Below, piece after piece: positions 1 to 64,000 of a DNA stretch of 64,000 nucleotides. A program made the position numbers and the translations under genes. Source of the stretch: an uncultured Bacteroidota bacterium. Its GTDB lineage: Bacteria; Bacteroidota; Bacteroidia; Bacteroidales; 4484-276. Location: contig CAJATL010000052.1 of NCBI GenBank assembly GCA_903944895.1, forward strand, positions 973-64,972. Direction: 5' to 3'. The notes beneath the pieces were generated by a model. It was not told the DNA's origin. It worked only from the letters and a program-made list of their open reading frames with translations, and ran no database searches. How positions within the stretch are numbered: the stretch's first letter is position 1; each line of letters starts with the position of its first letter.

Positions 1-272
1 TCTGCCTTATTAAGGATTGTGCTGCAATTAGCGGCAAAGGCATCAATCCGGCTGTTCTTTCTTTTATAAAAAGAGGCCATGGCAATGTTGCCGAACCAAA
101 ACCGTCTGCCTGAAAGCGGACTTATTCTTTTGCAAGACCGGCTACAAAAGGGCCTGCAAAACAACCAATATTAAGGATTGAAAATGACCAGTCAGAGATT
201 ATCCCTGCGACCTTTGCAGTTTTATGCCGGTTCCATCAGCTTCAGATTTCATGCTTCCTGGCTGCAACAACA

Positions 273-671
273 TCATAATTTCCCGGAGTTATGATGTTGT
301 GGAAAAACTTCCTGTTCTGACTTTTTTGCATCTTTACGCTGTTTCACAAAGAAAGCAACTGTGAGAATTATTCCAAGACTATACGCCAAAAAAACATATT
401 TTAAGTACCATGGCGCATATTCAAGGGTGATGGTTCCACTCATTCCAGCCGTCTTTACAGTTATTAATCCATCACGGCCGAAAACTTCGGCATCACCCTG
501 TTTTACTTTCCAGCCTGCCAGGAAATTTGAGTTTATCTGGAAAGTCGATGGGTTTGATAAATCGCAGCAAACGACTATTTCACCGGGAATGTAACTCATC
601 ATTCCGACATTTCCTGAGCCATCCAAAACATATACTTCACCTTTATAGCCAGGGTCATCCGTGCATTTCAC
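273..671 (-). pseudogene. Probable C-terminal fragment of a membrane-anchored (YfhO-like tail) protein
   Basis: GTG-start ORF ending in a single TM helix plus basic tail (YVFLAYSLGIILTVAFFVKQRK); the GW...G...ITLEY.P pattern resembles YfhO C-termini; a stop lies just upstream and the gcvP remnant abuts it. Confidence 0.4.
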
Positions 672-698
672 CGATGTGTTAAAGTAGAATTAGAAAAT

Positions 699-950
699 AT
701 GTTACTGATTTCTGGAATTGTCAAAACTCAAGCAGCCGATAAAAACAATGTCATCAAAAATATGCTGCATACCTTGTGCCAGCTTACTGCCGAAGAATGG
801 GACAAACCTTACAGCCGCGCGAAGGCTGCCTTCCCGCAGCCATGCAGCAAAGCTGATAAATACTGGCCTCCCGTTACCAAAATTGACGATGCCTTCGGCG
901 ACAGGAACCTGGTTTGCACCTGCCAGAGCTGGCAGCCTGACGCTGTTTAA
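699..950 (+). pseudogene. gcvP: Remnant of the 3' end of glycine dehydrogenase (P protein), copy 1
   Basis: NVIKN..HT....WDKPYSR.KAAFP....DKYWPPVTKIDDAFGDRNLVCTC matches the GcvP C-terminus; only ~75 aa of a ~950-aa protein. Confidence 0.85.
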
Positions 951-971
951 AGAATTATATAATCTGAAAAG

Positions 972-1005
972 AAGGCCTCATGAAAAGTAATCATGGGGCT
1001 TTTTT
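972..1005 (+). terminator. Intrinsic terminator after gcvP remnant 1
   Basis: aggcctcatga-aaagtaa-tcatggggct followed by a T run. Confidence 0.7.
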
Positions 1006-1090
1006 CATTTAGTGGGAATTTTCAGGAGAAATGACTAATTTCAGGTTGGAAGCTTACTGATATCTTGCATAATCAACAAATTCCCCAAAA

Positions 1091-1143
1091 CCATTCAGTG
1101 ATAAAAAACCATCCTTGGGTGAAAGAATCGTGCCATTGGGTGA
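1091..1143 (+). promoter_or_regulatory. Three phased direct repeats, likely LytTR binding sites
   Basis: ccattcagtga / ccttgggtga / ccattgggtga with GTGA at 1098, 1119 and 1140 (21-bp period), upstream of an operon encoding a LytTR regulator. Confidence 0.6.
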
Positions 1144-1203
1144 ATACATTTTTTGAAGATTAACTTGAGAGGTTCTTTTGTTTTCAAATTAAACTATCAA
1201 AGA

Positions 1204-3561
1204 ATGAATAAATTTTTTTTGCTTTTCCTGCTTTTCATAGCCCAAATCACTTTTGCCCAAAACAACAGGCAAAATATCAGAGGTGTTGTTACTGATAAGC
1301 TTTCCCAAACTACCCTTCCCGGCGCCACGGTTCAAATCTTCAATAAAAACATCATTAAAGGAACAGCAACCGATGAAAAAGGAAATTATGTGCTTTCTGA
1401 GGTTTCGCCCGACAGGTATGAAATAAAAGTTTCATTTATCGGCTACAAAGATGTGCTTGTTCCCAACGTGGTAGTCACTTCCGGAAAAGAAACAATTCTG
1501 GATATCGGAATGGAAGAAGATTTTAAACTGCTGAATGAAGTAGTGATAACTGCCAACAGCAAAGCCGGAACCATCAATAATTTAGCTCCGGTAAGCGCAC
1601 GCACCTTTTCGATGGAAGAAGTCAACCGTTATGCAGGAGGGCGAAGCGACCCGGCACGCCTTGCTGCAAATTTCGCAGGAGTAAGTGCTCCCGACGATTC
1701 CAGGAATGATATCGTAATCCGTGGTAATTCGCCAGTTGGCGTATTGTGGCGTATTGATGGAATGAATGTTACAAACCCTAACCATTTTGCAACTGTGGGA
1801 ACTACCGGCGGTGCAGTAAGCGCATTAAACACCAATTTGCTGAAAAGTTCCGATTTTCTCACTTCGGCTTTCCCTGCCGAATATGGCAATGCTACAGCCG
1901 GAGTTTTCGACCTGGGTTTCAGGAACGGGAATACGCAAAAACGGGAAACCACCTTGCAGGCAGGCCTGATTACCGGTCTGGAAGCTACTACCGAAGGGCC
2001 AATCAGTAAGACAAATGGTTCATCTTATCTTGTAGGTTACCGTTATGCACTGGCTGGTGTTGCCCAGGCTGCAGGTATTGATATCGGCACCACAGCTTTA
2101 CCTTCGTACCAGGATTTGTCGTTTAATGTGAACAGCGGCAATACAAAAGCAGGCGGGTTTACTTTGTTTGGCATTCTGGCAACAAGCAGCATCAATATCG
2201 AAGGGGGAAACTCAGGTTCCTTGTATGGAGGTGAAGGAGGTGGACATGATTTGAGCAGTCAGATTGGCATTATCGGGTTGAAGCATTTCAAACAGATTAA
2301 CAGAAAATCTTATTTTAGCTCTAATATAGGATTAAACTATTCAAATTCAGGGCAAACGGATTATGACGTTGACCGGATGAGCGATTCTGCGTACACAAAA
2401 TCAGAAACTAAGGTTACCAAAACAGGCTATAATTTTGCTACAAGTTATAATTCAAAAATAAGTTCAAGACTGTTTATAAAAGTGGGTATTCAGGATGAAC
2501 TGATTGGGTTGAACCTTTATTACCAGACAAAAGATCAAATCCAGTCGGATTGGAAGCAGATTTGGGATTATGATAGTTACACCAACCTGGCACAGGCTTA
2601 CGCTCATGCCAAATATAGTTTTAACGAGAAACTTACCCTCAATGCAGGTGTACATTCCCAACTGTTTTTCCTGAATAATTCTCTATCTGTTGAACCTCGG
2701 TTGGGGCTGAAATATGAAATTGATAACAAAAGCAGCCTTTCGCTGGGCTATGGGCTTCATTCGCAAATGCAACCCATAAATGTTTACTTTTTACAAACAC
2801 AGCTTGCTGATGGTTCTTACGTTTATAACAATGAAAACCTTGATTTTACTAAAAGTCATCATTTCGTTTTAGGGTACGATTTACAACCTTTTGAAAATTG
2901 GCGCTTAAAAGCCGAAGTTTATTACCAAAATCTTTACAATGTGCCGGTAAATACTTTTTTGAGCAGCTACTCCATGCTGAATACAGGTGCTGGTTTTATG
3001 ACCGATCTGGAAGACAGCCTGGTAAATAACGGAACCGGAAGAAATTATGGATTGGAACTGACAATCGAGAAATTTTTCAGCCATGGATATTATGGGTTGT
3101 TTACGTCGTCCATTTACAGTTCCAAATACATAGGAAGCGATGGAGTGGAACGGAACACGGCATTTAACGGGAAGTATGTTTTCAACATTCTGGGAGGAAA
3201 AGAATGGAACGTGGGAAGTGAAAAACGAAATAAAATCTCAGCCGATATTAAATGTACCAACGCCGGTGGAAGGGCTTACACACCCATTGATCTGGAAGCT
3301 TCCAACGCAACTGGCCACGAACAATTATCTTCGGACGCCTATTCGGCTTTTTATCCCAATTACTTTCGTTTAGATTTCAAGGTTGGATATACTTTAAACA
3401 GCCGGACGAAAAAACTTTCGCAGTCATTTTCCATTGACCTCCAAAACATCACGAACAACGATAACGTTTTCTCCGAAAGCTATGACGAGAAAAGCCAGTC
3501 AATAAGTACAACCTACCAGCTTGGGTTTTTCCCTAATTTTATTTATAAAATTCAGTTTTAG
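1204..3561 (+). CDS. TonB-dependent receptor with N-terminal CarboxypepD_reg-like domain (ORF track starts at 1153; ATG 1204 more likely)
   Basis: Signal peptide MNKFFLLFLLFIAQITFA|Q, plug motifs (NDIVIRGNSP, FPAEYGNA..GVFD), C-terminal Phe (YKIQF). Confidence 0.9.
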   Translation: MNKFFLLFLLFIAQITFAQNNRQNIRGVVTDKLSQTTLPGATVQIFNKNIIKGTATDEKGNYVLSEVSPDRYEIKVSFIGYKDVLVPNVVVTSGKETILDIGMEEDFKLLNEVVITANSKAGTINNLAPVSARTFSMEEVNRYAGGRSDPARLAANFAGVSAPDDSRNDIVIRGNSPVGVLWRIDGMNVTNPNHFATVGTTGGAVSALNTNLLKSSDFLTSAFPAEYGNATAGVFDLGFRNGNTQKRETTLQAGLITGLEATTEGPISKTNGSSYLVGYRYALAGVAQAAGIDIGTTALPSYQDLSFNVNSGNTKAGGFTLFGILATSSINIEGGNSGSLYGGEGGGHDLSSQIGIIGLKHFKQINRKSYFSSNIGLNYSNSGQTDYDVDRMSDSAYTKSETKVTKTGYNFATSYNSKISSRLFIKVGIQDELIGLNLYYQTKDQIQSDWKQIWDYDSYTNLAQAYAHAKYSFNEKLTLNAGVHSQLFFLNNSLSVEPRLGLKYEIDNKSSLSLGYGLHSQMQPINVYFLQTQLADGSYVYNNENLDFTKSHHFVLGYDLQPFENWRLKAEVYYQNLYNVPVNTFLSSYSMLNTGAGFMTDLEDSLVNNGTGRNYGLELTIEKFFSHGYYGLFTSSIYSSKYIGSDGVERNTAFNGKYVFNILGGKEWNVGSEKRNKISADIKCTNAGGRAYTPIDLEASNATGHEQLSSDAYSAFYPNYFRLDFKVGYTLNSRTKKLSQSFSIDLQNITNNDNVFSESYDEKSQSISTTYQLGFFPNFIYKIQF

Positions 3562-3586
3562 GTTGCTATGTTTATAATTTTGCCTT

Positions 3587-4657
3587 ATGAAATCACTTTC
3601 GTTAGATAATCGGAAAATAGAGGTTTTGCTTTACGTTGTGGTGTGGGCGCTGGTTTTTTCGGTGCCTTACTTTGGCGAACGCAGTTCCGGGCACATCAAC
3701 TGGCATGAAGTGACGAAAAACTGGATGCATATTCTTGGTTATCTCGCCATTTTTCTCATCAATGTTTATGTTTTTGTGCCGCGCCTGCTCTTAAAAAAGC
3801 GCTATTGGTCGTACTTTGCTTTGGTATCGCTTTTTATTTTCGTTGTGATTTTTCTCAATATTTTCAACGCGCCACCACAAGGCGATTCCGGTGGGGATTT
3901 TCCCTCAATCGAAAAAAGAGAAAAGGACAGGCCTTCATTTTCGGGAAAACCTCCTTTAATGGCTTTTGCTGATAATCTCATTATTTGCATTCTGATTATT
4001 GGCGCGGGTACAACCTTTAAACTGATGGCGAAATGGCTGAACGAGGAAAAATTGAGAAAAGATATCGAGAAGGAACATCTCAAAACCAACCTGGCATTGC
4101 TTCGGCATCAGGTAAGCCCGCATTTTTTTATGAATACGCTCAACAACATCCATTCGCTCATTGAGATAGATACCGAAAAGGCTCAGGATGCGATTGTCCG
4201 GCTTTCGACGCTGATGCGGTATTTGCTGTATGATGCAGCCCAAAACACCATTGAACTGAAGAAAGAAATCGAATTCATACGCAGTTTTATTTCGTTGATG
4301 CAACTCCGTCATTCGGATGAAGTTGTTGTTACCACGGTTATTCCCGATCAAATTCCGGACCTCAGAATCCCGCCGATGCTTTTTATTTCGTTGCTCGAAA
4401 ATGCCTTTAAACATGGTGTGAGCTATCCTTTGGAATCGTATATTCATTTTGAACTCCGGTTTGAGAAAACAGCGCTCCTCTGCATCATCAGAAACAGCAA
4501 ACATAAAATTGCAGCCGGCTACCAGGGCGAATATTCGGGCATAGGCCTCGATAACATTAAGGAAAGCCTGAAGTTATTGTATGAAAACGATTTTACGCTG
4601 GATATCCGTGATAAAGAAAATGAATTTGAAGTAAACCTAAAAATTCCGCTTGTATGA
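3587..4657 (+). CDS. LytS/YehU-type sensor histidine kinase
   Basis: N-terminal TM helices, LRHQVSPHFFMNTLNNI H-box, LLENAFKHG N-box, GIGLDN G-box. Confidence 0.92.
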   Translation: MKSLSLDNRKIEVLLYVVVWALVFSVPYFGERSSGHINWHEVTKNWMHILGYLAIFLINVYVFVPRLLLKKRYWSYFALVSLFIFVVIFLNIFNAPPQGDSGGDFPSIEKREKDRPSFSGKPPLMAFADNLIICILIIGAGTTFKLMAKWLNEEKLRKDIEKEHLKTNLALLRHQVSPHFFMNTLNNIHSLIEIDTEKAQDAIVRLSTLMRYLLYDAAQNTIELKKEIEFIRSFISLMQLRHSDEVVVTTVIPDQIPDLRIPPMLFISLLENAFKHGVSYPLESYIHFELRFEKTALLCIIRNSKHKIAAGYQGEYSGIGLDNIKESLKLLYENDFTLDIRDKENEFEVNLKIPLV

Positions 4658-5370
4658 TAAAATGTGTTGCCATTGATGATGAGCCGCTGGCGGTAAAAAA
4701 GATTGCAGGTTATATTGGCAAAATTCCTTTCCTGGAGCTGGTGGCTGAATGTCGGAGCGCTTCTGAGGCGATGAGTGTGCTCAGCGAAAACGATGTTCAA
4801 CTCCTGTTTATTGATATTAATATGCCTGATATTAGTGGGATGGATTTTGTAAAATCGTTGGCAAACAAGCCATACATCGTTTTTACAACCGCTTATAGCG
4901 AATATGCTGTGGAGGGTTTCCAGGTTGAAGCCGTTGATTATTTGTTAAAGCCCATCAGTTTCAGCAATTTCCTGAAGGCCGCAAACAAAGTTAAGAATCT
5001 TATTGATTTATCTTCAACTAGCCAAAAGGAAAGCCTCAGGGCAACAGCAAATCATTTGTTCGTAAAATCGGAATATAAACTTATCCGCATCGAACTCGAC
5101 GACATCAAATACATCGAGAGCCAGCACGAATACATCAAAATTCATTTGATTAACAGTAATCCGGTGATGACACAGGTCAGCCTGAAAAGCATCGGAGAAC
5201 AACTTCCATCCGACCGGTTTATGCAGGTTCATCGTTCGTTTATCGTCAATCTTGCCAGGGTTTCGGTTGTCGAACGCAACCGGATTGTATTCGACAACAA
5301 AATTTACATCCCGATCAGCGAGCAATACAAAGAAAAATTCCAGGAATATATTGATAAGAATTTTGTTTGA
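4654..5370 (+). CDS. LytTR-family response regulator
   Basis: REC domain (IDDEPLA, DINMP, DYLLKP) plus LytTR domain (FMQVHRSFIVN); 4-nt overlap with the kinase. Confidence 0.93.
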   Translation: MIKCVAIDDEPLAVKKIAGYIGKIPFLELVAECRSASEAMSVLSENDVQLLFIDINMPDISGMDFVKSLANKPYIVFTTAYSEYAVEGFQVEAVDYLLKPISFSNFLKAANKVKNLIDLSSTSQKESLRATANHLFVKSEYKLIRIELDDIKYIESQHEYIKIHLINSNPVMTQVSLKSIGEQLPSDRFMQVHRSFIVNLARVSVVERNRIVFDNKIYIPISEQYKEKFQEYIDKNFV

Positions 5371-5432
5371 AGTCATCCCAAGGTTATTCCTGCTTTTGAT
5401 GTTCATTAACGATTCGGAATTTTTCAGATAAC

Positions 5433-5511
5433 TAACAAAATTGATGATGCCTTTGGCGACAGAAACCTGGTTTGTATCAGCCAGAGTTGTCAGACCGAAA
5501 GCCTGGAATAA
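5433..5511 (+). pseudogene. gcvP: gcvP 3'-end remnant, copy 2
   Basis: aaaattgatgatgcctttggcgacagaaacctggtttgt encodes KIDDAFGDRNLVC, same as copy 1, then a different tail (ISQSCQTESLE*). Confidence 0.8.
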
Positions 5512-5520
5512 AAAGATTAA

Positions 5521-5561
5521 AAAAAAGAGGCTGTCTCAAAATCGGGACAGCCTCTTTTTTT
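5521..5561. terminator. Bidirectional intrinsic terminator
   Basis: aaaaaagaggctgtc...gacagcctctttttt between convergent genes. Confidence 0.85.
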
Positions 5562-5575
5562 AGAGTAATATTGCT

Positions 5576-7084
5576 TTAGTATATTTTGGAATCGTCGCGA
5601 AAGCCTGGTTCGTTTGAATACCAATTCGGATATAAAATACCAGAACTTTCAGCCCACTCGATAAAATGCAGGTAGGCCTCGTTTACCAATGCTTTTTCGA
5701 TTGGGTAATCAAATCCTTGTAAAATGTTTATTCCCCAGGGCAAATTATTTGATGTTTTATAATATCTTCCTGCTCCCGGATTGGAATCATCGCTGCCGGT
5801 TCCAAAAAGAGCGTCATTAGCCAGGCTTGTTGGGGCTTTGTCGGCCAGGTGTATTTCTCTTCCACGCTCCTGATTTGATATTATATAAAAATTAAATGAA
5901 GAAGAAGGCAATTGGTTGATGGTCACCGTTCCTCCGGGTGCAGGGTTTCCATCACTGATAAAAACCAAATTCACATCGAGTGTATCATAAGGAACTGTTG
6001 GAGCTGATTTGTCAGTATTTATTCCGGTTCCTGACCCAGGATGAGGCATCACATTAAAAAAATTGTCGAAAACTATACAGTTTGCAAATTGCTGGTTCGA
6101 CTCAAGTCCGTTGGATTCAAAACCAAATATCGGGGAAACTCCAGTTGAATTACCTGAAGTACTGATTATTTTATCCGGTGTGATATCGTCAAGCTGGAAG
6201 GCGAAAGCATTCTGAAAACTTGCTCCTGAAGCCCTCAAAACAAACTTTCCTAATATCTCAACAACATTATTTTGCGCATTGGTTATGGTATTCAACCTGT
6301 AATTTACTACAATATCATTAAAATCATAATCCGCCTTGTTTGGCCAGTTATCTTCAAAAGCAAGTGTACCATACTGGCTTACACCAGGATAGTAATTGTT
6401 GTAAGCCCGGTAAGGATCATTTGGGTAATTATCTTCACTATCGGCAACACCATCATTATCGGCATCCTGAAAAAATGCCAGCGGAGTACAAGCCGGAGGT
6501 GATGCCCAGTAAGTTCCCGGAAAAATAAAATTATCTGAATATGCTCTTTGATTTCCACCGGTACCAATATAACTTACCCAGATTTTGTAGGGTGTTGTCG
6601 AATTTTGAATTTCGACAGGTATTGGTGCTGAAATATCCCTGATGGTTGTAACATTAAATGCCGGGAAATTGTAAGTGTAAAACTGAACTGCAGTACCTTC
6701 GCCATACGAAGCACCTGCATCATACGGAATGTAGGAAAGAATTATTCCTTTTGCAGAAACTCCATTTCCATTTCCATCGAGACGCGTTTGAAAAGTAATA
6801 TTTCCGTTTCCGACCAACAACCATGGTGTTTTTATCCAGCAAGCTGAAAGTGAAAGATTTGTTAACGAATTACTTCTGGTGGAATACGAACCTGTAATTA
6901 CTAACGATGGATATGAAGCAATACTGGCATAACCTGTTGCCCCAAAACCCCAGCAATTTCCTACTTCGATCTCTTTGATTCCTGATTCACAGTCGAGTGT
7001 AACCTGAGCCTTTATGTTTGTACCTGCCATCATTAAAAATGATATTACTAAAGGCAGGATAAGTGATTTTTTAAAATTTTTCAT
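5576..7084 (-). CDS. LruC/DUF4842-domain secreted protein
   Basis: Signal peptide; DADNDGVAD..DNYPNDP Ca-binding-like repeat; GTLAFEDNWP..ADYDFND.V, EIHL, LPWGI, AY.HF.EWAES.G motifs of LruC domains. Confidence 0.85.
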   Translation of the reverse strand: MKNFKKSLILPLVISFLMMAGTNIKAQVTLDCESGIKEIEVGNCWGFGATGYASIASYPSLVITGSYSTRSNSLTNLSLSACWIKTPWLLVGNGNITFQTRLDGNGNGVSAKGIILSYIPYDAGASYGEGTAVQFYTYNFPAFNVTTIRDISAPIPVEIQNSTTPYKIWVSYIGTGGNQRAYSDNFIFPGTYWASPPACTPLAFFQDADNDGVADSEDNYPNDPYRAYNNYYPGVSQYGTLAFEDNWPNKADYDFNDIVVNYRLNTITNAQNNVVEILGKFVLRASGASFQNAFAFQLDDITPDKIISTSGNSTGVSPIFGFESNGLESNQQFANCIVFDNFFNVMPHPGSGTGINTDKSAPTVPYDTLDVNLVFISDGNPAPGGTVTINQLPSSSFNFYIISNQERGREIHLADKAPTSLANDALFGTGSDDSNPGAGRYYKTSNNLPWGINILQGFDYPIEKALVNEAYLHFIEWAESSGILYPNWYSNEPGFRDDSKIY

Positions 7085-7110
7085 TTTTCCTGGTGGTTAT
7101 TGATGATAAA

Positions 7111-7503
7111 TTATTCCTGAATTTGTGGGATAAAAGAAAAAGTTACCTGATTATTAACTATCGCTACCTGGTATTCCGCGGTTCCATATTTGAGAAGAAG
7201 TTGCGTTTCAGTTTTTGGAATGATAACTTCGATTGTTGCATCAAGATCCATTGCATGAAAACGCTGATGCAAAACTGTACCATCTATTAAACTGATGGAT
7301 AGTGTAGATTTAATCGGAATGGTGGTTGGAAGACCTTGAATAGAAATAATTACGTTCTGGCCGGTACTCCAGTTAAAAGTTGAAGGCACCTGAATGTTCT
7401 CCAAATTATCATTATCAGGATAAACAGGGTCGGTGAGGTCCTTTTTACAAGATGCAAAAAAAATCATCAGCGATAAAAGGAAGAATAAATTATATTTTTT
7501 CAT
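7111..7503 (-). CDS. Small lipoprotein upstream of the LruC-domain gene
   Basis: Lipobox FFASC-KK; VPSTFNWST motif like the N-terminus of LruC-type lipoproteins. Confidence 0.75.
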   Translation of the reverse strand: MKKYNLFFLLSLMIFFASCKKDLTDPVYPDNDNLENIQVPSTFNWSTGQNVIISIQGLPTTIPIKSTLSISLIDGTVLHQRFHAMDLDATIEVIIPKTETQLLLKYGTAEYQVAIVNNQVTFSFIPQIQE

Positions 7504-7526
7504 ATTTTTAATTTTGTAGATATTTT

Positions 7527-7542
7527 ACGAAAATCATGCCAA
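7527..7542 (-). promoter_or_regulatory. Possible sigma-54 (-24/-12) promoter
   Basis: Minus strand TTGGCATGATTTTCGT ~25 nt before the ATG; -24 box good, -12 box imperfect. Confidence 0.35.
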
Positions 7543-7895
7543 GGAATTATTAGTGTCGTATTTCATTCAATATCAGATACCTAAGAAATGCTTACAGTTA
7601 CAGGTTCATGCATTATTGGGAAATAATGCTCCAGATTGGTAAATATTTCGAAAAATTGAATTCCATTTCGATGAGAAGATAAATCGACATGAAAATCGGA
7701 ACTTAAGTGTTAATGGACGTCTTTATTTTCTGAGCCGTAAAGAATACCCAGGTTTGCCTTATTGATATGAACTTCAAAGTGTTCAAGCCAAACCGAAGGA
7801 CCTTGTGTAAATGAATTTGGAATAAATAGTTGGATAAAAGTCAATAGAAGAAATTTCTTTCGAATGGTCTTGTAATAAATGACGATTCAACAAAT

Positions 7896-8084
7896 CTCGC
7901 CAAAGCTGCCTTCACGCAACTACAGCAAAGCTGATAAATACAGACATACCGTTACCAAAATTGACGATGCCTTTGGCAACAGGAATCCGGTTTGCACTTG
8001 TCAGAGCTGGCAGCCTGACGCTGTTTAAAGAATTGAACAATCTGAAATGAAGGCCTCATGAAAAGTATTCGTGGGGCCTTTTTT
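7896..8084 (+). pseudogene. gcvP: gcvP 3'-end remnant, copy 3, with the same 3' UTR and terminator as copy 1
   Basis: Near-identical to ~816-1005 (gctgccttc...gctgataaatac...gttaccaaaattgacgatgcc...cagagctggcagcctgacgctgtttaaagaatt...aaggcctcatgaaaagta); carries a 1-nt deletion and substitutions. Confidence 0.88.
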
Positions 8085-8209
8085 GTAGTTGGAATTTTGC
8101 GAAAACAAAAAAGAGCTTATTCTAAAAAGGTGTTTTTTGTTTTTATCAAACCGTAACTCATTGAATTGAAGCCGATGAGGTTTTTTGTTTCTGTTAGGTT
8201 TCTGACAAA

Positions 8210-8332
8210 TCCAATCTTCCATTATTCCAATCTTCCACCATTCCATTTTTCACCCGCCGAAGCGGGATTTCTGCTAACGCCTCAACATTCCCCCCGATAG
8301 CTATCTGGGTTCCAATCCTCCAATCTTCCACC
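8210..8332. repeat. 8-nt periodic TTCCAATC-like repeat with embedded palindromes
   Basis: ccaatcttccattattccaatcttccaccattcc; cccgccgaagcggg; cccgatagctatctggg. Confidence 0.7.
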
Positions 8333-10741
8333 CTAAAAAATCTTCGGATACTTAAATGGATTCACGCTGTGCATCAGGTTGTAAACAGTATCAAAAACAT
8401 CTTCGGCATTTGGGTTTGAAAAATAATCACCATCGGTCGAATAAGCCGGACGGTGCGCCTGGGCTGTGATCGTTTTTGGTTCAGCATCCAGATAAAAGAA
8501 TCCTTTTTGTTCTTCCAGAACCTGCTGCATCATAAAAGAGGTGGCGCCTCCCGGAACATCCTCATCAAAAAACACAATCTTGTTTGTCTTCTTGAGCGAT
8601 TCCAGAATGATGTGGTTAATATCAAAAGGCAGTAAGGATTGAACGTCGATTAATTCGATATCAATACCAAAATCGGACAACTGTTTTGCGGCATCGGCGG
8701 CAATATGAACGCATGAACCGTAAGTTACAAGCGTGAGGTCGGTGCCGGTTTTTAAGACTTCCGGAACACCGATTGGAATCCGGAATTCGCCGATATTTGA
8801 AGGCCGTGGCTCCCGAAGCCTGTAGCCGTTTAATGGTTCAATGATCAAAGCAGGGTCGTCGGAGGCAAGGATCGTGTTATAAAAACCTGCCGCCTGTGTT
8901 AAGTTACGTGGGACCAACACATGAACGCCGCGAACCGAATTTATCACCATACTCAGCGGCGAGCCGGAATGCCAGATTCCTTCGAGGCGATGGCCGCGGG
9001 TACAAACGATGAGCGGGGCTTTCTGTCCGCCTTTGGTACGATAGGTTAAGGTGGCAAGATCATCGCTCATTACCTGCAAAGCGTAAAGCAGGTAATCGAA
9101 ATACTGGACCTCGGCGATGGGCCGCAGGCCGCGCATGGCCAGACCAAGACCCTGGCCAACGATGGTGGCTTCGCGGATTCCGGTATCAAAAATCCGGATT
9201 TCGCCATATTTTTCCTGCAAACCTTCGTACGTCTGATTTACACCGCCAATCTTTCCAACGTCTTCACCAAAAGCAATTACACGGCTGTTATGTTCGAAAA
9301 TATAGTCAAAATTATCTCTCAGAATTTCGCGCCCGGGGACCGATTTGGTGTTGCTGTCAAATTTTGGAGGAACCGGAACGACCTTGAGTGCCGAAAACTG
9401 ATCTTCGCAATGAAGATGCGAACTGAAGCGTTCGCGGCTATCTTCCATATCTTTATCAAACCATTTGGTAACATTGGTTTTGAGCGAATTTTCGGGATTG
9501 CTGCACGAATTACAAATGAGCCGCAAAATCCGTTTTGCCTGCGACATGGTGTCTTTCCGGATGGGTTCGGCAACTTTGGCGAGATCTTCTTTGATGGCTC
9601 CAATCCTGTCGGTTTTTGAACAGTTGCAGGTGCTGATATCTACTATTTTCAGGAAATCGTCGCGTTTTTTCCGGAGCGGAAGCGTAAAATTATCCCAGGC
9701 TTTTTTACGCGCATCCTTGGCGCGTTTTGCGGATGAACTTTCGATCGAATCTAATTCTTCGGCTGATGCAATTCCGGCAGAAATAATCCATTCACGCATT
9801 TTCCTGATGCCGTCGAATTCTTCTTCCCACCTGAGCCTTTCAGCAGTTTTATAACGTTCGTGCGAGCCGGAAGTTGAATGTCCCTGCGGTTGCGTGACTT
9901 CGGTAACATGAAACAAAACCGGAATATGCTGCTCCCGGCAGATTTTAACGCCTTCGGCATAAACACGGCATAATTCGGGATAATCCCAACCTTTGACTTT
10001 ATAAATCAGGAAGCCGGGTTTTTCATCCGTTCTTTCAAAGCCGCTTAAGGCTTCCGAAATGCTGCTTTTGATAGTTTGGAAATCTCTCGAAACCGAAATC
10101 CCAAAACCATCGTCCCAAACCGACATGGCCATCGGAACCTGCAAAACACCGGCAGAATTCATGGTTTCCCAGAAAACACCTTCAGACGTACTCGAATCGC
10201 CGATGGTTCCAAAAGCAACTTCATTGCCGTTTACCGAAAACTGATCGGATGTTTTTAATGCAGGATTATTACGATAAAATTTTGAGGCAAAAGCCAGACC
10301 AAGCAAGCGTGGCATTTGTCCTGCTGTTGGAGAAACATCGGCCGAACTGTTTTTAATTTTTGATTGCGACATCCAGGTCCCGTCCCTGTTGATGTATCGC
10401 GTGGCAAAGTGATTGTTCATCAGCCTTCCGGCAGTTCCCGGATTAAAATCTTCATCGGTATCGCCGTAAAGCTGGGCAAAAAATTCTTCCAAAGTCATTA
10501 TCCCGGCTGCCAGCATAAAAGTCTGGTCGCGGTAATAGCCCGAACGCCAGTCGCCATGTCTGAAAACCTTGGCCATGGCCAGTTGCGGTATTTCTTTGCC
10601 ATCGCCAAAAATTCCGAATTTTGCTTTGCCGGTGAGCACTTCTTTGCGCCCCAGAATACTGGCCTGGCGGCTCTCGCAGGCAATACGGTAATCATCGAGA
10701 ACCTCGGTTTTATAATTTTCGGCAGCTTTATTATTCGACAT
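8333..10741 (-). CDS. Fused alpha/beta E1 component of a 2-oxoacid (branched-chain-type) dehydrogenase
   Basis: TPP motif GDSSTSEG..WETMN, GHSTSGSHERY, GEDVG..GGV, IREATIVG, transketolase-C domain. Confidence 0.93.
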   Translation of the reverse strand: MSNNKAAENYKTEVLDDYRIACESRQASILGRKEVLTGKAKFGIFGDGKEIPQLAMAKVFRHGDWRSGYYRDQTFMLAAGIMTLEEFFAQLYGDTDEDFNPGTAGRLMNNHFATRYINRDGTWMSQSKIKNSSADVSPTAGQMPRLLGLAFASKFYRNNPALKTSDQFSVNGNEVAFGTIGDSSTSEGVFWETMNSAGVLQVPMAMSVWDDGFGISVSRDFQTIKSSISEALSGFERTDEKPGFLIYKVKGWDYPELCRVYAEGVKICREQHIPVLFHVTEVTQPQGHSTSGSHERYKTAERLRWEEEFDGIRKMREWIISAGIASAEELDSIESSSAKRAKDARKKAWDNFTLPLRKKRDDFLKIVDISTCNCSKTDRIGAIKEDLAKVAEPIRKDTMSQAKRILRLICNSCSNPENSLKTNVTKWFDKDMEDSRERFSSHLHCEDQFSALKVVPVPPKFDSNTKSVPGREILRDNFDYIFEHNSRVIAFGEDVGKIGGVNQTYEGLQEKYGEIRIFDTGIREATIVGQGLGLAMRGLRPIAEVQYFDYLLYALQVMSDDLATLTYRTKGGQKAPLIVCTRGHRLEGIWHSGSPLSMVINSVRGVHVLVPRNLTQAAGFYNTILASDDPALIIEPLNGYRLREPRPSNIGEFRIPIGVPEVLKTGTDLTLVTYGSCVHIAADAAKQLSDFGIDIELIDVQSLLPFDINHIILESLKKTNKIVFFDEDVPGGATSFMMQQVLEEQKGFFYLDAEPKTITAQAHRPAYSTDGDYFSNPNAEDVFDTVYNLMHSVNPFKYPKIF

Positions 10742-10891
10742 GATTATTTGTTTTTATGAATGTTGAGTGTGGTCAAAAAACACTTTTGCGCTATTTAAAA
10801 AAAACCGACATCCGTCAAATGGCGGACTGATATGTTTTTGAGACCAAACTATTTGTTAGCAAGCAAAAGTAATAAAATAGAAACCGGAAAT

Positions 10892-10922
10892 AAAAATCCC
10901 GCTTTGTCGAAGCGGGATTTTT
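10892..10922. terminator. Intrinsic terminator (padR-pspC operon)
   Basis: aaaaatcccgctt-tgtcg-aagcgggattttt. Confidence 0.8.
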
Positions 10923-11004
10923 ACATTTAAATACTTGAAAATTAAAAAATTATTAGTCGTTTGGGCTTGTTAAATTATCTTAATGGCCCATAAAATCAGG
11001 AAGA

Positions 11005-12726
11005 TTAAATGCCGTTTGCATTTATTGAAAGGGTGCTGAGATTTTCGAAAATCACCATTTCAGGTAAATCGTTTTCAGGCATAACAAAATTTTGAGTTTT
11101 GCTTTGATCATCCTTTTTCTCGGCGCCTTCAACGTAGGGCATCAAACCATTTTCGGTCATAATATAAGTTTTGCCCGGATAATCGATGTTTTCAAAATTG
11201 CCGTAAGGATTATCAAAAAACAAATTTTCCATGTTCTGATTAAATTTAACAATCTGTCCTTCCGGAATTTCGATTACCATTTTAATTTGCTGTGCCCTGA
11301 TAATTTCGTTTTTTGGCAGCTTAAAATAGTTTGGCAAAATGAAGGTGGAATCGTTTGAATTTACCGGATAAAGGCACGCTTCCGCCCGACGCTCGGCTTC
11401 TTCCCGGTCGGAGCCTTTGGCATAACTCGTTACACCAATCTTTACCGCGTTTGTTTTCGATTTTGCAAATCTTATCTTTGGAAGACCATAAATCTGATAA
11501 TCATTTTCTTTAAAAATCACCTTCCATTCTTTATCAAAAATCTGGAAATGCGGCTCTTCTTCGCTGAAGGTGCTTTCGGGCAAACAATCAATATATAGCA
11601 CTTTGGCGGGTTTCAACGGCAATTCGTAATCTTTTGTCAGCCTTCCGGTGTGTCTGAAATCTCTTCCGGTGAAAACACCCACATATGCAGCTAATATCAG
11701 CCCGACCAGCCAAAAAGCAAGTGCCGTTCTGCCGAAATATTTAACCTTTGCCCTATTTCCAAGCATCAGCCTGAATCCTAGATAAATCATCAGAATAATA
11801 GGGATGCCCAAAAGCAAGGCTACCGAAACGATAGCGAGGAAAGTCATAAAATGGCTCGAAAAGATCATCTCTAAAAAAACAGGTATCGAAAAACCAATCA
11901 TTTCACCATTTTCAAAAAACGAGAAATCATATAAACCGGTGATTGTAGCCAGAAGTATAATCACAAAGGCAAAACCCGAAAGCATCAGAACAATTCCAGC
12001 CATCACCACAACAAATTTGAAGAAATACCCGATTATTGTCCCAATCAGGTTTATCAGGTTGTTGATGAATGTTTTAACGACCGGTCTCTTTTTGGTGACG
12101 ATTTCACCCGCTTCCTCGGCAAAATTATTTACCCTGCCTTTGATACCATCAAATTCATCCCGGATAGACCGCTCGATATTCGAGATGTTAACCTGCTCCC
12201 CCCGCATTTCGAGTTTTTCGGCGGTAGTGCGGGCTTCAGGAACTGCAATCCATAAAATGATATAAACGATAATCCCCGGGCCGTAAGATATAGCTGTGAT
12301 GAGGAACAATATTTTTATCCAAACCGGATCAATGTTAAAATATGCTGCAAGCCCGGTAGCAACACCGGCAATAGTTTTGTTGTCGGGATCGCGGTAAAGC
12401 CGTTTTGGGCGAGTTGGCTGATAATTTTTATCCATCGTTTCACGGCTGGTTTCGGTGTCGCCACTTTCATCAAAATCGGCAGGCTCGCCCATGTTTGCGA
12501 TTACCTCGTTGATATCTTCGATGGTGATTACCTGTTTACTTTCGTTTATTTTTCCCTGCAAAATCTCGGCAATACGCCCTTCGATGTCACCAATAATTTC
12601 ATCACGGCCATCAGATTTTGTAAAGTATCTTTTAATTCGGTCCATGTAGCGGCCAAGTCTTTCATACGCGTCGTCATCAATATGAAATATTATTCCGCTA
12701 ATGTTTACTGTTACTGTCTTTTTCAT
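11005..12726 (-). CDS. pspC: PspC-domain membrane protein (Bacteroidota type)
   Basis: MKKTVTVNISG..FHIDDDAY N-terminus; KRLYRDPDNKTIAGVATGLAAYF PspC domain; several TM helices. Confidence 0.9.
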   Translation of the reverse strand: MKKTVTVNISGIIFHIDDDAYERLGRYMDRIKRYFTKSDGRDEIIGDIEGRIAEILQGKINESKQVITIEDINEVIANMGEPADFDESGDTETSRETMDKNYQPTRPKRLYRDPDNKTIAGVATGLAAYFNIDPVWIKILFLITAISYGPGIIVYIILWIAVPEARTTAEKLEMRGEQVNISNIERSIRDEFDGIKGRVNNFAEEAGEIVTKKRPVVKTFINNLINLIGTIIGYFFKFVVVMAGIVLMLSGFAFVIILLATITGLYDFSFFENGEMIGFSIPVFLEMIFSSHFMTFLAIVSVALLLGIPIILMIYLGFRLMLGNRAKVKYFGRTALAFWLVGLILAAYVGVFTGRDFRHTGRLTKDYELPLKPAKVLYIDCLPESTFSEEEPHFQIFDKEWKVIFKENDYQIYGLPKIRFAKSKTNAVKIGVTSYAKGSDREEAERRAEACLYPVNSNDSTFILPNYFKLPKNEIIRAQQIKMVIEIPEGQIVKFNQNMENLFFDNPYGNFENIDYPGKTYIMTENGLMPYVEGAEKKDDQSKTQNFVMPENDLPEMVIFENLSTLSINANGI

Positions 12727-12753
12727 TTTTGAATGATTAAATTGATTTTCAAA

Positions 12754-13092
12754 TTAAGATTTAACAACTGTACTGATATTATCCACGGCATCAACCAGTT
12801 CGCGCCAGCCGACAACCATTTCCGTAAGCATGTTCTCACCAATTTCGGTGATCTTGTAGTATTTCCTGGGAGGGCCTGATTTTGACTCTTCCCACCGGTA
12901 ACTGAGGAGGCCTTCATTTTTGAGGCGCGTCAGCAAAGGGTACAGTGTTCCTTCGACCACAATCAGCTTCGATTCTTTGAGTTTCTCCAGAATATCCGAC
13001 GCATAAGCATCGTCAGTTTTGGAGATTATCGCCAGAATACAAAGCTCGAGTACTCCTTTCCGCATCTGTGATATGTTTTTTTCAGTATTCAT
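12754..13092 (-). CDS. PadR-family transcriptional regulator (likely start MNTEK at 13092)
   Basis: QMRKGVLELCIL, EGTLYPLLTRL, GPPRKYY.IT. Confidence 0.92.
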   Translation of the reverse strand: MNTEKNISQMRKGVLELCILAIISKTDDAYASDILEKLKESKLIVVEGTLYPLLTRLKNEGLLSYRWEESKSGPPRKYYKITEIGENMLTEMVVGWRELVDAVDNISTVVKS

Positions 13093-13422
13093 GCTGCAAA
13101 CATACAACAATTTTTAATACTATGCAATACATAGAACTAAAATTATTTACTTCCTATCCAATACATGATACTAAATTGGATTGTAAATAGCAGATAATAA
13201 ATTAATTACCATTTAATTTAGAACGAAAAAAAATTATGATGGATCCTGATAATATTTTATTCGACAAAATGATAAATTCTGCAATGAATTTCAAAAAGGA
13301 ATGTTTTAATCGGCTCAACTAACTGATTATAATTAGGATAGTGGCGAAATGAATTGGGTTTTGTCCATAAATGAGGTTAGTCTTAAAAGGCATCATAAAT
13401 TTACTAGAATGTGGCTAAAGCC

Positions 13423-13669
13423 CAAAGCTGTCAGGTTAAGTCCAGAATTCAGATTTTCCATAGCCCAAACCTTCAGGTTTGGGGTTTTAGGAATCTCCAA
13501 TACAACAAAGCCAAGGCGTTTACGCCTTTTTGCCCTTCATGCGATCCTTTTCAGATGAAGGTCGTAAACGACCTGATGTTTTTGGTTACTCAACTCCTAA
13601 CCCGGTGCTGAAGCACCGGGCTATGGAAACTTTTCCATGGCAAACGTCAAAATCATATCTTAAACTGAC
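13423..13669. mobile_element. MITE-like non-coding element, copy A
   Basis: Ends caaagctgtcaggttaag ... cttaaactgac; internal hairpins; homologous in inverse orientation to 50384-50670. Confidence 0.7.
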
Positions 13670-13815
13670 CTCATAAATCATAATTTGAATGAATTCTCCC
13701 AACCAAATTTCAACTGATCCACCAACAGGTTGACGAAATCCGGCAAAGTGAAATTACAACTCCTGGTTTTTTAAAAATCATACCTTCGCTATCATTTTCA
13801 ATATTGGAGATTAGC

Positions 13816-14931
13816 ATGAAAGCAAGATATTTTTTCGTTTGCCTGATATTGCAACTTTTTACTGCCGGTAGCCAGGCCCAGGATAACAAAACCTGGCCAT
13901 CGTTTCGGGGCAATCGAGCACTTACGGGAACCACCGAAGTTACGCTTCCCAATTCGATGAAGTTGTTGTGGTTGTTCCAGGCTGGTGATGCCATCAAATC
14001 ATCGCCAGTGATCAGCGATCAAAAAGTTTACATCGGTTGCGATGATGGACTGGTTTATTGTATTTCAAATGAAGGCGAGTTCCTCTGGAAATCCGGCACC
14101 GAAAGCTCTATCGAAGCGCCGCTGTTATTTCTCGACAACACCATTTTTGCCGGTAACCTCGAAGGAAAATTGCTCGCTTTTGAAGCCGGAAACGGGAAAA
14201 AGAAATGGGAATATCTCACCGACGGCCAGATTTCGGGGGCTTCAAACTGGGCATTTTCGGCTGATCGTAAAACGAAATACATCCTGACCGGCAGTTACGA
14301 TTATTTTCTCCACTGCGTGGATGCATCAACCGGAAAACTCATCTGGAAATACGAATCGAACAATTATGTCAACGGGTCAGCGGCCATCAATGACAAAACC
14401 GCCATCTTTGGCGGTTGCGATGGCTATCTTCACCTGGTGGATATTTTTAAAGGTGATACCATTTCAAAAATCAATATCGGAACTTACATTGCATCTTCGG
14501 TAGCGCTCGATGGCGGAAAAGCATATTTTGGCAACTATGATGGTGAGTTTTTTTGTGTTAATCTTTCGACCAAAGAAATTCTGTGGAAACACGAAAATGC
14601 CGGAGTTTTTGTGGCTTCGCCCTCTGTTTCGGCAGATGCTGTTGTGATTGGCTCACAGAATAAAAATTGCTATTGTTTTGATAAGAAGAATGGGAAATTA
14701 AGATGGACATTCAAGACCCTCGGTAAAATTAATGGTTCGCCTGTAATAGCCGGTAACCGCGTAATTTTTGGCTCAGTTGATGGCCGGGTTTATGTTTTGG
14801 ATTTGAAAACCGGTGAAAAAGTGTGGTCGTACGAAATTGGCAGCCCGATAAGCGGAACCCCGGCAGTAACAAAAGGATTAATTGTGATTGGCGCTGAGGA
14901 TGGTTCGGTTCATGCTTTTGGAGAAAAGTAG
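13816..14931 (+). CDS. PQQ-like beta-propeller repeat protein (BamB-like fold)
   Basis: Signal peptide, WPSFRGN motif, repeated SSP...GSxDGx.Y.LD..TG..xW blades. Confidence 0.88.
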   Translation: MKARYFFVCLILQLFTAGSQAQDNKTWPSFRGNRALTGTTEVTLPNSMKLLWLFQAGDAIKSSPVISDQKVYIGCDDGLVYCISNEGEFLWKSGTESSIEAPLLFLDNTIFAGNLEGKLLAFEAGNGKKKWEYLTDGQISGASNWAFSADRKTKYILTGSYDYFLHCVDASTGKLIWKYESNNYVNGSAAINDKTAIFGGCDGYLHLVDIFKGDTISKINIGTYIASSVALDGGKAYFGNYDGEFFCVNLSTKEILWKHENAGVFVASPSVSADAVVIGSQNKNCYCFDKKNGKLRWTFKTLGKINGSPVIAGNRVIFGSVDGRVYVLDLKTGEKVWSYEIGSPISGTPAVTKGLIVIGAEDGSVHAFGEK

Positions 14932-14942
14932 TGATGAAGTGG

Positions 14943-15133
14943 AATTCGACAATGGAAGAATGGAATGATGGAAGAAAGGAGGAATATGATAATTCGACAA
15001 TTCGACAATTCGACAATGGAAGAATGGAATGATGGAAGAAAGGAAGAATATGATAATTCGACAATTCGACAATGAGAAGAAAGGAAATTTGGAAGATTGG
15101 AATGTTGGAAAATTGGAAGATGGAAGATTGGAG
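14943..15133. repeat. Octamer-based tandem repeat with a 64-bp higher-order duplication
   Basis: aattcgac / aatggaag units; 14943 and 15007 start near-identical 64-bp blocks. Confidence 0.85.
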
Positions 15134-15147
15134 ACCCGATTGTTATG

Positions 15148-15226
15148 GGCGTTGCGCTCTAAACCTGGCTTCTGGCGCTTTACTCTACGCTCTTTGCGTT
15201 CTGCTCTCTGCTCTTTGCGCTATGCC
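15148..15226. repeat. Degenerate heptamer repeat (tgcgctc-like)
   Basis: gcgttgcgctct...tactctacgctctttgcgttctgctctctgctctttgcgctatgc. Confidence 0.6.
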
Positions 15227-15242
15227 TTAATTTATTATACAT

Positions 15243-16091
15243 ATGATCAAGTCACTTGGTAAAACGGATTTTGACACGCTATTTACTGCTTTTAATGCGG
15301 CTTTTCGGGATTATGAAATGCAGGTTAACAAGCACGAATTAAGCGTCATGCTCCAACGGCGGGGATTTAATGCTGAGTTGTCGTTTGGTGCTTTTGAAGA
15401 TGAAAAGCTGGTGTCGTTCACTTTTAATGGTACCGGCTTTTTTAACGGAATAAAAACAGCCTATGACACCGGTACCGGCACTTTGGAAGAATACAGAGGC
15501 AGAGGGCTGGCAACGCAGATTTTCGAATATTCGTTGCCATTTCTTAAACAAAACGGCATCCGGCAATACCTTCTCGAAGTTTTGCAGCACAACACCAAAG
15601 CCATTAATGTTTATAAAAAACTTGAATTCAAAGTCAGCCGGGAATTCAGCTATTTTGTGCAGGATGCTGATAAAGTGCTTGTAAACGCACACGTTTTACC
15701 TTCAAAATATGTAATTCAGGAAATTGATCTAAACCGAAAAGTTGAGATGGAGATGTGTCATGATTTTTTTCCTTCATGGCAAAACAGCTTTGAGGCAATT
15801 TTGCGGCGACCTGATGATTTTATTATCCTGGGTGTTTTTGATGACACCAGACTTGCAGGTTACGGAATCCCGGATCCCAATTCCGGCGACATCACCCAAA
15901 TTGCTGTAAGCAAAGATTACCGTCGGCAAGGTATTGGCTCAGGAATTTTTAATGAATTGCTAAAAGTCAACAAATTCAAAACTGTAAAAGCCGTAAATGC
16001 CGAAATTTCATGCGTCTCCATGAAACTGTTTTTCGAATCGAAAAACCTCCCCGAAAAAGGAAAACAGTTCGAGATGATCAGAGCATTATAA
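15243..16091 (+). CDS. Tandem-domain GNAT N-acetyltransferase
   Basis: Two acetyl-CoA motifs: EYRGRGLA and DYRRQGIGS. Confidence 0.88.
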   Translation: MIKSLGKTDFDTLFTAFNAAFRDYEMQVNKHELSVMLQRRGFNAELSFGAFEDEKLVSFTFNGTGFFNGIKTAYDTGTGTLEEYRGRGLATQIFEYSLPFLKQNGIRQYLLEVLQHNTKAINVYKKLEFKVSREFSYFVQDADKVLVNAHVLPSKYVIQEIDLNRKVEMEMCHDFFPSWQNSFEAILRRPDDFIILGVFDDTRLAGYGIPDPNSGDITQIAVSKDYRRQGIGSGIFNELLKVNKFKTVKAVNAEISCVSMKLFFESKNLPEKGKQFEMIRAL

Positions 16092-16280
16092 TTTCCCGAA
16101 ATTTGGGCCGGGTTTTATTCGGCTACTCAAAAAAACATCCGCCACCTTTATGCTTTAAAAGCTTAAAGATGGCGGATATTGTTTTTATCTTTTTGGAAAG
16201 ATAGTTTTCAACTTAGCGGAAAAGAACATAAGCACCGGTTTCAGGATACTTTTAAAATCCTCAATTCCGGTATTTTGCTT

Positions 16281-17015
16281 TTAAGCTAAAGCTTTTTTCA
16301 GGTCTTCAAATCTTTTTGAAACATCATTCCAGTTGATGACATTAAAAAATGCATCCACGTAATCGCCACGTTTGCTTTGATATTTCAGATAATAAGCGTG
16401 TTCCCATACGTCCAGAACAAGGACAGGATAAGTGATCCATTGCGACTGGTTCTGATGCTTTTCGGCTGACAAAACTACCAGTTTATCGGCGTGTGGCTGA
16501 TATCCCAGGATTCCCCAGCCTGAAGCTTCGACTGATTTTGAAGCTGCTTTAAAAAGTTTTTCAAAACCTTCATAAGAACCAAAATCTTTGCTGAGTTGGG
16601 CATCAAGGGCTGCGCTTCGTTTTCCCTGATCAGGGCTCATGTTGTTCCAGAAAATGGTGTGCAGAAAATGGCCGCTGCCATGAAATGCCAGTTCGCGCTC
16701 CCAATGTTTTACCATCCCGAAATCACTTTTTTCGATGGCTTCTTTAATCATTTTTGTGGCGGTATTCAATCCTTTTACATAACCGAGGTGATGAACGTCG
16801 TGGTGAAGTTTCATGGTTGCCTCATCAATATGAGGTTCCAGTGCATTGTAAGCGTACGGAAGTGGTGCCAGAACGTATTCACCGCTGGCATCGGTTAAAA
16901 CATCCATTTTATTGAAATCACCTGCAGCCGGAGGGGTTTTTCCAAATGAGGGTATTCCCATCAATCCTGCGGCACCAAGCGCAGCGCCTGTTTTTAAAAA
17001 TTCTCTTTTATTCAT
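16281..17015 (-). CDS. sod: Fe/Mn superoxide dismutase with Tat-like signal peptide
   Basis: LPYAYNALEP, LHHDVHH, GHFLHTIFW, DVWEHAYY; N-terminus MNKREFLK.GAALGAA. Confidence 0.92.
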   Translation of the reverse strand: MNKREFLKTGAALGAAGLMGIPSFGKTPPAAGDFNKMDVLTDASGEYVLAPLPYAYNALEPHIDEATMKLHHDVHHLGYVKGLNTATKMIKEAIEKSDFGMVKHWERELAFHGSGHFLHTIFWNNMSPDQGKRSAALDAQLSKDFGSYEGFEKLFKAASKSVEASGWGILGYQPHADKLVVLSAEKHQNQSQWITYPVLVLDVWEHAYYLKYQSKRGDYVDAFFNVINWNDVSKRFEDLKKALA

Positions 17016-17214
17016 TTTTTAGCAATTTTAAATTTGTTTTGTCATTTAAACAGCAAAGGCCGGGTATTGTTTAAGGAGTCGGAAGAAAAACCGTATTTGA
17101 AATTGTGGCGCTTTCAGGGTTGAAAGTGGATTGAAAAGTGGTTTTAGTTTTACATCATAATAATTTTATCTTTGATGTTTAATTTTTGTAATAGGATGAT
17201 AACATAAAAAATAG

Positions 17215-19125
17215 ATGGAAGCGTATTTTTTACACAGGTTAGAGACGATATTTAAAACTGTAAACGATAGGATTAATCCATTGTTCCTTTTTGGTTTTGT
17301 TCTCTGCATTTTCATCTCCGAAAACTCCTACGGTCAGCAATTTGAGAAGGGGTTTGAATTCGACAGCATTTACAGTAAAGGGATCGAAGTCCTTATTTCC
17401 AATCCCGATTTATCAAAACAATGCCTGAAAAAATTAGAAGATCATAAAAAGGAATTATCGCTTATTCAACAGGCACAAACCAATTATTTAAGGCTAAAGG
17501 TAATTTATGCCGATACCAATGCCGTAAAGGCGCTCGACAAGCGAATGTTTACAGCACCCGATTCGCTTGATCATACCGATGCCCTGATTTATTCTGCCCG
17601 GAAATTTCTCGAAAAATCGATGCCTGATAAAGCAATTCATTTACTGATGGAAGCCCTTGATACCTTACAACCAGGCTCCGAAAAAGCTGACTATTGCAGT
17701 ATAAATTTATGTGAAGCCTACCGGCAAAAGCAGGAGTACGCCAAAGGAATCGAAATGCTGAATGAGCTGTTGAACGGCAAAAAACCTGTAACCGATATTA
17801 ACAGGGCTTATGCTTACAACCGCCTTGCCGCCATTTACGACGAATGGGGAAGTAATAAATATAACATTGCCGATTCTGTCGAAAAATATTCTGTTCTTTG
17901 CATGGCACTATCCGAAAAAATAGGTAGTAAAGCAAACCTGGCATTGTCTCAAAACGAACTTTGCTATCGGTTATCGTTGGCAAAAAAATATGATAAAGCC
18001 CTTGAATTATCTTTGAAAGCCGTAAAGAATTTCGATGAGGCAGGGATGTTTTACAGTGAGATGAATGCATTGATTAATCTAAGTAATATTTATGTCGGGT
18101 TAAAGGATTATAAACTGGCTCTGCAGGCTGTTGTTGATGCCACAAATCTTTGTAATATCGAAGAAAACAGAAATCTTTTCATGCGATTGTACTTACAAAT
18201 GGCAATCATTTATAGTTATACCGGAAATTATAAAGATGCTTACGATTTTATGGCCTTAAGCCGCTCGCTTCTGGAAAATTTTTATCGGGACCGGATAAGC
18301 ACACAGATCAACGAACAATCGGCCAAATACGACCTGTTTACCAAGGAGCAGAAAATAAGGGAGGGAGAGCAAATAAATGAATTTCATAAAAAACAGTTGA
18401 TATTTCTTGTCATAATCCTGATTATCCTGTCCGTGGCATTTGTACTTAGCTTTTTTTATTTCAGGTTAAAGCGAAAAGATTTTATTAAGCAAAAACTCAT
18501 CGAAGCCGTTATTCAAACCGAAGAAAAAGAGCGCAAACGGATAGCCTCTGATTTACACGATGGGCTTGGGCCATTATTATCGGCAGCAAAACTCTATTTT
18601 CAGGCCTATATTGATGCCGAGGATAAAGCAGACATCGAATCGAGACTTATCAGCATTATTGATAGTGCCATCGACGACTCATCAAGGATTTCGCATAATA
18701 TCAGCCCCCATATTCTCGAAAAATACGGACTTAAGATTGCGCTCGAAAATTTTGTGAGCGAGATGAACATCGGTAAAAACACCAGGTTTGATATGTCGTT
18801 CGAAAAGATCAACCGTTTCGATCTGAAAGTGGAACTTACCATTTACCGGACAATCCTGGAACTCATCCATAACACGGTAAAACATGCAAAAGCAGCGCAT
18901 ATTTCGTTAAAGATTTTTGTATCCGAAGGCTTGCTAAATGTGCTTTACGCAGATGATGGCATTGGTTTTTTGGCAGAAGAGAAAATTGATGAAAAACAAG
19001 GGATGGGACTAAAAAATATCAAAAACCGGATTCAATCTTTAGAAGGAACTGTTATTTTTGATAACCGGCAAAGCGAGGGGATGAAAGCTTACATAAAAAT
19101 ACCTTATAAAGAAATTAATGGCTAA
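17215..19125 (+). CDS. TPR-containing sensor histidine kinase (HisKA_3 type); true start may be downstream
   Basis: Periplasmic TPR-like helices, TM, ERKRIASDLHDGLGP, ELIHNTVKHA, DDGIGF, GMGL.NI. Confidence 0.9.
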   Translation: MEAYFLHRLETIFKTVNDRINPLFLFGFVLCIFISENSYGQQFEKGFEFDSIYSKGIEVLISNPDLSKQCLKKLEDHKKELSLIQQAQTNYLRLKVIYADTNAVKALDKRMFTAPDSLDHTDALIYSARKFLEKSMPDKAIHLLMEALDTLQPGSEKADYCSINLCEAYRQKQEYAKGIEMLNELLNGKKPVTDINRAYAYNRLAAIYDEWGSNKYNIADSVEKYSVLCMALSEKIGSKANLALSQNELCYRLSLAKKYDKALELSLKAVKNFDEAGMFYSEMNALINLSNIYVGLKDYKLALQAVVDATNLCNIEENRNLFMRLYLQMAIIYSYTGNYKDAYDFMALSRSLLENFYRDRISTQINEQSAKYDLFTKEQKIREGEQINEFHKKQLIFLVIILIILSVAFVLSFFYFRLKRKDFIKQKLIEAVIQTEEKERKRIASDLHDGLGPLLSAAKLYFQAYIDAEDKADIESRLISIIDSAIDDSSRISHNISPHILEKYGLKIALENFVSEMNIGKNTRFDMSFEKINRFDLKVELTIYRTILELIHNTVKHAKAAHISLKIFVSEGLLNVLYADDGIGFLAEEKIDEKQGMGLKNIKNRIQSLEGTVIFDNRQSEGMKAYIKIPYKEING

Positions 19126-19762
19126 GGGACAAATTAAAATTGCGATAATTGACGATCATGACCTTTTCAGGGAAGGCATTAAACTTGTGGTTGGACAGAT
19201 CGAGAATTTTGAAGTAATTTTTGATACTTCAAACGGAAATTTATTCCTCGAATTCCTTAAAAATTCTATGCCCGACGTTGTTTTGATGGATATCAGCATG
19301 CCCATTATTGATGGCGTTGAAACAACGCAGAAAGCCGTTGAACTTCGCCCAAACCTGAATGTTATTGCTCTTACCATGTTCTCGGATATGACCCATTATA
19401 CGCAAATGATCAATGCGGGGGTTAAAGGTTTTATTTTAAAAAAGTCGAATAAATTTGAACTTCAGCAAGCCATTCATGCTGTGTTTTTGGGGGGTAATTA
19501 TTTCAGTCAGGAAATTTTGCAAAAAATGGCTTTTCAATCCGTACAATTCAATACAGGCTGCAATCAGTTGACACATCGCGAACTCGATATTATCAATCTG
19601 GTTTGCAAAGGTCTTACTTCACAGGAAATTGCCGACAAGCTGTTCATCAGCCAAAAAACAGTGGAAGTGCACCGCACCAAAATTTTTCGCAAAACGGAGG
19701 TCAGGAATATCGGCGAATTAATCGTCTGGGCCATTAAGAACAACTATTTTACGATTGAGTAA
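19118..19762 (+). CDS. NarL/LuxR-family response regulator
   Basis: IIDDHDLFREG, DVVLMDISMP, LTHRELDII...G..SQEIADKLFIS.KTVE.HR. Confidence 0.93.
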   Translation: MAKGQIKIAIIDDHDLFREGIKLVVGQIENFEVIFDTSNGNLFLEFLKNSMPDVVLMDISMPIIDGVETTQKAVELRPNLNVIALTMFSDMTHYTQMINAGVKGFILKKSNKFELQQAIHAVFLGGNYFSQEILQKMAFQSVQFNTGCNQLTHRELDIINLVCKGLTSQEIADKLFISQKTVEVHRTKIFRKTEVRNIGELIVWAIKNNYFTIE

Positions 19763-19773
19763 TTTCAAACGAT

Positions 19774-19893
19774 CATCCCATCGGGATGAAATGTTTATCG
19801 AAAATAGCTAAATCGGGCGGATATGCGACCCCAGCCGGGGTCGAACATCTTTCAAATCAAATCTTTTTATAAACATGCGACCTCTCTGAGGTC
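19774..19893. repeat. REP-like cluster of short palindromes
   Basis: catcccatcgggatg, cgaccccagccggggtcg, gacctctctgaggtc. Confidence 0.65.
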
Positions 19894-19973
19894 AGAATGA
19901 ACCCAAATGAGTTTTTCAGCGCCACAGAGCAGCCTCAACAGTAACGTCCGTTCCCCTTTTCCATAACTCTTTC

Positions 19974-20065
19974 TAAGTGTTTACCCTTACTGCAAATACG
20001 GGTTTACCATTAGCCAAATTACAGGATTACCCGCATCTGCTTACCACCAGTGCCTTGTATCTTTG
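19974..20065 (+). promoter_or_regulatory. Three phased TTACC repeats plus a -7 box; candidate response-regulator-controlled promoter
   Basis: TTACC at 19981, 20004, 20027 (23-bp period); TATCTTTG at 20058-20065. Confidence 0.55.
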
Positions 20066-20092
20066 TAAAGGTTATTTTTCACCAGAAATAAA

Positions 20093-20473
20093 ATGAACAT
20101 TGTAATTATCGAGCAAAACAAAATATTTCGCGAAAGCCTGAAAACTGCTTTAAGCCAGGTGAGTGATTTTAAGGTGGTTTTTGATGCCGATAACAGCGTT
20201 TTCCCCGAAAATATCAGCCATGTTCAGGTAAACCTGCTTCTGATTGATTACGGCCTCGGCGAAGCTACGTGTAACGAAACCATTACCAAAGCCCTTTCGA
20301 TATGGCCTGCTGTGCGGTTTTTGTTTCTGACAAATTACAAAGAGGAGTTCACTTTTAATAGTATGAAAACCACCGGTGCCATTCTAAAAAACTCTTCTAA
20401 AAAGGAATTTGAAGATAAAATAAGGGAGCAACAATCAAAATTAAATTGGCAAAACGATATGATAATAATTTAA
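20093..20473 (+). CDS. Stand-alone, divergent receiver (REC) domain protein
   Basis: MNIVIIEQNKIFRESL...LLLIDY...FLFLT...ILKN mirrors the NarL REC domain; acidic pocket degenerate. Confidence 0.7.
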   Translation: MNIVIIEQNKIFRESLKTALSQVSDFKVVFDADNSVFPENISHVQVNLLLIDYGLGEATCNETITKALSIWPAVRFLFLTNYKEEFTFNSMKTTGAILKNSSKKEFEDKIREQQSKLNWQNDMIII

Positions 20474-20683
20474 AAATCATGATGCAATTAAGTAAAAACT
20501 TCGTAACAATTCCTGACAGCACGCACTTTACCAGTTGCAGTAAACCAATAAAATATCTCAACGATAGACACATCAGCAGTCCTTTTGTGGCATGAGCAGC
20601 CCAAAAAACAGCCTTCGCAGCCTCGTTAGTAAAATTTGTTTAAGGCATTGCCTGAAAAATATTAACACATAAAAAATTTAAGT

Positions 20684-23600
20684 ATGAAAGTCAAATACAG
20701 CGTTTCGCTTTTCTTAGTCATAATTCTATCTCTGTCCGGCACTTTTGAGGCATATTCCCAAAACCTGACCGACACAGTTAACATCCCTCAAATAACCATC
20801 GAATCGCTTAACGGCTTTGGGCCTTACACCATCGGCACTTCGCGCGATAATTATTTTATGGCTTACGACTTGCCGACAAATACATCAAGTGTCACTTTCA
20901 GGATGATTGACGAAAATGGCGACCAGATAAACAGTTCCTCAACCACCGGGGGCGACAACCTGGAGTCGGCTTTCTGGGAATTTGAATCCGACACAATGAA
21001 TTTTCCGCTATCGCCGCAGTTAAACGTCGAAGTGCATTATCAAACCGACAGTGTGGCCAATTATTACATTCCATACATTGTTTACTGCGACACTGTATTT
21101 TTTGAAGCTACCAAAGGCTGGGGGCCTTTTATTACGAACAATTACACACGGACCGATACTTCGTGGCATAACGTTGCCCAAATGCCAAATACTTTTAGTG
21201 TAAGAAACCTGCCACCGAGAACCGAAAAGGTAAAATTTACCATTTTTTCGGCAGATTCGGTTGCGATTGATTCATCTTTTACCATGGCGCCAACCGGCCA
21301 ATATCTCGATTCGGCAAAATTTCTTGAAGTCAGGATGGATTTGCTGCCACTAAAAACCAGGTTTATCGAGGCAGCTTCGTTTTGCGCTGGCGGCCCTTCG
21401 GACGGCGTAATTCAAAATAAAGAGCTTATTATCCTTCCTCAAACGCCAAAATTAGTATGCAAAACCGACCTGAACATTTACCACGATTCGATCCCACAAT
21501 TTACACAAAACCAAACCGGTGGCCAGGCAATCCTGGTTGACACCAATAAATACGCTCAGATTCAGAATGGACCCGGTCTGATGCACGAAACCCTCTCGGG
21601 TACAAAATATGCCGGACCATATAGTTTTGATATTATCCAGGGACAATTTACCATTGAAGCCTGGGTACAATACAATGCCAAACTCTCCACACTTCCGCAG
21701 GGCGAAATGAATATAATGTCGGTTGATTCGCTCTGGAAAATTGGCCTGATAAAAGATGGATATGGAAATAACCTCTATTTTTATTCGCTGGCCGGTGGCA
21801 TAGAAAACACCCTGGTAATGGCCGGCTTACCTTCGATAACAAACAATAGCTGGCATCATATGGCCTACACCTTTAAATATATTCAGGATAAAGCGACATT
21901 TTCGGTTCATGTATTTTGGGATGGGAACCTAATCAATCCTTCCCAGGTTTCGGTGGATGTTGAGGAATTCGATTACATTTTTCAGCATATTCCGTATCGC
22001 GATAATATGAAAACCAAACCTCTGATACTTGGTAGTATTCAAAATGATGCGCCATCGGTTCGTATTATTCAGGCTATGGATGAAGTAAGAATCTGGAATT
22101 ATGCCCGAAGCGCCCAGGAAATTAAAAGCAATTTCAAAAAACCTGTTCTTCAGGATTTAAGTCTGACAGGCTATTGGAACTTTGACGACCTCCGGAATCG
22201 CCTGAAAATTGTATCCGACGACAGCTACACCAACAACACCGGGACAATCGAGAATGGCGCCTGCTTTATTCCCGAGGCTATAGATATTCAGGATTTAAAC
22301 GATACGATAATTTTTACATCAAGCAACAAACTCACCGATTCGATCAAATTTAGCTTTTACGATTTTAACAACAATGTGCTTTATTCAAAATTGCTGCATC
22401 CCTCAAGCAGTAAATGCACTTTAGCTTATGATTTATCAACACTTTCGTACAAAGTAAGCCATTTAAAAACGCGTGAGTATTTTCCCGGGGTTGCCGACAG
22501 CGGGTTTGTAACAACCTACAATGTTTCGGTAACGCCGCCAATCCCGATAGCCACGCCCAAATACAACTGGAGTGCTTTTTATCAGAGCGATTATGAATAC
22601 GACGAAATAATCAATTCGATTGATGTGGCGGGCTTACCTTCCGGTTCGTTCAAAATAGTTTGTGGCCTCAAAAGTGGCAATTCGTATTACGATACTCAAA
22701 CGTTTACCCAAAACAGCGTTCCTTACCAATACTCGCTTAACCTCAACGGCGCTGACAATTTTATACAGACGTCCCAAAAAATTTCCTGTCCCACCAGTGG
22801 CGAAATTTCCTTTTATTTCAACACTACTTCTAAAGATGGCGGGGTTTTATTATCATTTAGCCAAACAAAAAACGGTGTCGGCAGCACCCGTACAGAGCGG
22901 TTGTTCCTTTTGGAAAAAGATGGCTCTCTAAGATTTCAGGTCATGTCGGGATACGTTTTGTATGGCGAGCACGCTTACAACGACGGGCTATGGCACAATG
23001 TTACGGGGTCTTTTGGAGGCCTCTCAGCAGAGTTGTACATTGATGGCTCGTTGGTTGACCACAAAGCCATTCCCTATTTATCCGGCTACGATGGCTATTG
23101 GCTGGTTGGCAGGAATCACGCCAACAAATCTGAAGAAATACGGGCACTGGCCGAATATTATAAAGGCTCACTGGCCGAAATTTATTTTTGGCGCTCCGAC
23201 AAAAACCGGAGCGAAACATTGTACCGGCTTGATGACGGACAAGGTGTAACTGTTTTGGATTCGAAAGGGAGCAATCATGGAACTTTGAGCGGTAATTTGC
23301 AAAAATGGGTCAAGGTAAACCGAAACCTTTCGTACATCACCTGGAAAGGAAATATGATAAACAAACCTGCCGGTAATTACACTTTTTTTGTCGAGCTTTT
23401 TTATGAAGGCGGGCCGGCAAACGGGATTTATTATCCTGTTGGGAATTTTATTATCAAAGATCCTCTGCCTGGCTACACCTTTGACTATAATTTTAACCAG
23501 GGTATCGGTTATTTTAATGAAGGCGTTTTTCTTAATAATCTGATCAGTTTTAATACAGATTATACCCTGCAAGGAACAACAAATTGGAAGGAAGACTTCC

Positions 23601-26600
23601 TGCAGGGAGTTTTTCTGTCGCCTTCGCACAATGTTATCAGTAAAAAGATTTTTACCTACACGCAAACAAACCAGTATTTTAACCTGCCTTTTGACATGGG
23701 TGATGCGGCTCCCGGCAGTTATTTCAGCTTCCAGAGTGGCTTTATTACCACCACTGGCGACACATCAGTTCAGCATACTTTTTCGGTGCCGGTTTATATC
23801 AACCAAATGATTGCGCCAACAGTTTCGGGTGATTATGGTCCGTTTTTACAGGCCATTGCCCCCGGTTGCATGGATCAGGAAAATACTTTTACCATCGCTA
23901 CCGAAGAATTGAACGACATGAGCAAAGTGATTGGAAAGTTTTACGATAACACGGGGATTTTGGTGGCCCAACAAAACGCTGTAAAACTTAACGATACTAC
24001 CTGGCACCTGACTTACGACATGGGGAAACTCCCACCACCGCAGGTAAATCTGAAAATTGAATATTATCTCGGGCAAGACCCTGAACCGGCCCTCATCGAA
24101 GGCCCCTATCAGATTATCATACACAAAACCCGCCCACGCTGGTTCGATTTTATGGCTGATACATGTTTTCACAATGTTCAGGAAAGTGGCGATGAGGTAA
24201 CTTTTTCGTTATTAACTTATTTGAGCGAAGAAAACAGAACGGTTAAAACTTCGACATTTAAAGTCCCCAAAGGGGTGCCGATATTAGGCGAAACAAATAT
24301 TACCACAGGCACTCCTACTGTTGAAGCTTATCTGAAATTCACCAAATCGGTAAATAAGCTCGAAATCGACGGACCCCCGGTATTCAGCAAAAGTTTATTT
24401 ATTTTCGAATTTGGACCTCCCGAAATTGTTAATGCTGATTTTCAACTTGATGAAGAAAATTCGTACAATCTGGACGAAAACAACGACCTGTTTGCAACCC
24501 AAAACTTTGCTTCGGCACTCGACATGACCTGGAGCATCAAAAGGCTTGTCGAAAATCCGGTTACAAAAATGATGGAACTCTACAAAGATTTGAAGATGAA
24601 AAACTGGAAGGATGCCAAACCCGTAGGTATGACAGCCAATTTCACAGTAACACCTAATGTTGGCTATGCGTCACGGCTGCATTATTCGGTTGATACCATC
24701 AACGGTGGATGGGGTTCGGTGGGCAACCTTAAAATTGATGCAAATCCCGAACATGAGGAGGCCTACAAAAACAGCGCTTCATACCATTTTGTATATATGG
24801 GCATGGATTGCGAGTTATCGCTTGGTGTAACTTTTGGCGGTGGACTGGTTGATGTTTACGGCGCAGTAGCTCCCGGAATTTATGTTGGCATGGGTTCTTC
24901 ATACATTGATATTCCTAAAAAAGACAAACATTTTATTATTGCAGCCATGTTTCAGACCTATTACAGGGTATATTTAACGGCTTTGTGGAGCTGGTACGAG
25001 GTTAACCTCTTTGGGCCAAATCCAATTTGCCGGTTGAGCATTGGCGCCGATAATATGACCGACTGTTTTCCTCCTTTCGGGAAATCTGCAAATTTACCAA
25101 TCGAAAATTTTAAGGGCGACCTTGCCTTGGGCAAAACTCTAAATCAAATGGCGCCGGTTGGTTGGTATCAGAAAATGCCGCTGCCGTTACCCCAACATTC
25201 GATCAGCATGAAAGATAAACACCGTTTGTTTACCTGGCTTGAGCCTGAAAAATCGTATGGCGAACGAAATCTTTGTTTAAGAACCATAAATCCGGCTACC
25301 GGCAAATTTGGTAAAACACAAGCTGTTTCGACCAATCAAAATGCCATTCAAAAGCCATCGGTTGAGATGATTAACGACAATATCGCCGTCAGCACCTGGA
25401 TGCAAACCCGGCATACCCCCGAAACTTTTATGAATACAAAATCTGATGATGTTATCGAAACTTTAGCCCAATCGCAGGACATCTGGTATTCGGTTTTTGA
25501 TGTTAACACCGGAACAACGCTTTTATCCGGCCCGATCGACGACAATACAAAATCAACAAACTCCGGAAGAGCCGAGGCAAACCCTGAAATCGTTGTACTT
25601 TCCGATAATCGCGCCCTGATTGTGTGGCAGGTTGCCGACTTCGCTCAAAACACTTCAGATATCTGGTATGCTTTTATCGAAAACGAAAACGGGCAATGGG
25701 CCGAAACTACTCCGCAGGTTCTGGCTGAGCCAGGCGGGGTTCAGACCAATTTAAAAGTGGCTTCACCCGCGGAAAATATTGCAGTAATTGTCTGGAAAAA
25801 CTTCGACCAGTCGTCCTGGGAAGGCAACCGGCTGATGACCTCGGTTTTTGCCAGCGAAACCTGGACAAGCCCGACCGAAATACTCGCTGCCGACACACTT
25901 CTTAATTATAATTATTTCGATCTGGATTTTGAAAATGGCCGTGGCGCAATGGTTTACACCACTTATACCAGCGACCAGTCCATCACCGAAAACGAAATTT
26001 TGTCCATCATAAAATGGGATTTCTCTTCAAATAGTTGGGATGTTGCATCCAACCGCCAGCTTTATTCCGAAACCGACGATCATATTCAGGTTCCGCGTTT
26101 GACCATCAGCAAAGATGGGAAAACTGCCGTTGGTTTTAAACTCGAAAACTTAGGTCTGCATACCGCCGATAAAAGGATTTCGCAGGTTGACCTGATGATT
26201 GGCGATATTTCGGATATTGGCGGCCAATGGCAGCATTTTCCGGCTAATCCGCTGGTTTGCGATACCACCAAACAGGTTAACGATTTCGATCTTGCCTTTG
26301 CTGGTGGCGACACTTTGATGATTTTAAGCCACGAGTTTATCATGGCCGCCACCAATGTTCCGTACGAGCCTTTTAATGGGATAACTTTTGGCGATCCGGT
26401 GATGAATCTTGTTTTCAGGGCATTTAAAGTTTCGGAATCAGGCGAAGTTGAAGATGTGAACGAAAACCACTTTTTTGGGCTTACTGAAGTGCCGCATCCT
26501 TACAAAGACGTTGTACTTGAGCAGAATTATCCAAACCCATGTTCGGATTTTACAAATCTCAAGTTTCATTTGCCCGATCAAAATCAGGTGCAGATTGAAA

Positions 26601-26767
26601 TTTTTGACCTGATTGGCTCAAAAATCGGAACCATAGCCGAAGCACAACTCGATCCGGGAAGTTACGAACTGGCGTTGGATACTTCATCGCTGGAATCCGG
26701 GACTTACATCATCCGGCTTACTACCGATCAAGTGGTAAAATCAATAAAAATGATGGTAAAAAAGTAG
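20684..26767 (+). CDS. Giant T9SS cargo protein with LamG-like domains
   Basis: Signal peptide ending in AYS|Q; LamG motifs (FTIEAWV, WHHMAYT, MDEVRIWN; NDGLWHNV); type A CTD (LEQNYPNP...GTYIIRL...KMMVKK). Confidence 0.88.
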   Translation: MKVKYSVSLFLVIILSLSGTFEAYSQNLTDTVNIPQITIESLNGFGPYTIGTSRDNYFMAYDLPTNTSSVTFRMIDENGDQINSSSTTGGDNLESAFWEFESDTMNFPLSPQLNVEVHYQTDSVANYYIPYIVYCDTVFFEATKGWGPFITNNYTRTDTSWHNVAQMPNTFSVRNLPPRTEKVKFTIFSADSVAIDSSFTMAPTGQYLDSAKFLEVRMDLLPLKTRFIEAASFCAGGPSDGVIQNKELIILPQTPKLVCKTDLNIYHDSIPQFTQNQTGGQAILVDTNKYAQIQNGPGLMHETLSGTKYAGPYSFDIIQGQFTIEAWVQYNAKLSTLPQGEMNIMSVDSLWKIGLIKDGYGNNLYFYSLAGGIENTLVMAGLPSITNNSWHHMAYTFKYIQDKATFSVHVFWDGNLINPSQVSVDVEEFDYIFQHIPYRDNMKTKPLILGSIQNDAPSVRIIQAMDEVRIWNYARSAQEIKSNFKKPVLQDLSLTGYWNFDDLRNRLKIVSDDSYTNNTGTIENGACFIPEAIDIQDLNDTIIFTSSNKLTDSIKFSFYDFNNNVLYSKLLHPSSSKCTLAYDLSTLSYKVSHLKTREYFPGVADSGFVTTYNVSVTPPIPIATPKYNWSAFYQSDYEYDEIINSIDVAGLPSGSFKIVCGLKSGNSYYDTQTFTQNSVPYQYSLNLNGADNFIQTSQKISCPTSGEISFYFNTTSKDGGVLLSFSQTKNGVGSTRTERLFLLEKDGSLRFQVMSGYVLYGEHAYNDGLWHNVTGSFGGLSAELYIDGSLVDHKAIPYLSGYDGYWLVGRNHANKSEEIRALAEYYKGSLAEIYFWRSDKNRSETLYRLDDGQGVTVLDSKGSNHGTLSGNLQKWVKVNRNLSYITWKGNMINKPAGNYTFFVELFYEGGPANGIYYPVGNFIIKDPLPGYTFDYNFNQGIGYFNEGVFLNNLISFNTDYTLQGTTNWKEDFLQGVFLSPSHNVISKKIFTYTQTNQYFNLPFDMGDAAPGSYFSFQSGFITTTGDTSVQHTFSVPVYINQMIAPTVSGDYGPFLQAIAPGCMDQENTFTIATEELNDMSKVIGKFYDNTGILVAQQNAVKLNDTTWHLTYDMGKLPPPQVNLKIEYYLGQDPEPALIEGPYQIIIHKTRPRWFDFMADTCFHNVQESGDEVTFSLLTYLSEENRTVKTSTFKVPKGVPILGETNITTGTPTVEAYLKFTKSVNKLEIDGPPVFSKSLFIFEFGPPEIVNADFQLDEENSYNLDENNDLFATQNFASALDMTWSIKRLVENPVTKMMELYKDLKMKNWKDAKPVGMTANFTVTPNVGYASRLHYSVDTINGGWGSVGNLKIDANPEHEEAYKNSASYHFVYMGMDCELSLGVTFGGGLVDVYGAVAPGIYVGMGSSYIDIPKKDKHFIIAAMFQTYYRVYLTALWSWYEVNLFGPNPICRLSIGADNMTDCFPPFGKSANLPIENFKGDLALGKTLNQMAPVGWYQKMPLPLPQHSISMKDKHRLFTWLEPEKSYGERNLCLRTINPATGKFGKTQAVSTNQNAIQKPSVEMINDNIAVSTWMQTRHTPETFMNTKSDDVIETLAQSQDIWYSVFDVNTGTTLLSGPIDDNTKSTNSGRAEANPEIVVLSDNRALIVWQVADFAQNTSDIWYAFIENENGQWAETTPQVLAEPGGVQTNLKVASPAENIAVIVWKNFDQSSWEGNRLMTSVFASETWTSPTEILAADTLLNYNYFDLDFENGRGAMVYTTYTSDQSITENEILSIIKWDFSSNSWDVASNRQLYSETDDHIQVPRLTISKDGKTAVGFKLENLGLHTADKRISQVDLMIGDISDIGGQWQHFPANPLVCDTTKQVNDFDLAFAGGDTLMILSHEFIMAATNVPYEPFNGITFGDPVMNLVFRAFKVSESGEVEDVNENHFFGLTEVPHPYKDVVLEQNYPNPCSDFTNLKFHLPDQNQVQIEIFDLIGSKIGTIAEAQLDPGSYELALDTSSLESGTYIIRLTTDQVVKSIKMMVKK

Positions 26768-26797
26768 GCAGCATTTAACAAGTAAAAAACATTACCG

Positions 26798-29700
26798 ATG
26801 AAAAATATTTACACTTTGCCTCTGATATTTCTTTTGGTTTTGGGATTTTTCCCAATAAAAAGCCTGGCCCAAACCAGCAATTTGCCGGGAAAAGCACTTC
26901 AATTCCAGGTAGCCGGCCAATATGTTTCCGGTACCGGGATAAACTCTGCCATCACAGCAATTACACTGGAATGTTGGGTTTATCACAATTCGATGCCCGG
27001 CCAGGTAGAAAGATACCTCACCATTGGCCCGGAGGTAGCCGTGTTGCGCCATGATGGTTCAATTTATGGCGGCCCCGGGCGGTTGCAATTTTATATCAAA
27101 AAAACAAATGGTAGTCTGGTTGGTGTGTGGGCTGATAATGTTCTTTCCGCAGGAGTTTGGATGAACGTTGCCGGAACTTATGACGGGACAAACTTTAAAC
27201 TTTACCTCAACGGGGTTTTGGTTGCAAGTTCTTCGGCTGGCAGTGGATTGTACCCGCCAGATGGAGGTTTTAGTTTTAACAGCCCTGGAAGCGAAAATTT
27301 GGTTGGAAAATTAGATGAATTGCGCGTTTGGAATTATGCCCGCAGCGAGCAACAAATCCGGGAAAACATGCATTTAACCTTGTCAGGAGATGAACCCGGT
27401 TTGCTCAATTACTGGCAGTTAAACGAAGGTTCGGGACCCACGGCACACGATTATACCGGAAATTGCAACGGAACACTTTATAATTTGGGAAACGGAAACT
27501 GGACAAATTCCACAATCCCGTTGGGTGGTGGATTCAGCAATTCGCAAACTGTGAATACCACCGGAAATGTAACTTTTACCGGCACCGGATTTTCATCCGA
27601 TTTTACGGCCTTATCTGCAACCGAAAATATCACGGTTTCACGGATAAATCTATCCCCAAACACCAAACCTTCTGATCCGTTTTATGCCGCCTGTTCGCAA
27701 TATTGGGTTGTAAAAAACTTCGATAACCAGCCTTTTACCGCTGACCTTACATTTAATTTGAACGATGATTTGAACAGTTACAACGGCCTGAATCCGGGAA
27801 GCGTAAGACTTTTTACCCGATCTGAAAATTCCGACGGTGACTGGACTTATGTTGAAAAAGCCGCCATCGTTGACACGGTCGCTAACACGGCTACTTTTAC
27901 CGATCTGAGCACATTTGGCCAGTTTCTGGTTTTGCGGACCTATCCCGAAAATTATGCCGGCAATGCCCTCGAATTTGACGGAGTTGACGATTACACCGAG
28001 CTTTCGGATGCATCGGGATTTCAATACAACGGCTCGTTTACCGTGGAAGCCTGGGTAAAAGCCGAAGTTATGGGAAGCGGGTTTCATTCCATCGCCGCCA
28101 AGGGCACCGAATGGGAATTGAAAATGTATGAAGGAAGTTCGTTTATCATCATCGAATTTGGGGCAAACAACAACGCCATTTTTTCATTTAAAAATCTGAA
28201 CACCAGTTTGGTTGTTGGGAAATGGCTGCACCTGTGCGGCGTGGTGAATCAAACTGCCGGACAAAAACACCTGATACTTTATGTTAACGGCGAGGCCGGC
28301 TCCTCGGTAAACCCGCCAGCTATAACGCCAACAGCCTCATTTATCCGGATAGGGTCGGGATTTAAAGGTAAAATTGATGAGGTACGTATTTGGCGTGAAG
28401 CCCGGACGCAGCAGCAAATCCGCGAAAAGATGCACCTCACCCCAACAGGCGCCGATAAAAACCTGGATGTCTGCCTTCAGTTTAACGAACCTTACGGAAC
28501 CACCGCAAATGATGTGGCGGGAGGAAACAATGGAACACTCACAAATATGAGTATCGGATGCTGGGTTTTATCCGGCGTTCCGGCCGGTGGCGGAGTCAGC
28601 CACACACAAACCGAAACCGGCGGCACTGTCAATTTCACCGGGACTGGTCTTTCGATGTTTTTCAATTCCCACGCCAGCGCATCCATCACCGTTTCGCGGA
28701 TTGATGTAGCCCCAAATATCAACACTTCATTGTTCGATTCGCAATATTGGATCATCAACCGTTTTGGCACCGGCACATTTAACGCAAATCTTACATTTAC
28801 CGTTGCCGAAGATATTACTGCCGATGATCAGGCTTCATCATCCGGAATTAAATTATACACCCGTCCAACCAACGACGACGCCAGTTGGATTTATGCGATT
28901 AATGCAGCTTCGGCGGATGCTTCCGGCAATACTGCCACATTTAACAACCTTACCGGATTTAGCCAGTTAGCCGTTTGCAGAAGACTTCCGGCTGATAATT
29001 TTGCAGGAAATGCTTTGGATTTTCATCCTACAAATGATTACATTTCCGGCACTGGATTAAAAAGTTCGATGATTCAATTCACCCTCGAAGCCTGGGTTTA
29101 TCATAATAATTTAACAACTGACGTACAGCAATATATTACGCTTGGACCGGATGTAGCGGGCATTAAATACAACGGCCAATCATCAGGTGGTGATACCTGG
29201 CTGAATTTTTTCATTAACACGAATAATTATTCCGGTTATGCGGTCACTGCCGTAAATGTACTTTCCACCGGAAACTGGATGCACGTTGCCGGAAGCTACG
29301 ATGGCGCCACAATGAATCTTTATCTTAATGGTGAATTGGTAAAAACCATGGCGGCTTCGGAAAGGATAGACACGCTTGATGGTACTTTTATAATTAGCGG
29401 CACCGAAGCAATGGATGGGAAACTGGATGAAATCCGCATCTGGAATTATGCCCGCGATATTGCTGATATCCGGGCCGATATGTATCGCACATTAGCAGGA
29501 ACCGAAACGGGTCTGGTTTCTTACTGGCAGTTTAACGAGGGCAGCGGAATTGAGCCTAAAGATATTGTAGGTGGAAATAGTGGTACTTTTTATAATATGG
29601 ATGCCTCCAACTGGACTATTTCAACAATTCCGACACCTTACCAGAGCATCGCCGGGGGCAACTGGAGCAGCTCCTCAACCTGGGATGCCGGGCAGGGTGC

Positions 29701-31177
29701 GCCGGTTAAAAATTGGTCGAGGGTTCAGATTGAAAATGATGTTGTTTTAGATGCCGGTAAAACCATGATTGATCTAACTGTTGATGCAGCGGCAAGCCTG
29801 GTTGTTGCTTCATCGACGCAACTCACAGTTACCGGAAATTTGCTGAATAATGCCGGCACCGGCGGTTTGGTGCTCCAATCGGATGCCACCGGAACAGCAT
29901 CTCTTCTCCACGTTACAGCAAATGTAAATGCGACCATACAAAGGTATATTACCGGTAATCCGTCCCTTACCGCCAATACTTATCATCTTGTTTCGGTTCC
30001 GCTTACGCCAGCCACCAATTCGACTTCAAACCTTTTTTTGGGAGCGTACCTTTACGATTTTGACGTGGCCGGTAATTCCTGGCATAGTCTGGGAACATCA
30101 ACCACCACGGTACTCGACGAAACCAAAGGTTACATGATTTACGCACCAGAAAATAACCATACGTACACTTTTGCTGGACCTATGAATGTCGGGACTTTCG
30201 ATCCGTTGGTAGTTTTTACAGGCGCAGGAAATAATCTGGTTCCAAACCCTTACCCAAGCGCCATTGATTGGGATGCCGGTGGCTGGACAAAAACCGGAAT
30301 CGCCAACTCGGTTTATTTGTGGCCTTCGGGAGGTACCGGATATGTAACTTATGTTGACGGCGTGGTAATTCCCGAAGGTACGACCAATCCAAACATAATT
30401 CCTGCAGGCCAGTCGTTTATTGTAAAAGCCGTCAGCAGCCCTACATTCCGAATGACTGACGCGGTAAGGGTTCATAGTGGCAAGCCTTTCCTGAAATCCG
30501 GTGAAAACACTACCGACCTGCTCAGGATAAAAGCCACTGCAAACGAAATGACCGACGAGGCTGTCATCCGCTTTAAAGATGCAGCCACTCCTTTCGCCGA
30601 CCCAGATTATGATGCCTGGAAACTTTATGGCACCGATGGCGCACCACAACTTTACACCTTGTCCGGCAACGGTGAAATGCTGGCCATCAACAGCCTGCCT
30701 TACCCGGAAACAATTTATACAGTTCCGCTTAATTTTGAGATGAATGCGGAGGCAACAGTTACTTTCACTTTTGAAAACATCAGCAGTTTTGAACCATCGC
30801 TCGGTATTTTTCTTAAAGATGAACTCACTGGCCAAACCGTCAATCTCCGAAATAATCCTGCTTATACTTTTATTCACAAAACGGAAAATTCGCCAGATCG
30901 GTTTAAACTGGTTTTCGGTGGCATCATCGGAATTAACGAACCAACGTCAGATGCCGGAAAAATGTGGATTACAGGAAACACGCTTTTTATCAACACCACC
31001 GAAATGGCCGGACAGCAAGCTGTGATTGAAGTTTACAACTCCTCCGGCCAAAAGCTGCTGGCAAAAACGCTGGTTTTGGATGAAATCACAACTTTGGAGT
31101 TGAGTTTAAAAGGATTTGTGATTGTGAAACTTACTTCGGGACAAAAGGTAATAACAACAAAAGGGATTTTAAACTAA
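26798..31177 (+). CDS. T9SS cargo protein with three LamG domains and a conserved C-terminal module
   Basis: Three ALxF...TxExWV...LYxNG...DExRIW units; NPYPSAIDW module; CTD-like end (VYNSSGQKL...VIVKL...TTKGILN). Confidence 0.87.
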   Translation: MKNIYTLPLIFLLVLGFFPIKSLAQTSNLPGKALQFQVAGQYVSGTGINSAITAITLECWVYHNSMPGQVERYLTIGPEVAVLRHDGSIYGGPGRLQFYIKKTNGSLVGVWADNVLSAGVWMNVAGTYDGTNFKLYLNGVLVASSSAGSGLYPPDGGFSFNSPGSENLVGKLDELRVWNYARSEQQIRENMHLTLSGDEPGLLNYWQLNEGSGPTAHDYTGNCNGTLYNLGNGNWTNSTIPLGGGFSNSQTVNTTGNVTFTGTGFSSDFTALSATENITVSRINLSPNTKPSDPFYAACSQYWVVKNFDNQPFTADLTFNLNDDLNSYNGLNPGSVRLFTRSENSDGDWTYVEKAAIVDTVANTATFTDLSTFGQFLVLRTYPENYAGNALEFDGVDDYTELSDASGFQYNGSFTVEAWVKAEVMGSGFHSIAAKGTEWELKMYEGSSFIIIEFGANNNAIFSFKNLNTSLVVGKWLHLCGVVNQTAGQKHLILYVNGEAGSSVNPPAITPTASFIRIGSGFKGKIDEVRIWREARTQQQIREKMHLTPTGADKNLDVCLQFNEPYGTTANDVAGGNNGTLTNMSIGCWVLSGVPAGGGVSHTQTETGGTVNFTGTGLSMFFNSHASASITVSRIDVAPNINTSLFDSQYWIINRFGTGTFNANLTFTVAEDITADDQASSSGIKLYTRPTNDDASWIYAINAASADASGNTATFNNLTGFSQLAVCRRLPADNFAGNALDFHPTNDYISGTGLKSSMIQFTLEAWVYHNNLTTDVQQYITLGPDVAGIKYNGQSSGGDTWLNFFINTNNYSGYAVTAVNVLSTGNWMHVAGSYDGATMNLYLNGELVKTMAASERIDTLDGTFIISGTEAMDGKLDEIRIWNYARDIADIRADMYRTLAGTETGLVSYWQFNEGSGIEPKDIVGGNSGTFYNMDASNWTISTIPTPYQSIAGGNWSSSSTWDAGQGAPVKNWSRVQIENDVVLDAGKTMIDLTVDAAASLVVASSTQLTVTGNLLNNAGTGGLVLQSDATGTASLLHVTANVNATIQRYITGNPSLTANTYHLVSVPLTPATNSTSNLFLGAYLYDFDVAGNSWHSLGTSTTTVLDETKGYMIYAPENNHTYTFAGPMNVGTFDPLVVFTGAGNNLVPNPYPSAIDWDAGGWTKTGIANSVYLWPSGGTGYVTYVDGVVIPEGTTNPNIIPAGQSFIVKAVSSPTFRMTDAVRVHSGKPFLKSGENTTDLLRIKATANEMTDEAVIRFKDAATPFADPDYDAWKLYGTDGAPQLYTLSGNGEMLAINSLPYPETIYTVPLNFEMNAEATVTFTFENISSFEPSLGIFLKDELTGQTVNLRNNPAYTFIHKTENSPDRFKLVFGGIIGINEPTSDAGKMWITGNTLFINTTEMAGQQAVIEVYNSSGQKLLAKTLVLDEITTLELSLKGFVIVKLTSGQKVITTKGILN

Positions 31178-31179
31178 GA

Positions 31180-31348
31180 CCCCATCCCCGGCCCTTCCCC
31201 ATCCCGATAGCTATCGGGAGGGGAAGGGAGCGAAAGTTCGTGGGATTTGGTCGGTTAATTTGAATCGAAGAATTTTTCACAAAACAAACCCAAATCCCAG
31301 GAGCGTTCCCTCCCCCTCTCTTTTTGGAGAGGGGGCCGGGGGGTGAGG
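31180..31348. repeat. G/C-rich hairpin repeat with an inner perfect palindrome
   Basis: cccttcccc..tcccgatagctatcggga..ggggaaggg and ccccctctc..gagagggggccggggggtgagg. Confidence 0.75.
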
Positions 31349-31378
31349 CAGAAAAAATAAACAGACACCATTCAAACG

Positions 31379-31597
31379 ATGAAGAAAATTTTAATGCTTT
31401 CGATTGTACTGACGATTTCGGGGTTTTCACTTTTGGCTCAAGCACCACCAAATCCTCCCGGTGATGCAGGTGGTAGCGGCGGCCCTGTGGGAGGCGGCGG
31501 CGCACCCATCGGCAGCGGGATAGTTTTGCTAATCACGCTGGCAGCGGGTTATGGCGGGAAGAAGGTTTTTGATGCAAGGAAGAAACTTGCCGAATAG
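31379..31597 (+). CDS. Micro-protein: signal peptide, Pro/Gly linker, PID-CTERM-like sorting tail
   Basis: MKKILM...LLA|QAPPNPPG...GGGGAPIGSG-IVLLITLAAGYGG-KKVFDARKK; paralog at 35879. Confidence 0.8.
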   Translation: MKKILMLSIVLTISGFSLLAQAPPNPPGDAGGSGGPVGGGGAPIGSGIVLLITLAAGYGGKKVFDARKKLAE

Positions 31598-31651
31598 ACG
31601 TTTTTGCCAGGCTATGAAATTCGTTTGTATTCCGAGTTATTACCAGGTCAA

Positions 31652-31676
31652 TGGGCGGCATTACAAATGCCGCCCA
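31652..31676. terminator. Hairpin between convergent genes
   Basis: tgggcggcatt-aca-aatgccgccca; no clear T run. Confidence 0.5.
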
Positions 31677-31725
31677 GCCGGGGGCCGGCGCAGCACCTGA
31701 CAGCGTCAATAAAAGCGTACCATTT

Positions 31726-32106
31726 TCACCCCTTTCTCACCTCCACATTCTTAAGCTTCCTGGTAATATCCTTGTCAGCTCTGAACTGCATCTTTACCTT
31801 TTTTACACTGCGGAAGTTTACATCTTCTTCGTTTTCGTAAGAATCGCTGCCAAACGAAAGCGAAAATATCCCCAAAGGAGGCAGGTGAACCGTGTAATTC
31901 TCGGCAAGCAGGTTAGGTACTATTTCGGCAAGACTGTTCAGCGCCGACAACGCATCGCCGCTGCTCAGGCTCGAGCGTTCGGCAATCATCCGGGCAATCA
32001 TTCTAACATCGGCTTTTTGCCGTTTGCACGGAAAAGCAATGTACCTTGTTTTCTTTTCAGGATTCAGTCCGCCTTTTACAGGCGTAATTTTATAAAGTAC
32101 AGGCAT
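31726..32106 (-). CDS. HU/IHF-like DNA-binding protein (Bacteroidota HU-HIG type)
   Basis: IA..IAERSSLSSGD...L..LAE.....L.....VHL..LG.F.LSF...V....VKKVKMQFRADK. Confidence 0.85.
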   Translation of the reverse strand: MPVLYKITPVKGGLNPEKKTRYIAFPCKRQKADVRMIARMIAERSSLSSGDALSALNSLAEIVPNLLAENYTVHLPPLGIFSLSFGSDSYENEEDVNFRSVKKVKMQFRADKDITRKLKNVEVRKG

Positions 32107-32190
32107 AAGTTTATGTTTTTATTGTTAAAGCACTACAATTGTCATTACCTGTTAACCCATTCGTATGGAGAAACCAGTAATTACTACTTG

Positions 32191-32286
32191 CAAAGTTAGC
32201 TATTTAATATATAGTAAACTAATGTTTAATTTATAGTAAAAATAATTTAAACATATAGTAAAATAGATTTTACCTTAAGGTAAAAT
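32191..32286 (-). promoter_or_regulatory. -7 promoter box with four 22-bp-phased repeats and a 20-bp palindrome
   Basis: Minus-strand TAACTTTG (32191-32198); TATAGTAAA at 32210, 32232, 32254 and TAAGGTAAA at 32276; ATTTTACCTTAAGGTAAAAT (32267-32286) is a perfect palindrome. Confidence 0.6.
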
Positions 32287-32506
32287 TACAACATTACTTG
32301 AGAGATTCGCCCAACTATAAAGTCGAAAAACCTGGAAGGTTTAAACGTTGACAGCGTCAAAATAAATTGAACAGTAAATGCCGCCCAGCCCGAGGCAAAG
32401 CCGGGAATTTTATTTACCACAATTAGTGTTGGTAAGTAAAAGAATTACATACATTTGTTAACTATTTTTATGAAATGAACAGTTACTACATTTAAAAACT
32501 CTAACA

Positions 32507-35500
32507 ATGAAAAAGATTCTAGCAATTACATCAACGAAGCGAACCAGAATAATCAGCATCGCTGTGCTTTTTGTTTTAATGTCGGGTAGCGGGCTTTTTG
32601 CTGCCAACCAGGTAGTTACAACCAACAGCGATGCCGGTGCCGGTTCGCTTCGCCAGGCCATTGCCGATGTGAGCGATGGCGGAACCATCACCTTCAATCT
32701 CTCTGCCGGGAATGAAACCATTGTTATTCTGACCGAACTGCTGATTACCGGCAAAGGCGTTACCATCGACGGCTCCAATTCATGGGGAAGTCCCAATCAG
32801 GTTACCGTACAGGTTACAACACCGGGAACTTCTCCCTACCGCGTATTTCATGAAATTGCAGATGGAAAAACCTCCTACATCAGCAATATGACTATTAAAG
32901 GAGGATACATTACGGGATCGGGCGGTTACGGTGGTGGAATCTACCTCGAACAAGGAACCTTAAACCTCTCTCATGTAACAGTTTCCGATGCGCAGGCATA
33001 TCAAGGCGGGGGCATTGCAATGGTTGCGCCGACAAGCTGCACCTTTGACTGGGTTACCGTCAGCAACTGTACGGGCACACTGGGTGGAGGGCTTTATTGT
33101 GGATCCGATAATAATCTTACCCTAAATAACTGCCTGTTCACAGGAAATACCACCAGCGACCCGGTTCCTTCAAAATCGCCCAAATCATCCGGTGCTTACG
33201 GAGGCGGAATTTGCAATATAGGAACCATGACAATTAATCAATGTGAAATCAGTGAAAATGTCGGTGCCGGCGCTTACTCGGTATATGGTATTGGTATCGC
33301 AAACCTGGGTGCAATAACGATTTCCGGTTCTGTGATTAAAAATAATAGTTATTCAGGTGACAAGGGTGCTATCGGGGGAGGTATTGTTGTTTACTCTGAG
33401 GATGCCAACGTGACATGCATCATCGAAAATTCTACGATTAGCGGGAATAGTATAAATTCAACAACTAGTGCAGGAGTAATGGGTGCAGGCATTGGTTTTT
33501 TTAATGTAGATGTTACCGGGGCTATCATTAATTGTACTGTTTCGGAAAATACTGCAACGGCGCCCTCCATGGCATTAGGGGGAGGCGTTTGTGTCTTGTT
33601 GGCCTCTGTCGCCATCTCAAACAGTACCATCGCAAATAATGTTGCCTCGGAGGCCGGAGCAGGCATTTGCCAGGTTGCCGGAACCCTGTCGATAAAAAAC
33701 ACCATTATAGCCCAAAATTCAGATAACTCCACAAAGTTCGATTATAATGCCTATACCGCTTACGGACCTTGGACGCTGAACGACAATGGCAACAACATCG
33801 TGCAATACCAGAATGTGTCTGCTGATGCAGGAAACAGCTTCAACGCCACCACTGATTTTTTGTATAACACCAAATACAACGCTTCAGGAACAGCCTTTAC
33901 CAATTGGACCAAAGGAGGCGATGCCAACGGCGGAAGCCTGAACCTTGCCTACGCTGTGGCTTCCAATGGCGGCCCTACGCAAACGCTGGCCATCACCCCC
34001 GGCAGTATTGCCATCCATTCAGGCGCATGGGATGATGCCGTTACCAAGGATCAGCGTGGCACGAACCGGCACGAGGGGACACCAGCCATCGGAGCCTTTG
34101 AACTCCGACCGGCGCCGGGCTACTTTTATTCAATTGATCCTCCTCCAACCTGGGACTATGAAGGTAACTGGGAAGATGGAATTGTGCCGGGCGCCACGGA
34201 TAATGTGTCAATATCGCCGAATGCTGCTTTTAATCCAAGGATTTACACCAATGTCGTTTGCAACGATCTGAACATTCCAGCCGGCATGAATGTTACTGTG
34301 TATCCCGGCTACAGCCTCACAGTGAATGGAACCTTGCAAAACAACGCCGGAATTTACGGGGTTAGAATTTACAGCACTGCATCAGGAACAGGCTCGTTGA
34401 TCCACCATACCGCCAATGTGCAGGGTTTTGTAGCACGGTACCTCCCGGGAGCATCCCAATCCTGGCATTTTCTATCTTCGCCGGTGGCAGCGCAGGCCAT
34501 CAGTCCTGATTTCGTGCAAGATCCCCCGACCGATTACGATTTCTTTACCTGGTACGAGGCAGGAGACACCTGGGTAAATTTTAAAAATACAACTATAGCC
34601 CCGACCTGGGAAACGGCAAACTATGACAATAACTTTGCAGCCGGCAAAGGTTACCTTGTTGAATATACCGGTACCGACCTTATCAAAACATTCTCCGGCA
34701 ACCTGAATAGCGGACCGATAGCTTTCAACCTTTCAAGAACAGGAACAGGCGCTTATGCAAGATATAATCTGGCAGGAAATCCCTATCCGTCGGCCATTGA
34801 CTGGAAAGCTGCCAGCGGCTGGGACAGAACAAATCTGGAACTGAATGGTGGTGGTTACGACATGAGCATCTGGAATGATGCCTTAAGCACCGGCAATTAT
34901 GGCACTTTTAACAGCGCATCACTCAGCGGAACCGGAACAAACGGTGTGTCGCAATATATACAGGTTGGCCAGGGCTTTATGGTAAAAGCAATAGCGCCGG
35001 GAAAAGCTCCATTGTTACTTGGCATCCAAATGGATGATAGAGTAAGAGTACACAATACGCAGGCTTATCTCAAATCAACCGATGAAGTTGCCAACGTACT
35101 TCGCATGAAAGTTTCGGGGAATGTTAATTCTTATTCCGATGAAATTGTCATTGAATTTGGCCATCCAACCGCCGATGGCGGTGCCGAAAAGATGTTCAGC
35201 TTTTATGAAACCGCGCCCAGTCTTTATACCGTGAAGCCAGATGGAAATTATTCCATTGATTTCCGTGGAGAACCCGGTGCCGTTACCATCCCGCTTAGTT
35301 TTAAAGCAGGTGCTGATGGTGATTATACGCTTACGGCCAGCCAGCTCGAATCGTTTGCATCATCCACCGATATTATGTTGGAAGATGTAAAACTGAATAC
35401 CACACAAAACCTCATGCAAAACCCGGTTTACACCTTTTCCTCAACCAAAACCGACGATGGCGCACGTTTCCTGCTGCATTTTGGAGGCGCTTTCAGCATC

Positions 35501-35749
35501 AACGAAAATGCAAACGAACAACCGATTAATGTTTATGCTTCGGGAAATACGGTTTACATTTCCAATACATCAGGAAGTGAGATGAAAGGTGAAGTGTTTA
35601 TTTTCAATACCATCGGTCAAACCCTCATGTACAAAAAACTCAGCGGTGAAAACCAGACCAGCATAAGCCTTCATTCCAATACCGGTTACTACCTTGTAAA
35701 AGTTGTAACCAACGATAATACTTATTCTACAAAAGTTTTTGTAAAATAA
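32507..35749 (+). CDS. T9SS cargo protein: beta-helix repeats, choice-of-anchor-Q-like domain, conserved C-terminal module
   Basis: DAGAGSLRQAI start, GGGI/NxTISGN repeats, NGGPTQT.A...GS.AI..G...DQRG...IGAFE, GNPYPSAIDW, CTD ending KVFVK. Confidence 0.88.
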   Translation: MKKILAITSTKRTRIISIAVLFVLMSGSGLFAANQVVTTNSDAGAGSLRQAIADVSDGGTITFNLSAGNETIVILTELLITGKGVTIDGSNSWGSPNQVTVQVTTPGTSPYRVFHEIADGKTSYISNMTIKGGYITGSGGYGGGIYLEQGTLNLSHVTVSDAQAYQGGGIAMVAPTSCTFDWVTVSNCTGTLGGGLYCGSDNNLTLNNCLFTGNTTSDPVPSKSPKSSGAYGGGICNIGTMTINQCEISENVGAGAYSVYGIGIANLGAITISGSVIKNNSYSGDKGAIGGGIVVYSEDANVTCIIENSTISGNSINSTTSAGVMGAGIGFFNVDVTGAIINCTVSENTATAPSMALGGGVCVLLASVAISNSTIANNVASEAGAGICQVAGTLSIKNTIIAQNSDNSTKFDYNAYTAYGPWTLNDNGNNIVQYQNVSADAGNSFNATTDFLYNTKYNASGTAFTNWTKGGDANGGSLNLAYAVASNGGPTQTLAITPGSIAIHSGAWDDAVTKDQRGTNRHEGTPAIGAFELRPAPGYFYSIDPPPTWDYEGNWEDGIVPGATDNVSISPNAAFNPRIYTNVVCNDLNIPAGMNVTVYPGYSLTVNGTLQNNAGIYGVRIYSTASGTGSLIHHTANVQGFVARYLPGASQSWHFLSSPVAAQAISPDFVQDPPTDYDFFTWYEAGDTWVNFKNTTIAPTWETANYDNNFAAGKGYLVEYTGTDLIKTFSGNLNSGPIAFNLSRTGTGAYARYNLAGNPYPSAIDWKAASGWDRTNLELNGGGYDMSIWNDALSTGNYGTFNSASLSGTGTNGVSQYIQVGQGFMVKAIAPGKAPLLLGIQMDDRVRVHNTQAYLKSTDEVANVLRMKVSGNVNSYSDEIVIEFGHPTADGGAEKMFSFYETAPSLYTVKPDGNYSIDFRGEPGAVTIPLSFKAGADGDYTLTASQLESFASSTDIMLEDVKLNTTQNLMQNPVYTFSSTKTDDGARFLLHFGGAFSINENANEQPINVYASGNTVYISNTSGSEMKGEVFIFNTIGQTLMYKKLSGENQTSISLHSNTGYYLVKVVTNDNTYSTKVFVK

Positions 35750-35751
35750 AA

Positions 35752-35826
35752 CCCGCCCCACCCCCAACCCCTCCCCCAAAAAGGGAGGGGCGCAAGTTCC
35801 TTCTTTGTGGAGGGGTTGGGTAGGGA
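35752..35826. repeat. G/C-rich hairpin repeat related to 31180-31348
   Basis: cccacccccaacccctcccccaaaagggagggg...ggaggggttgggtaggg. Confidence 0.65.
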
Positions 35827-35878
35827 AATTAAAATCAACAAAATTTTGAAATTCAGAAATCATTAAATATTCAGAAAT

Positions 35879-36118
35879 ATGAAAAATGTACTTAAAAAAC
35901 AGATGTTTGCCTTGATTTTACTCGGTTTCATGGCCATTATCCAAATCAGCCAGGCACAGGCGCCACCTCCACCACCAGGCACTAAAGGTGGCGAAACCAA
36001 CGGTGTTCCCGGTGGCGGCGGCGCACCCATTGGCAGCGGGATAGTTTTGTTAATCACGCTGGCGGCAGGATATGGCGGGAAGAAGGTTTTTGATGCAAGG
36101 AAAAGGCTGGCGGTGTAG
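35879..36118 (+). CDS. Micro-protein: signal peptide, Pro/Gly linker, PID-CTERM-like sorting tail (paralog of 31379)
   Basis: ...SQA|QAPPPPPG...GGGGAPIGSGIVLLITLAAGYGGKKVFDARKR. Confidence 0.8.
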   Translation: MKNVLKKQMFALILLGFMAIIQISQAQAPPPPPGTKGGETNGVPGGGGAPIGSGIVLLITLAAGYGGKKVFDARKRLAV

Positions 36119-36422
36119 CCCAGGCAAAGTTTCAGCAGAAACCTCAGAGATAATAATTAAGCTTCGGGGTTTTTGCTGTTTCCTGGAGGCTTTAAAAAAA
36201 ATGAATGAGTTCGGTTAAAAAACTGAAAACTACCAGGCTTTCAATCTGTCAGGTTTAACTCCTGGCCAACCCATCCAAATTGATTTTACAGGACACACAG
36301 GATTTTATCTGGTGAAAGTAAAAACCGAAAACATCACAAAGTCTGAAAAAATTTACATCAGATAAGTCTTCACTAACGCTAAAAGAAAAGCGAAAACCGT
36401 AACAATTTAAAATTCCGGAAAG

Positions 36423-38180
36423 ATGAACGCAAAAATGTTAACCTTTCTCTTCCTTCTGCAAGGAGCGATGCTTCCGGCAAATGGCACTTCTCCACAAAAA
36501 CCTGAGGACAGATCAGAAAAAACCGGGCCGGAAATCTCAAACTTGACCTACGATAACATCACAACAACCAGTGTTACCGTGTATTGGAAAACAGACTTAC
36601 CGGCTGATTCGAAGATACGCTGGATGGCTCCGGATTCCAATTATCAGGCGCTCATTTTTATCGATTCGTTGTATATTTCTGCTTTGGTAACAAATCATGC
36701 AATTCCGGTCAGCAATCTCCAGCCGGCAACGATTTACAAATACCAGGTTATTTCGCAAAATGCAGATGCCGCTGCGGTGGATTCGGGTTATTTTGTTACC
36801 CAATCGGCCTCATCGGGGAAAGTGAATGTTTATTTTAACCATACTGTTGATATTTCGGTGAGCACAGGAGAACATGCAAACGGGAGCCAGAATTTTGAAA
36901 ATCTTTTTATTAGCCGGATTGACAGCGCAAAATACAGTATTGACATCACTTTGTGGGGATTTTCGTATTATACTTCAATTACAAACGCATTGATCAACGC
37001 AAAAAATCGCGGCGTTAAAATCAGGTTTGTTTATAATCACACGGCCTTTACGCCCTGGATAGATTCGCTGATTGCCCACGAAATTCCGGTCATAAAAAGA
37101 GAGTTTGATACCATCTTTTCGATGCATAATAAATTCCTGATTTTTGATTACCGGTACAACGACAACCCCAAAACCAAATATTTGTGGACCGGCTCCACAA
37201 ACGTTTCCCATCCTCAGTTTCACTCCGACAAAAACAACATTATTGTCATTCAGGACGAAGCGCTTTGTGCCGTTTATACCAGGGAATTTGAGGAGATGTG
37301 GGGTTCGCACACCGACCTGCCTGATCCGTCAAAGGCAAGGTTTGGAACCCAAAAAACCGATAATGTTCCACACATTCTTAATGTCGCAGGCACCAGGATG
37401 GAGGTCTATTTTTCGCCTTCCGACAGCGTTTCAGCTTTTTTAAGCAATCTTATCCTGACCAAAACTACCGAAAGCCTGTTTTTTTGCATGTTGAAATTTG
37501 AGCTACCTGAAATCGAAAATGCTTTGCATACGATATTTATTGATGAGATAAAAATCAAAGGTGTGTTCGACCTGTCCAATATTTTTCTGCCAAACAGCGC
37601 TTATCCCCGGATGAAAGGAATGGCTGTGCCAAATGCCTGGAATCCTCATGCCGACGTATTTCCTGATACCTTGTCGGGATTAATTCACCATAAATATTTC
37701 ATCACTGATGCAAATTCATCAGGAGGGAATAAAATTACTGCCACAGGTTCGTTTAATTGGGAAACCCCCGCCAACATTGGAAACGACGAAAATTCGCTCA
37801 TCATTTTCGATGCAAGAGTAAATAATCTTTATTACCAGGAATTTCATAGCCGCTATCGCGAATCAGGTGGAGAATTAATCGGGCTGGGCATCGGAAATCC
37901 AGACATAGAAATAAATTCTGGTTTTTCGTTAAGTCAAAATTATCCGAACCCGTTTAATGCCTCGACAAACATAAAATTTACCATTGCCAATTCGGGCGAC
38001 GTAAAAATTATAGTGTATGATATGATAGGGCGCCAGGTTAAAACGCTGGCAAACGAAAAATTAAAACCTGGCACTTACGAAATATCTTTCGATGGCTCTT
38101 CGCTGCCGAACGGAATTTATTTGTACCGGTTTTCTGTTGCCGATTTTACCCAAACCAGACGAATGATCCTCGATAAATAG
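36423..38180 (+). CDS. T9SS-secreted phospholipase D-superfamily protein with N-terminal FN3-like domain
   Basis: Two HKD motifs (MHNKFLIFD, IHHKYFITD), WTGSTN / TGSFNW, CTD LSQNYPNPFN...GIYLYR. Confidence 0.88.
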   Translation: MNAKMLTFLFLLQGAMLPANGTSPQKPEDRSEKTGPEISNLTYDNITTTSVTVYWKTDLPADSKIRWMAPDSNYQALIFIDSLYISALVTNHAIPVSNLQPATIYKYQVISQNADAAAVDSGYFVTQSASSGKVNVYFNHTVDISVSTGEHANGSQNFENLFISRIDSAKYSIDITLWGFSYYTSITNALINAKNRGVKIRFVYNHTAFTPWIDSLIAHEIPVIKREFDTIFSMHNKFLIFDYRYNDNPKTKYLWTGSTNVSHPQFHSDKNNIIVIQDEALCAVYTREFEEMWGSHTDLPDPSKARFGTQKTDNVPHILNVAGTRMEVYFSPSDSVSAFLSNLILTKTTESLFFCMLKFELPEIENALHTIFIDEIKIKGVFDLSNIFLPNSAYPRMKGMAVPNAWNPHADVFPDTLSGLIHHKYFITDANSSGGNKITATGSFNWETPANIGNDENSLIIFDARVNNLYYQEFHSRYRESGGELIGLGIGNPDIEINSGFSLSQNYPNPFNASTNIKFTIANSGDVKIIVYDMIGRQVKTLANEKLKPGTYEISFDGSSLPNGIYLYRFSVADFTQTRRMILDK

Positions 38181-38251
38181 CTGATTGAAAAGCCTTAAAA
38201 TGGAGCAAAGCATAAAATTATTTAATTTTATAACCTTAAGTTTTAAAAGTA

Positions 38252-39202
38252 ATGACAGTAACGCTACAAGTTTTTGAAACAGTTTTTGCCTTTACCATCG
38301 TGGTCATGTTTTGTTTGCTGCTGCGCAAATATTCAATTATCAAAGCCGAAGATGGGAAGATTTTTGCCAGATTGCTTACTCAGGCGGTATTGCCGGCGGT
38401 TATTTTTCTTCAGTTATCGGCAACTCCCATCAAAGCAGGGCAGTTTTTGCTGGTACTTTCCATTTTTGTGGCTGGAATTTTATCAATGATTGCAGCCTGG
38501 CTTGCAGGACGTGCGCTTAAATTATCCAAAGCAAAAACCGGTGCCTTGATGCTGACTTCATCGTTTGGAGCTTCGGCACTTCTGGGTTATCCGTTTATCG
38601 CCTTTTCATTTCCAAATAACCCCGAAGCCATTGCCGATGCTGTGCTTTTAAGCGAATTAGGAGTTGGCTTGCCATTGTTTATTCTGGGTCCGGCCATTGC
38701 CATTTATTTTGGTGAAAAACAGGAAAATGCGGATATGAAAAAAGCATTTTCTTTATCTTATTTCAGTTCTCCGATTTTCATTTCGGTTGTTTTAGGGATA
38801 GCGGTTTCGTTTATTCCCATCAATCGTGAAAACGGTTTTGTTGCTCCTTTTTTTGAAGCGCTGAAAATGATAAACGGGGCATTGTCAATGTTGGCGTGTC
38901 TCATTTTATCATTGCAATTAAAGCTAACATCCTTAAAAGGAATAGTCCCGCTTTTTATTATTTCGGCAATCATCCAGATGTGGTTTCAACCCATGGTAGC
39001 TCATGTCCAGGCTACTTTGTATCATTTATCAACCATACAAACGCAGGTTTTGGTTTTGGTAAGCTCGATGCCTTCGGCGGTACTCGGCCCCGTATTTGCC
39101 AGCCGTTACAACTGCGCCCCCGATACTGCTTCGGCATTGGTTATTGCGCATATTGTGCTGAGTATCGCCATGATACCTGCTGTTTTTTATATGATTGGAT
39201 AA
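38252..39202 (+). CDS. AEC (auxin efflux carrier)-family transporter
   Basis: About 10 TM helices; LPAVIF, LGYPF, SPIF, MPSA motifs. Confidence 0.85.
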   Translation: MTVTLQVFETVFAFTIVVMFCLLLRKYSIIKAEDGKIFARLLTQAVLPAVIFLQLSATPIKAGQFLLVLSIFVAGILSMIAAWLAGRALKLSKAKTGALMLTSSFGASALLGYPFIAFSFPNNPEAIADAVLLSELGVGLPLFILGPAIAIYFGEKQENADMKKAFSLSYFSSPIFISVVLGIAVSFIPINRENGFVAPFFEALKMINGALSMLACLILSLQLKLTSLKGIVPLFIISAIIQMWFQPMVAHVQATLYHLSTIQTQVLVLVSSMPSAVLGPVFASRYNCAPDTASALVIAHIVLSIAMIPAVFYMIG

Positions 39203-39247
39203 GAAGTTTCAGATAATTCACAGATAAATACAAAACAATTAAATCAA

Positions 39248-42070
39248 ATGAAAAAATTAGTAATCGTTTTATTGTGGAGTTCAGTACTGCTCCTCATCGG
39301 AGTTGCAATTTTTGTGATCCGAAAAACAAAGTCTCATGAAACAGTTGCGGGTATGGAAAAAGAAAAGGGTTTAACCCGCACCGAATTTGCCTTTTACAAT
39401 GCGGAGCACGAATTTATGAAAACCAGGAATCCGCAAACGGGAAAAATTCCTGAAAACATCAAAACAAAACAACTTGCTTTTGCCAAAACGCTGCCAAAAA
39501 AAGACGAGTCCGGGCGAAACCAGGATTGGACTTCCCGTGGACCATTTAATGTTGGGGGAAGGATGTTGTGTATCGCGGTTGACATTACCGACGAAACACA
39601 CCTGCTGGCCGGAAGTGCATCGGGCGGAATGTGGCAGTCACTGAATAGCGGCCAAATCTGGACGAAAGTAACAAATGCCATCGGCGAGCAAAGCGCCACC
39701 TGCATTGTGCAGGATAAGCGACCCGGCAAAACCAACATCTGGTATTATGGAACCGGCGAATTACTCAGCACCACCGACCGGAATGTAAGCACCAATGTAA
39801 GAACCGTTGGTATAGGTGATGGGATTTTTAAATCGACTGATAATGGCGCAACCTGGCAGCCGCTGCCGTTTACGCAGGGAGGTTCCCCGGCTTTCCTTAA
39901 CGGGATATTCCAGGGCATCTGGCGAATTGTAACCGACCCGGTAAATCTGGATCAGGATATCGTTTATGCGGCCTGTTATGGTGCAATTATGCGATCGGCC
40001 AATGGCGGCGAAAGCTGGGAGATGGTGCTGGGCGACCTGGAGAATAAATCGTTTGGCACCGATGTGGCCATTACTTCCGATGGAGTTTTGTACGCCATCC
40101 TTGGAAGTTACGGTTGGGGTGTTGAACCACCTGAAAAAGCCGGCGTTTGGCGTTCGGCTGATGGTTTTGAATGGGAAGAAATTACTCCGCAAGGTTTTCC
40201 CGACGACAATCGCACCAGCCGTTTAGCACTGGCCTCATCCAACGAAAATGTATTATACGTTTTTACCGAATCCCAATCACCAAACCTGAATCCCTTCAAC
40301 GGCTACACCAACTCGTTAAATACACTTTGGAAAATGACCTGGAATCCGGCAACAAATGAACCGGTCTGGAGTGATCGGACTCTTGGAACACCCGGCGGCG
40401 GAAGTGGAGATATCAATGATTTCCCTTACAGTTTGGTGGTTTATGGCGGATATTGCATGACACTTGCCGTAAAACCAGACAACGAAAATGTCGTGCTTAT
40501 CGGCGGGATGAACCTTTACCGGTCGGAAAATGGTTTTGCCGACAGCTCACAAACGTTCTACATGGGCGGCTACCCTTACGATATGGACTCCATTCACATG
40601 CTCCATCCCGATATGCACAGCACGGCGTTTCTTCCGTCAAATCCGGATGTGCTGTTTATGGCTTGTGACGGAGGCGTGCAAATCACCGAAAACTGTATGG
40701 CTGCCAGCGAAGATATGTACTGGAGCCGCCTGAACAACAATCTGACGACCAGCCAGTTTTATTCCGTCACCATCGATCACGGTTCTTCAGGAGACGACTG
40801 GATTCTTGGTGGTCTTCAGGATAATAACTGGTATTACACCGTAACGGATGATCCTTCAGAACTTTGGTTGAGTATAGATATTTGCTACGATGGTTTTGCA
40901 ACAGCAGTGGCCCCCGACTGGGAATACTGCGTCATTTCGGCATACAGCGGAAACATCTGGACTACACGGTTCGATGAAACGATGCACACAAAAAATATAT
41001 ATCCACAACTGCCCGACACGCTCCTGGCTTTTTACGATCCCGTGATGGGTTCAAATGCACTTTTCCCGTTTTATCAGAATTTCGCCATTGATCCCAATAA
41101 CTTTGAAACATTTTATTTGCCGACGATTACCAGCATCTGGCGCAAGGACAATCTGAAAGCCTCAGCCTATGATTCCAGTCTGAGGAATACAGGCTGGAGC
41201 CACCTGAGCAATGTTGATGTTGGCGATGCTTCGGAAATCAGTTTTATCACCGTTTCAAAAAGTCCGGCGAATAAGGTTTTTTACGGGACCAACCTGGGAA
41301 AAGTTTACCGTCTTGACGGTGCAAATGCAGGAAACCCGGTCCCGGTTGACATTACAGGCGATGAATTTCCCTTTAATGCTTTTGTTGCCTGCATTGATAT
41401 TAATCCCGAAGATGCCGATCACCTGATGGTGACATTTTCAAATTATGGTGTTCAAAGCCTGTTCCATTCCTCCAATGGCGGCTCCACCTGGACTGCTGTT
41501 GGTGGCAATCTTGAAGAATTTCCTGATGGTTCAGGTGATGGCCCGTCCATCCGCTGCACAAAGTTGTTATCGTATCAGGACAAAAAAATAATTTTTGCAG
41601 GAACAACCCTTGGTTTGTATTCCACAACCTCGCTTGAAGGCGAGAATACCGTCTGGACCCAGGAAGGCCCCGAAAGCATAGGCACAATCATGGTTGACAT
41701 GATTGATGCCCGAAGCATGGATGGTTTTACAGCAATTGCCACCCACGGAAACGGCATTTACAGCACTTTCTTCGATCCTGCTGCATCAGTTGGTGAAACA
41801 GCTCAAAACAGGAAATCAGCAATTACAAATTTCCCAAATCCGTTTAAAAACCAAACCACCGTGAATTATGAGATCAACCAGCCGGGAATGGTTAATCTTT
41901 TGCTTTATGATTTAAACGGCCGACTGGTTAAAAACCTGTTCACCGGATTTCAGCAGGAAGGTTTCCATTCATTTAATCTCGTTGTACCGGAATTACCGGC
42001 TGGGACTTATACTTTGAATCTTCAGGCCGGTGGGATGGCCACCTCAGCTAAGATGATGAAAACCGATTAG
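39248..42070 (+). CDS. T9SS cargo with BNR/Asp-box (VPS10/sialidase-like) beta-propeller
   Basis: WTSRGP.NVGGR, repeated S.D/NGG.TW boxes, HPDMH, GGLQDN, ATHGNG, CTD NFPNPF...GTYTLNL. Confidence 0.85.
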   Translation: MKKLVIVLLWSSVLLLIGVAIFVIRKTKSHETVAGMEKEKGLTRTEFAFYNAEHEFMKTRNPQTGKIPENIKTKQLAFAKTLPKKDESGRNQDWTSRGPFNVGGRMLCIAVDITDETHLLAGSASGGMWQSLNSGQIWTKVTNAIGEQSATCIVQDKRPGKTNIWYYGTGELLSTTDRNVSTNVRTVGIGDGIFKSTDNGATWQPLPFTQGGSPAFLNGIFQGIWRIVTDPVNLDQDIVYAACYGAIMRSANGGESWEMVLGDLENKSFGTDVAITSDGVLYAILGSYGWGVEPPEKAGVWRSADGFEWEEITPQGFPDDNRTSRLALASSNENVLYVFTESQSPNLNPFNGYTNSLNTLWKMTWNPATNEPVWSDRTLGTPGGGSGDINDFPYSLVVYGGYCMTLAVKPDNENVVLIGGMNLYRSENGFADSSQTFYMGGYPYDMDSIHMLHPDMHSTAFLPSNPDVLFMACDGGVQITENCMAASEDMYWSRLNNNLTTSQFYSVTIDHGSSGDDWILGGLQDNNWYYTVTDDPSELWLSIDICYDGFATAVAPDWEYCVISAYSGNIWTTRFDETMHTKNIYPQLPDTLLAFYDPVMGSNALFPFYQNFAIDPNNFETFYLPTITSIWRKDNLKASAYDSSLRNTGWSHLSNVDVGDASEISFITVSKSPANKVFYGTNLGKVYRLDGANAGNPVPVDITGDEFPFNAFVACIDINPEDADHLMVTFSNYGVQSLFHSSNGGSTWTAVGGNLEEFPDGSGDGPSIRCTKLLSYQDKKIIFAGTTLGLYSTTSLEGENTVWTQEGPESIGTIMVDMIDARSMDGFTAIATHGNGIYSTFFDPAASVGETAQNRKSAITNFPNPFKNQTTVNYEINQPGMVNLLLYDLNGRLVKNLFTGFQQEGFHSFNLVVPELPAGTYTLNLQAGGMATSAKMMKTD

Positions 42071-42587
42071 TGAGATTTTTCAAAAAAAAGGTTATTTTTT
42101 TACGTCCCAAAAGCAAACCCAACAGTCCGTCAGATGGCGGACTGTTGGGTTTCGGTTAATTAAAGCAGATGCATTTTCCGATTCGCAAACTCCGCATTCC
42201 TGACCCTTTCGCCAAACAGATTGATTGTATGCTGTGTATGAAATATTACGTCGCAGGCTAATTTGTCGCTCATCTTGTAAATAGGTAAGAATTTGTTTCA
42301 GGCTTACAGCCTGAATAAAGGGTTTCTGTTTTTTCTGCCCGGTGCGATGCCCCAGGTTAGGTTGTTGCTGCCCTTCAGGCAAATTGTCATTCAACATTCC
42401 TGAGTATTGGTAACCGGTTAAATTGTTTACCTCCGCCAGCTGGCGGGGAATTCGCCGTAGGCGATAAAGTATTGTAGAAAAAGTACATCCTCAGTTTAAT
42501 AATACCAGCCAGACTTCGGCGTGAGCTCAGACGAACGCTGGCGGATTAAAGAAATCAAGGGGGCTCAAGACTTTTAAATGTACAAAT

Positions 42588-42748
42588 CAATGTCGTTTAG
42601 TTAACAAATATAAAATGGAACGCGGATCAAACGGATCTGCCAGTTGGCGGACGCGGATTAAAACTGTTTATGATTCAAGAAATCCGCGAAAATCAGCGCT
42701 GCTTGCATCAGCGTTATCAGCGTTCAAATCCTTAACTTAATGACATTG
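42588..42748. mobile_element. 161-bp MITE with 18-bp imperfect terminal inverted repeats and a 10-bp target duplication
   Basis: caatgtcgtttagttaac (42588-42605) / cttaacttaatgacattg (42731-42748); ATGTACAAAT at both 42578-42587 and 42749-42758. Confidence 0.8.
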
Positions 42749-42955
42749 ATGTACAAATGTAAAACAACAAAAATCCAACGAAATTTCTGCGATGTTTTGG
42801 TTTGGTTGGAATTTATTTCAAATACTAAAGCATTATCTTTCAACATCATAAAAAATATTTTCCCTCCAATCACATTTTTTTCTTGCATGGTTTGGAATAT
42901 TTTATGCTACATTTGCCGCCACATTATCGAATTTCCTTTCGGTTGAAAGGTGTTT

Positions 42956-43063
42956 GATTTATAAAGAAGAGTGGAGAGATTAGGCTCGGTGAAACTCTAG
43001 CAACCTACAGGCTAACGCAAGGTGCTAATACCTAACCCCGCAAGTTGCGGGGGAATTATAAAC
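42956..43063 (+). ncRNA. SAM-I (S-box)-type riboswitch
   Basis: tttataAAGAAGAGTGGAGAGA.TAGGCTC.GTGAAACTCTAGCAACC...AAGGTGCTAATACC...hairpin...tataaa fits the S-box consensus; lies upstream of met genes and after a TACATTTG -7 box (~42908). Confidence 0.88.
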
Positions 43064-43079
43064 TAAACACATAAATAAC

Positions 43080-43205
43080 ATGACAACAGTTTTTTTTAGG
43101 TTTCTTACGTTTCGCGGGCTTTGGGCCAACGCGATGGTTTATTCTTTCCTGTCCCCGGGTCTTTCCTGCTCAACTTTTCACATGGCTATGCGAATGCGTG
43201 GCTAA
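43080..43205 (+). CDS. Putative 41-aa leader peptide with Met-rich C-terminus
   Basis: MTTVFFRFLTFRGLWANAMVYSFLSPGLSCSTFHMAMRMRG*; A-rich initiation region; stop codon inside a hairpin. Confidence 0.5.
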   Translation: MTTVFFRFLTFRGLWANAMVYSFLSPGLSCSTFHMAMRMRG

Positions 43206-43334
43206 TTCCTGAATTTTAGCCACGCTAACCGGACAACATCCGGCTTTTCATGCTGTTTCAGACCTTCGATGCAAGGTCATGAACCGGACAATTCCATTCA
43301 TTTTTCAAATTTTCACAACATCATCGTACATTGT

Positions 43335-46032
<2,698 letters not shown>

Positions 46033-46044
46033 CAAGCTGCAGTC

Positions 46045-47088
46045 ATGGGAAACAAACCTCAAGTCTATCATTTTCAAAACCCGTTTCCGCTTGAACTTGG
46101 CGGCAGTTTGCCGGGTATCGAAATCGCTTACCATACTTTTGGAAAGCTAAATGCCGATGCCGATAATGTTGTCTGGATTTGTCATGCCTTAACCGCCAAC
46201 TCCGACCCCAGCGAATGGTGGCCGGGGCTGGTGGGCGAAGGCCGCTTATTCGATCCGGAAAATCATTTTATCGTTTGCGCCAATATTTTAGGCTCGTGTT
46301 ACGGAACCACCGGCCCTTTGTCGGTTAATCCGGAAACCGGGCGGCCGTGGTACCATCAGTTTCCGAAAATCACCATCCGCGATATAGTCTCGGCACACGA
46401 AATTCTGAGGAAGCATCTCAAAATCCAGAAAATTAATACCCTCATTGGCGGCTCAATGGGCGGGCACCAGGCTTTGGAATGGGCCATTGAGAAACCTTTC
46501 CTTTTCGAAAACATCATTTTGCTTGCAACGAGCGCCAGTATTTCACCCTGGGCTATCGCTTTCAACCAATCGCAGCGGCTTGCCATCGAGGCCGACAGTA
46601 CCTACTTTGAAGGCTGGGCAAAAGGTGGCATGGCCGGACTAAAGGCCGCACGCGCAATTGCACTCCTGAGCTATCGTAACAACGAAGCCTATAATTTAAC
46701 CCAGGCTGACGATGATGTGAACAAAACGGCATTTTTCAGGGCGGTTACTTACCAAAACTACCAGGGAGATAAGTTACTGAAAAGGTTCAATGCCTATTCT
46801 TACCACCTCTTAACACGCGTCATGGACACCCACAACGCAGGCCGGAACCGGAACAGCATTGCCGAAGCCTTGCGGCGGGTAAGGGCTAAAACCCTTGTTG
46901 TGGCTATCACTTCCGACATTTTATTCCCGCCGGCAGATATGCGCGTTATTCATCAGAACATCCCCGGAAGTAGCTTTTATGAAATTAATTCGCCATACGG
47001 GCATGATGGTTTTCTTATCGAACATGAACAGTTAACAAGCGTTATTCAAAAATTTTATCAAATACAAAAACATGAAACAGCAGCTTAA
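46045..47088 (+). CDS. metX: Homoserine O-acetyltransferase
   Basis: CHALTA, WW.GLVG, GGSMGG nucleophile, SDILFP, GHDGFL. Confidence 0.93.
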   Translation: MGNKPQVYHFQNPFPLELGGSLPGIEIAYHTFGKLNADADNVVWICHALTANSDPSEWWPGLVGEGRLFDPENHFIVCANILGSCYGTTGPLSVNPETGRPWYHQFPKITIRDIVSAHEILRKHLKIQKINTLIGGSMGGHQALEWAIEKPFLFENIILLATSASISPWAIAFNQSQRLAIEADSTYFEGWAKGGMAGLKAARAIALLSYRNNEAYNLTQADDDVNKTAFFRAVTYQNYQGDKLLKRFNAYSYHLLTRVMDTHNAGRNRNSIAEALRRVRAKTLVVAITSDILFPPADMRVIHQNIPGSSFYEINSPYGHDGFLIEHEQLTSVIQKFYQIQKHETAA

Positions 47089-48256
47089 CATTGGGTTATT
47101 TGGGTTTGGTGTTGTGGGAAACGGGCTTTATGAAGTTTTACAGAAAAGCCAGACCGCACACGCCGAAATCAGGAAAATATGTGTAAAAAACCGCACAAAG
47201 CGCAGGCAGGCGCCTGAATCTCTTTTTTGTTTCGAACCATCGGAGATTTTAGATGATCCGGAAATTAACCTCGTCGTCGAACTGATTGATGATGCCGATG
47301 CAGCTTATGAAATCGTAAAATCTGCGCTTCTAAAAGGGAAAAGTGTGGTGTCGGGCAATAAAAAAATGCTTGCCGTTCATTTGCCCGAGTTAATCGACAT
47401 ACAGAACAAATACGGGGTGGGCCTGCTTTATGATGCTTCCGCCTGTGGCAGCATCCCGGTTATCCGCAACCTGGAGGAATATTACGACAACGATTTGCTG
47501 CAGAGCGTCACCGGAATCTTAAACGGAAGTTCCAACTATATTTTATCCAGGATGTTCAGCCAGAACCTCGATTACCGGGAAGCACTTTTCGGTGCCCAGG
47601 AACTGGGTTTTGCCGAAAGCGACCCTTTTTACGATGTCGAAGGGCTTGATGCGCTTTACAAACTGGTGATTATCACGGTTCATGCTTTTGGGGTTTACAT
47701 TGCTCCCGAACGGATTTTTCATTCAGGAATCTCTAAAATTTCCGAAAACGACATTGGCTTCGCGAAAGAAAAGGGCAGCAAAATAAAACTTGTGGCAAGG
47801 GTCCTCAAAACCGGGCCTGGCAAAATAAGCCTGTCGGTGTTGCCGATGTTTGTTAAACCCGAAAAATACATTTTTAATGTCGAAGACGAGTTTAACGGGG
47901 TGGTGATCAAAGGTGCATTTTACGATAAACAGTTTATGTTCGGGAAAGGTGCAGGCGGTTTTCCCACGGGTTCTGCCGTACTTTCCGACATCACGGCGCG
48001 GGGTTACAATTATCGGTATGAATATAAAAAGATGAAACAGCAACCTGATCTTAAGCTTGATAACGATCATGCTGTAAAAATTTATCTGCGTTTTACGGAT
48101 AAAAAGGACCTGGATATTTTTGGTTTCGAGAGCATCCTTGAACAGCACTATGCCGAAGGATTTAATTATGTAATTGGGAAAATCAGTCTTGAGGCGTTGT
48201 TCAAGGCCCGGCCTGAAATGAGCACGAAGGATATTTTTCTTGCGGAGATTTCCTAA
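47072..48256 (+). CDS. hom: Homoserine dehydrogenase
   Basis: GFGVVG, SGNKK, GSIPVI, GILNGSSNYIL, AQELGFAESDP, GKGAG..PTGSAV. Confidence 0.93.
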   Translation: MKQQLNIGLFGFGVVGNGLYEVLQKSQTAHAEIRKICVKNRTKRRQAPESLFCFEPSEILDDPEINLVVELIDDADAAYEIVKSALLKGKSVVSGNKKMLAVHLPELIDIQNKYGVGLLYDASACGSIPVIRNLEEYYDNDLLQSVTGILNGSSNYILSRMFSQNLDYREALFGAQELGFAESDPFYDVEGLDALYKLVIITVHAFGVYIAPERIFHSGISKISENDIGFAKEKGSKIKLVARVLKTGPGKISLSVLPMFVKPEKYIFNVEDEFNGVVIKGAFYDKQFMFGKGAGGFPTGSAVLSDITARGYNYRYEYKKMKQQPDLKLDNDHAVKIYLRFTDKKDLDIFGFESILEQHYAEGFNYVIGKISLEALFKARPEMSTKDIFLAEIS

Positions 48257-48311
48257 AAAGTTTGGCGTTTAAATGCCGAAAAAATCTATTTTTGCAACCT
48301 GAATAAGGAAT

Positions 48312-48384
48312 GCCACCTTAGCTCAGTTGGTAGAGCAGCGCATTCGTAATGCGCGGGTCGTGGGTTCAAGTCCCATGGGTGGCT
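48312..48384 (+). tRNA. tRNA-Thr(CGT)
   Basis: Acceptor GCCACCT/GGGTGGC, D arm AGCTCAGTTGGTAGAGC, anticodon arm GCGCA-TT-CGT-AA-TGCGC, T arm GTGGG-TTCAAGT-CCCAT. Confidence 0.96.
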
Positions 48385-48391
48385 CAGGAAG

Positions 48392-48418
48392 AGGAGATCG
48401 GAAGGTCTCCTTTTTTTT
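48392..48418 (+). terminator. tRNA terminator
   Basis: aggagatc-ggaa-ggtctcct followed by a T run. Confidence 0.85.
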
Positions 48419-48498
48419 ATTGGAGAATCAAATTGTATGATAGTCCATAATCTTGAATTGATAAATAGAATAATTCGTAATTTTGAATAAAAGTAAAA

Positions 48499-48714
48499 AT
48501 GCAAACTGTAATCGTTACACCAAGAGACGCTGAAGCCGCATTATTTATCAAGAAAATCCTTGAAGACATGAATAGTGTGCAAAGTGTAAGAATTATCGAG
48601 GACTATCGGGAAATCCCCTTTGAAAGACTGTCTGAAAGCAGTCTGATGAAAGAATGGGGCAGCGAGGAAGATAATGTTTATGATGATTGGGCAAATAATC
48701 TATCAGAGAAATAA
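48499..48714 (+). CDS. Putative antitoxin upstream of a PemK/MazF toxin
   Basis: Small acidic protein with LSESSL.KEW.S.ED..YD tail; 2 nt before the toxin gene. Confidence 0.65.
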   Translation: MQTVIVTPRDAEAALFIKKILEDMNSVQSVRIIEDYREIPFERLSESSLMKEWGSEEDNVYDDWANNLSEK

Positions 48715-48716
48715 TT

Positions 48717-49049
48717 ATGGAAATTCAAAAAGGTGACATAATTGTTATTCCTGTTCCTTTTACCGACAATGTTGGATACCGGATACGACCGGCAGTAGTA
48801 ATCTCAAATGATGCCGTTCATTCAACCGGCGATGCTATCATAGTTCAAATTACAAGCAAACAAAAAAATGACGGACTTAGCTTAGAAATATTTCCCGGTG
48901 ATCTTAGTTTAAGTTTACCGGTAAAAAGCTACATCCGCTTTCACAAAATCTTTGTTTAAGAAAAGACGCTAATCAAAAACGTCGTGTCAAAACTTTCCCC
49001 GGAAGCCTACAACAAGTTAATCGAAAAAATTATGGATACAATACGTTAA
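48717..49049 (+). pseudogene. mazF: PemK/MazF-family toxin interrupted by an in-frame TAA (48957-48959)
   Basis: KGDIIVIPVPFTD....IRPAVVISN...IVQITS; the same frame continues after the stop as EKTLIKNVVSKLSPEAYNKLIEKIMDTIR*. Confidence 0.8.
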
Positions 49050-49455
49050 CCTGTTGAATAATAGTGTTAATTGATCGATAAAATAATCAAATAGAAAAAA
49101 TTTCCCTTTTCATCATTTCAATAGTAAGAGCCGGACGGTTATTGGAAAATATAACACTACTTATCCGTTGAAATTATTCTCTATGTCAAATGGCTTTATT
49201 CCTTTATTAACCTACCAGCGTTGGGTTGATCCGCCATCGTTCTACTGAGCTCACGCCGAAGTCTGACTTATTATAAAATTCAAAAACTTCAGTGCCAGTG
49301 AGTGGTTTTACCCGATTTTTATTAATAGCAGAAGCCTGTTTATGGTTTAATCATGTATTGGTTGTAAACAATTTTCAAAAGACATCACCTCATTTGCGAA
49401 ATTTTAATAATCTATAAAGTAATAAATATATTACTTTTGTCTGGAACAAAGAATC

Positions 49456-49668
49456 ATGAAAAGCAGCGAATTGATAAGATTTTTGCAAAGCGATGGCTGG
49501 TTGATTGAACGGCAGGCAGGAAGCCACGTTATCATGAAACATCCTTCAAAAGACGGGAGTTTATCAATTCCGTTTCATGGCTCGGCTGAAGTAAAAAAAG
49601 GATTGCTTCAGGCCATACTTAAAAAAGCAAACCTAAAACGCCAAAAAGATGAAAAAGCCTTCAATTAA
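49456..49668 (+). CDS. hicA: HicA-family mRNA interferase toxin
   Basis: ELIRFLQSDGW..ERQAGSH..MKHP......IP.H...EVKKGLL..ILK.A. Confidence 0.9.
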   Translation: MKSSELIRFLQSDGWLIERQAGSHVIMKHPSKDGSLSIPFHGSAEVKKGLLQAILKKANLKRQKDEKAFN

Positions 49669-50041
49669 AATGAATGTCATAAAAGAAGATTCCGGGTATA
49701 GCGCGCATGTTGAAATTGGCAGCGATTTTATTGCCACGCAGGGCGAAACATTCCAGGAACTTAAGGACAATATTCTGGAGGCTGTAAATTTAGCTTTTGA
49801 GACAAAAGGTATAATTTACGCCATAGATGAAATTAAGTTTCAATACGATTTGGAGAGTTTTTTTGCTTTTTACAAGGTGATTAATGCAAAGGCTTTAAGC
49901 CAGCGCATCGGAATGAACCAAAGTTTGTTGAGCCAGTACATCAAAGGGATTAAAAAACCTTCCGCAATGCAAACAAAACGAATCCTTCAAGGCGTTCAGC
50001 AAATTGGGAGGGAGCTTTCAGAAGTTTCGTTTTTGCTGTAA
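49649..50041 (+). CDS. hicB: HicB-like antitoxin with C-terminal HTH
   Basis: TQGETFQEL..NI.EAV; IN..ALS.RIGMNQSLLSQY..G.KKPS. Confidence 0.85.
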   Translation: MKKPSIKMNVIKEDSGYSAHVEIGSDFIATQGETFQELKDNILEAVNLAFETKGIIYAIDEIKFQYDLESFFAFYKVINAKALSQRIGMNQSLLSQYIKGIKKPSAMQTKRILQGVQQIGRELSEVSFLL

Positions 50042-50258
50042 TGTTTTAACTTCATCAAAATCCTTGATTTCAGAGTAATTCCCAACATTTTTATGGGGTG
50101 ATCGGATTTTGCCCGTTACGAGGATCCCTGCTCAAATTTCTTGATTGGCAGTCTTTGACTTACTGACCCATTTCATAAAGCAGCATCATTTTATGTGGTC
50201 TATAAAATCATAGTCAAGGCGAATTTGCCGCTCACTTCGTAAATTCGCAATAATTTAA

Positions 50259-50680
50259 TTCAGGCTTACAGCCTGATTGGATTTTTCGGGATTTTTATTC
50301 CGGGGCGTTGCCCATAGCCGTCAGGTTAGGAGGTGAGATCTAAGTTTGTTTTGTAAAAGAATCCATAGCCCAGGGCTTCAGCCCAAAGCAGTCAGGTTAA
50401 GAAATCATAACAATGCTTGTTTTGGAAAAGAATCAATAGCCCAGGGCTGAAGCCCTGGGTTACATGAGATGAGCGGCCATGAACCACCAGGTTGTTTACG
50501 ACCTTCAAAGGACAGGAATCGGCTGATGAAAAGAGGTGTAAACGCCTTGGTTTTTTGCGTTGGAGATTCCAACAATCCCAATCTGCCATCGTTCGACTGA
50601 GCTCACGCCGAAGTCTGGCGGACCGGGCTATTGAAAATAGCAGGATTTTGGGCTTAACCTGACGGCTATGGGCAAAGCCC
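50259..50680. mobile_element. Nested REP/MITE complex including copy B of the 13423 element
   Basis: 21-bp perfect inverted repeat ttgcccatagccgtcaggtta (50308-50328) / taacctgacggctatgggcaa (50655-50675); a second left end caaagcagtcaggttaag at 50384-50401. Confidence 0.75.
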
Positions 50681-50949
50681 AATGTAAAAATCAAACCAGA
50701 TAAAGCAATCTGAAGTGCCACAACATTCCGGCGTTAAAAATTCCTGAAATGGGCTTAAAACTTCATAATTCCGATTGCGCCCTTAAATATTGCGATTTTC
50801 CATTTTTCGGGAGGTGAGTAAACCTGAAGTTTCATGCTGACTTTTTGAGGATTTGCCAGGCAAAAATTATTTTAATTATCCGGTAGGGTAAAACCAACCT
50901 CATGCGGTTTAACTTTGTAAACAATTTTATTTATCAAAAAGATTTAATC

Positions 50950-51861
50950 ATGAAAAAGACAATGTTTTTAAGTGCGCTCATCGTTCTGGCAGTCACCTTT
51001 TTTGCCTGTAACAAAAATGACGACAACAACGATCCTGCAAATACCGACACAACTACCGAAGCAACAATGGTAATGAAAGATGCTGCTGTGGATGATGTTT
51101 CTGATGCTTCGGAATATGAAGTCGATTTTTTTACCACTGCCGTGGATTCGCTTGCTCCAGCCGAAAATAATCCTAACTGGCATCAGTGGCACATCAATCA
51201 CAATGCTTTCGGCGGACGTTTCAGGTGGGGACATTGCCCCAACATTACCATTGTTTCAGGCCCAAATAATGGATATCCCAAAACCATCACACTCGATTAT
51301 GGCGATTCCACAGTTTTAAATAATGGCCGCGTCCTGAGCGGGATCATCATCATCAATATGTCGGCTCCACCGCGCACCAATGGCGCTACACGCCTTATTA
51401 CCTTCGACGATTTCGCAATCGATTCGATAAATATTGCCGGAAATACCTCCATGGTTTTTACCGGTGACAACCTTACCCAGCGCATTTTTACTGTTACCGG
51501 CGAACTTACCTATACTTTTGCCGACAGCATTTCGCTCACACGCACCGAAGAGAGGCAGCGGGAATGGGTTGCCGGCCTCGAAACCCAGTTTGATCCCTCG
51601 GATGACGTGATCGAAATTACAGGTTTTGTTCAAGGTATTGGCAGCGAAGGTATCACCTATCTGAAGGAAATTACTGAACCTCTTGTCAGACATGGCAACT
51701 GCAGGTTTATCGTCCAGGGTCTTGTTACGATGAGCAAAAACGGTGAAGTTTTCGGAACGCTGGATTATGGCGATGGCGAATGCGACCGGTTTGCAACGCT
51801 TACCATCAACGGCGTTTCAAAAATTATCATCATTGGCCGCAGAAAACCAGGCGGACAATAA
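50950..51861 (+). CDS. Lipoprotein of unknown function (likely start MKKT at 50950)
   Basis: Lipobox TFFAC-NK; ITLDYG and LDYGDGECD motifs common in Bacteroidota lipoproteins. Confidence 0.8.
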   Translation: MKKTMFLSALIVLAVTFFACNKNDDNNDPANTDTTTEATMVMKDAAVDDVSDASEYEVDFFTTAVDSLAPAENNPNWHQWHINHNAFGGRFRWGHCPNITIVSGPNNGYPKTITLDYGDSTVLNNGRVLSGIIIINMSAPPRTNGATRLITFDDFAIDSINIAGNTSMVFTGDNLTQRIFTVTGELTYTFADSISLTRTEERQREWVAGLETQFDPSDDVIEITGFVQGIGSEGITYLKEITEPLVRHGNCRFIVQGLVTMSKNGEVFGTLDYGDGECDRFATLTINGVSKIIIIGRRKPGGQ

Positions 51862-51872
51862 TATTCGAAACA

Positions 51873-51906
51873 AAAACCTAATCCCGCCCAAATGGGATTA
51901 GGTTTT
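51873..51906 (+). terminator. Hairpin terminator, followed by hexamer (aacctc/t) repeats
   Basis: aaaacctaatccc-gcccaaat-gggattaggtttt. Confidence 0.75.
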
Positions 51907-51954
51907 ACCTCAACCTAACTCTCAATCTTAACCTCAACCTTAACCTGTTTTTGT

Positions 51955-52440
51955 TTGACAAAGGAAATTTTTAAAGCGTTGTTTGATACACATTTTGATG
52001 CGGTTCGCAGCTATGTTTATTATCGCTCCGGCGATACCGAACTGGCTACTGATGTTGCGCAGGAAACGTTCTTAAAAATCTGGGAAAAGCAATTGCAGCC
52101 CGACGTGAAAAACATCAAAGGCTTGTTGCTTAAAATTGCAGGGGATATTTTTATCAGCCGTTATCGCAGGGAAAAGCTGGCACTCGATTTTTCGATGACC
52201 TTTAAACCCGGCATCCTGGATGATTCGCCGGAAGATCAGATGCAGTTTAAAGAGCTTAAAAGCCGGTACGAACAGGCCTTAAAAATCTTACCTGAAAATC
52301 AGCGGACCGTTTTTTTAATGAGCAGGATGGACGGGCTTAAATATCTCGAAATTGCCGGCCAGCTTGGTTTAAGCGTAAAAGCTGTCGAAAAGCGGATGAA
52401 TCTTGCGCTCACTTTTTTAAAGAAGTTTATCGAAAATTAA
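51955..52440 (+). CDS. ECF sigma-70 factor (FecI-like)
   Basis: DVAQETFLKIW; LPENQRTVF.MSR.DGLKY.EIA.QLGLSVKAVEKRM. Confidence 0.92.
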   Translation: MTKEIFKALFDTHFDAVRSYVYYRSGDTELATDVAQETFLKIWEKQLQPDVKNIKGLLLKIAGDIFISRYRREKLALDFSMTFKPGILDDSPEDQMQFKELKSRYEQALKILPENQRTVFLMSRMDGLKYLEIAGQLGLSVKAVEKRMNLALTFLKKFIEN

Positions 52441-53310
52441 ATGAATGAAATAAAATTACATATCAATCCATCAGATCAACCCGAGGACGATTCGATCATG
52501 CTTTTTGCAAAGATGGAAATTCCCTGGGAGAAGTCTAAAAATCAGGCCTGGGAAGCGCTTTCTGCAAAGATCGACGAAATGCCCGAAGCCAGGAACAGAC
52601 GCTTGATTCCGATGATTTACAAGCTGAGTGCAGCAGCCGTAATTATCATTCTGGTTGGGATAAGTTTGTTTTTGAGATTATACTCAACCACGATTTCTTC
52701 CCTTAACGGAGAAAACATGGCCGCTCTGCTTCCCGACGGTTCCACCGTTGAAATCAATGCCGGCAGCACATTGACTTATCACCCGTATTGGTGGCAATTT
52801 TCACGAAAAGTTAGTTTTGAAGGCGAAGGTTTTTTCAAGGTCGAAAAAGGACGGAAATTCGATGTTACTTCGAAGTTGGGAAACACCATAGTCCTGGGCA
52901 CAAGTTTTACTGTTTATTCGCGCAACGACCAATACCGCGTTTCCTGCTTTACAGGAAGGGTAAAGGTAGTTTCGAAAAATGACGGATACGTTTTTCTCGA
53001 TCCCAACGAACGTGCCGTTGTCGGGCCTGATGGTTCGATTGTAAAGAAAATAAACCACCCAAACGAGCCTTCAAACGAAAACGACAATGAGTTTTTGTTC
53101 ACCGGTACACCACTCACCCAGGTTTTTGCGGTAATCAGCCGGGCTTATCAGGTTCCCGTTTTCTTCAAAACCGAAAAGGAATTTTTCTACACCGGGAATT
53201 TTACAAACGAAAAGCCGCTTAACGACGTTTTGGATCTGGTGTGCAAACCTTTTGGGCTAAGCTTTACGAAGCAGACCGACGGTTCATATCTGGTTTTCCA
53301 AAACAAATAA
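52441..53310 (+). CDS. FecR-family anti-sigma factor
   Basis: TM helix, LPDGS.V.INAGS.L.Y, GEGFF.V, VLGTSF. Confidence 0.9.
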   Translation: MNEIKLHINPSDQPEDDSIMLFAKMEIPWEKSKNQAWEALSAKIDEMPEARNRRLIPMIYKLSAAAVIIILVGISLFLRLYSTTISSLNGENMAALLPDGSTVEINAGSTLTYHPYWWQFSRKVSFEGEGFFKVEKGRKFDVTSKLGNTIVLGTSFTVYSRNDQYRVSCFTGRVKVVSKNDGYVFLDPNERAVVGPDGSIVKKINHPNEPSNENDNEFLFTGTPLTQVFAVISRAYQVPVFFKTEKEFFYTGNFTNEKPLNDVLDLVCKPFGLSFTKQTDGSYLVFQNK

Positions 53311-53313
53311 CAG

Positions 53314-55818
53314 GTGAAGCGGACATTTCTTTTTTGCTTATTCATACTTTCACTTTTGGCTACGACGGCATTTTCGCAAAGTATCGGAATTGTCTCCGCC
53401 AATAAGCCTTTAAACGCCGTTTTGATTGATCTCCGCAATGATTACAACCTCCGGTTTTCGTTTGATGATGAGCTTTTATCTGCCTTTAAAGTGACGATCA
53501 GCGGAAGCTTCATTACACCTGAAAAGGCAGTTGAGGCATTGCTTTCAGGGCTACCTTTGGCTTTTGAAAAAAAAGATGACGTTTTCCTGATATTTCCAAA
53601 ACCTCAACAGCCTTCTCCCAAAAAATTTCTTATCGCCGGCAAGGTTGTCGAAACCGGCTCCTCCGAACCCCTGCCTTATGCCCAACTATTGATAAACAAT
53701 TATAAAGTTGCCGCCGATTTCGGTGGCAGTTTTTCGTTTATCAGTGAGGCCGACAGCATTTTTAATCTGAAGATTTCCTACCTTGGATTTTATGTGCTGG
53801 ACACTATCGTGGGCGCCGGAGTGAATCATATATTTGAGTTATCATCAGCCAGCCTTCCGCTTTCCGAAATCGAAATTACAGCTAAGGTCATCGAAAAAGC
53901 AACACAAACCGGCGATGAGCCCGGTTTGACGAAACTCAATCACAAGGTTGCTACTTTTCTTCCGGGAAGCAGCGACAACTCGGTGTATAACCTGCTGCGC
54001 CTGCAACCGGGGATTCTGGCCTCCGGCGAAAGCACCAACGACCTCATCATCTGGGGAAGCTACGAAGGCCACAGCCAGGTTTTGTTTGATGGTTTTACCG
54101 TTTACGGACTTAAAAATTTTAACGACAACATTGGTCCCATCAACGCTTTTGTTGCCAAAGACATCGAAATTTACAAAGGTGGTTTTGATGCAGGATTTGG
54201 CGGCCGTGTTGGCGGCATCGTAAATATCACCGGCAAAAACGGCAATATGCTCAAACCTTCGGTTAATCTGAGCATCAGCAACCTTATCTTCAACGGAAGT
54301 GTTGAAACGCCGGTATTTAAAAACAGCTCACTGTTGGTTGCTTTCCGGCAGACCTTTTACAACCTCTACGATCCTTATCAATTGAATGTTTACGGTAAGC
54401 GAAATCCGGAAAATGATACCGCAAACGAGACCGAATTAAAAGTTGTCCCGGATTATGCGTTTCGCGATTTTAACGTTAAATTTTCGAACCGCAACGATAA
54501 CGGCGACCTGTTTTTTATCAGTCTGTACGGCGGAAACGATACCTATACCTACACCATCAATCAGCCATTTGGCCGGCGAACATTGATCAAGAACACTGCG
54601 GAGGAAAATACGCAAATGGGTGCATCGGTATTTTTTGGGAAAAACTGGCAAAACGGCAACACTACGAAGTTTACACTCGGATATTCAGGCATATTTCCCC
54701 GGTTTTCGGATAACCTTCACCTCTTAACACCGAATAACCAGGATCTTCTACGCAAAGACGATCAAACCAGGAACAGCCTTGAGGAAATTACTGCCCAGGC
54801 AGAAAATCTGATTTTGATAAACGAAAATCACAGGTTCGAAACCGGAGTGGGCTTTGTGCATAATGCTGCTTCGCTGATCGAAGATTCGCTGAATGTCCGT
54901 CAGGTTGACATCAGCAACAGCGCCGACCGGCTTTATTTGTTTTTTCAGGATATCATTTCATCCCAAAAGAATTATGAAGTCAAAGCTGGATTCAGGATGA
55001 ATTATGCCACAAATCTCAACAGGATTTATGTTGAACCACGGCTTTCGGCTTCCTTTTTTATCGATGATTTCTGGAAGCTCAACACAGCGTGGGGATTATA
55101 TAATCAGTTTATTTCGAAAAGCTCGGTGGTTGACGAAAACGGGAATTTCCGCTACATCTGGACAACCTGCGACAACGTGGAAGTGCCGGTGTTGCGGGCT
55201 TCGCATTTTGTGCTGGGCAGCTCCTATCACCAAAATGGTTTTACTTTTAGCCTCGAAGGATATTACAAAACTACCGAAGGCATCACGCGTTATGTAAACC
55301 GTTACTGGAAAAAGGAAAAAGACATTTACGAAGGAAACGGTCAGAGCTACGGCGTCGATTTTTATGTTCAAAAAGACCTGGGTGGAAACTCATTTTGGAT
55401 GTCGTACTCGCTGGGGAGAACCGAAGAAAAATTTTCATACTTCGCTCAGGATGATTACCGGCGGGCGCCGCAGGATCAGCAACACGAGCTGAAATGTGCC
55501 GCACTGATCGATTTGAACCCTTTTTATGTTTCGGCCGATTATGTTTTTGGTTCCGGTTTTCCAGGAAATCCCTACTCGGTTATGAATCCTACACCTGAAA
55601 ACTACACCTACAGCCGCCTCGATGCCTCGGTCATCTATAAATTTGTTGTTAAGAAAATGGCTGTCGAAACCGGCATTTCGGTTTTGAATGTTTTAGATAC
55701 CGAAAACATCAAATATTCCAATTTTACACGGATTCCGCTCACGCAACTAAACTCCATAAATATTCAGGAAGAGGCCTTGCCATTTACGCCGAGTTTGTTT
55801 TTAAAGCTTTCTTTGTAA
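53314..55818 (+). CDS. TonB-dependent receptor with N-terminal signalling (STN-like) extension
   Basis: Signal peptide, PL..VL..L...Y...FSF STN-like domain, LLRLQPGI, KGGF.A.FGGRVGGIVNIT plug. Confidence 0.87.
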   Translation: MKRTFLFCLFILSLLATTAFSQSIGIVSANKPLNAVLIDLRNDYNLRFSFDDELLSAFKVTISGSFITPEKAVEALLSGLPLAFEKKDDVFLIFPKPQQPSPKKFLIAGKVVETGSSEPLPYAQLLINNYKVAADFGGSFSFISEADSIFNLKISYLGFYVLDTIVGAGVNHIFELSSASLPLSEIEITAKVIEKATQTGDEPGLTKLNHKVATFLPGSSDNSVYNLLRLQPGILASGESTNDLIIWGSYEGHSQVLFDGFTVYGLKNFNDNIGPINAFVAKDIEIYKGGFDAGFGGRVGGIVNITGKNGNMLKPSVNLSISNLIFNGSVETPVFKNSSLLVAFRQTFYNLYDPYQLNVYGKRNPENDTANETELKVVPDYAFRDFNVKFSNRNDNGDLFFISLYGGNDTYTYTINQPFGRRTLIKNTAEENTQMGASVFFGKNWQNGNTTKFTLGYSGIFPRFSDNLHLLTPNNQDLLRKDDQTRNSLEEITAQAENLILINENHRFETGVGFVHNAASLIEDSLNVRQVDISNSADRLYLFFQDIISSQKNYEVKAGFRMNYATNLNRIYVEPRLSASFFIDDFWKLNTAWGLYNQFISKSSVVDENGNFRYIWTTCDNVEVPVLRASHFVLGSSYHQNGFTFSLEGYYKTTEGITRYVNRYWKKEKDIYEGNGQSYGVDFYVQKDLGGNSFWMSYSLGRTEEKFSYFAQDDYRRAPQDQQHELKCAALIDLNPFYVSADYVFGSGFPGNPYSVMNPTPENYTYSRLDASVIYKFVVKKMAVETGISVLNVLDTENIKYSNFTRIPLTQLNSINIQEEALPFTPSLFLKLSL

Positions 55819-55820
55819 GA

Positions 55821-56141
55821 TCAGAAAGTTACAACCTTATCGGCCCAGATTACCAGATTCACACAATCGATCATCGTCGAAAGGGGGCAATTATCAGTTT
55901 CGTTCAACTGCCTTGATTTCAGACAAGTCCCACATGCCAGAATTTTGCCACCTGCCGCGACAAAAAGTTTTAACTGCTCGTCAACATTGTACTTTTCGTG
56001 AGTCAGCCCTTCACATTCCACGGCTTCTCCCATCAGGAAAACTTTAACATCATTCCCCATTTTTTTTGAAGTCACGGCATTTCTGAAAACATTCCATGCT
56101 TTTTCAAACTCTTTTGTTTCGATGATGATCCCGATTTTCAT
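55821..56141 (-). CDS. DsrE-family protein
   Basis: VKVFLMGEAVE, ILACGTCLKSR, ADKVVTF. Confidence 0.85.
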   Translation of the reverse strand: MKIGIIIETKEFEKAWNVFRNAVTSKKMGNDVKVFLMGEAVECEGLTHEKYNVDEQLKLFVAAGGKILACGTCLKSRQLNETDNCPLSTMIDCVNLVIWADKVVTF

Positions 56142-56149
56142 AGCTTAAA

Positions 56150-57148
56150 TTACTTGTAATTTTGTGGAGGTGCAGCCTGTCGTTCCATCAATTTTGAATG
56201 GCTTAAAGTAAGATCAAGCGGTATTTTTATTGAATATTCCTTTCCGGAGGCGTTTGGCAGTTGGTTTTCGCGTAGCCAGGGATTGAAATATTTGAGCGTT
56301 TTGTAGGTTATGCCCATGCTTTTGGAATAGTCAACCAGGTTTGTGATAGGGGTAGTAACTGTAACTGTTGTTGAAGGAATCGGAGGATATAAATCTTCGT
56401 TTTTCAGGTAAAAGCCAAATTTCTCAGGTTGGAGGAAAATTGTTTTAATGGCATAAATCCTGAATAAATACCTGGTAGTTTCGACCGAGAGCATGAGATC
56501 GTAATAATTGTTTACTTTTTGCTTTTTCAGTTCTTCCGAAATCCTTGCCATTCCTGTATTGTAAGACGCTGCCACCAGTGTCCAGTTACCAAATTTCGAA
56601 TAGGCTTCTTTAAAATATTTACACGCCGCCAAAGTGGATTTTTCAACATTATAACGCTCATCAACAAAGTCGTTAACCTCGAGGCCACGCTCTTTTGCGG
56701 TAGTTTTTAAAATTTGCCAAAAACCCGTTGCACCTGCAGGTGATGTTACATTTTCGAGTCCACTTTCGATAAGTGCCAGGTATTTAAAATCGTTGGGAAT
56801 GCCCTGTTTTTCCAGAATGGGTTCAATTACTGGGAGCCAGCGATGGGCGCGTTTTAGAATCATGATTGTTGCCGAATGCCAGTAGGTGTTTACATTTAGC
56901 TCACGGTCGAGATATTCGCGCACATAAAAAACATCAAGTGGTGCAGGTTCGCCGCAAAAACTAACCGAATCAGGGATTGTGACGCTATAAACGGGATGTT
57001 GTATGCCTGGCATCAATGGAGGAAAGATGGATTGCCCCTGTTGAAATGATTCATCTGATGGCTTTTGTTGGCCCGATGCAAGGTAGAAAAACAGTATGGC
57101 AACTGCCAAAAGCGAAAAACCGACAGAGAAATACAGATTTTTCTTCAT
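56150..57148 (-). CDS. Lytic transglycosylase (SLT/MltD-like)
   Basis: LALIESG, SPAGATGFWQ, VDERY, AASYN.G, ETTRY. Confidence 0.9.
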   Translation of the reverse strand: MKKNLYFSVGFSLLAVAILFFYLASGQQKPSDESFQQGQSIFPPLMPGIQHPVYSVTIPDSVSFCGEPAPLDVFYVREYLDRELNVNTYWHSATIMILKRAHRWLPVIEPILEKQGIPNDFKYLALIESGLENVTSPAGATGFWQILKTTAKERGLEVNDFVDERYNVEKSTLAACKYFKEAYSKFGNWTLVAASYNTGMARISEELKKQKVNNYYDLMLSVETTRYLFRIYAIKTIFLQPEKFGFYLKNEDLYPPIPSTTVTVTTPITNLVDYSKSMGITYKTLKYFNPWLRENQLPNASGKEYSIKIPLDLTLSHSKLMERQAAPPQNYK

Positions 57149-57174
57149 TGGATTAAATTTAGGGTTTCGGAAAG

Positions 57175-57720
57175 CTAAAACGGGCTGATAAAATCTTTAA
57201 ACAAAGGCGATATTTTATCTTTTTCAGATAAAACCGGATGAATGTCCTTTCCCCAGTCAATGCCAAGGTCAGGATCATCCCATCTGATGCTGCCTTCGGA
57301 GGCTTTATCGTAAACGTTGGTGCATTTATAAAAAAACACAGTATGATCTTCGAGGGTCAGGAAACCATGGGCAAAGCCTGCCGGAACCCAGTACATCCAT
57401 TTGTTTTTGTCGCTGAGTACGATGGACGCCCATTTTCCATAAGTTGGCGATTCCTGCCTCAGATCAACAGCTACATCGAGCACAGAGCCGTGCATTACCC
57501 GTACTAATTTTCCCTGTGAAAATGGCGGTCGTTGAAAGTGCAGGCCGCGGAGCACATTTTTCATCGAACGCGATTCGTTGTCCTGAATAAAAGTTACATC
57601 AATGCCGTGTGCCAGGAATTTATCACGATTGTACGATTCAAAAAAGTATCCCCTTTCGTCTTCAAAAACGGCAGGTTTTATAATCAGCAGGTCGTTAATT
57701 TCAGTTTTTTCGATTTTCAT
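57175..57720 (-). CDS. rfbC: dTDP-4-dehydrorhamnose 3,5-epimerase (likely start MKIEK)
   Basis: DERGYFFE, QDNES.S, LRGLHFQ, QGKLVR, GFAHGF, SEKD. Confidence 0.95.
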   Translation of the reverse strand: MKIEKTEINDLLIIKPAVFEDERGYFFESYNRDKFLAHGIDVTFIQDNESRSMKNVLRGLHFQRPPFSQGKLVRVMHGSVLDVAVDLRQESPTYGKWASIVLSDKNKWMYWVPAGFAHGFLTLEDHTVFFYKCTNVYDKASEGSIRWDDPDLGIDWGKDIHPVLSEKDKISPLFKDFISPF

Positions 57721-57770
57721 GTGAAATGTTTTTTTGGTCAAAAATAGGAAAAATGCGACAACACAAAATA

Positions 57771-59261
57771 TTATTCTTTCCTGATAAAATCCCTGGCATC
57801 TGAAGCTGCATTATTTAAATAAGCTACATCAAGTTTGTTATTACGAATCCGATAAAGCCATAAAAAGAAAAATAAGGAAGCTATTAAAGAAATGCTGATT
57901 CCAATAATTGTTCCTGTAAAAACAGCCATATTAAGTCCTTCCGGAGCGACAAACAGGTAGGTAGTAACCACTGAGGTCATAAAAATGGCAGGGATCAGCA
58001 TAATCCAGTAAAATTTCCGGTTTAGCGCAAGGTAAACAGTAATCGACCATAAAACAATGGTGGCGAGGGTTTGGTTGGACCATGCCATGTATCGCCAGAT
58101 TATGGCGAAATCCATCTGGGTAAGCACAAAACCAGCAACAAACAGCGGAACAGTAATATAAAGCCGGTTTTTTATGGGTCCCTGTTTAAGTTTGAGAAAA
58201 TCAGCAACGATGAGTCGTGCACTTCTGAAAGCCGTATCACCGGAAGTGATGGGCGCAGCTACAACACCGATGATCGCCAGAATAGCCCCAAACCTTCCAA
58301 GCAGCGAATTTGAAATTTCATTCACGATCCAGGCTGCATTGCCCTTATGTTCGGCCATTACGGTATTTAATTCGTTCACACCACCAAAAAAACTCATCGC
58401 AACGGCAGCCCAGATCATGGCTACAAGGCCTTCGGTAATCATTGCCCCATAAAACACGCGCCGGCCATAGCGTTCCTGAGTGATGCATCGCGCCATTAAC
58501 GGAGATTGTGTAGAGTGAAATCCTGAAATTGCCCCGCAGGCAATGGTAACAAACAACATGGGGAAAACCGGGAATTTATCGGCTTCAGCATTCATATTTG
58601 TAAAATTTGCCGGTGTAAGTTCAGGGATTGGCAATCCATTATAAATCATCATTCCGCCAATACCCACAGCCATAAAAAGAATTGCAAAGCCAAAAAACGG
58701 ATAAATGCGGCCAATGAGTTTATCAATGGGCAACAAGGTAGCAAGCACGTAATAAATAAAGATAATCACAGCCCAGGTAGTTACATCAAGAAGTCCGGGA
58801 GTAAGTCCTGACAAAATTTTTGCCGGCCCCATAATAAAAACGGCTCCGACCAAAATCATCATAGCCACTGTAAAAACCCGCATAAACTGCTTGGTGCCGA
58901 TTCCCATGATGCTTCCAACAATCTCCGGAATGCTTTTTCCACCCATTCTTAGCGACATCATACCCGAAAAATAGTCGTGAGCAGCACCTGCAAAAATACA
59001 TCCCAGCACAATCCACAAAAAAGCCACTGGTCCCCACATTGCCCCGGCAATTGCGCCGAAAATAGGACCTAAACCAGCTATGTTCAGGAATTGTATCAGG
59101 AAAATTTTTGGCCATTTCAACGGGACAAAATCAACACCATCGGCCATCGTCATAGCCGGAGTGGGGCGGTTATTATCAATTACAAATACTTTTTCGACTA
59201 CTTTGCCATAAAGGAGGTAACCCAGAATAAGCGCCGCTACTGAAATAAAAAAGGTAATCAT
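57771..59261 (-). CDS. cstA: Carbon starvation protein A-family transporter
   Basis: DGVDFVP, IQFLNIAGLGPIFGA, IACGAISGFHSTQSP, TSGDTAFRSAR. Confidence 0.93.
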   Translation of the reverse strand: MITFFISVAALILGYLLYGKVVEKVFVIDNNRPTPAMTMADGVDFVPLKWPKIFLIQFLNIAGLGPIFGAIAGAMWGPVAFLWIVLGCIFAGAAHDYFSGMMSLRMGGKSIPEIVGSIMGIGTKQFMRVFTVAMMILVGAVFIMGPAKILSGLTPGLLDVTTWAVIIFIYYVLATLLPIDKLIGRIYPFFGFAILFMAVGIGGMMIYNGLPIPELTPANFTNMNAEADKFPVFPMLFVTIACGAISGFHSTQSPLMARCITQERYGRRVFYGAMITEGLVAMIWAAVAMSFFGGVNELNTVMAEHKGNAAWIVNEISNSLLGRFGAILAIIGVVAAPITSGDTAFRSARLIVADFLKLKQGPIKNRLYITVPLFVAGFVLTQMDFAIIWRYMAWSNQTLATIVLWSITVYLALNRKFYWIMLIPAIFMTSVVTTYLFVAPEGLNMAVFTGTIIGISISLIASLFFFLWLYRIRNNKLDVAYLNNAASDARDFIRKE

Positions 59262-59402
59262 ACTTCAATTTTTTACAAAAATAGAAAAGCTTACGCAACT
59301 TCTCGTAAAAATTCAACGATCGAAAGTACTATGTGACGCTTTGGTCAAAAATACTGGAAGTTTAAAGAAGCGTTAAAAGGAAACGTCTTGCTCTTAAAAA
59401 CA

Positions 59403-59431
59403 AAGAGCAACCTTTAAGTAAAGTTGCTCTT
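59403..59431. terminator. Intergenic hairpin terminator
   Basis: aagagcaac...gttgctctt with a minus-strand T-rich tail. Confidence 0.65.
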
Positions 59432-59955
59432 CGCAAAAACCAAATGAAAGATGGAACCAGGTTGATGATGTGATTTTTTGATGCTCAATAAAAATTTATA
59501 AAACGCTTAAAAAGGATCAGTAAATGAGCTGATGAGTAAAATGAAGTTTGGGGGAATCCTCCCGGATTCAATTGCTGATGTTGAGTTAAAAAACCATATG
59601 AAAAAAGCAATTTGAGCGTAAAAACAAAAATGGTTTCCTGCAAATGCTGAGAGGTGACCCCGCAAAAAAAATTAAATCTTTTGCATCAAAAAAACCAAGT
59701 GCTAAAGGATATCAGCAGTTGTTTGATAATTTTAGCAGTTATTAAAATTTAAATATTTGAAAGAACGATTTGAAATGGAATTTAAATACATCGTAATTCA
59801 ACCAGTCTCCATTTCTTAGACAGGCTAATAATAAATGGTTGCCTGATGGATTTTTTTATCAGCAAAGTTTGTTTCTAAAGCCTGGTTATTAATAAAAAAC
59901 CGCCTTTAATTCCTTGAAGACGGTTAATTCATTAAAGAATTCGGGGAGGGGACAA

Positions 59956-62844
59956 TCACCTGATAATAAACTTTTTGGACAACTTTTGATTCCCGCCGTA
60001 AATCATCAAACTATAAATTCCCTGAGGCAATTCGGGAAGTGATATTTTAAGATTGTTGTTGCCGGCCATCATGTTTTCGGTTCGTGAACAGACTTCCTGA
60101 CCCAGATAATTGATTACCGACATAGTCAATTCAATGTTGGAGGTCACACCAACATTTAATTCAAAGCTTCCATTGTTGGGGTTTGGAAAAATTTCTCCTG
60201 ACGAAAACAAAGTCTCGGGTGTTGAAATATTCAAAGGTCCGGCAGACATTTCGAACCCAGCACAATAGTTGTCGGTCAAACCTTGCCCGGCTACGGTAAG
60301 GCATACCTCGTACCAGCCAGGTACAGTGTATTCGTGAGTTGGGTTCTGGTAAGTCGAAATCGTACCATCACCAAAATTCCACATCCAAAAAACCGGATTA
60401 CCTGTTGAAGTATCATAAAAATGATAGGCCATTCCATTTAAACTGTCGGGTTGCATGACAAAGCCAGCCTGCATCAAACCATTTCCATTCCCGGCATTGA
60501 CACCTTTGCAGCTCGTAAAAAAACAACTGTCGCCGGTATCCGGATAAAAGGTAGTAAGGCAAACCGCGTATGAACCCGGCGCTGCAAATGTATGTGTAAC
60601 CGATTGCCCCATTCCTGAAGCGCCATCACCAAAATCCCAGAAAAAATCAGCCAGGCTCGAATTGGGTAAAAATCCTTCAAAGGCAAAGGTGAGATCGGCT
60701 TGTGCAATCATCGTAAAATCGTTGAAACATTCAGGCGGAATTGTGCCACCAATAGTAACTCCACCGCAAAACTGGCTGTAGCAGCCGCTTTCGGGCGAAG
60801 AAACGGTTAGGCAAACCTGATACGTGATTTCCTGAGAAAAAGTGTGAACGGGATTTTGTTCGTTGGATGAATTTCCATCGCCAAAATCCCAAAACCAACT
60901 TACCTGGCCATTGTAAACCGACATATCATAAAACGCGATGGTGAGCGGTAATTCGAAGTCTGGAATCCAGTAATAACCGGCCTCACATGCAATATTCCCG
61001 CCAACCGGCACATCATAACAACGGCTATCGGTACAAATCAATTCATCATCTGTTATGGTGAGGCAAACCAGGTAAATCCCGGTATCGCCGAACTGATGTT
61101 CGGGATTTTGTTCTTCGGAAGTGGTGCCATCGCCAAAATCCCAAAAAAAGGCCGCATTTGACGGGTATGAAATATTCTGAAACTGAACTGCCGAAGTACC
61201 GGTCTGATACCAGTAAAAGTCGGCAAAACAGCTGTATGGAAAGTTTTCCACTTCTACAAGACCGGTGTGCTGGTCGATGCAAGTCGAATCAGCATTATTG
61301 ATGGTGAGTGTAACTTCGTAGGTTCCTGGTGCGGGGTAAACGTGCACCGGATTTTGCTCAACAGAAGAATTTCCATCGCCAAAATCCCAACTCCAGGCTC
61401 CGGGCGTAAACATCGACAAATCAAAAAATCCGACAGCATTTGGCTCAATGTAGGATTGGTTCCAAAAATACAGGGCATGGCAATCGAAGTTCAGGTTTTC
61501 GACCAAAACTTCAGAGGTTGTGGTTGTTGTGCATCCGGTTTCGGCAACATAAACGGTCAGCGAAACGGAGTAAGTCCCCGGCTCAAGATATTGATGAACA
61601 GGGTTTGGGTCAGATGAGGTCTGGAAGTCCCCAAAATTCCATGCCCAGGACGAGGGATTTGGCCAGGAATAATCCTGAAACAGGATGGACAAATCGTCCG
61701 TTTGCCACCAGTAAAAATCAGCAGTGCAATTCAGGTAAAGCGCGGTATCAACCAAAACTTCATCGTAGCGAATATCCTGGCAGCCAAAAGCTGGATTGCC
61801 AATGATGAGGTATACCTGAAAAGTCCCGGAACCCTCAAAAACATGCGCCGGATTTTGCTCAGATGAAGTGGTTCCATCCCCAAAATCCCAGGTGGAAATT
61901 ACATTTGGCGGGTAGGAAATATTCTGAAACTGCATGGTCGAAATGCCGGTTTGATAATACCAAAAGTCGGCGTTACATCCGTTCAGGAAATTATCGACAA
62001 AAATTACTTCGGTGTAAAAATCATAACAGGTCGAATCGTCGCTGTAAATAGTGAGTTTAACTTCGTGAGCACCTGGTTCGCTAAAAGTGTGAACCGGATT
62101 CTGTTCTGAAGAAGACTGGCCATCACCAAAATCCCAGTTCCAGGTTCCCGGAATAAACCAGGAGTAATCATAAAATTCGACCATTAAAGGATTTTCCAAA
62201 GTTTGATTCCAGAAAAAATCTGCCTGGCAACCGAAGTTGTAACTCTCAACAAAAACCGACCAGTTTGTTGTAGATGCACAGCCGGTTTCCTGTTCATAAA
62301 TCGTAAGCGAAACATTATAAAATCCGGTTTCCGGATATTGATGAGCCGGGTTTTGTTCAGTCGAAGATTGTCCGTCGCCAAAATTCCATAACCAGGTTGT
62401 TGGGGCAGGCCATGAATAATCTTCAAACTGCACCATTAAATTGGTGTTTTGCCACCAGCCAAAATCCGAATAACAATCGTAAGGCACAATGTTCACGGTA
62501 CAAATCTGGAAATCGGCAATGAGGTTAAAATTTCCATTTCCAAAAGGAAGTTGCTGAGATTGTAAAAGTCCGGAACAGTCGATGATAAAAACATTTACAA
62601 CACCAGCCGGCGCATTGCCCGATATTTCGAAAACATCGTTGTAAATTCCGTCAATGCCTGTATTCACAATATTAAAATAATCCGGGTTGTTGGGAATATT
62701 GTCGGCGTTAATAAAAATCATTTGTCCGGCCATCGGCAAACCGGTGTTCAGGTCTGTCACCGTCCCGCCTACTGTGATGGTTTGACTGGCTGCCGCAAAC
62801 AACGAAACACAAATTAACACGAAGGAAGAAATTACATTTTTCAT
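59956..62844 (-). CDS. PKD-repeat (about 9) T9SS cargo protein
   Basis: Repeated W.WDFGDG..S.EQNP.H units; CTD IFPNPNNG...GIYSL...KKFIIR. Confidence 0.92.
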   Translation of the reverse strand: MKNVISSFVLICVSLFAAASQTITVGGTVTDLNTGLPMAGQMIFINADNIPNNPDYFNIVNTGIDGIYNDVFEISGNAPAGVVNVFIIDCSGLLQSQQLPFGNGNFNLIADFQICTVNIVPYDCYSDFGWWQNTNLMVQFEDYSWPAPTTWLWNFGDGQSSTEQNPAHQYPETGFYNVSLTIYEQETGCASTTNWSVFVESYNFGCQADFFWNQTLENPLMVEFYDYSWFIPGTWNWDFGDGQSSSEQNPVHTFSEPGAHEVKLTIYSDDSTCYDFYTEVIFVDNFLNGCNADFWYYQTGISTMQFQNISYPPNVISTWDFGDGTTSSEQNPAHVFEGSGTFQVYLIIGNPAFGCQDIRYDEVLVDTALYLNCTADFYWWQTDDLSILFQDYSWPNPSSWAWNFGDFQTSSDPNPVHQYLEPGTYSVSLTVYVAETGCTTTTTSEVLVENLNFDCHALYFWNQSYIEPNAVGFFDLSMFTPGAWSWDFGDGNSSVEQNPVHVYPAPGTYEVTLTINNADSTCIDQHTGLVEVENFPYSCFADFYWYQTGTSAVQFQNISYPSNAAFFWDFGDGTTSEEQNPEHQFGDTGIYLVCLTITDDELICTDSRCYDVPVGGNIACEAGYYWIPDFELPLTIAFYDMSVYNGQVSWFWDFGDGNSSNEQNPVHTFSQEITYQVCLTVSSPESGCYSQFCGGVTIGGTIPPECFNDFTMIAQADLTFAFEGFLPNSSLADFFWDFGDGASGMGQSVTHTFAAPGSYAVCLTTFYPDTGDSCFFTSCKGVNAGNGNGLMQAGFVMQPDSLNGMAYHFYDTSTGNPVFWMWNFGDGTISTYQNPTHEYTVPGWYEVCLTVAGQGLTDNYCAGFEMSAGPLNISTPETLFSSGEIFPNPNNGSFELNVGVTSNIELTMSVINYLGQEVCSRTENMMAGNNNLKISLPELPQGIYSLMIYGGNQKLSKKFIIR

Positions 62845-63049
62845 AATTCAGAATTTAACAAGTCATCGCTTTACAATAATTTGCGTAGTCGACAGCAGAA
62901 CCATAATGTTTACAAATTTAAGCCAAAAAGTGTGCATCCGGTTAACGGATTGCAGAAAAGGTTAAATCTTACGCTGGTTTTGGAAAATAAAAAACCGCCT
63001 TCAATTCCTTGAAGACGGTTAATTCATTAAAGAAACGTGGAGGGGGAAA

Positions 63050-64000
63050 TTATCTGATGATAAACTTTTTAGTCAGTTTTTGATTTTGGCTGGTAATCAT
63101 AAAACTATATATGCCCTGAGGTATTTCAGGAAATGAAATATTAAGATTGTTGTTACCGGCGGTCATGTTTTCGCTTCGTGAATAAACTTCCTGACCCAAA
63201 TAATTAATTACCGAAATAGTCAACGCGCTATTTTCAGTCAGGCTGATTTTCAAATCAAAATTCCCATCGTTTGGATTTGGATAAATTTCACCAATCGAAA
63301 GCTGTTTCCCTGGTTCGGCGATATTTAATGCGCCGGCATTCATTTCAAAACCAATACAATAAGTGTCTGTAATACCATTGCCGATAATCGTAAGGCAAAC
63401 TTCATACCAGCCAGTTGCTGCATATTCATGGATTGGGTTTTGTTCGGTAGAGGTTGAGCCATCTCCAAAATCCCACATCCAAAATATCGGATTGCCGGTT
63501 GAGGTATCATAAAAATGATAAACCATGACATTCATACTGTCGGGCTGCATGACAAAACCAGCCTGCATCGAACCACTCCCGTTACCGGCATAAACGCCTT
63601 TGCAACTTGTGAAGAAGCAACTATCGGATGGGTTAAACGACATTGTCGTCAGACAAACAGCGTAAGAACCAGGCTCTGAATAAGTGTGTGTTACTGATTG
63701 TCCCTGACCTGCAGCGCCATCACCAAAATCCCAGAAAAATTCGGAAGGCATTGTGGAAGGAATAAATCCTTCGAAGCTAAAGGTCAGATTTCCCAGGTCA
63801 AATACCTCGAAATCGTTCATGCAGTCCGGAGGTACAACCCCTCCGGGATAAACAGCACTGCAGAATTGGCTGTAACATGAGCTGTCAGGACTTGAAATCA
63901 TGAGGCAAACCTGGTAAACATCTTCCGTAGCAAAGGTATGAACCGGGTTTTGTTCGTAGGAAGTATTTCCGTCGCCAAAATCCCAGAACCAGCTTACCGG
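63050..64000 (-). CDS. Paralogous PKD-repeat T9SS protein (5' part outside the window)
   Basis: Frame stays open to the window edge (PVSWFWDFGDGNTSYEQNPVH...); C-terminal ~300 aa closely parallel 59956-62844. Confidence 0.9.
   Translation of the reverse strand, partial: PVSWFWDFGDGNTSYEQNPVHTFATEDVYQVCLMISSPDSSCYSQFCSAVYPGGVVPPDCMNDFEVFDLGNLTFSFEGFIPSTMPSEFFWDFGDGAAGQGQSVTHTYSEPGSYAVCLTTMSFNPSDSCFFTSCKGVYAGNGSGSMQAGFVMQPDSMNVMVYHFYDTSTGNPIFWMWDFGDGSTSTEQNPIHEYAATGWYEVCLTIIGNGITDTYCIGFEMNAGALNIAEPGKQLSIGEIYPNPNDGNFDLKISLTENSALTISVINYLGQEVYSRSENMTAGNNNLNISFPEIPQGIYSFMITSQNQKLTKKFIIR

Follow-up and report, generated by a model that had tools for sequence, protein, structure and literature searches.

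The window analysed here, a stretch of 64,000 nt on contig C52 of an uncultured lake/freshwater Lentimicrobiaceae genome (G000), contains the 3' end of the housekeeping gene gcvP three times, with unrelated genes in between. How did these gene ends come to lie there, and was a dedicated enzyme involved? A sequence-only reading of the window had proposed that the end of gcvP is a repeatedly used entry point for small cassettes, which accumulate in an integron-like manner.

Three gcvP ends in the window

All copies lie in direct orientation and each is followed by a terminator hairpin (702-1011, 5433-5511 and 7898-8083). A repeat finder placed them in one family of 66 nt (875-940; 5433-5498, 83%; 7953-8018, 91%) and found a longer pair of 161 nt in copies 1 and 3 (845-1005 and 7923-8083, 89%). 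BLAST against the whole assembly showed 87% identity over 188 nt between copies 1 and 3 (E 3e-60) and 85% over 61 nt between copies 1 and 2 (E 2e-12). By these alignments, the similarities far exceed chance. The sequence-only reading was thus correct on this point, with copy 1 and its terminator extending to about 1011 and the stop codon of copy 3 at 8026-8028.

The intact gene, referred to as live gcvP, encodes 958 aa with GDC-P and GcvP2_C matches, and its end is 95% identical to copy 1 over 273 nt. Copy 1 (702..950, forward strand, stop codon 948-950) has a translation of 83 aa with the C-terminal end KIDDAFGDRNLVCTCQSWQPDAV*. It consists of a decayed 5' edge, P (approximately 702-737), matching the live gene at only 27 of 45 positions, and a well-kept part, T (738-950), with 95.7% identity to it (186 nt). 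Copy 2 (5433..5511, forward strand) represents the last 75 nt or so and carries the type-2 tail, which is that of live gcvP in the same-genus assembly G002. Copy 3 (7898..8028, forward strand), about the last 130 nt of the gene with a type-1 tail, is 87% identical to the live gene end over 188 nt and decayed, with a 2-nt deletion and several amino-acid changes. The tail QPDAV* and the terminator are common to copies 1 and 3, whereas copy 2 ends in QTESLE* with a terminator of its own, in agreement with the earlier description. A hairpin and a U-run follow every tail: at 971..1005 (forward strand) for copy 1 (−20.3 kcal/mol for the fold of 951-1012, z −4.9), at 5520..5561 for copy 2 as a bidirectional terminator in front of the LruC-like gene (−27.7 kcal/mol, z −8.6) and at 8049..8081 (forward strand) for copy 3 (z −5.4). 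A simple terminator scan picked up only the last of these, while folding z-scores gave all three. The 83-aa, 49-aa and shorter ‘genes’ annotated at these sites are best labelled as gcvP fragments.

Genes around the copies

Left of copy 1 lies a truncated gene (273..671, reverse strand), the C-terminal 130 aa or so of a 511-aa protein family without assigned function. It had been noticed before and was recovered as real: its homologous DNA (302-682) is 95.5% identical over 381 nt to contig C396 (17447-17827), within the C-terminal part of a 511-aa ORF, with 91% amino acid identity to residues 368-496. An intact, collinear form of this gene is present in G001:C343, and a contig from sequencing run X9 matches 189-682 exactly and then continues in unlike sequence. 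The homology to the 511-aa gene stops at 682, and that to remnants located 3' of a T9SS-protein gene in two metagenome contigs (L029 and L030) begins at about 700, placing a rearrangement junction at 683..701.

Copy 1 is followed by a spacer, U (1006..1152, forward strand), which is common to L030 and of which the first 20 nt or so also occur 3' of copy 3. Three forward-strand genes come next, for a TonB-dependent receptor (TBDR; 1153..3561; Pfam CarboxypepD_reg, Plug and TonB_dep_Rec_b-barrel), a LytS-type histidine kinase (3587..4657; His_kinase) and a LytTR response regulator (4654..5370; Response_reg and LytTR). The TBDR has an orthologue at 91% in G002 only and at most 45% identity in other genomes of the family; the similarity to G002 ends at the response-regulator stop codon. 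Between copies 2 and 3, the reverse strand encodes a DUF4842 (LruC-like) protein (5576..7084, E 1.6e-52) and a small ORF of 130 aa without Pfam family (7111..7503), previously taken for a putative lipoprotein. To the right of copy 3, a dispersed short repeat (8210..8330), separate from the gcvP copies, has about 100 BLAST matches in the assembly, many in G001 and G002, and a depth of about 30-fold in run X2. The variable interval is bordered by a fused E1 dehydrogenase gene (8333..10741, reverse strand; E1_dh, Transket_pyr and Transketolase_C). In family relatives with both genes among the matches listed, gcvP and the E1 dehydrogenase are on different contigs.

The copies might come from different strains or from a mis-joined assembly, given a metagenome bin of 424 contigs with 4.2% estimated contamination and a start of C52 without overlapping neighbour in the bin. 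The copies, however, differ by 5-17%, so they are not collapsed or mis-joined identical repeats. Contigs from another sample (run X2) reproduce 982-1716, 3589-5344 and 5315-8031 with zero differences at a depth of 42-56. The third is a single Logan contig bridging the response regulator, copy 2, the LruC-like gene, the small ORF and copy 3, and a contig of run X9 likewise joins the small ORF to copy 3. Repeats and one 631-nt match at 93% aside, nothing near-identical to C52, C396, C149 and C141 (about 140 kb) occurs elsewhere in the bin, and L030 independently has the T9SS-protein gene, a remnant and the TBDR gene together. An artefact is consequently very improbable.

The intact gcvP on another contig

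The sequence-only reading had looked to an intact gcvP upstream of the window. The 972 nt in front of it hold the end of a DUF4397/T9SS-tail gene instead, and gcvP is located on C396. The genome has five copies of the gcvP end, the three in the window and two on C396, where the intact gene heads an array of one gene, for a 570-aa T9SS-tail protein, and a further remnant, A; the array of the window is headed by the truncated, unrelated gene. On C396 the gcvP end and about 150 nt downstream of it recur at 91% over 421 nt. Remnant A joins a remnant-type P to a live-gene-type T and its downstream sequence, a hybrid as expected from unequal crossover. C396 runs on into contig C149 and not into C52, and core-chromosome genes lie to the right of remnant A (PBP1, a class II tRNA synthetase, Pth, L25, PRPP synthase, TGT and TatC). 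From this layout, the array in the window has evidently been detached from gcvP through rearrangement.

Gene blocks behind gcvP in relatives

The comparison set consisted of two short metagenome contigs, L029 and L030, and two fragmented assemblies of the same genus. Gene content behind gcvP was found to vary among them, as had been anticipated. In G002 (contig C484) live gcvP leads directly into the LruC-like gene, with the tail type and terminator of copy 2 (94% over 1590 nt). L029 has gcvP, a DUF488 gene pair and a remnant, and L030 the T9SS-protein gene, a remnant and the TBDR gene, in that order. Live gcvP is alike in three lineages up to 15 nt before the stop codon and then continues in three different tails and three gene blocks, the T9SS-protein gene in G000, the LruC-like gene in G002 and the DUF488 pair in L029; remnants after the blocks were seen in G000, L029 and L030. 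The proposal that the gcvP end was used as an entry point more than once is borne out by these differences.

The further proposal, that the TBDR/two-component and the LruC modules are self-contained cassettes, was not supported. In G002 the TBDR/two-component block stops at the regulator stop codon without a gcvP fragment and adjoins a GH106-like gene and the E1 dehydrogenase, so it is not a core-bounded cassette. The DNA from copy 2 to copy 3 reads as one moved piece of the G002-type arrangement. The gene order of L030 suggests that the parts now on C396 and C52 were once joined. In L029 the block has replaced the T9SS gene except for its last 16 codons, so its right joint appears illegitimate.

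Divergence within gcvP and its remnants

The last 260 nt or so of live gcvP are 4-9 times less divergent than the upstream part of the gene in three lineages. Between G000 and G002, 25 of 163 positions upstream of −276 are mismatched, versus 8 of 261 from −275 to −15 (Fisher p 8e-6); between G002 and L029 the counts are 14 of 127 and 3 of 261 (p 2e-5). At third codon positions, identity is 0.6-0.7 upstream and 0.85-1.0 in the block; six within-genus control pairs from elsewhere in the family lacked such a rise. In all three pairwise comparisons the block begins at nearly the same place on the left: dense mismatches end at −276 to −282, and the remnants have their left edge no more than about 30 nt away. 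By this pattern, the last 260 nt or so of gcvP have a history apart from the rest of the gene.

The remnants are likewise composite. P agrees with live genes at 22-28 of 38-45 positions and between remnants across species at 31-45 of 44-52, while T is 93-96% identical to live genes. Judged by divergence, the 5' edge of the remnants is old and the part that follows it young. Synonymous and non-synonymous codon differences in T number 5:4, 5:2 and 11:1 in three remnants (total 21:7), a bias consistent with T having evolved as part of a working gene or having been copied from one. All copies have a core of about 60 nt in common but not their start points, which lie at about −250 from the stop codon in remnant A and copy 1, −130 in copy 3 and −75 in copy 2.

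Such conservation might also reflect selection on the repeated end itself, as a portable terminator, a 3'-end RNA module or a small protein. Copy 1 retains its 83-aa open frame with an ATG, strong hairpins are kept in all copies, and between the remnants of two species T is 93.5% identical versus 86% for the whole 486-nt match of L030 and C52 including P and U on either side. Decay is nevertheless seen in copies 2 and 3, the latter with a frameshift, the remnant ORF has no Pfam match, and the Rfam matches are two weak Thr_leader hits only, one of them on the terminator of copy 2. In a sample of 400 other genomes from the order, three had a second match and none an array like that of G000. A synonymous bias of this kind belongs to the full-length enzyme gene, and gene conversion would explain it without a new function. 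A retained function is improbable.

Recombinases and known systems

As stated earlier for the window, no recombinase was found there: C52 has no tyrosine recombinase match. None of the 17 Phage_integrase matches in the genome is on C52, C396 or C149, and the assembly gave no serine recombinase (Resolvase or Recombinase match). When the ORFs near both arrays were scanned with Pfam, no IntI-type tyrosine recombinase came up at an array head, nor was a cognate integrase present in C52, C396, L029, L030, G002:C484 or G002:C258, a small set with short contigs. Between the live end and remnant A there is no element or prophage with its own integrase, just the gene for the 570-aa T9SS-tail protein. 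A repeat search gave no attC-type or other shared inverted-repeat site, leaving the gcvP end as the only repeated boundary element, and an alignment of five boundaries had no conserved sequence outside the gcvP-derived part. Joints between copies, circles, empty sites and crossovers were not seen in the contig-level read layout of public runs, in which contigs drop rare variants.

Small gene units stacked at one entry point are reminiscent of integrons. Without IntI at the head and attC-bounded cassettes, the integron reading was rejected; the gcvP array also differs in having no attI or attC-type folded sites and in units that carry regulators, terminators and mixed orientations. The integron-like, site-specific process first proposed is not supported here, given the missing nearby recombinase, the varying left edges, the lack of an intact gcvP upstream and a G002 TBDR block without core end.

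A perfect inverted repeat, CTGCCAG-AG-CTGGCAG (920..935, forward strand), has its end at the very nucleotide, 15 nt before the gene end, at which the three tail types part. It is the sole perfect inverted repeat of at least 7 bases in 380 nt, at least one being found in 11% of shuffle trials, and it is not present at the gcvP ends of the seven loci of relatives examined. As a post hoc observation, it may serve as a lead only. Its 2-nt spacer would suit a serine recombinase.

Integrase-less small elements with a substitute gcvP end may have been stacked by a recombinase encoded elsewhere, comparable to the cis-mobilizable elements (CIMEs) and to the way integrative elements are described to occupy the 3' ends of genes. 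In the ICESt1/fda example of this kind, the repeats measure a few tens of bases. It is well established that elements, decayed ones included, accrete in tandem; according to PMC5704250, the repeats in that system serve as att sites, which have a single fixed core, and the integrase family is known. The gcvP array resembles it in that the live gene is followed by units without own integration genes, which begin with a gene-restoring tail, are flanked by direct gene-end repeats and vary in content between relatives. The left (−276 to −282) and right (−15) edges of the block are fixed in three lineages, the same point carries a different block in each, the inverted repeat lies at the −15 breakpoint, and the 17 tyrosine recombinase matches could act in trans. 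These matches, the gaps among the 424 contigs and the divergence of all tail types at one nucleotide directly behind the inverted repeat are observations that count against recombination scars. Unlike in CIMEs, however, the gcvP repeats span 75-330 nt with three unequal left edges, the blocks examined hold neither a recombinase gene nor a remnant of one and consist of ordinary chromosomal genes, and the serine recombinase that the 2-nt spacer would suit was not found in the assembly. The G002 TBDR block has no gcvP-derived right end and the L029 block is no simple insertion, having taken the place of part of the T9SS gene. Searches of the phage, plasmid and viral-contig collections gave no copy of the block, and conservative site-specific exchange alone does not account for a young T with an old P in remnants across species. 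We consider such accretion unlikely on balance.

Two other systems offer partial parallels. When e14 and phage 21 insert in icd of Escherichia coli, the inserted DNA brings a substitute 3' end and the old end is left as a pseudo-fragment. As in icd, the last part of live gcvP (−275 to −15) has another history than the remaining gene and a displaced end lies downstream; e14 and phage 21, however, are prophages that bring an integrase of their own and insert once, whereas the gcvP locus has several small units and neither prophage nor integrase. In rhs and cdiA orphan C-terminal arrays, displaced 3' ends and downstream genes pile up behind the live copy, and no dedicated recombinase is needed for the ends to return to it by recombination through the part they have in common. 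Selection there acts on the ends as exchangeable toxins, which come with immunity genes, whereas the gcvP end belongs to a housekeeping enzyme and its cargo is unrelated.

A proposed recombination model for the gcvP end

Of the two mechanisms proposed at the outset, an integrase acting in trans is the less likely one, as set out above, and the observations agree best with homologous recombination at the conserved end. The copies are best read, at about an even chance in our judgement, as scars of homologous and illegitimate recombination at the gcvP end, modified by gene conversion, and not as the sites of a dedicated enzyme. The duplicated segment coincides with the region of homology, the outer edges vary, remnant A is a hybrid repeat and the divergence pattern carries a conversion signature. 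Random crossovers would be expected to leave scattered edges, so the fixed left edge of the block hints at a defined site or a defined mobile piece and speaks against scars. Homology-facilitated illegitimate recombination and transformation-generated merodiploids have been demonstrated experimentally in competent bacteria and E. coli, according to PMC3240628 and PMC3784515. In both processes, one homologous anchor with an illegitimate joint, or pairing with a repeat, adds foreign DNA and the anchor can be duplicated, much as proposed for gcvP.

In our reconstruction of the events as scars, segments starting with a gcvP end, and comprising the tail, terminator and neighbouring genes of another lineage, would have been added behind the live gene by recombination inside its last 260 nt or so, through a single crossover with a circularised piece or unequal crossing-over. 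Every event would restore the gene and displace a duplicate end downstream. The duplicates would then act as repeats for gene conversion with the live gene and as breakpoints for later duplication, replacement and rearrangement. The array of G000 would have been split at a later stage, with gcvP, the T9SS-protein gene and remnant A kept on what is now C396, while copy 1 and the TBDR/two-component block moved behind the truncated gene on C52. Copy 2, the LruC-like gene and the DNA up to copy 3 would together be part of a gcvP locus of the G002 type that came to lie between the response regulator and the E1 dehydrogenase.

More tentatively, the gcvP end of about 260 nt might be a portable homology arm, with the blocks between its copies looping out and, through general recombination of the cell, re-entering in the same or another species of the genus. 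If true, the locus would gather and shuffle genes like an integron without a dedicated recombinase, and this traffic would keep the arm near-identical across species while the remaining gcvP diverges.

In this lineage of uncultured freshwater Lentimicrobiaceae, the end of a housekeeping gene has been an entry point several times, and the duplicated gene ends form a readable record of how accessory genes entered the chromosome. Should the integrase-free reading be right, a small gene stack can be built up and rearranged by ordinary recombination alone, and surveys based on integrases may underestimate how common such stacks are.

Copies of the gcvP 3' end

The three gcvP 3' ends that the sequence-only reading had described in the window were confirmed by a repeat finder and by BLAST, as copies 1, 2 and 3 at 702-1011, 5433-5511 and 7898-8083. 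The repeat finder returned a three-copy family at 875-940, 5433-5498 (83%) and 7953-8018 (91%), together with a 161-nt pair at 845-1005 and 7923-8083 (89%). Translation of copy 1 gave a frame of 83 aa with the C-terminus KIDDAFGDRNLVCTCQSWQPDAV*. A BLAST search with the three copies located gcvP ends at five places in the whole assembly of the source genome, G000, three in the window and two on contig C396. The first of the latter (14756-15027, 95% to copy 1) lies at the end of the live gcvP, a 958-aa ORF at 12092-14968 with GDC-P and GcvP2_C domains; the second (16991-17298, 89% to copy 1) is a further remnant, designated remnant A.

A terminator had been claimed after each window copy, and every tail was indeed followed by a hairpin and a U-run, with fold z-scores of -4.9, -8.6 and -5.4 in the window and of -5.3 and -2.9 on C396; a simple terminator scan flagged that of copy 3 only. 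Rfam gave nothing besides two Thr_leader matches below the gathering score of 55, at window 5500-5561 (33 bits), on the terminator hairpin of copy 2, and 10888-10956 (29 bits). Both are probably false positives.

Between the copies lie genes for a TonB-dependent receptor (TBDR), a His_kinase-type sensor, a LytTR regulator, a DUF4842 (LruC-like) protein and a 130-aa ORF without a family, and copy 3 is followed by an E1 dehydrogenase gene. An assembly artefact was dismissed as the source of the copies and is extremely improbable, since window 5315-8031 was matched with zero differences by a contig of metagenome run X2, from another sample, and 982-1716 and 3589-5344 were likewise reproduced by further contigs from another sample. 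Window 8210-8330 holds a short dispersed repeat, with units like TTCCAATCTTCCACC and a small GC hairpin. BLAST matched it about 100 times across the assembly; it also has many copies in the same-genus assemblies G001 and G002, reaches a depth of about 30-fold in contigs from lake metagenomes, and looks like a REP- or MITE-like element.

Place of the live gene and the junction at copy 1

The intact gcvP sought upstream of the window was absent: only 972 nt precede the window on its contig, C52, and these encode the end of a DUF4397/T9SS-tail gene. On C396, gcvP and its terminator are followed by about 150 nt (segment D), the gene of a 570-aa T9SS-tail protein, 58 nt, remnant A with its terminator, D again and, on the minus strand, an ORF of 511 aa. 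From remnant A through the second D, 421 nt have 91% identity to the live end plus D. The last ~18 codons of the 511-aa ORF (C396:17394-17452) come from the duplicated D, leaving its C-terminus chimeric relative to the window's truncated copy and to G001.

No overlap joins C396 to C52. C396 runs into contig C149, with a 141-nt overlap between its end and the beginning of C149, and nothing in the bin pairs with the start of C52; the window array thus does not stand behind gcvP in the assembly. A large mobile element to the right of remnant A was rejected, C149 being core chromosome with genes for PBP1, a class II tRNA synthetase, Pth, L25, PRPP synthase, TilS, DsbD, TGT, LptF/G and TatC. An AbiEii-type toxin gene and a SLATT/DUF4231 gene stand amid these core genes (C149: 20217-20843 and 38627-39079). 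A mixture of two strains in the bin was also rejected, as no long near-identical duplicates were present, and none for C52, C396, C149 or C141.

The truncated gene reported to abut copy 1 is real. Window 302-682 corresponds to the C-terminal part of the C396 ORF of 511 aa, with 95.5% identity (91% in the protein). In G001 (contig C343) the intact gene is collinear with the truncated fragment and its flank, and a run X9 contig agrees exactly over 189-682 before passing into unlike sequence. Copy 1 accordingly lies at a rearrangement junction. On metagenome contig L030, a T9SS-protein gene (82%) is directly followed by a remnant, the spacer that in the window separates copy 1 from the TBDR gene, and the first part of that gene (86%), an arrangement that is probably the older state. 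Set against L030 and G001, G000 shows the two loci with their halves exchanged, the left of each being joined to the right of the other, and about 330 nt of remnant as well as 381 nt of the 511-aa gene occur at both junctions. Three orders of events were considered: inversion, circle insertion, and a duplication with later deletion. An inversion with staggered ends would fit the four junctions, but alone it leaves the live-gene-type sequence downstream of remnant A unexplained and needs an extra unequal crossover.

Gene content in relatives

The extra gcvP-end array was found in G000 only, among 41 relatives searched with a DNA query, 23 family genomes and 401 sampled genomes of the order. Apparent doubles were rejected as one gene split over contigs (G017, G284), two full genes (G231) or a contig-edge piece (G138). 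The proposal that content at the gcvP end varies among relatives was borne out, with G002, L030 and a further metagenome contig, L029, each differing from G000. In G002 (contig C484) the live gcvP carries the tail type and terminator of copy 2, with the LruC-like gene immediately behind (94% over 1590 nt); copy 2 thus has the look of the live gcvP end in the sister species. In L029 the live gcvP carries a third tail type, QQNEG*, and behind it come a DUF488 gene, a gene of 277 aa, the T9SS-protein gene reduced to its last 16 codons, and the beginning of a remnant. Directly behind gcvP (L029: 179-1911), the DUF488 protein (300 aa) has an extra N-terminal part and overlaps the 277-aa protein, which has no family; the pair could form a small module of defence or toxin-antitoxin-like type. 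LruC-like and TBDR orthologues were not seen beside gcvP in other genera, and E1 dehydrogenase and gcvP lie on different contigs in the family relatives with a place listed for both.

On contig C258 of G002, the TBDR/two-component block is followed at the stop of the regulator by a GH106-like gene and then by the E1 dehydrogenase stop, with no gcvP fragment between block and dehydrogenase. After E1 dehydrogenase, G001 has a third, different sequence. The simplest reading of window 5433-8100 is that it would be one fragment of a G002-type locus, comprising the gcvP end, LruC, the small ORF, an older remnant and the first bases of the spacer. Set as a single piece between regulator and E1 dehydrogenase, it would have brought copies 2 and 3 as passengers.

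The interval between the LytTR regulator and E1 dehydrogenase (window 5369-8331, G002:C258 105-2349, G001:C403 1-564) is a second variable spot, with three fillings in three species of the genus, that of G002 holding the GH106-like gene, and borders exactly at both stop codons. Run X4 has yet another sequence after the stop of the regulator. In G002 (C258: 2348-3836) the regulator ORF has only 126 aa, with no domain but LytTR, and alignment with G000 fails over about 300 nt around the kinase/regulator junction; the two-component pair of G002 may be damaged.

Edges, tails and sequence divergence

A stretch of about 60 nt encoding KIDDAFGDRNLVC is common to all copies. On the left they begin at different points: about -250 from the gene end in remnant A, in copy 1 and in both metagenome remnants (L029, L030), about -130 in copy 3 and about -75 in copy 2. 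The three tail types part at one nucleotide, 15 nt before the gene end, with equal protein length in all. Most often the tail after the conserved cysteine is 10 residues long, as in five of the eight relatives' loci with the motif found, including G002. Just before the point of tail divergence stands the inverted repeat CTGCCAG-AG-CTGGCAG (window 920-935), which is perfect; no other perfect one of at least 7 bases occurs in 380 nt, and at least one arose in 11% of shuffling trials. The repeat was absent from all seven gcvP ends of relatives examined and, having been spotted after the fact, is only a lead.

Comparison of the live gcvP genes of G000, G002 and L029 gave dense mismatches upstream of -276 and few between -275 and -15. 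G000 and G002 differ at 25/163 positions upstream against 8/261 in the block (p 8e-6), G002 and L029 at 14/127 against 3/261 (p 2e-5), and third-position identity rises from 0.6-0.7 to 0.85-1.0. Six within-genus pairs from other genera of the family had no comparable rise, so the block is not a general constraint on gcvP. A mid-gene stretch (C396 ~13500-14100, about -1472 to -873 from the stop) also has raised identity to L029, with third positions at 0.8-0.95, and gcvP appears to be mosaic beyond its end.

The first ~45 nt of the remnants, their decayed 5' edge, match live genes at 22-28 of 38-45 positions and each other, across species, at 31-45 of 44-52 positions. The next 186 nt are 93-96% identical to live genes, with synonymous to non-synonymous codon differences of 5:4 in remnant A, 5:2 in copy 1 and 11:1 in L030. 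This diverged edge and near-identical interior, with mostly synonymous changes, suggest that the remnants are old at the edge and young inside. Either they would have been repeatedly overwritten from the working gene, or the interior was recently part of it. Remnant A combines a remnant-type edge with a live-gene-type interior plus D, a hybrid as an unequal crossover would produce.

Search for recombinases and mobile elements

A domain search found 17 Phage_integrase matches in the G000 assembly, none of them on C52, C396 or C149, and the proposed check for a recombinase nearby was negative on these three contigs. No serine-type recombinase (Resolvase, Recombinase) was matched in the assembly, of 96% estimated completeness, and no recombinase gene was present in the blocks examined of G000, G002, L029 and L030. 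The block had no match in phage, plasmid and viral-contig collections. A pattern scan of metagenomes returned two contigs only, and that of genome contigs returned only the contig of G002. No joint between copies was listed in the read layout, which consists of contigs, so that thin cover in runs X4, X7 and X9 is no proof of absence.

The main alternative, accretion of integrase-less elements by a recombinase acting in trans, would agree with the fixed block edges and the inverted repeat. It is rather unlikely given the differing remnant edges, the missing recombinases, the context of the TBDR block in G002 and the replacement joint in L029. A functional role of the repeated gcvP end is judged quite unlikely. 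General recombination at the gcvP end is the favoured explanation, about as likely as not. Segments headed by a gcvP end would be added through crossover within its last ~260 nt, and the duplicate ends would then undergo conversion, unequal crossing-over, replacement and a rearrangement.

Comparison with known systems

Replacement of a gene end with a displaced fragment is known for e14 in icd, and orphan arrays are known behind rhs and cdiA. Homology-facilitated illegitimate recombination and transformation merodiploids are known processes with which to compare the array. A literature search for the gcvP end as an entry point found no report. Tandem accretion of decayed, integrase-less elements at gene ends is described (PMC5704250). 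An island inserted within gcvP is described for Pseudomonas aeruginosa (PMC12607901) and is unrelated to the gene-end array found here.

Of the integron-like entry point proposed by the sequence-only reading, the multi-copy gene-end scar array in a plastic region is real; an integron-like nature is not supported, with recombinases missing and remnant edges differing. The array belongs to a kind of system already known, of which the gcvP end is a new instance. Tentatively, it may reflect integrase-free gene capture through a portable homology arm.

Follow-up and report, generated by a model that had tools for sequence, protein, structure and literature searches.

In the window, i.e., the whole 64,000-nt stretch of DNA analysed here, two large T9SS cargo genes are each followed by a gene for a micro-protein, and the linkage of such micro-ORFs to genes with a RemA-type C-terminal module is strong and repeated, both in this genome and across classes of Bacteroidota. 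We consider the best explanation, with a probability of roughly 0.6, to be an exosortase-processed, Pro/Gly-rich peptide that is co-encoded with RemA-type T9SS surface-display cargo, of which the processing and the anchoring are what we infer. The recurrence of the pair across the phylum Bacteroidota hints that two protein-sorting systems, the T9SS and the exosortase, work together. The pairing was unreported in the literature searched; the curators' model descriptions of PID-CTERM and XrtX lay outside that search.

Two cargo and micro-protein loci in the window

The first-pass annotation had described a unit seen twice, made up of a T9SS cargo, a G/C hairpin repeat and an ORF of 72–79 aa, and every ORF was recovered where it had been placed. 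All genes, domains and tails of the two units lie on the plus strand, and the inverted repeats are unstranded. Cargo 1 (1459 aa, 26798-31177) consists of a signal peptide, three Laminin_G_3 (LamG) stretches scoring 220.5 bits, the RemA-type module (aa 965-1384, 29690-30949; module HMM E 4e-158) and a type A CTD (aa 1395-1457, 30980-31168; TIGR04183 23.4 bits, cut-off 23). A 201-nt spacer with G/C-rich inverted repeats (31193-31228 and 31226-31314, together 31193-31314) separates it from micro-protein 1 (72 aa, 31379-31597), which is laid out as a signal peptide (aa 1-20, with a cleavage site predicted from the sequence between ..SLLA and QAPP), a Pro/Gly linker, the motif A-P-I-G, a 15-residue hydrophobic stretch, KK and a short basic tail.

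Cargo 2 (1080 aa, 32507-35749) carries, behind its signal peptide, Gly-rich repeats with a choice-of-anchor Q domain (choice_anch_Q, 47.2 bits), the RemA-type module (aa 560-1004, 34184-35518; module HMM E 4e-141) and a type A CTD (aa 1015-1080, 35549-35746; TIGR04183 27.3 bits, cut-off 23), which scores 19.2 bits against Pfam PF18962, below the cut-off of 27. In both cargos the CTD thus lies at the extreme C-terminus and scores above the TIGR04183 cut-off, as expected of T9SS type A cargo. An inverted-repeat search found a G/C-rich repeat (35763-35820) in the 129-nt spacer here as well, so that the hairpin repeat reported after the cargo is present in both spacers; these repeats have no T-tail, and a terminator scan flagged nothing there. 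Micro-protein 2 (79 aa, 35879-36118) shows the same order of signal peptide (aa 1-26, ..ISQA before QAPPPPP), linker, A-P-I-G motif, hydrophobic stretch and KK tail. The cargo of each unit hence joins an N-terminal passenger, variable and either binding or enzymatic, to a conserved all-beta module of the RemA/RemZ type (~430 aa), with a type A CTD at the end. The four other CTD genes listed for this contig within the window have neither the module nor the partner, in agreement with the first-pass annotation.

The shared C-terminal module

Only the C-terminal ~500 aa of the two cargos align, with 164/503 positions identical (33%, E 3e-51), and the previously noted motifs, e.g., NPYPSAIDW, fall inside this stretch, which bears out the claim of a module common to both large proteins. 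The two modules belong to different paralog clades. The module HMM was built from 18 paralogs, and no Pfam or NCBIfam model covers the ~430-aa module. Against PDB sequences, the module profile matched RemA 899-1434 (E 2e-67, profile positions 2-502), RemZ 579-1112 (E 3e-64) and Mfa5 657-1026 (E 4e-22, profile positions 2-314). An AF2 model of cargo 2 aa 556-1080 is all-beta with a mean pLDDT of 86.7, and a Foldseek comparison of its CTD with those of RemA and RemZ gave TM(target) values of 0.84 and 0.83; the RemA and RemZ structures, as described in passages of the structural report, resolve the CTD only (PMC10994853). By profile comparison, the module has its homologue in the C-terminal part of Mfa5 and of RemA and RemZ, two gliding adhesins of Flavobacterium. 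Its presumed exclusivity to the partnership with the micro-protein therefore falls, since it is this RemA/RemZ/Mfa5 region and is found in genomes and genes that lack a partner as well.

The micro-proteins as divergent PID-CTERM members

The best NCBIfam match of both window micro-ORFs is NF046080 PID_CTERM, at 19.5 and 19.1 bits, respectively. The proposal that their tail is a PID-CTERM-type signal is upheld by this best match and by three paralogs on other stretches of the same genome that exceed the cut-off of 26 (30.2, 28.9 and 27.8 bits), although the window copies themselves stay below it. A Pfam-A profile search returned no match for the micro-ORFs; a related Atlas cluster is annotated PF28310 PID_CTERM. 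The signature Pro-Ile-Asp is absent: both window ORFs, like most Lentimicrobiaceae copies, have A-P-I-G, as against A-P-I-D in canonical members. However, the spacing at the C-terminal end is typical of the family (PIG + 15 residues + KK vs. PID + 15 residues + KK), and an alignment with canonical members shares the columns A-Q at the signal-peptide cut, A-P-I, G, Y and KK. The comparison of sequences thus identifies the window ORFs as divergent, 'P-I-G'-variant members of one family with the canonical mini-proteins, and their sorting signal is of an already known kind. The lack of a passenger, noted earlier for the window copies, is family-wide, in that all 150 PID_CTERM matches listed from 301 genomes are open frames of 31-168 aa.

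The 31-aa tails of the two micro-proteins (31490-31582 and 36011-36103) are identical in amino acids and differ at 7/93 nucleotides, all seven synonymous, as the first-pass annotation had noted; within its motif, TM and KK stretch, this pair differs by 5 synonymous changes and by no non-synonymous one. Across the 10 closest paralogs, the same stretch gave a pS of 0.56, a pN of 0.10 and a pN/pS of 0.18, compared with 0.50-0.63 for signal peptide and linker. These substitution patterns show that the micro-ORFs are, to judge from their codons, translated and held under protein-level purifying selection.

Linkage of the micro-ORF to the module gene

This genome holds 16 intact micro-ORF copies, and 13 of the 13 assessable ones lie directly behind one of its 20 module ORFs, in a genome with at least 150 CTD cargo genes (150 of 433 candidates were scored, and all exceeded the cut-off); the in-genome pairing is far above chance. 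Conversely, 13/17 assessable module genes have a downstream micro-ORF, and the four without one, two of which share a contig, do not form one clade. At 80 loci of other Lentimicrobiaceae/Bacteroidales genomes, a module gene lies ≤700 nt upstream of 67 of the 97 micro-ORFs, with a median gap of 48 nt; 15 of the 97 were unassessable and 15 were exceptions, giving 67/82 assessable. In canonical PID-CTERM genomes of distant classes, pairing was found in 12/15 and 11/17 assessable cases (23/32 together), and between classes the gene order persists although synonymous sites have diverged to saturation. The match counts of micro-ORF and module across 23 Lentimicrobiaceae genomes are correlated (Spearman 0.80). 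The enrichment next to the module in its own, related and distant genomes, and the retention of the pair across classes, run against two grounds on which the first-pass annotation would have given up the pairing, namely no enrichment or a single recent duplication; the third, that the peptide genes are untranslated, is countered by the purifying selection on the tail.

The linkage has exceptions. Some micro-ORFs are solitary, in tandem or upstream of the module gene, and a module match was absent in 7/69 PID-positive genomes, with 5 candidates scored per genome. In four relatives the module was present and neither the micro-protein nor an exosortase was found, and 13/13 RemA-like genes at 12 loci of five XrtF genomes had no small partner downstream.

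Exosortases and their co-occurrence with the micro-protein

The first-pass annotation is right that no exosortase lies in the window, but two are encoded elsewhere in the genome. They carry the TIGR04178 signature at 64.7 and 51.6 bits (cut-off 23), and the best family of both is XrtX (NF046081), at 92.7 and 75.5 bits and thus well below the cut-off of 170, ahead of XrtF at 58.6 and 37.2 bits. Both sequences contain the motifs ..SCSG.. and ..N(L/I)(F/L)R.., with the Cys and Arg that are conserved in the exosortase signature and that we take to be the catalytic residues. Neither gene adjoins a micro gene, and no NF046082-type gene stands beside them; a conserved 302-aa protein flanks one instead. 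The neighbours of one exosortase, which give a hint at the acceptor proposed below, encode a DegT aminotransferase, a polysaccharide deacetylase (best match, that of the XrtA system), a FemAB-family protein (best match, TIGR03019) and a polyprenyl glycosylphosphotransferase.

Among 40 relatives, an exosortase was found in 24/24 micro-positive vs. 4/16 micro-negative genomes, and in a phylum sample an XrtX/XrtF-like exosortase was found in 69/69 PID-positive vs. 29/231 PID-negative genomes, counts that overstate independence because genomes are related (the PID-positive ones represent 10 families). Among the genomes sampled, the micro-proteins are therefore confined to those that also carry an XrtX/XrtF-type exosortase, as the idea of exosortase-like processing had led one to look for. 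In five genomes, a micro gene lies ~40-320 nt from an exosortase gene.

Proposed mechanism and alternative explanations

In the favoured reading, Sec would export the micro-protein and signal peptidase I would cleave it in front of Gln, which would probably be cyclised. Under the Q-rule of Bacteroidota, a Gln at +1 is cyclised, and if this holds here, a role as acceptor via the N-terminal amine is unlikely. The C-terminal helix would then hold the micro-protein in the inner membrane with the KK tail intracellular, until an XrtX-like exosortase cuts at or near the A-P-I-G/D motif and the resulting Pro/Gly-rich peptide of ~25 residues is moved onto an acceptor, plausibly a glycan or glycolipid precursor from the EPS/Wbp-Vim-like locus in which one of the two exosortases is encoded. 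Most speculatively, the processed peptide might act at the envelope for the RemA-type cargo encoded with it, through retention, docking or anchoring. The points counted against this reading are the sub-cut-off scores of micro-proteins and exosortases, Gly in place of Asp, the separation of exosortase and micro genes in this genome, and the occurrence of module without partner and of partner without module.

An unlikely alternative is that the micro-protein stays unprocessed, as a stable single-pass inner-membrane protein that acts on the co-encoded cargo in the periplasm, e.g., as holdase, tether or checkpoint, ahead of T9SS export, with its PID-CTERM likeness reflecting a common simple architecture. 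The low PID_CTERM scores and the Gly of the window copies speak for it, as does the distance to any exosortase gene here, and the short intergenic gaps suit a cis-acting partner. However, the co-occurrence with an exosortase is complete in both samples, the two genes adjoin in five other genomes, and constraint is strongest on motif, helix and KK, i.e., the sorting signal, and weaker on the exposed linker, whose ~25 Pro/Gly-rich residues would also make a poor chaperone surface.

It is also rather improbable that the micro-protein, as a substrate of the exosortase, has an independent role, e.g., as a surface- or EPS-associated peptide, that its position reflects co-regulation, or co-duplication as a cassette, and that no interplay, physical or functional, links it to the cargo. 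XrtF genomes, whose one copy stands next to ribE at a housekeeping locus, away from RemA-like genes, would fit such a role, as would the solitary and tandem micro-ORFs and the PID-positive genomes lacking a module match among the candidates scored. Yet the gene order is conserved between classes despite saturated synonymous divergence, the copy numbers track each other, and the partner follows module genes, not the other cargo genes (at least 130). Hardly any weight can be given to the idea that a repeated 3' cassette yields the small ORFs as non-coding by-products, or that the pair arose by a single recent duplication: the identical tails within 4.5 kb and the nearby hairpin repeats invite it, but it is already contradicted by the exclusively synonymous tail changes and low pN/pS, by modules that share only 33% identity and fall into different paralog clades, and by wide homologues, with 244 homologous small proteins in public data and the family present in 22/22 genomes of the same family.

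Comparison with known systems

The units resemble PID-CTERM (NF046080; PF28310) and exosortase X (NF046081) in that the signal peptide ends in A before Q, the linker is rich in Pro, A-P-I-x-G is followed at the same 15-residue spacing by KK, the micro-proteins are multi-copy, and their co-occurrence with a small exosortase is obligatory. They differ in the Gly for the signature Asp, in a linker that is longer and rich in Gly (GGGG ahead of A-P-I-G), in scores below the curated cut-offs and in lacking the XrtX-associated membrane protein (NF046082) as a neighbour. The tripartite C-terminal signal of motif, helix and basic cluster resembles that of PEP-CTERM/XrtA (EpsH) of EPS-producing Gram-negatives, a likeness shared by the EPS-type surroundings of one exosortase gene, with their deacetylase, FemAB-like and sugar-transferase genes. 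PEP-CTERM, however, has another motif and usually ends real passengers, of which there is none here, and this phylum also uses the T9SS.

The XrtF system of Flavobacteriia (TIGR04128 and TIGR04127; Fjoh_1448/1449) has an exosortase that is likewise small and belongs to the same clade, and bona fide XrtF genomes carry a PID-type micro-protein plus RemA-like module genes, but there the micro-protein is single-copy and does not lie behind adhesin genes. In the portion of the study consulted, which gives a phenotype precedent for the favoured reading, deletions of xrtF and Fjoh_1449 in F. johnsoniae match those of porU and porZ in phenotype profile, and the substrates of XrtF are stated to be unknown (PMC10936215). 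VimA and VimE of the T9SS linking-sugar pathway are, in the relevant passage of another source, related to the exosortase-associated families that neighbour one exosortase gene here (PMC7468200).

On the cargo side, RemA and RemZ (F. johnsoniae; PDB 8gl6_D, 8gl8_D) and Mfa5 (Porphyromonas gingivalis; 6to1_A) share the module, the CTD and the GNPYPSAI motif, and differ from the cargos here, whose N-terminal passengers are LamG repeats and choice-of-anchor Q. Cargo with a T9SS type B CTD can have a cognate PorP/SprF-like partner encoded adjacently, e.g., SprB-SprF. The units here are likewise a T9SS cargo class with a dedicated partner gene immediately downstream, but the PorP/SprF-like partner is an outer-membrane beta-barrel, in contrast to a 70-aa exosortase-type peptide behind a type A CTD. 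For the action of such a sorting signal, archaeosortase A/PGF-CTERM may serve as a model, in which the protein is cleaved at the motif and its new C-terminus is then transferred onto a lipid or a lipid-linked moiety. Rhombosortase/GlyGly-CTERM may serve likewise, with motif cleavage and the same kind of transfer described in part of a published account (PMC7468200), although in both systems enzymes and motifs differ and the substrates have passenger domains. GldJ is also encoded in this genome, with a score of 462.5 bits, above its cut-off.

Two cargo/micro-protein units in the window

All four open reading frames (ORFs) of the two repeated units described in the first-pass annotation were recovered at the positions it had given. 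Cargo 1 (26798-31177), a T9SS protein of 1459 aa with three Laminin_G_3 stretches and a type A C-terminal sorting domain (CTD, TIGR04183), is followed by micro-ORF 1 (31379-31597, 72 aa). Cargo 2 (32507-35749, 1080 aa), whose Gly-rich repeat region includes a choice-of-anchor Q domain and which likewise has a type A CTD, is followed by micro-ORF 2 (35879-36118, 79 aa). Between the two units, a gene for an HU-HIG family (PF18291) DNA-binding protein occupies the opposite strand (31726-32106, minus strand). The N-terminal parts of the two cargo proteins are unrelated to each other; their last ~500 residues share 33% identity (E 3e-51). The two micro-proteins had been claimed to end in an identical 31-residue tail with only synonymous nucleotide differences, and indeed 7 of the 93 nt differ, all seven synonymously. 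Two neighbouring T9SS cargo genes on the plus strand, encoding a 2027-aa LamG protein with CTD (20684-26767) and a PLD-like enzyme with CTD (36423-38180), have neither the module, i.e., the ~430-aa C-terminal region preceding the CTD, nor a partner micro-ORF.

The 201-nt spacer between cargo 1 and micro-ORF 1 contains G/C-rich inverted repeats (31193-31314), and the 129-nt spacer between cargo 2 and micro-ORF 2 contains one such repeat (35763-35820). A role as intrinsic terminators was ruled out because the hairpins have no T-tail, and a promoter/terminator scan, of a scope that excludes Bacteroidota promoters, flagged none there. A similar G/C-rich element is found behind another module gene of the same genome, at the end of contig C130 (about 22380-22600), suggesting that the spacer elements belong to a dispersed REP-like repeat. 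The cargo/micro-ORF spacer is just ~10-80 nt in most other genomes.

The micro-ORF as a gene family

The genome carrying the window (7.17 Mb, 424 contigs) contains 16 intact micro-ORF copies and one fragment, as found by searching its contigs with a profile built from nine paralogs. The copies share a common plan, in which a signal peptide ending in A-Q (or A-D) across the predicted cleavage site is followed by PPxPP, a Gly/Asn-rich linker and GGGAPIG. The 15-residue hydrophobic stretch that comes next closes with G-Y-G and leads on to KK and a short basic tail. Comparison of the 10 closest paralogs gave pS 0.56 and pN 0.10 for the stretch of motif, helix and KK, i.e., a ratio of 0.18, whereas the ratios in the signal peptide (0.63) and linker (0.50) indicate faster evolution. 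The micro-ORF is under purifying selection at the protein level, focused on its sorting-signal part, and, judged from its sequence, it is a genuine multi-copy gene that is translated. At E ≤ 0.001, 244 homologues were found in public protein data, and among the best 120 of them the only name listed is "hypothetical protein". In RNA run X20, exactly matching contigs fall within cargo gene 2 (33893-34120 and 34189-34396), and micro-ORF 1 is covered only by one 81-nt contig with 8 differences, which probably derives from a paralog, all of these being metatranscriptome contigs in which DNA carry-over is possible.

In the module tree of this genome, the module of cargo 2 (contig C52) is sister to the module on contig C411. 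The micro-proteins of C52 and C411 belong to different subtypes (GSG..KKV vs GEG..YKF), whereas the two window micro-proteins have identical tails; the micro-ORFs and modules therefore do not have one shared history, and gene conversion between neighbouring units in the past is possible.

Membership in the PID-CTERM family

For both window micro-ORFs the best NCBIfam match is NF046080 (PID_CTERM), at 19.5 and 19.1 bits and thus below the cut-off of 26, a threshold that three of their paralogs in this genome do pass. No model matched the micro-proteins in a Pfam-A profile search; the PID-CTERM family is present in Pfam 38.1 as PF28310. Canonical members are typically 66-71 aa long and have the form M..AQP-(Pro-rich, ~10 aa)-APIDGGLSLLAAAGGAYAIKKLRDKK. 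In alignment, canonical and window types have the columns A-Q, P-P, A-P-I, G, Y and KK in common, with the same spacing to KK, but in the window type the signature Asp is replaced by Gly and the Gly-rich linker is longer. On this evidence the window micro-ORF is classed as a divergent PID-CTERM protein, a sub-threshold P-I-G variant.

Matches to NF046080 over its cut-off occur in 68 of the 301 Bacteroidota genomes sampled, and all 150 listed of the 294 PID_CTERM matches in these 301 genomes lie in open frames of 31-168 aa. The earlier description of the micro-proteins as consisting of a sorting signal only is therefore right and applies family-wide. In the sampled genomes, PID-CTERM marks a micro-protein family rather than a tail on large proteins, which bears on the annotation of PID-CTERM genes because such genes are easily missed or called hypothetical. 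The kind of system is known, since the sorting domain and its exosortase are already curated families. Among the papers covered by the search, no report was found of the systematic pairing with RemA-type T9SS cargo, of the passenger-less nature of the PID-CTERM family or of the presence of PID-CTERM in XrtF genomes.

A RemA-type module in the cargo

A module+CTD profile of 31 sequences, searched against the chain sequences of solved-structure entries, matched F. johnsoniae RemA (residues 899-1434, E 2e-67) and RemZ (residues 579-1112, E 3e-64) and P. gingivalis Mfa5 (residues 657-1026, E 4e-22), with the GNPYPSAI motif inside the RemA, RemZ and Mfa5 matches. By profile similarity, the module is the C-terminal region of RemA, RemZ and Mfa5. 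No Pfam or NCBIfam model covers it. An AF2 model of the module is all-beta with a mean pLDDT of 86.7, and a Foldseek search with this model returned only T9SS CTDs and generic Ig/FN3-like stacks, none of them informative for the module. The passengers that precede the module in public proteins include S8 peptidase, endonuclease I, beta-helix, PKD, LTD, FG-GAP and fn3; the module behaves as a general display or stalk module rather than as part of one adhesin. GldJ is also encoded in the genome, over its cut-off.

Linkage of the micro-ORF and the module gene

The adjacency of the PID-CTERM-class micro-protein to RemA-module T9SS cargo is specific and conserved. In the window's own genome, all 13 assessable micro-ORFs lie directly behind a module gene, and the remaining three of the 16 stand at contig starts. 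Of its 20 module ORFs, 13 have the partner, four do not (one on C62, two on C325 and one on C28), and three are cut by or too close to a contig end (C193, C130 and C401). CTD matches in the same genome number at least 150, which makes the partner specific to the module-bearing cargo class. A particular module subtype was ruled out as the explanation for partner loss, since module genes without a partner do not group as a single clade in the module tree.

In 80 loci taken from other Lentimicrobiaceae/Bacteroidales genomes there are 97 micro-ORFs. A module gene precedes 67 of them at a distance of no more than 700 nt (median gap 48 nt); for another 15 the upstream sequence is too short to judge, and 15 are exceptions. 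The 13 exceptions inspected comprise tandem micro-ORFs without a module gene, one micro-ORF that precedes a module gene, and two that follow module-less CTD cargo. Among canonical PID genomes from other classes, the micro-ORF lies behind a module gene in 12 of 15 assessable cases, and in a further sample of canonical PID genomes in 11 of 17. With five candidates scored per genome, the module was found at E ≤ 1e-20 in 62/69 PID-positive vs 31/231 PID-negative genomes. Four genomes (G023, G027, G031 and G040) have the module, and searches for the micro-protein and exosortase found neither. Overall, the link between micro-ORF and module is strong and is not obligatory in either direction.

No small partner is present downstream of 13 RemA-like genes at 12 loci in five XrtF genomes. 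A conserved module Lys (K301 of the module+CTD alignment A3) was considered as a sortase-type nucleophile and rejected: it is also kept in RemA and RemZ, yet the RemA-like genes inspected in XrtF genomes have no partner, and it is therefore not partnership-specific.

Tandem micro-ORF pairs without a nearby module gene were seen at L075:7780-8222, L090:2475-2919 and L085:526-988. At two of these loci, the next gene encodes a conserved ~210-aa protein ending ..KWET.YWGEIPADFGRK.

Co-occurrence with exosortases

The first-pass annotation stated that the window contains no exosortase, which holds, yet two small exosortases are encoded elsewhere in the genome, on contigs C335 and C147, both with the exosortase/archaeosortase signature. 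Their best family is XrtX (92.7 and 75.5 bits vs a cut-off of 170), with XrtF second. The micro-protein was found in 24 of 40 relatives, namely 22/22 of the same family and 2/18 from the order's other families. All 24 micro-positive relatives encode a homologue of the C335 exosortase, and weaker matches occur in 4/16 micro-negative ones. In the phylum sample, an XrtX-model match at E ≤ 1e-10 was counted by hand in 69/69 PID-positive genomes (own genome excluded) vs 29/231 PID-negative ones, although such counts overstate independence because the genomes are related, the PID-positive ones falling in 10 families. An XrtX/XrtF-like exosortase occurs in 79/93 module-positive vs 19/207 module-negative genomes (hand count). 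The micro-protein strictly co-occurs with an XrtX/XrtF-type exosortase, and this link is tighter than that between micro-protein and module. In five genomes from three families, the PID micro gene lies ~40-320 nt from the exosortase gene (the copy of genome G194 is locus L167).

A 2024 study (PMC10936215) found xrtF essential for surface colonisation, states that XrtF substrates are unknown, and reports that F. johnsoniae deletions of xrtF and Fjoh_1449 have the same phenotype profile as deletions of porU and porZ. Two genomes that encode a bona fide XrtF together with the XrtF-associated membrane protein (G095 and G202) each contain exactly one PID_CTERM-positive micro-protein, located beside ribE/pdxA. 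One genus, in which the XrtF of G087 scores 220.6 bits, has an ORF of 69-82 aa at the same place beside ribE in four of five genomes (L155:1232-1465 in G052, L156:1202-1450 in G091, L157:1209-1454 in G062 and L158:2126-2335 in G087). Further loci of the ribE/pdxA-adjacent ORF are L142-L144 and L146, and over the bona fide XrtF genomes it is present as a single ORF of 60-82 aa. The plan of this ORF is a signal peptide, a Pro-rich linker, P-I-D, a helix and a K-rich tail, and NF046080 misses it in the Flavobacterium-like genus of G087 (at most 12 bits). The ribE-adjacent micro-protein is a candidate XrtF substrate.

Proposed processing and role

The preferred overall reading, to which we assign a probability of roughly 0.6, is that an exosortase-processed Pro/Gly-rich peptide is co-encoded with RemA-type surface-display cargo. 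On the model of exosortase, archaeosortase and rhombosortase systems (the last described in PMC7468200), the micro-protein would be exported by Sec and cleaved before Gln, its C-terminal helix would retain it in the inner membrane, and cleavage at the A-P-I-G/D motif would allow transfer of a short Pro/Gly-rich peptide to a lipid-linked acceptor. We hypothesize that the processed peptide serves the co-encoded cargo as an anchor, as a docking partner or in some other way. An alternative acceptor chemistry, in which the peptide N-terminus would be the amine acceptor of PorU, is disfavoured by the predicted +1 residue, which is Gln or Asp in almost every copy; a Gln there is expected to be cyclised.

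A more far-reaching version of the exosortase-processing reading appears rather unlikely as a whole. It holds that PID-CTERM micro-proteins are the missing XrtX/XrtF substrates and that the cleaved peptide, 15-25 residues long, Pro-rich and with an N-terminal pyroGlu, would be conjugated to a Wbp/Vim-type, lipid-linked aminoacyl-sugar glycan and serve as the dedicated envelope anchor or docking partner for RemA-module T9SS cargo. If this were true, exosortase and T9SS/PorU sorting would converge on one surface-display device, which would explain why xrtF mutants share the phenotype profile of porU/porZ mutants in F. johnsoniae. To our knowledge, no substrate has been published for the Bacteroidota exosortases XrtF and XrtX, and we know of no mechanism for the surface retention of RemA-type adhesins or of cargo with the same C-terminal module. 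The gene pair offers a concrete candidate substrate for these exosortases and a candidate link between exosortase and T9SS sorting, and it opens simple experiments in cultivable species.

Genes around the exosortases

The locus of the C147 exosortase (L147:1724-8458) includes genes for a DegT aminotransferase, DUF218, a polysaccharide deacetylase with DUF3473, a FemAB-family GNAT and a polyprenyl glycosylphosphotransferase. The best match of the deacetylase is the XrtA-system deacetylase, and that of the FemAB-family protein is the PEP-CTERM-associated TIGR03019. This gene set is reminiscent of the T9SS Wbp/Vim linking-sugar pathway, whose VimA and VimE, according to PMC7468200, are members of the FemAB and deacetylase families associated with exosortases. 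That one exosortase sits in an EPS-type locus suggests, by analogy, that the acceptor of the processed peptide may be a glycan.

A conserved 302-aa protein with no Pfam or NCBIfam match is encoded beside the XrtX-like, C335-type exosortase. Of the six Lentimicrobiaceae loci shown (L102-L107), four carry it in full length and a fifth carries a truncated copy; none is shown in the sixth. The protein has a hydrophobic segment at its N-terminus and a long stretch of charged residues, and may be the Lentimicrobiaceae counterpart of the XrtF/XrtX-associated membrane protein.

Follow-up and report, generated by a model that had tools for sequence, protein, structure and literature searches.

S-box (SAM-I) leaders of the Firmicutes, such as those of Bacillus subtilis yitJ/metI, and the leader-peptide attenuators of amino acid operons (trpL, hisL, thrL, leuL, pheL and Bacteroid-trp, RF01692) are among the described systems closest to the locus reported here. 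In the trp leader, the regulatory codons are located in, or just before, the 5′ arm of the first hairpin, with the stop codon placed atop this hairpin. To our knowledge, methionine is absent from the classical list of amino acids sensed by leader-peptide attenuation, and little is understood of riboswitch expression platforms in Bacteroidia, in which ribosomes operate independently of Shine-Dalgarno (SD) sequences.

Leaders in which an upstream ORF (uORF) is tied to an RNA sensor or to Rho have been described elsewhere. The Salmonella mgtA leader combines a Mg2+-sensing RNA with the proline-codon uORF mgtL and Rho, and translation of this uORF reshapes the downstream fold, thereby unmasking a rut site, as described in the available excerpts of PMC12360218. 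According to the same excerpts, the rut site in tnaC, speFL and cruR is shielded by a ribosome that is retained where the uORF ends (PMC12360218). The B12 switches of metE and ppe2 of Mycobacterium tuberculosis control uORFs (excerpts of PMC11260477), and a SAM-II metA leader is described for Sinorhizobium meliloti (excerpts of PMC9373788). The literature searched contained neither a methionine leader-peptide attenuator nor a published account of a SAM riboswitch combined with a Met-codon leader ORF.

Here, a window of 64,000 nucleotides (the whole stretch of DNA analysed, derived from an uncultured Bacteroidota bacterium) was found to carry a SAM-I aptamer followed by a short ORF that ends in a cluster of methionine codons, upstream of a methionine-biosynthesis operon. 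We lean, by a modest degree of confidence, towards reading this arrangement as a two-sensor leader (SAM aptamer plus Met-codon ORF) in which premature termination would be blocked by a parked ribosome.

Operon and genome context

The leader precedes a four-gene Met-pathway operon, in agreement with the occurrence of RF00162 in the 5′ leaders of methionine/SAM metabolism genes:

43335..44756, + strand: aspartate kinase, first gene of the operon (Pfam AA_kinase, 4.6e-45, plus ACT domains)
44734-46032, + strand: O-acetylhomoserine sulfhydrylase-like gene, metY (Pfam Cys_Met_Meta_PP)
46045-47088, + strand: alpha/beta hydrolase, homoserine acetyltransferase-like gene, metX (Pfam)
47072-48256, + strand: homoserine dehydrogenase gene, hom (Pfam)

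The start of the kinase gene was placed at 43335 because of the reading frame and relatives, i.e. 129 nt after the stop codon of the leader ORF, in keeping with the ~130 nt given in an earlier note on this DNA. Bacteroid-trp (RF01692) had no match in this genome, and a heuristic scan of the genome for Trp, His, Thr, Phe or Cys leader ORFs before recognisable biosynthetic genes returned none. A metagenome pattern scan for close homologues returned at least 120 stretches, all of which were set aside as chance matches because no same-strand SAM-I aptamer was present among the matches listed (at least 120).

SAM-I aptamer and extended P1

The upstream part of the leader was shown to contain the following elements:

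42891..42915, + strand: candidate promoter (TTTG at 42891-42894 and TAcaTTTG at 42908-42915, read from the sequence)
42935..42950, + strand: 5′-terminal hairpin of the leader RNA, CCTTTC-ggtt-GAAAGG (stem-loop scan)
42950..43070, + strand: extended P1, in which 42950-42964 pairs with 43056-43070 (inverted repeat I1, 15 nt, 87% complementary)
42956..43064, + strand: SAM-I (S-box) aptamer (Rfam RF00162, model positions 1-108)

The -33/-7 promoter consensus of Bacteroidia is TTTG / TAnnTTTG, and the RNA contig starts ~19 nt downstream of the candidate promoter, with contigs from three RNA-library runs starting at 42934/42935. These contigs, which derive from a relative that is ~96-97% identical, span 42934 to 43344/43352 in one piece and thus include the aptamer, the leader ORF and three hairpins (H1, H2 and H3). 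The kinase body (43360-44000) is without contig cover, and this uncovered part does not constitute evidence on attenuation.

The SAM riboswitch recognised in the earlier note was borne out by the Rfam scan, which returned a full-model match to RF00162 at 42956-43064 (+) with a score of 71.1 bits (gathering score 44.4; E = 1.2e-14); the 7.17-Mb assembly contains no other SAM-I match. The P1 helix extends beyond the Rfam model by six pairs, almost all of which are A/U, and its end is separated by 9 nt from the ATG of the leader ORF. Across 48 leader-ORF loci, the P1 extension comprised on average 3.33 contiguous pairs, as compared with 1.84 for permuted partners, and its pairs exhibited compensating changes from locus to locus. 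The last nine bases of the aptamer contained a mean of 0.8 G+C in the ORF type (n=54) versus 2.5 where no ATG is nearby (n=40).

As the earlier note had remarked, no terminator directly follows the aptamer: a scan of 42400-43700 revealed no terminator-like site between 43064 and 43229. A terminator-type S-box platform, i.e. a terminator 3′ of P1 with an antiterminator overlapping the 3′ strand of P1, was not found at this locus. The locus shares with the Firmicutes S-box leaders the aptamer family, above the curated score, and the kind of regulon (methionine/SAM genes). It differs from them in lacking a terminator/antiterminator platform behind the aptamer, in its extended, almost exclusively A/U P1, and in the presence of a start codon ~9-16 nt behind P1/the aptamer. 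Canonical terminator-type S-boxes with an AGATAAG-type P1 do occur in the same order and class (L002, L013, L014 and L038), where they represent a separate type.

Two candidate pairings of the aptamer region were rejected. An anti-P1 hairpin, formed by the 3′ strand of P1 and the first codons of the ORF, is present in L006 and L009 and is not a general feature (mean z 0.02; z < -1.64 in 4 of 52 loci). The aptamer core and the ORF body at this locus can form a 17-nt pair with 76% complementarity; as a general feature, such anti-aptamer pairing was likewise dismissed (mean z -0.15, with z < -1.64 in 6 of 48 loci).

Leader ORF and its start

Behind the aptamer, a leader ORF with its initiation region and a terminal Met cluster was identified:

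43065..43079, + strand: A-rich linker at which translation of the leader ORF would be initiated (A at positions -3, -6 and -13)
43080..43205, + strand: leader ORF, 41 codons, MTTVFF...STFHMAMRMRG-stop (ORF and translation)
43182..43196, + strand: Met cluster, with in-frame ATG codons at 43182, 43188 and 43194

The 41-codon ORF ending in H-M-A-M-R-M-R-G-stop is thus present as previously noted, with three Met among its last eight codons. The distance of 17 nt that had been given from P1 to the ATG requires a trivial correction, as 15 nt separate the ATG from the last base of the aptamer, the ATG beginning at the 16th base behind it. Over 39 loci, the leader ATG carries the initiation signature of Bacteroidia: A occurs at a frequency of 0.64 at -3, 0.69 at -6, 0.77 at -12 and 0.72 at -13, while AAA serves as the second codon at 20 of the 39. 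These A-rich positions agree with the determinants reported for Flavobacterium johnsoniae in the available part of Baez 2019 (PMC6847099). In 4 of 54 loci, the same position behind the aptamer is occupied by the start of metH itself. Gating of leader translation by SAM is plausible from these sequence features, given the initiation signature of the ATG, the extended A/U P1 located 9 nt upstream and the use of this position as the metH start.

Conservation of the ORF and its Met cluster

The order-wide sample comprised 54 SAM-I matches from 47 genomes representing 47 families of the same order, in which a leader ORF was defined as 15-149 codons with a start at most 30 nt from the aptamer. Such an ORF was present at 34 of the 54 matches. 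At least two Met were found in the last ten codons of 19 of these 34 ORFs, and at least one in 30. Among 1090 control ORFs, 34 had at least two (Fisher p = 2e-18), and either shifted frame yielded 1 of 34. The leader ORF with its Met cluster is, on these counts, beyond chance, and the conservation in Bacteroidales that the earlier note had proposed to check was found to be in frame and to extend over many families.

Among relatives, a leader ORF was present at 8 of the 10 SAM-I loci of the relatives sample and at all 11 aptamer-bearing aspartate-kinase loci among 70 relatives (two of these 11 being the same DNA as the genus members L005 and L007). L005 and L007 keep the frame with several amino acid changes and with neither frameshift nor stop, and the same aptamer-ORF architecture was observed in other genera and families. 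It is hard to credit, in view of this, that ORF and hairpin are incidental and that the riboswitch acts via an unseen platform. Short ORFs are indeed common in A/T-rich leaders, and fewer than two terminal Met were found in 15 of the 34 ORFs; this explanation is nevertheless opposed by the excess over control ORFs and its frame specificity, by the conservation across families and at all 11 kinase loci, and by L006, in which a frame of 114 codons is kept open and ends in the same Met cluster.

The length of the ORF varies from 18 to 114 codons across loci and its body is unconserved, indicative of a constraint on the frame and the Met codons. This combination, with frame and regulatory codons kept and a drifting body, is the one expected of a leader-peptide attenuator. 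All such ORFs examined precede Met-pathway genes. Part of the conservation could reflect a constraint at the RNA level, as the Met codons often lie within a hairpin arm (e.g. L003, L032 and L055) and 37 of 62 codons immediately following Met have C as their first base (20 R, 8 P, 6 H and 3 Q).

An ORF with a terminal Met cluster was also found at 45 of 55 examined kinase loci that lack an aptamer, one conserved type accounting for 42 of the 45. An Rfam scan of 20 of the aptamer-less loci returned 0 matches, and indels in the ORF body of the aptamer-less type are multiples of three. The occurrence of this ORF at ~42 related kinase loci devoid of a riboswitch marks it as a module of its own, and its presence alone in other lineages argues for a Met sensor that is read by the ribosome.

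These data bear on a quite unlikely explanation in which the ORF serves as an adaptor only, such that riboswitch-controlled translation shields the leader from Rho and the terminal ATGs are kept for RNA reasons (H1 pairing, GCATGC-type palindromes). The position of the Met codons in hairpin arms and the frequent C after Met are in its favour, as is the existence of a riboswitch-controlled uORF devoid of regulatory codons, the M. tuberculosis ppe2 leader (excerpts of PMC11260477). Against it, the ATGs share the frame of the ORF start at 19 of 34 loci versus 1 of 34 for each other frame, despite the variable ORF length; the codons between the Mets differ across loci (GCT, TCC, TGT, CCT and GAT); the module and its Met pattern are retained at loci that have no riboswitch and hence nothing to adapt; and the ORFs examined all precede Met-pathway genes.

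Arrest peptides require fixed spacing, and TnaC stalls with tryptophan and SpeFL with ornithine. Arrest of a nascent peptide, in which the M-x-M-x-M tail would stall on free methionine or SAM in the exit tunnel and thereby shield a Rho site, is very improbable here, since the distance between Met cluster and stop ranges from 0 to ~9 codons with only Met conserved, and since the logic would be inverted, a ligand-induced stall turning the biosynthetic operon on at high methionine. It would fit with the spacer of ~90-130 nt that follows without a strong terminator, and with a conserved part that is C-terminal and adjoins the stop, as in tnaC and speFL (excerpts of PMC12360218).

Hairpins downstream of the Met codons

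Three hairpins and a direct repeat were located between the Met cluster and the kinase gene:

43196..43225, + strand: hairpin H1, perfect stem of 10 bp whose 5′ arm consists of the last codons and the stop (dG -15.8)
43227-43236 and 43282-43291, + strand: 10-nt direct repeat AACCGGACAA (repeat search)
43229..43249, + strand: hairpin H2, CCGGA-caaca-TCCGG followed by CTTTTC, weak intrinsic-terminator-like (terminator scan)
43261..43278, + strand: hairpin H3, GACCTT-cgatgc-AAGGTC (folding)

The arms of H1 (43196-43205 and 43216-43225, 10 nt apart) are 100% complementary over 10 nt, and this hairpin, which the earlier note had described, was found in both MFE and centroid folds. The upstream TGGCTA singled out in that note lies at 43183-43188 and does pair with the 3′ arm of H1 in the model that places a ribosome on the stop codon. 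Hairpins at or over the stop codon are enriched across loci, with a median of -12.6 (n=35) versus -9.45 for random anchors (n=70, p = 7e-4) and -7.85 for shuffled sequences. H2 is kept in three genus members, and H3 shows one compensating double change in the genus, L007 carrying GGCCTT...AAGGCC. Owing to the direct repeat, the 3′ arm of H2 has one upstream and one downstream partner; in related genera only the downstream-type hairpin is present, with a pyrimidine-rich loop.

In common with the classical attenuators listed above, the leader has, ahead of a biosynthetic operon, a short ORF in which end-product codons are clustered, and its regulatory codons abut a hairpin that contains the stop codon. 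It deviates from them in that methionine would be sensed, that there is no 2:3 antiterminator and that no more than 12 of 35 loci possess a canonical terminator. Of the mutually exclusive 1:2, 2:3 and 3:4 pairings plus terminator that define an attenuator, H1 and H2 exist and 2:3 is absent.

When a ribosome was modelled with its A site on the second or third Met codon, it was shown to cover the 5′ arm of H1, and masks on the second or third Met or the stop codon melted H1 only, leaving H2, H3 and the kinase start region unchanged; a modelled stall at the first Met codon left H1 intact. Neither a classical 2:3 antiterminator nor sequestration of the kinase start was found with these masks, and folding with them revealed no alternative fold linking a stall to H2, H3 or the kinase start. 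The claim in the earlier note that stalling selects the RNA fold finds no support in these models, nor was conserved anti-P1 or anti-aptamer pairing observed. Its two-input reading is otherwise supported in part, as the ORF and Met cluster are conserved, the module is found free-standing and SAM gating is plausible.

These observations weigh on an explanation with two serial checkpoints, i.e. an independent riboswitch and then a trpL/hisL-like attenuator (H1 as 1:2 pause, H2 as terminator) that involves neither Rho nor SAM gating. The geometry of Met codons, stop and H1 matches that of the trp leader, H2 with its CTTTTC, kept throughout the genus, is the sole terminator-like site of the leader, and 12 of 35 Met ORFs precede a strict terminator-like site where ~1 is expected; the riboswitch-less version elsewhere shows, moreover, that the ORF module can act alone. 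We nevertheless regard serial checkpoints as unlikely. There is no 2:3 antiterminator pairing at this locus, H2 forms in every modelled ribosome state, and a ribosome at the stop reaches only ~43218, short of H2. The strict terminator is missing from 23 of the 35 loci, the riboswitch-less type has only TTTCC after H1, and the RNA contigs read through H2. Under this explanation, furthermore, the ATG would be the sole output left to the riboswitch itself, because there is no terminator behind the aptamer.

Proposed mechanism and its output

From the aptamer, the conserved ORF and the hairpin, we infer SAM gating, ribosome stalling and a route of termination that would together make up the two-sensor leader. 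The first sensor would be the SAM-I aptamer, in which bound SAM closes P1; closed P1 would cover the 5′ half of the site at which the ribosome lands without an SD sequence, leaving the leader ORF untranslated. The second sensor would be the ORF itself, as suggested by conservation at the codon level: a scarcity of charged elongator tRNA-Met would cause the ribosome to stall at the Met codons over H1. In the least certain step, the output, the ribosome parked at the end of the ORF and the queue behind it would keep the pyrimidine-rich leader covered, and premature termination before the kinase gene would be prevented. At high SAM (untranslated ORF) or with ample Met (fast passage and release), the leader would be bare and transcription would stop early.

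Termination would most likely be Rho-dependent, and the weak terminator-like hairpin H2 may contribute to it. The strict terminator-like sites seen at only 12 of 35 Met-ORF loci indicate that no single output device is visibly shared. The Rho dependence is a conjecture. The genome does encode rho (on contig C286, where an open frame of 592 codons matches PF07497 at 120.4 bits), as a uORF-dependent Rho attenuator of the tnaC/mgtL type requires, but the C-over-G bias of the leader is mild. The C/G ratio is 1.4-1.9 over 43145-43372, a region with three hairpins, against a background 90th percentile of 1.59, and the values across loci are 1.16 (ORF) and 1.23 (spacer) versus 0.89 (gene bodies). A rut region open to masking by a ribosome is expected to be rich in C, poor in G and free of structure. 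Some RNA contig pieces end at 43243 or 43166-43185; among the differences listed for the related contigs, none lies within 43169-43216, a stretch that takes in the Met cluster together with the 5′ arm of H1.

As far as the excerpts of PMC12360218 describe it, the mgtA leader resembles the proposed mechanism in joining an RNA sensor to a short ORF whose codon-specific translation speed feeds premature Rho-dependent termination. Ligand, aptamer and codons are different, the ribosome masks gave no refolding here, and both inputs would report on one pathway, i.e. methionine and its product SAM. With tnaC, speFL and cruR, as presented in these excerpts, the mechanism would share a ribosome held at the 3′ end of the ORF, a spacer of ~100-200 nt and a Rho output, whereas their stalls involve a small molecule and a specific nascent peptide at the stop, in place of Met codons at a variable distance from it. 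The M. tuberculosis and S. meliloti leaders are similar in the involvement of methionine genes and in that the aptamer controls translation of, or from, an adjoining site other than the main start codon, but their uORFs, in the excerpts available (PMC11260477, PMC9373788), are without a cluster of end-product codons. In addition, ppe2 is reported to use termination-reinitiation (PMC11260477, excerpts), while at the present locus 129 nt separate the stop from the main start.

Distribution and significance

Taken across lineages, the data raise an evenly balanced prospect, namely a widespread class of Met-sensing leader peptides in Bacteroidales, not described in the literature searched, occurring alone or behind SAM-I, the latter forming an AND gate (low SAM plus low charged tRNA-Met) with a Rho output. 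Its peptides would end in an M-x-M-x-M tail, and a hairpin would span the stop codon; the class would stand alone in Prolixibacteraceae-like lineages and, in Lentimicrobiaceae-like and many other families, be fused behind SAM-I with the A/U P1 as a ribosome gate. If this holds, the module would be the first Met-codon attenuator. The A/U-only extended P1 abutting an A-rich initiation region would offer a testable SD-less translational riboswitch platform and would illustrate how riboswitches operate where ribosomes disregard SD sequences. The whole would constitute a natural two-input RNA device, a single transcript integrating an amino acid with the activated cofactor made from it. Dozens of families in one order carry the arrangement, making the family large enough for covariation work. 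Within the present genome, a scan for other Met leaders gave a single, weak lead, located before a CysN-like ORF.

Aptamer, leader ORF and operon at the window locus

The succession of a SAM aptamer and a Met-codon ORF, proposed in an earlier note, was confirmed in the window. Rfam scanning of the window returned a full-model SAM-I match of 71.1 bits (gathering score 44.4), which a genome-wide search showed to be the only SAM-I match in the assembly (7.17 Mb, 424 contigs). What the note had stated about the 41-codon ORF, its Met tail, the arms of hairpin H1, the TGGCTA pairing and the kinase spacing was all correct. The features are as follows.

42956-43064 (+), SAM-I aptamer
43080, ATG of the leader ORF (41 codons, peptide MTTVFFRFLTFRGLWANAMVYSFLSPGLSCSTFHMAMRMRG-stop)
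43182, 43188 and 43194, in-frame Met codons of the leader ORF (Met1, Met2 and Met3)
43196-43205 with 43216-43225, H1, a perfect 10-bp stem with the last codons and stop in its 5' arm
43229-43243 (+), H2, a weak terminator-like hairpin, then CTTTTC
43261-43278 (+), H3, a third hairpin
43335, start of aspartate kinase (AA_kinase and ACT domains)
44734-46032, Cys_Met_Meta_PP enzyme, downstream of aspartate kinase
46045-47088, homoserine acetyltransferase-like alpha/beta hydrolase, downstream of aspartate kinase
47072-48256, homoserine dehydrogenase, downstream of aspartate kinase
48312-48384, tRNA, after homoserine dehydrogenase

The leader ORF stop lies 129 nt from the kinase start. H1 is contained in both the MFE and centroid folds, and with a ribosome modelled on the stop codon, the upstream TGGCTA (43183-43188) is able to take over the role of its 5' arm. 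A terminator scan detected no terminator-like site from the aptamer to 43229, in agreement with the claim that no terminator directly follows the aptamer. Within the pyrimidine-rich part of the ORF, the 9-nt word TCTTTCCTG is present twice (43143-43151 and 43160-43168). The gene upstream of the leader encodes a Por_Secre_tail domain, and the closest public relatives of the kinase derive from MAGs that bear the titles Lentimicrobiaceae (93%) and 'uncultured Bacteroidetes' (92%), which places the organism among Bacteroidales-type Bacteroidota.

The 3' arm of H2 has two possible partners, one upstream and one downstream, owing to an exact direct repeat of 10 nt (43227-43236 and 43282-43291). In related genera, the downstream-type hairpin is the only one present, and its loop is pyrimidine-rich.

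RNA-library contigs from four coded runs of two studies, derived from a relative ~96-97% identical to the window, were compared over 42700-44000. Two whole contigs, of 409 nt (42935-43344) and 419 nt (42934-43352), reach the kinase start, running across a 5' hairpin (42935-42950), aptamer, leader ORF and all of H1, H2 and H3, though such contigs are no proof of ends, strand or a single transcript. The kinase body lacks contig cover, which does not count as evidence on attenuation. The listed differences from the window affect the body of the ORF (43076-43168), one position of the H1 3' arm (43217) and sequence after H2, with none at 43169-43216, a stretch that takes in the Met cluster and H1 5' arm. 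The 6-bp hairpin at 42935-42950 coincides with the start of contigs from three runs and may be a stem that stabilises the 5' end of the leader RNA.

Conservation of the Met-tailed ORF behind SAM-I aptamers

Three samples were searched for SAM-I aptamers: 41 close relatives (10 of the genomes having a match), 151 genomes of the order, one per family (54 matches in 47 genomes), and 151 genomes of the phylum (119 with a match). With leader ORFs defined as 15-149 codons with an ATG at -3 to +30 relative to the aptamer end, the order sample comprised 34 leader ORFs, seven shorter ORFs, nine matches with no ATG there and four where the main gene itself starts directly behind the aptamer, all four MetH-like (S-methyl_trans and Pterin_bind). 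The last 10 codons included at least one, two or three Met codons in 30, 19 and 6 of the 34 leader ORFs, respectively. At least two were found in 34 of 1090 mechanical ORFs comparable in length and drawn from these loci (Fisher p = 2e-18), while ATG triplets counted over the same 30 nt gave 1/34 in each of the two shifted frames, compared with 19/34 in frame. The Met-rich uORF, whose conservation the earlier note had listed for checking, recurs in frame across many families of the order.

The usual tails are MRMR, MCMR, MPMMPMCMH, MSMRMQG, MCMQMQD and MPMPMQA, whereas the bodies are unrelated and the ORFs are between 18 and 114 codons long; the 114-codon frame, in locus L006, is kept open and ends in the same Met cluster. 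Among members of the genus, the peptide was changed at several residues with no frameshifts. Genes behind Met-tailed ORFs, as checked, all belong to the methionine pathway (MetY-like, MetX-like, HTS, HcyBio and aspartate kinase). One locus (L010) carries a ~200-nt GC-rich insertion with long inverted repeats between leader ORF and kinase (+150..+470 after the aptamer), and its kinase frame is open for 94 codons only.

The aptamer and the leader ATG

The context of the ATG was analysed in 39 loci (35 Met ORFs and four direct metH starts), in most of which it lies 13-15 nt behind the aptamer (range 2-22 nt). The frequency of A was 0.64 at -3, 0.69 at -6, 0.77 at -12 and 0.72 at -13, and AAA was the second codon in 20/39. 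According to Baez et al. (PMC6847099), initiation in Flavobacterium johnsoniae, a species with ribosomes that disregard SD sequences, is favoured by A-3, A-6, A-12 and A-13.

The 3' end of the aptamer differed between locus types, as summarised below.

Table. Last nine aptamer bases by locus type
Locus type; mean G+C (n); canonical AGAT(A/G)A word
ORF-type; 0.8 (54); 4/54
Direct-start; 0 (5); 0/5
No nearby ATG; 2.5 (40); 33/40

In the window, six further pairs (42950-42955 with 43065-43070) prolong the P1 helix of the aptamer past the Rfam model, bringing its end to 9 nt before the ATG. Across 48 ORF-type loci, this extension averaged 3.33 contiguous pairs, compared with 1.84 for permuted partners, and its words vary, with pairing restored by compensating changes. 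Within the initiation region, a SAM-bound extended P1 would cover positions -10 to -24 and thereby exclude the small subunit. As judged from gene layout, the metH loci show that the SAM-I aptamer is used in this order on an ATG placed at that position, since the same position there is the main start.

Met codons, hairpins and the output step

For the best local hairpin at or over the stop, the 35 Met-ORF loci had a median of -12.6 kcal/mol, compared with -9.45 for 70 random anchors (p = 7e-4) and -7.85 for 70 shuffles; values of -10 kcal/mol or below were reached in 29/35, 34/70 and 30/70, respectively. Such a predicted hairpin is a feature common to Met-ORF loci. With Met2 or Met3 in its A site, a modelled ribosome covered the H1 5' arm partly or wholly; with Met1 there, it left the arm free.

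The proposal that stalling selects the RNA fold was not supported: in the window fold model, ribosome-footprint masks left H2, H3 and the open, A/U-rich kinase start as before. In the model there is accordingly neither a classical antiterminator nor a sequestered kinase start awaiting release.

Premature termination through H2 appears unlikely. In 12/35 loci, the ORF is followed by a strict terminator-like site (~1 expected), among them H2 of the three genus members, and the aptamer-less type described below has H1 and then TTTCC only, without such a site. Rho is a likelier, still tentative route. The leader in the window is pyrimidine-rich with a mild C-over-G bias (C/G ratio 1.4-1.9 over 43145-43372; background 90th percentile 1.59), C/G across loci was 1.16 and 1.23 versus 0.89 in gene bodies, and Rho is encoded in the window's genome. 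According to one source (PMC12360218), a ribosome held at the uORF end shields a rut site in tnaC, speFL and cruR, and in the mgtA leader an RNA sensor works together with a uORF that senses codons and with Rho. On these grounds we favour a model in which a ribosome parked at the leader ORF end, with a queue behind it, would protect the leader from premature termination.

The Met-cluster ORF without a riboswitch

An upstream SAM-I aptamer was detected by nhmmer in 11/70 loci encoding kinase relatives (two being the same DNA as loci L005 and L007), and all 11 carry a Met-tailed ORF. Among 55 of the 59 aptamer-less loci (the other four having too little upstream DNA), 45 possess a small ORF that ends in a Met cluster. 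By manual count, ~42 of these represent one conserved type, ending in SMRTMSMFMQ or MLSTSMFMR and situated ~95-105 nt upstream of the kinase start. A gathering-threshold scan of 20 aptamer-less Met-ORF loci gave no Rfam matches. In an alignment of 26 loci, indels in the ORF bodies were multiples of three, the Met codons, stop and H1 formed a near-invariant block, and a hairpin inside the ORF exhibited compensating changes. Because the Met-cluster ORF recurs without an aptamer, with indels in threes and this near-invariant block, the comparison indicates that it is a self-standing regulatory module, placed behind a riboswitch in the window's lineage.

Loci L062-L129 (e.g. L062:681-909), from Prolixibacteraceae-, Mariniphaga- and Tangfeifania-titled MAGs, carry the aptamer-less ORF before aspartate kinase, with a nearly invariant ~60-nt block around its stop. 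A promoter-like TAnnTTTG box ~10 nt upstream of the ATG suggests a nearly leaderless ORF. The compensating-change hairpin inside the ORF (alignment A1, columns 57-72) encodes Q-Q-P-C-C, and QQPCC words recur at L185, a locus of another order, in a Cys/Met-rich leader ORF that follows a SAM-I aptamer.

Distribution beyond the order

The Met-tailed leader type is, as far as the sampled loci indicate, concentrated in the window's order. In other orders of the same class, 40 of the 42 matches listed were inspected; an ATG-type leader is present in seven, of which three show a Met- or Cys-rich end (SMRMRMPMSCFSYMCA in L180, MQQPCCMCICCPCC in L185 and YMCCCCR in L200), and most of the remainder show an AGATAAG-type P1 and no ATG. 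Inspection of the best-scoring 30 loci of the phylum sample (28 from other classes) revealed no terminal Met cluster. Most of these top-scoring loci (L131-L160) have a GGTATG...CATACC hairpin directly after the aptamer; this conserved hairpin is a different platform, without the Met-tailed ORF.

Relation to known systems

In the full-text literature, searched with thin coverage of subscription journals, neither a Met-codon leader peptide nor a SAM riboswitch with such a peptide was found. The nearest known systems, from the available text of each source, are the Sinorhizobium meliloti SAM-II metA leader (PMC9373788) and a Mycobacterium tuberculosis B12 switch with a uORF (PMC11260477). In the portion available, Barrick and Breaker (2007) place the RBS of some SAM-I switches within the P1 3' side, and the corresponding portion of the B. 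thetaiotaomicron transcriptome map calls long 5' UTR sORFs 'reminiscent of leader peptides' and adds nothing further. The arrangement appears new but is made of known kinds, riboswitch and leader-peptide attenuation. Comparative evidence supports the two sensors well, while we infer their coupling and the output step; the proposal is open to direct test.

Other sequences in the window's genome

A 14-codon ORF with M-R-M-M (contig C168:34433-34477, +) lies 196 nt upstream of a 635-codon ORF, which, judged from its N-terminus, resembles sulfate adenylyltransferase subunit 1; as a weak lead, the short ORF could be a second sulfur-related leader. Small ORFs of the form MEEW...GMMEEW recur on contigs C17, C26, C266, C349 and C411 and look like a dispersed repeat family.
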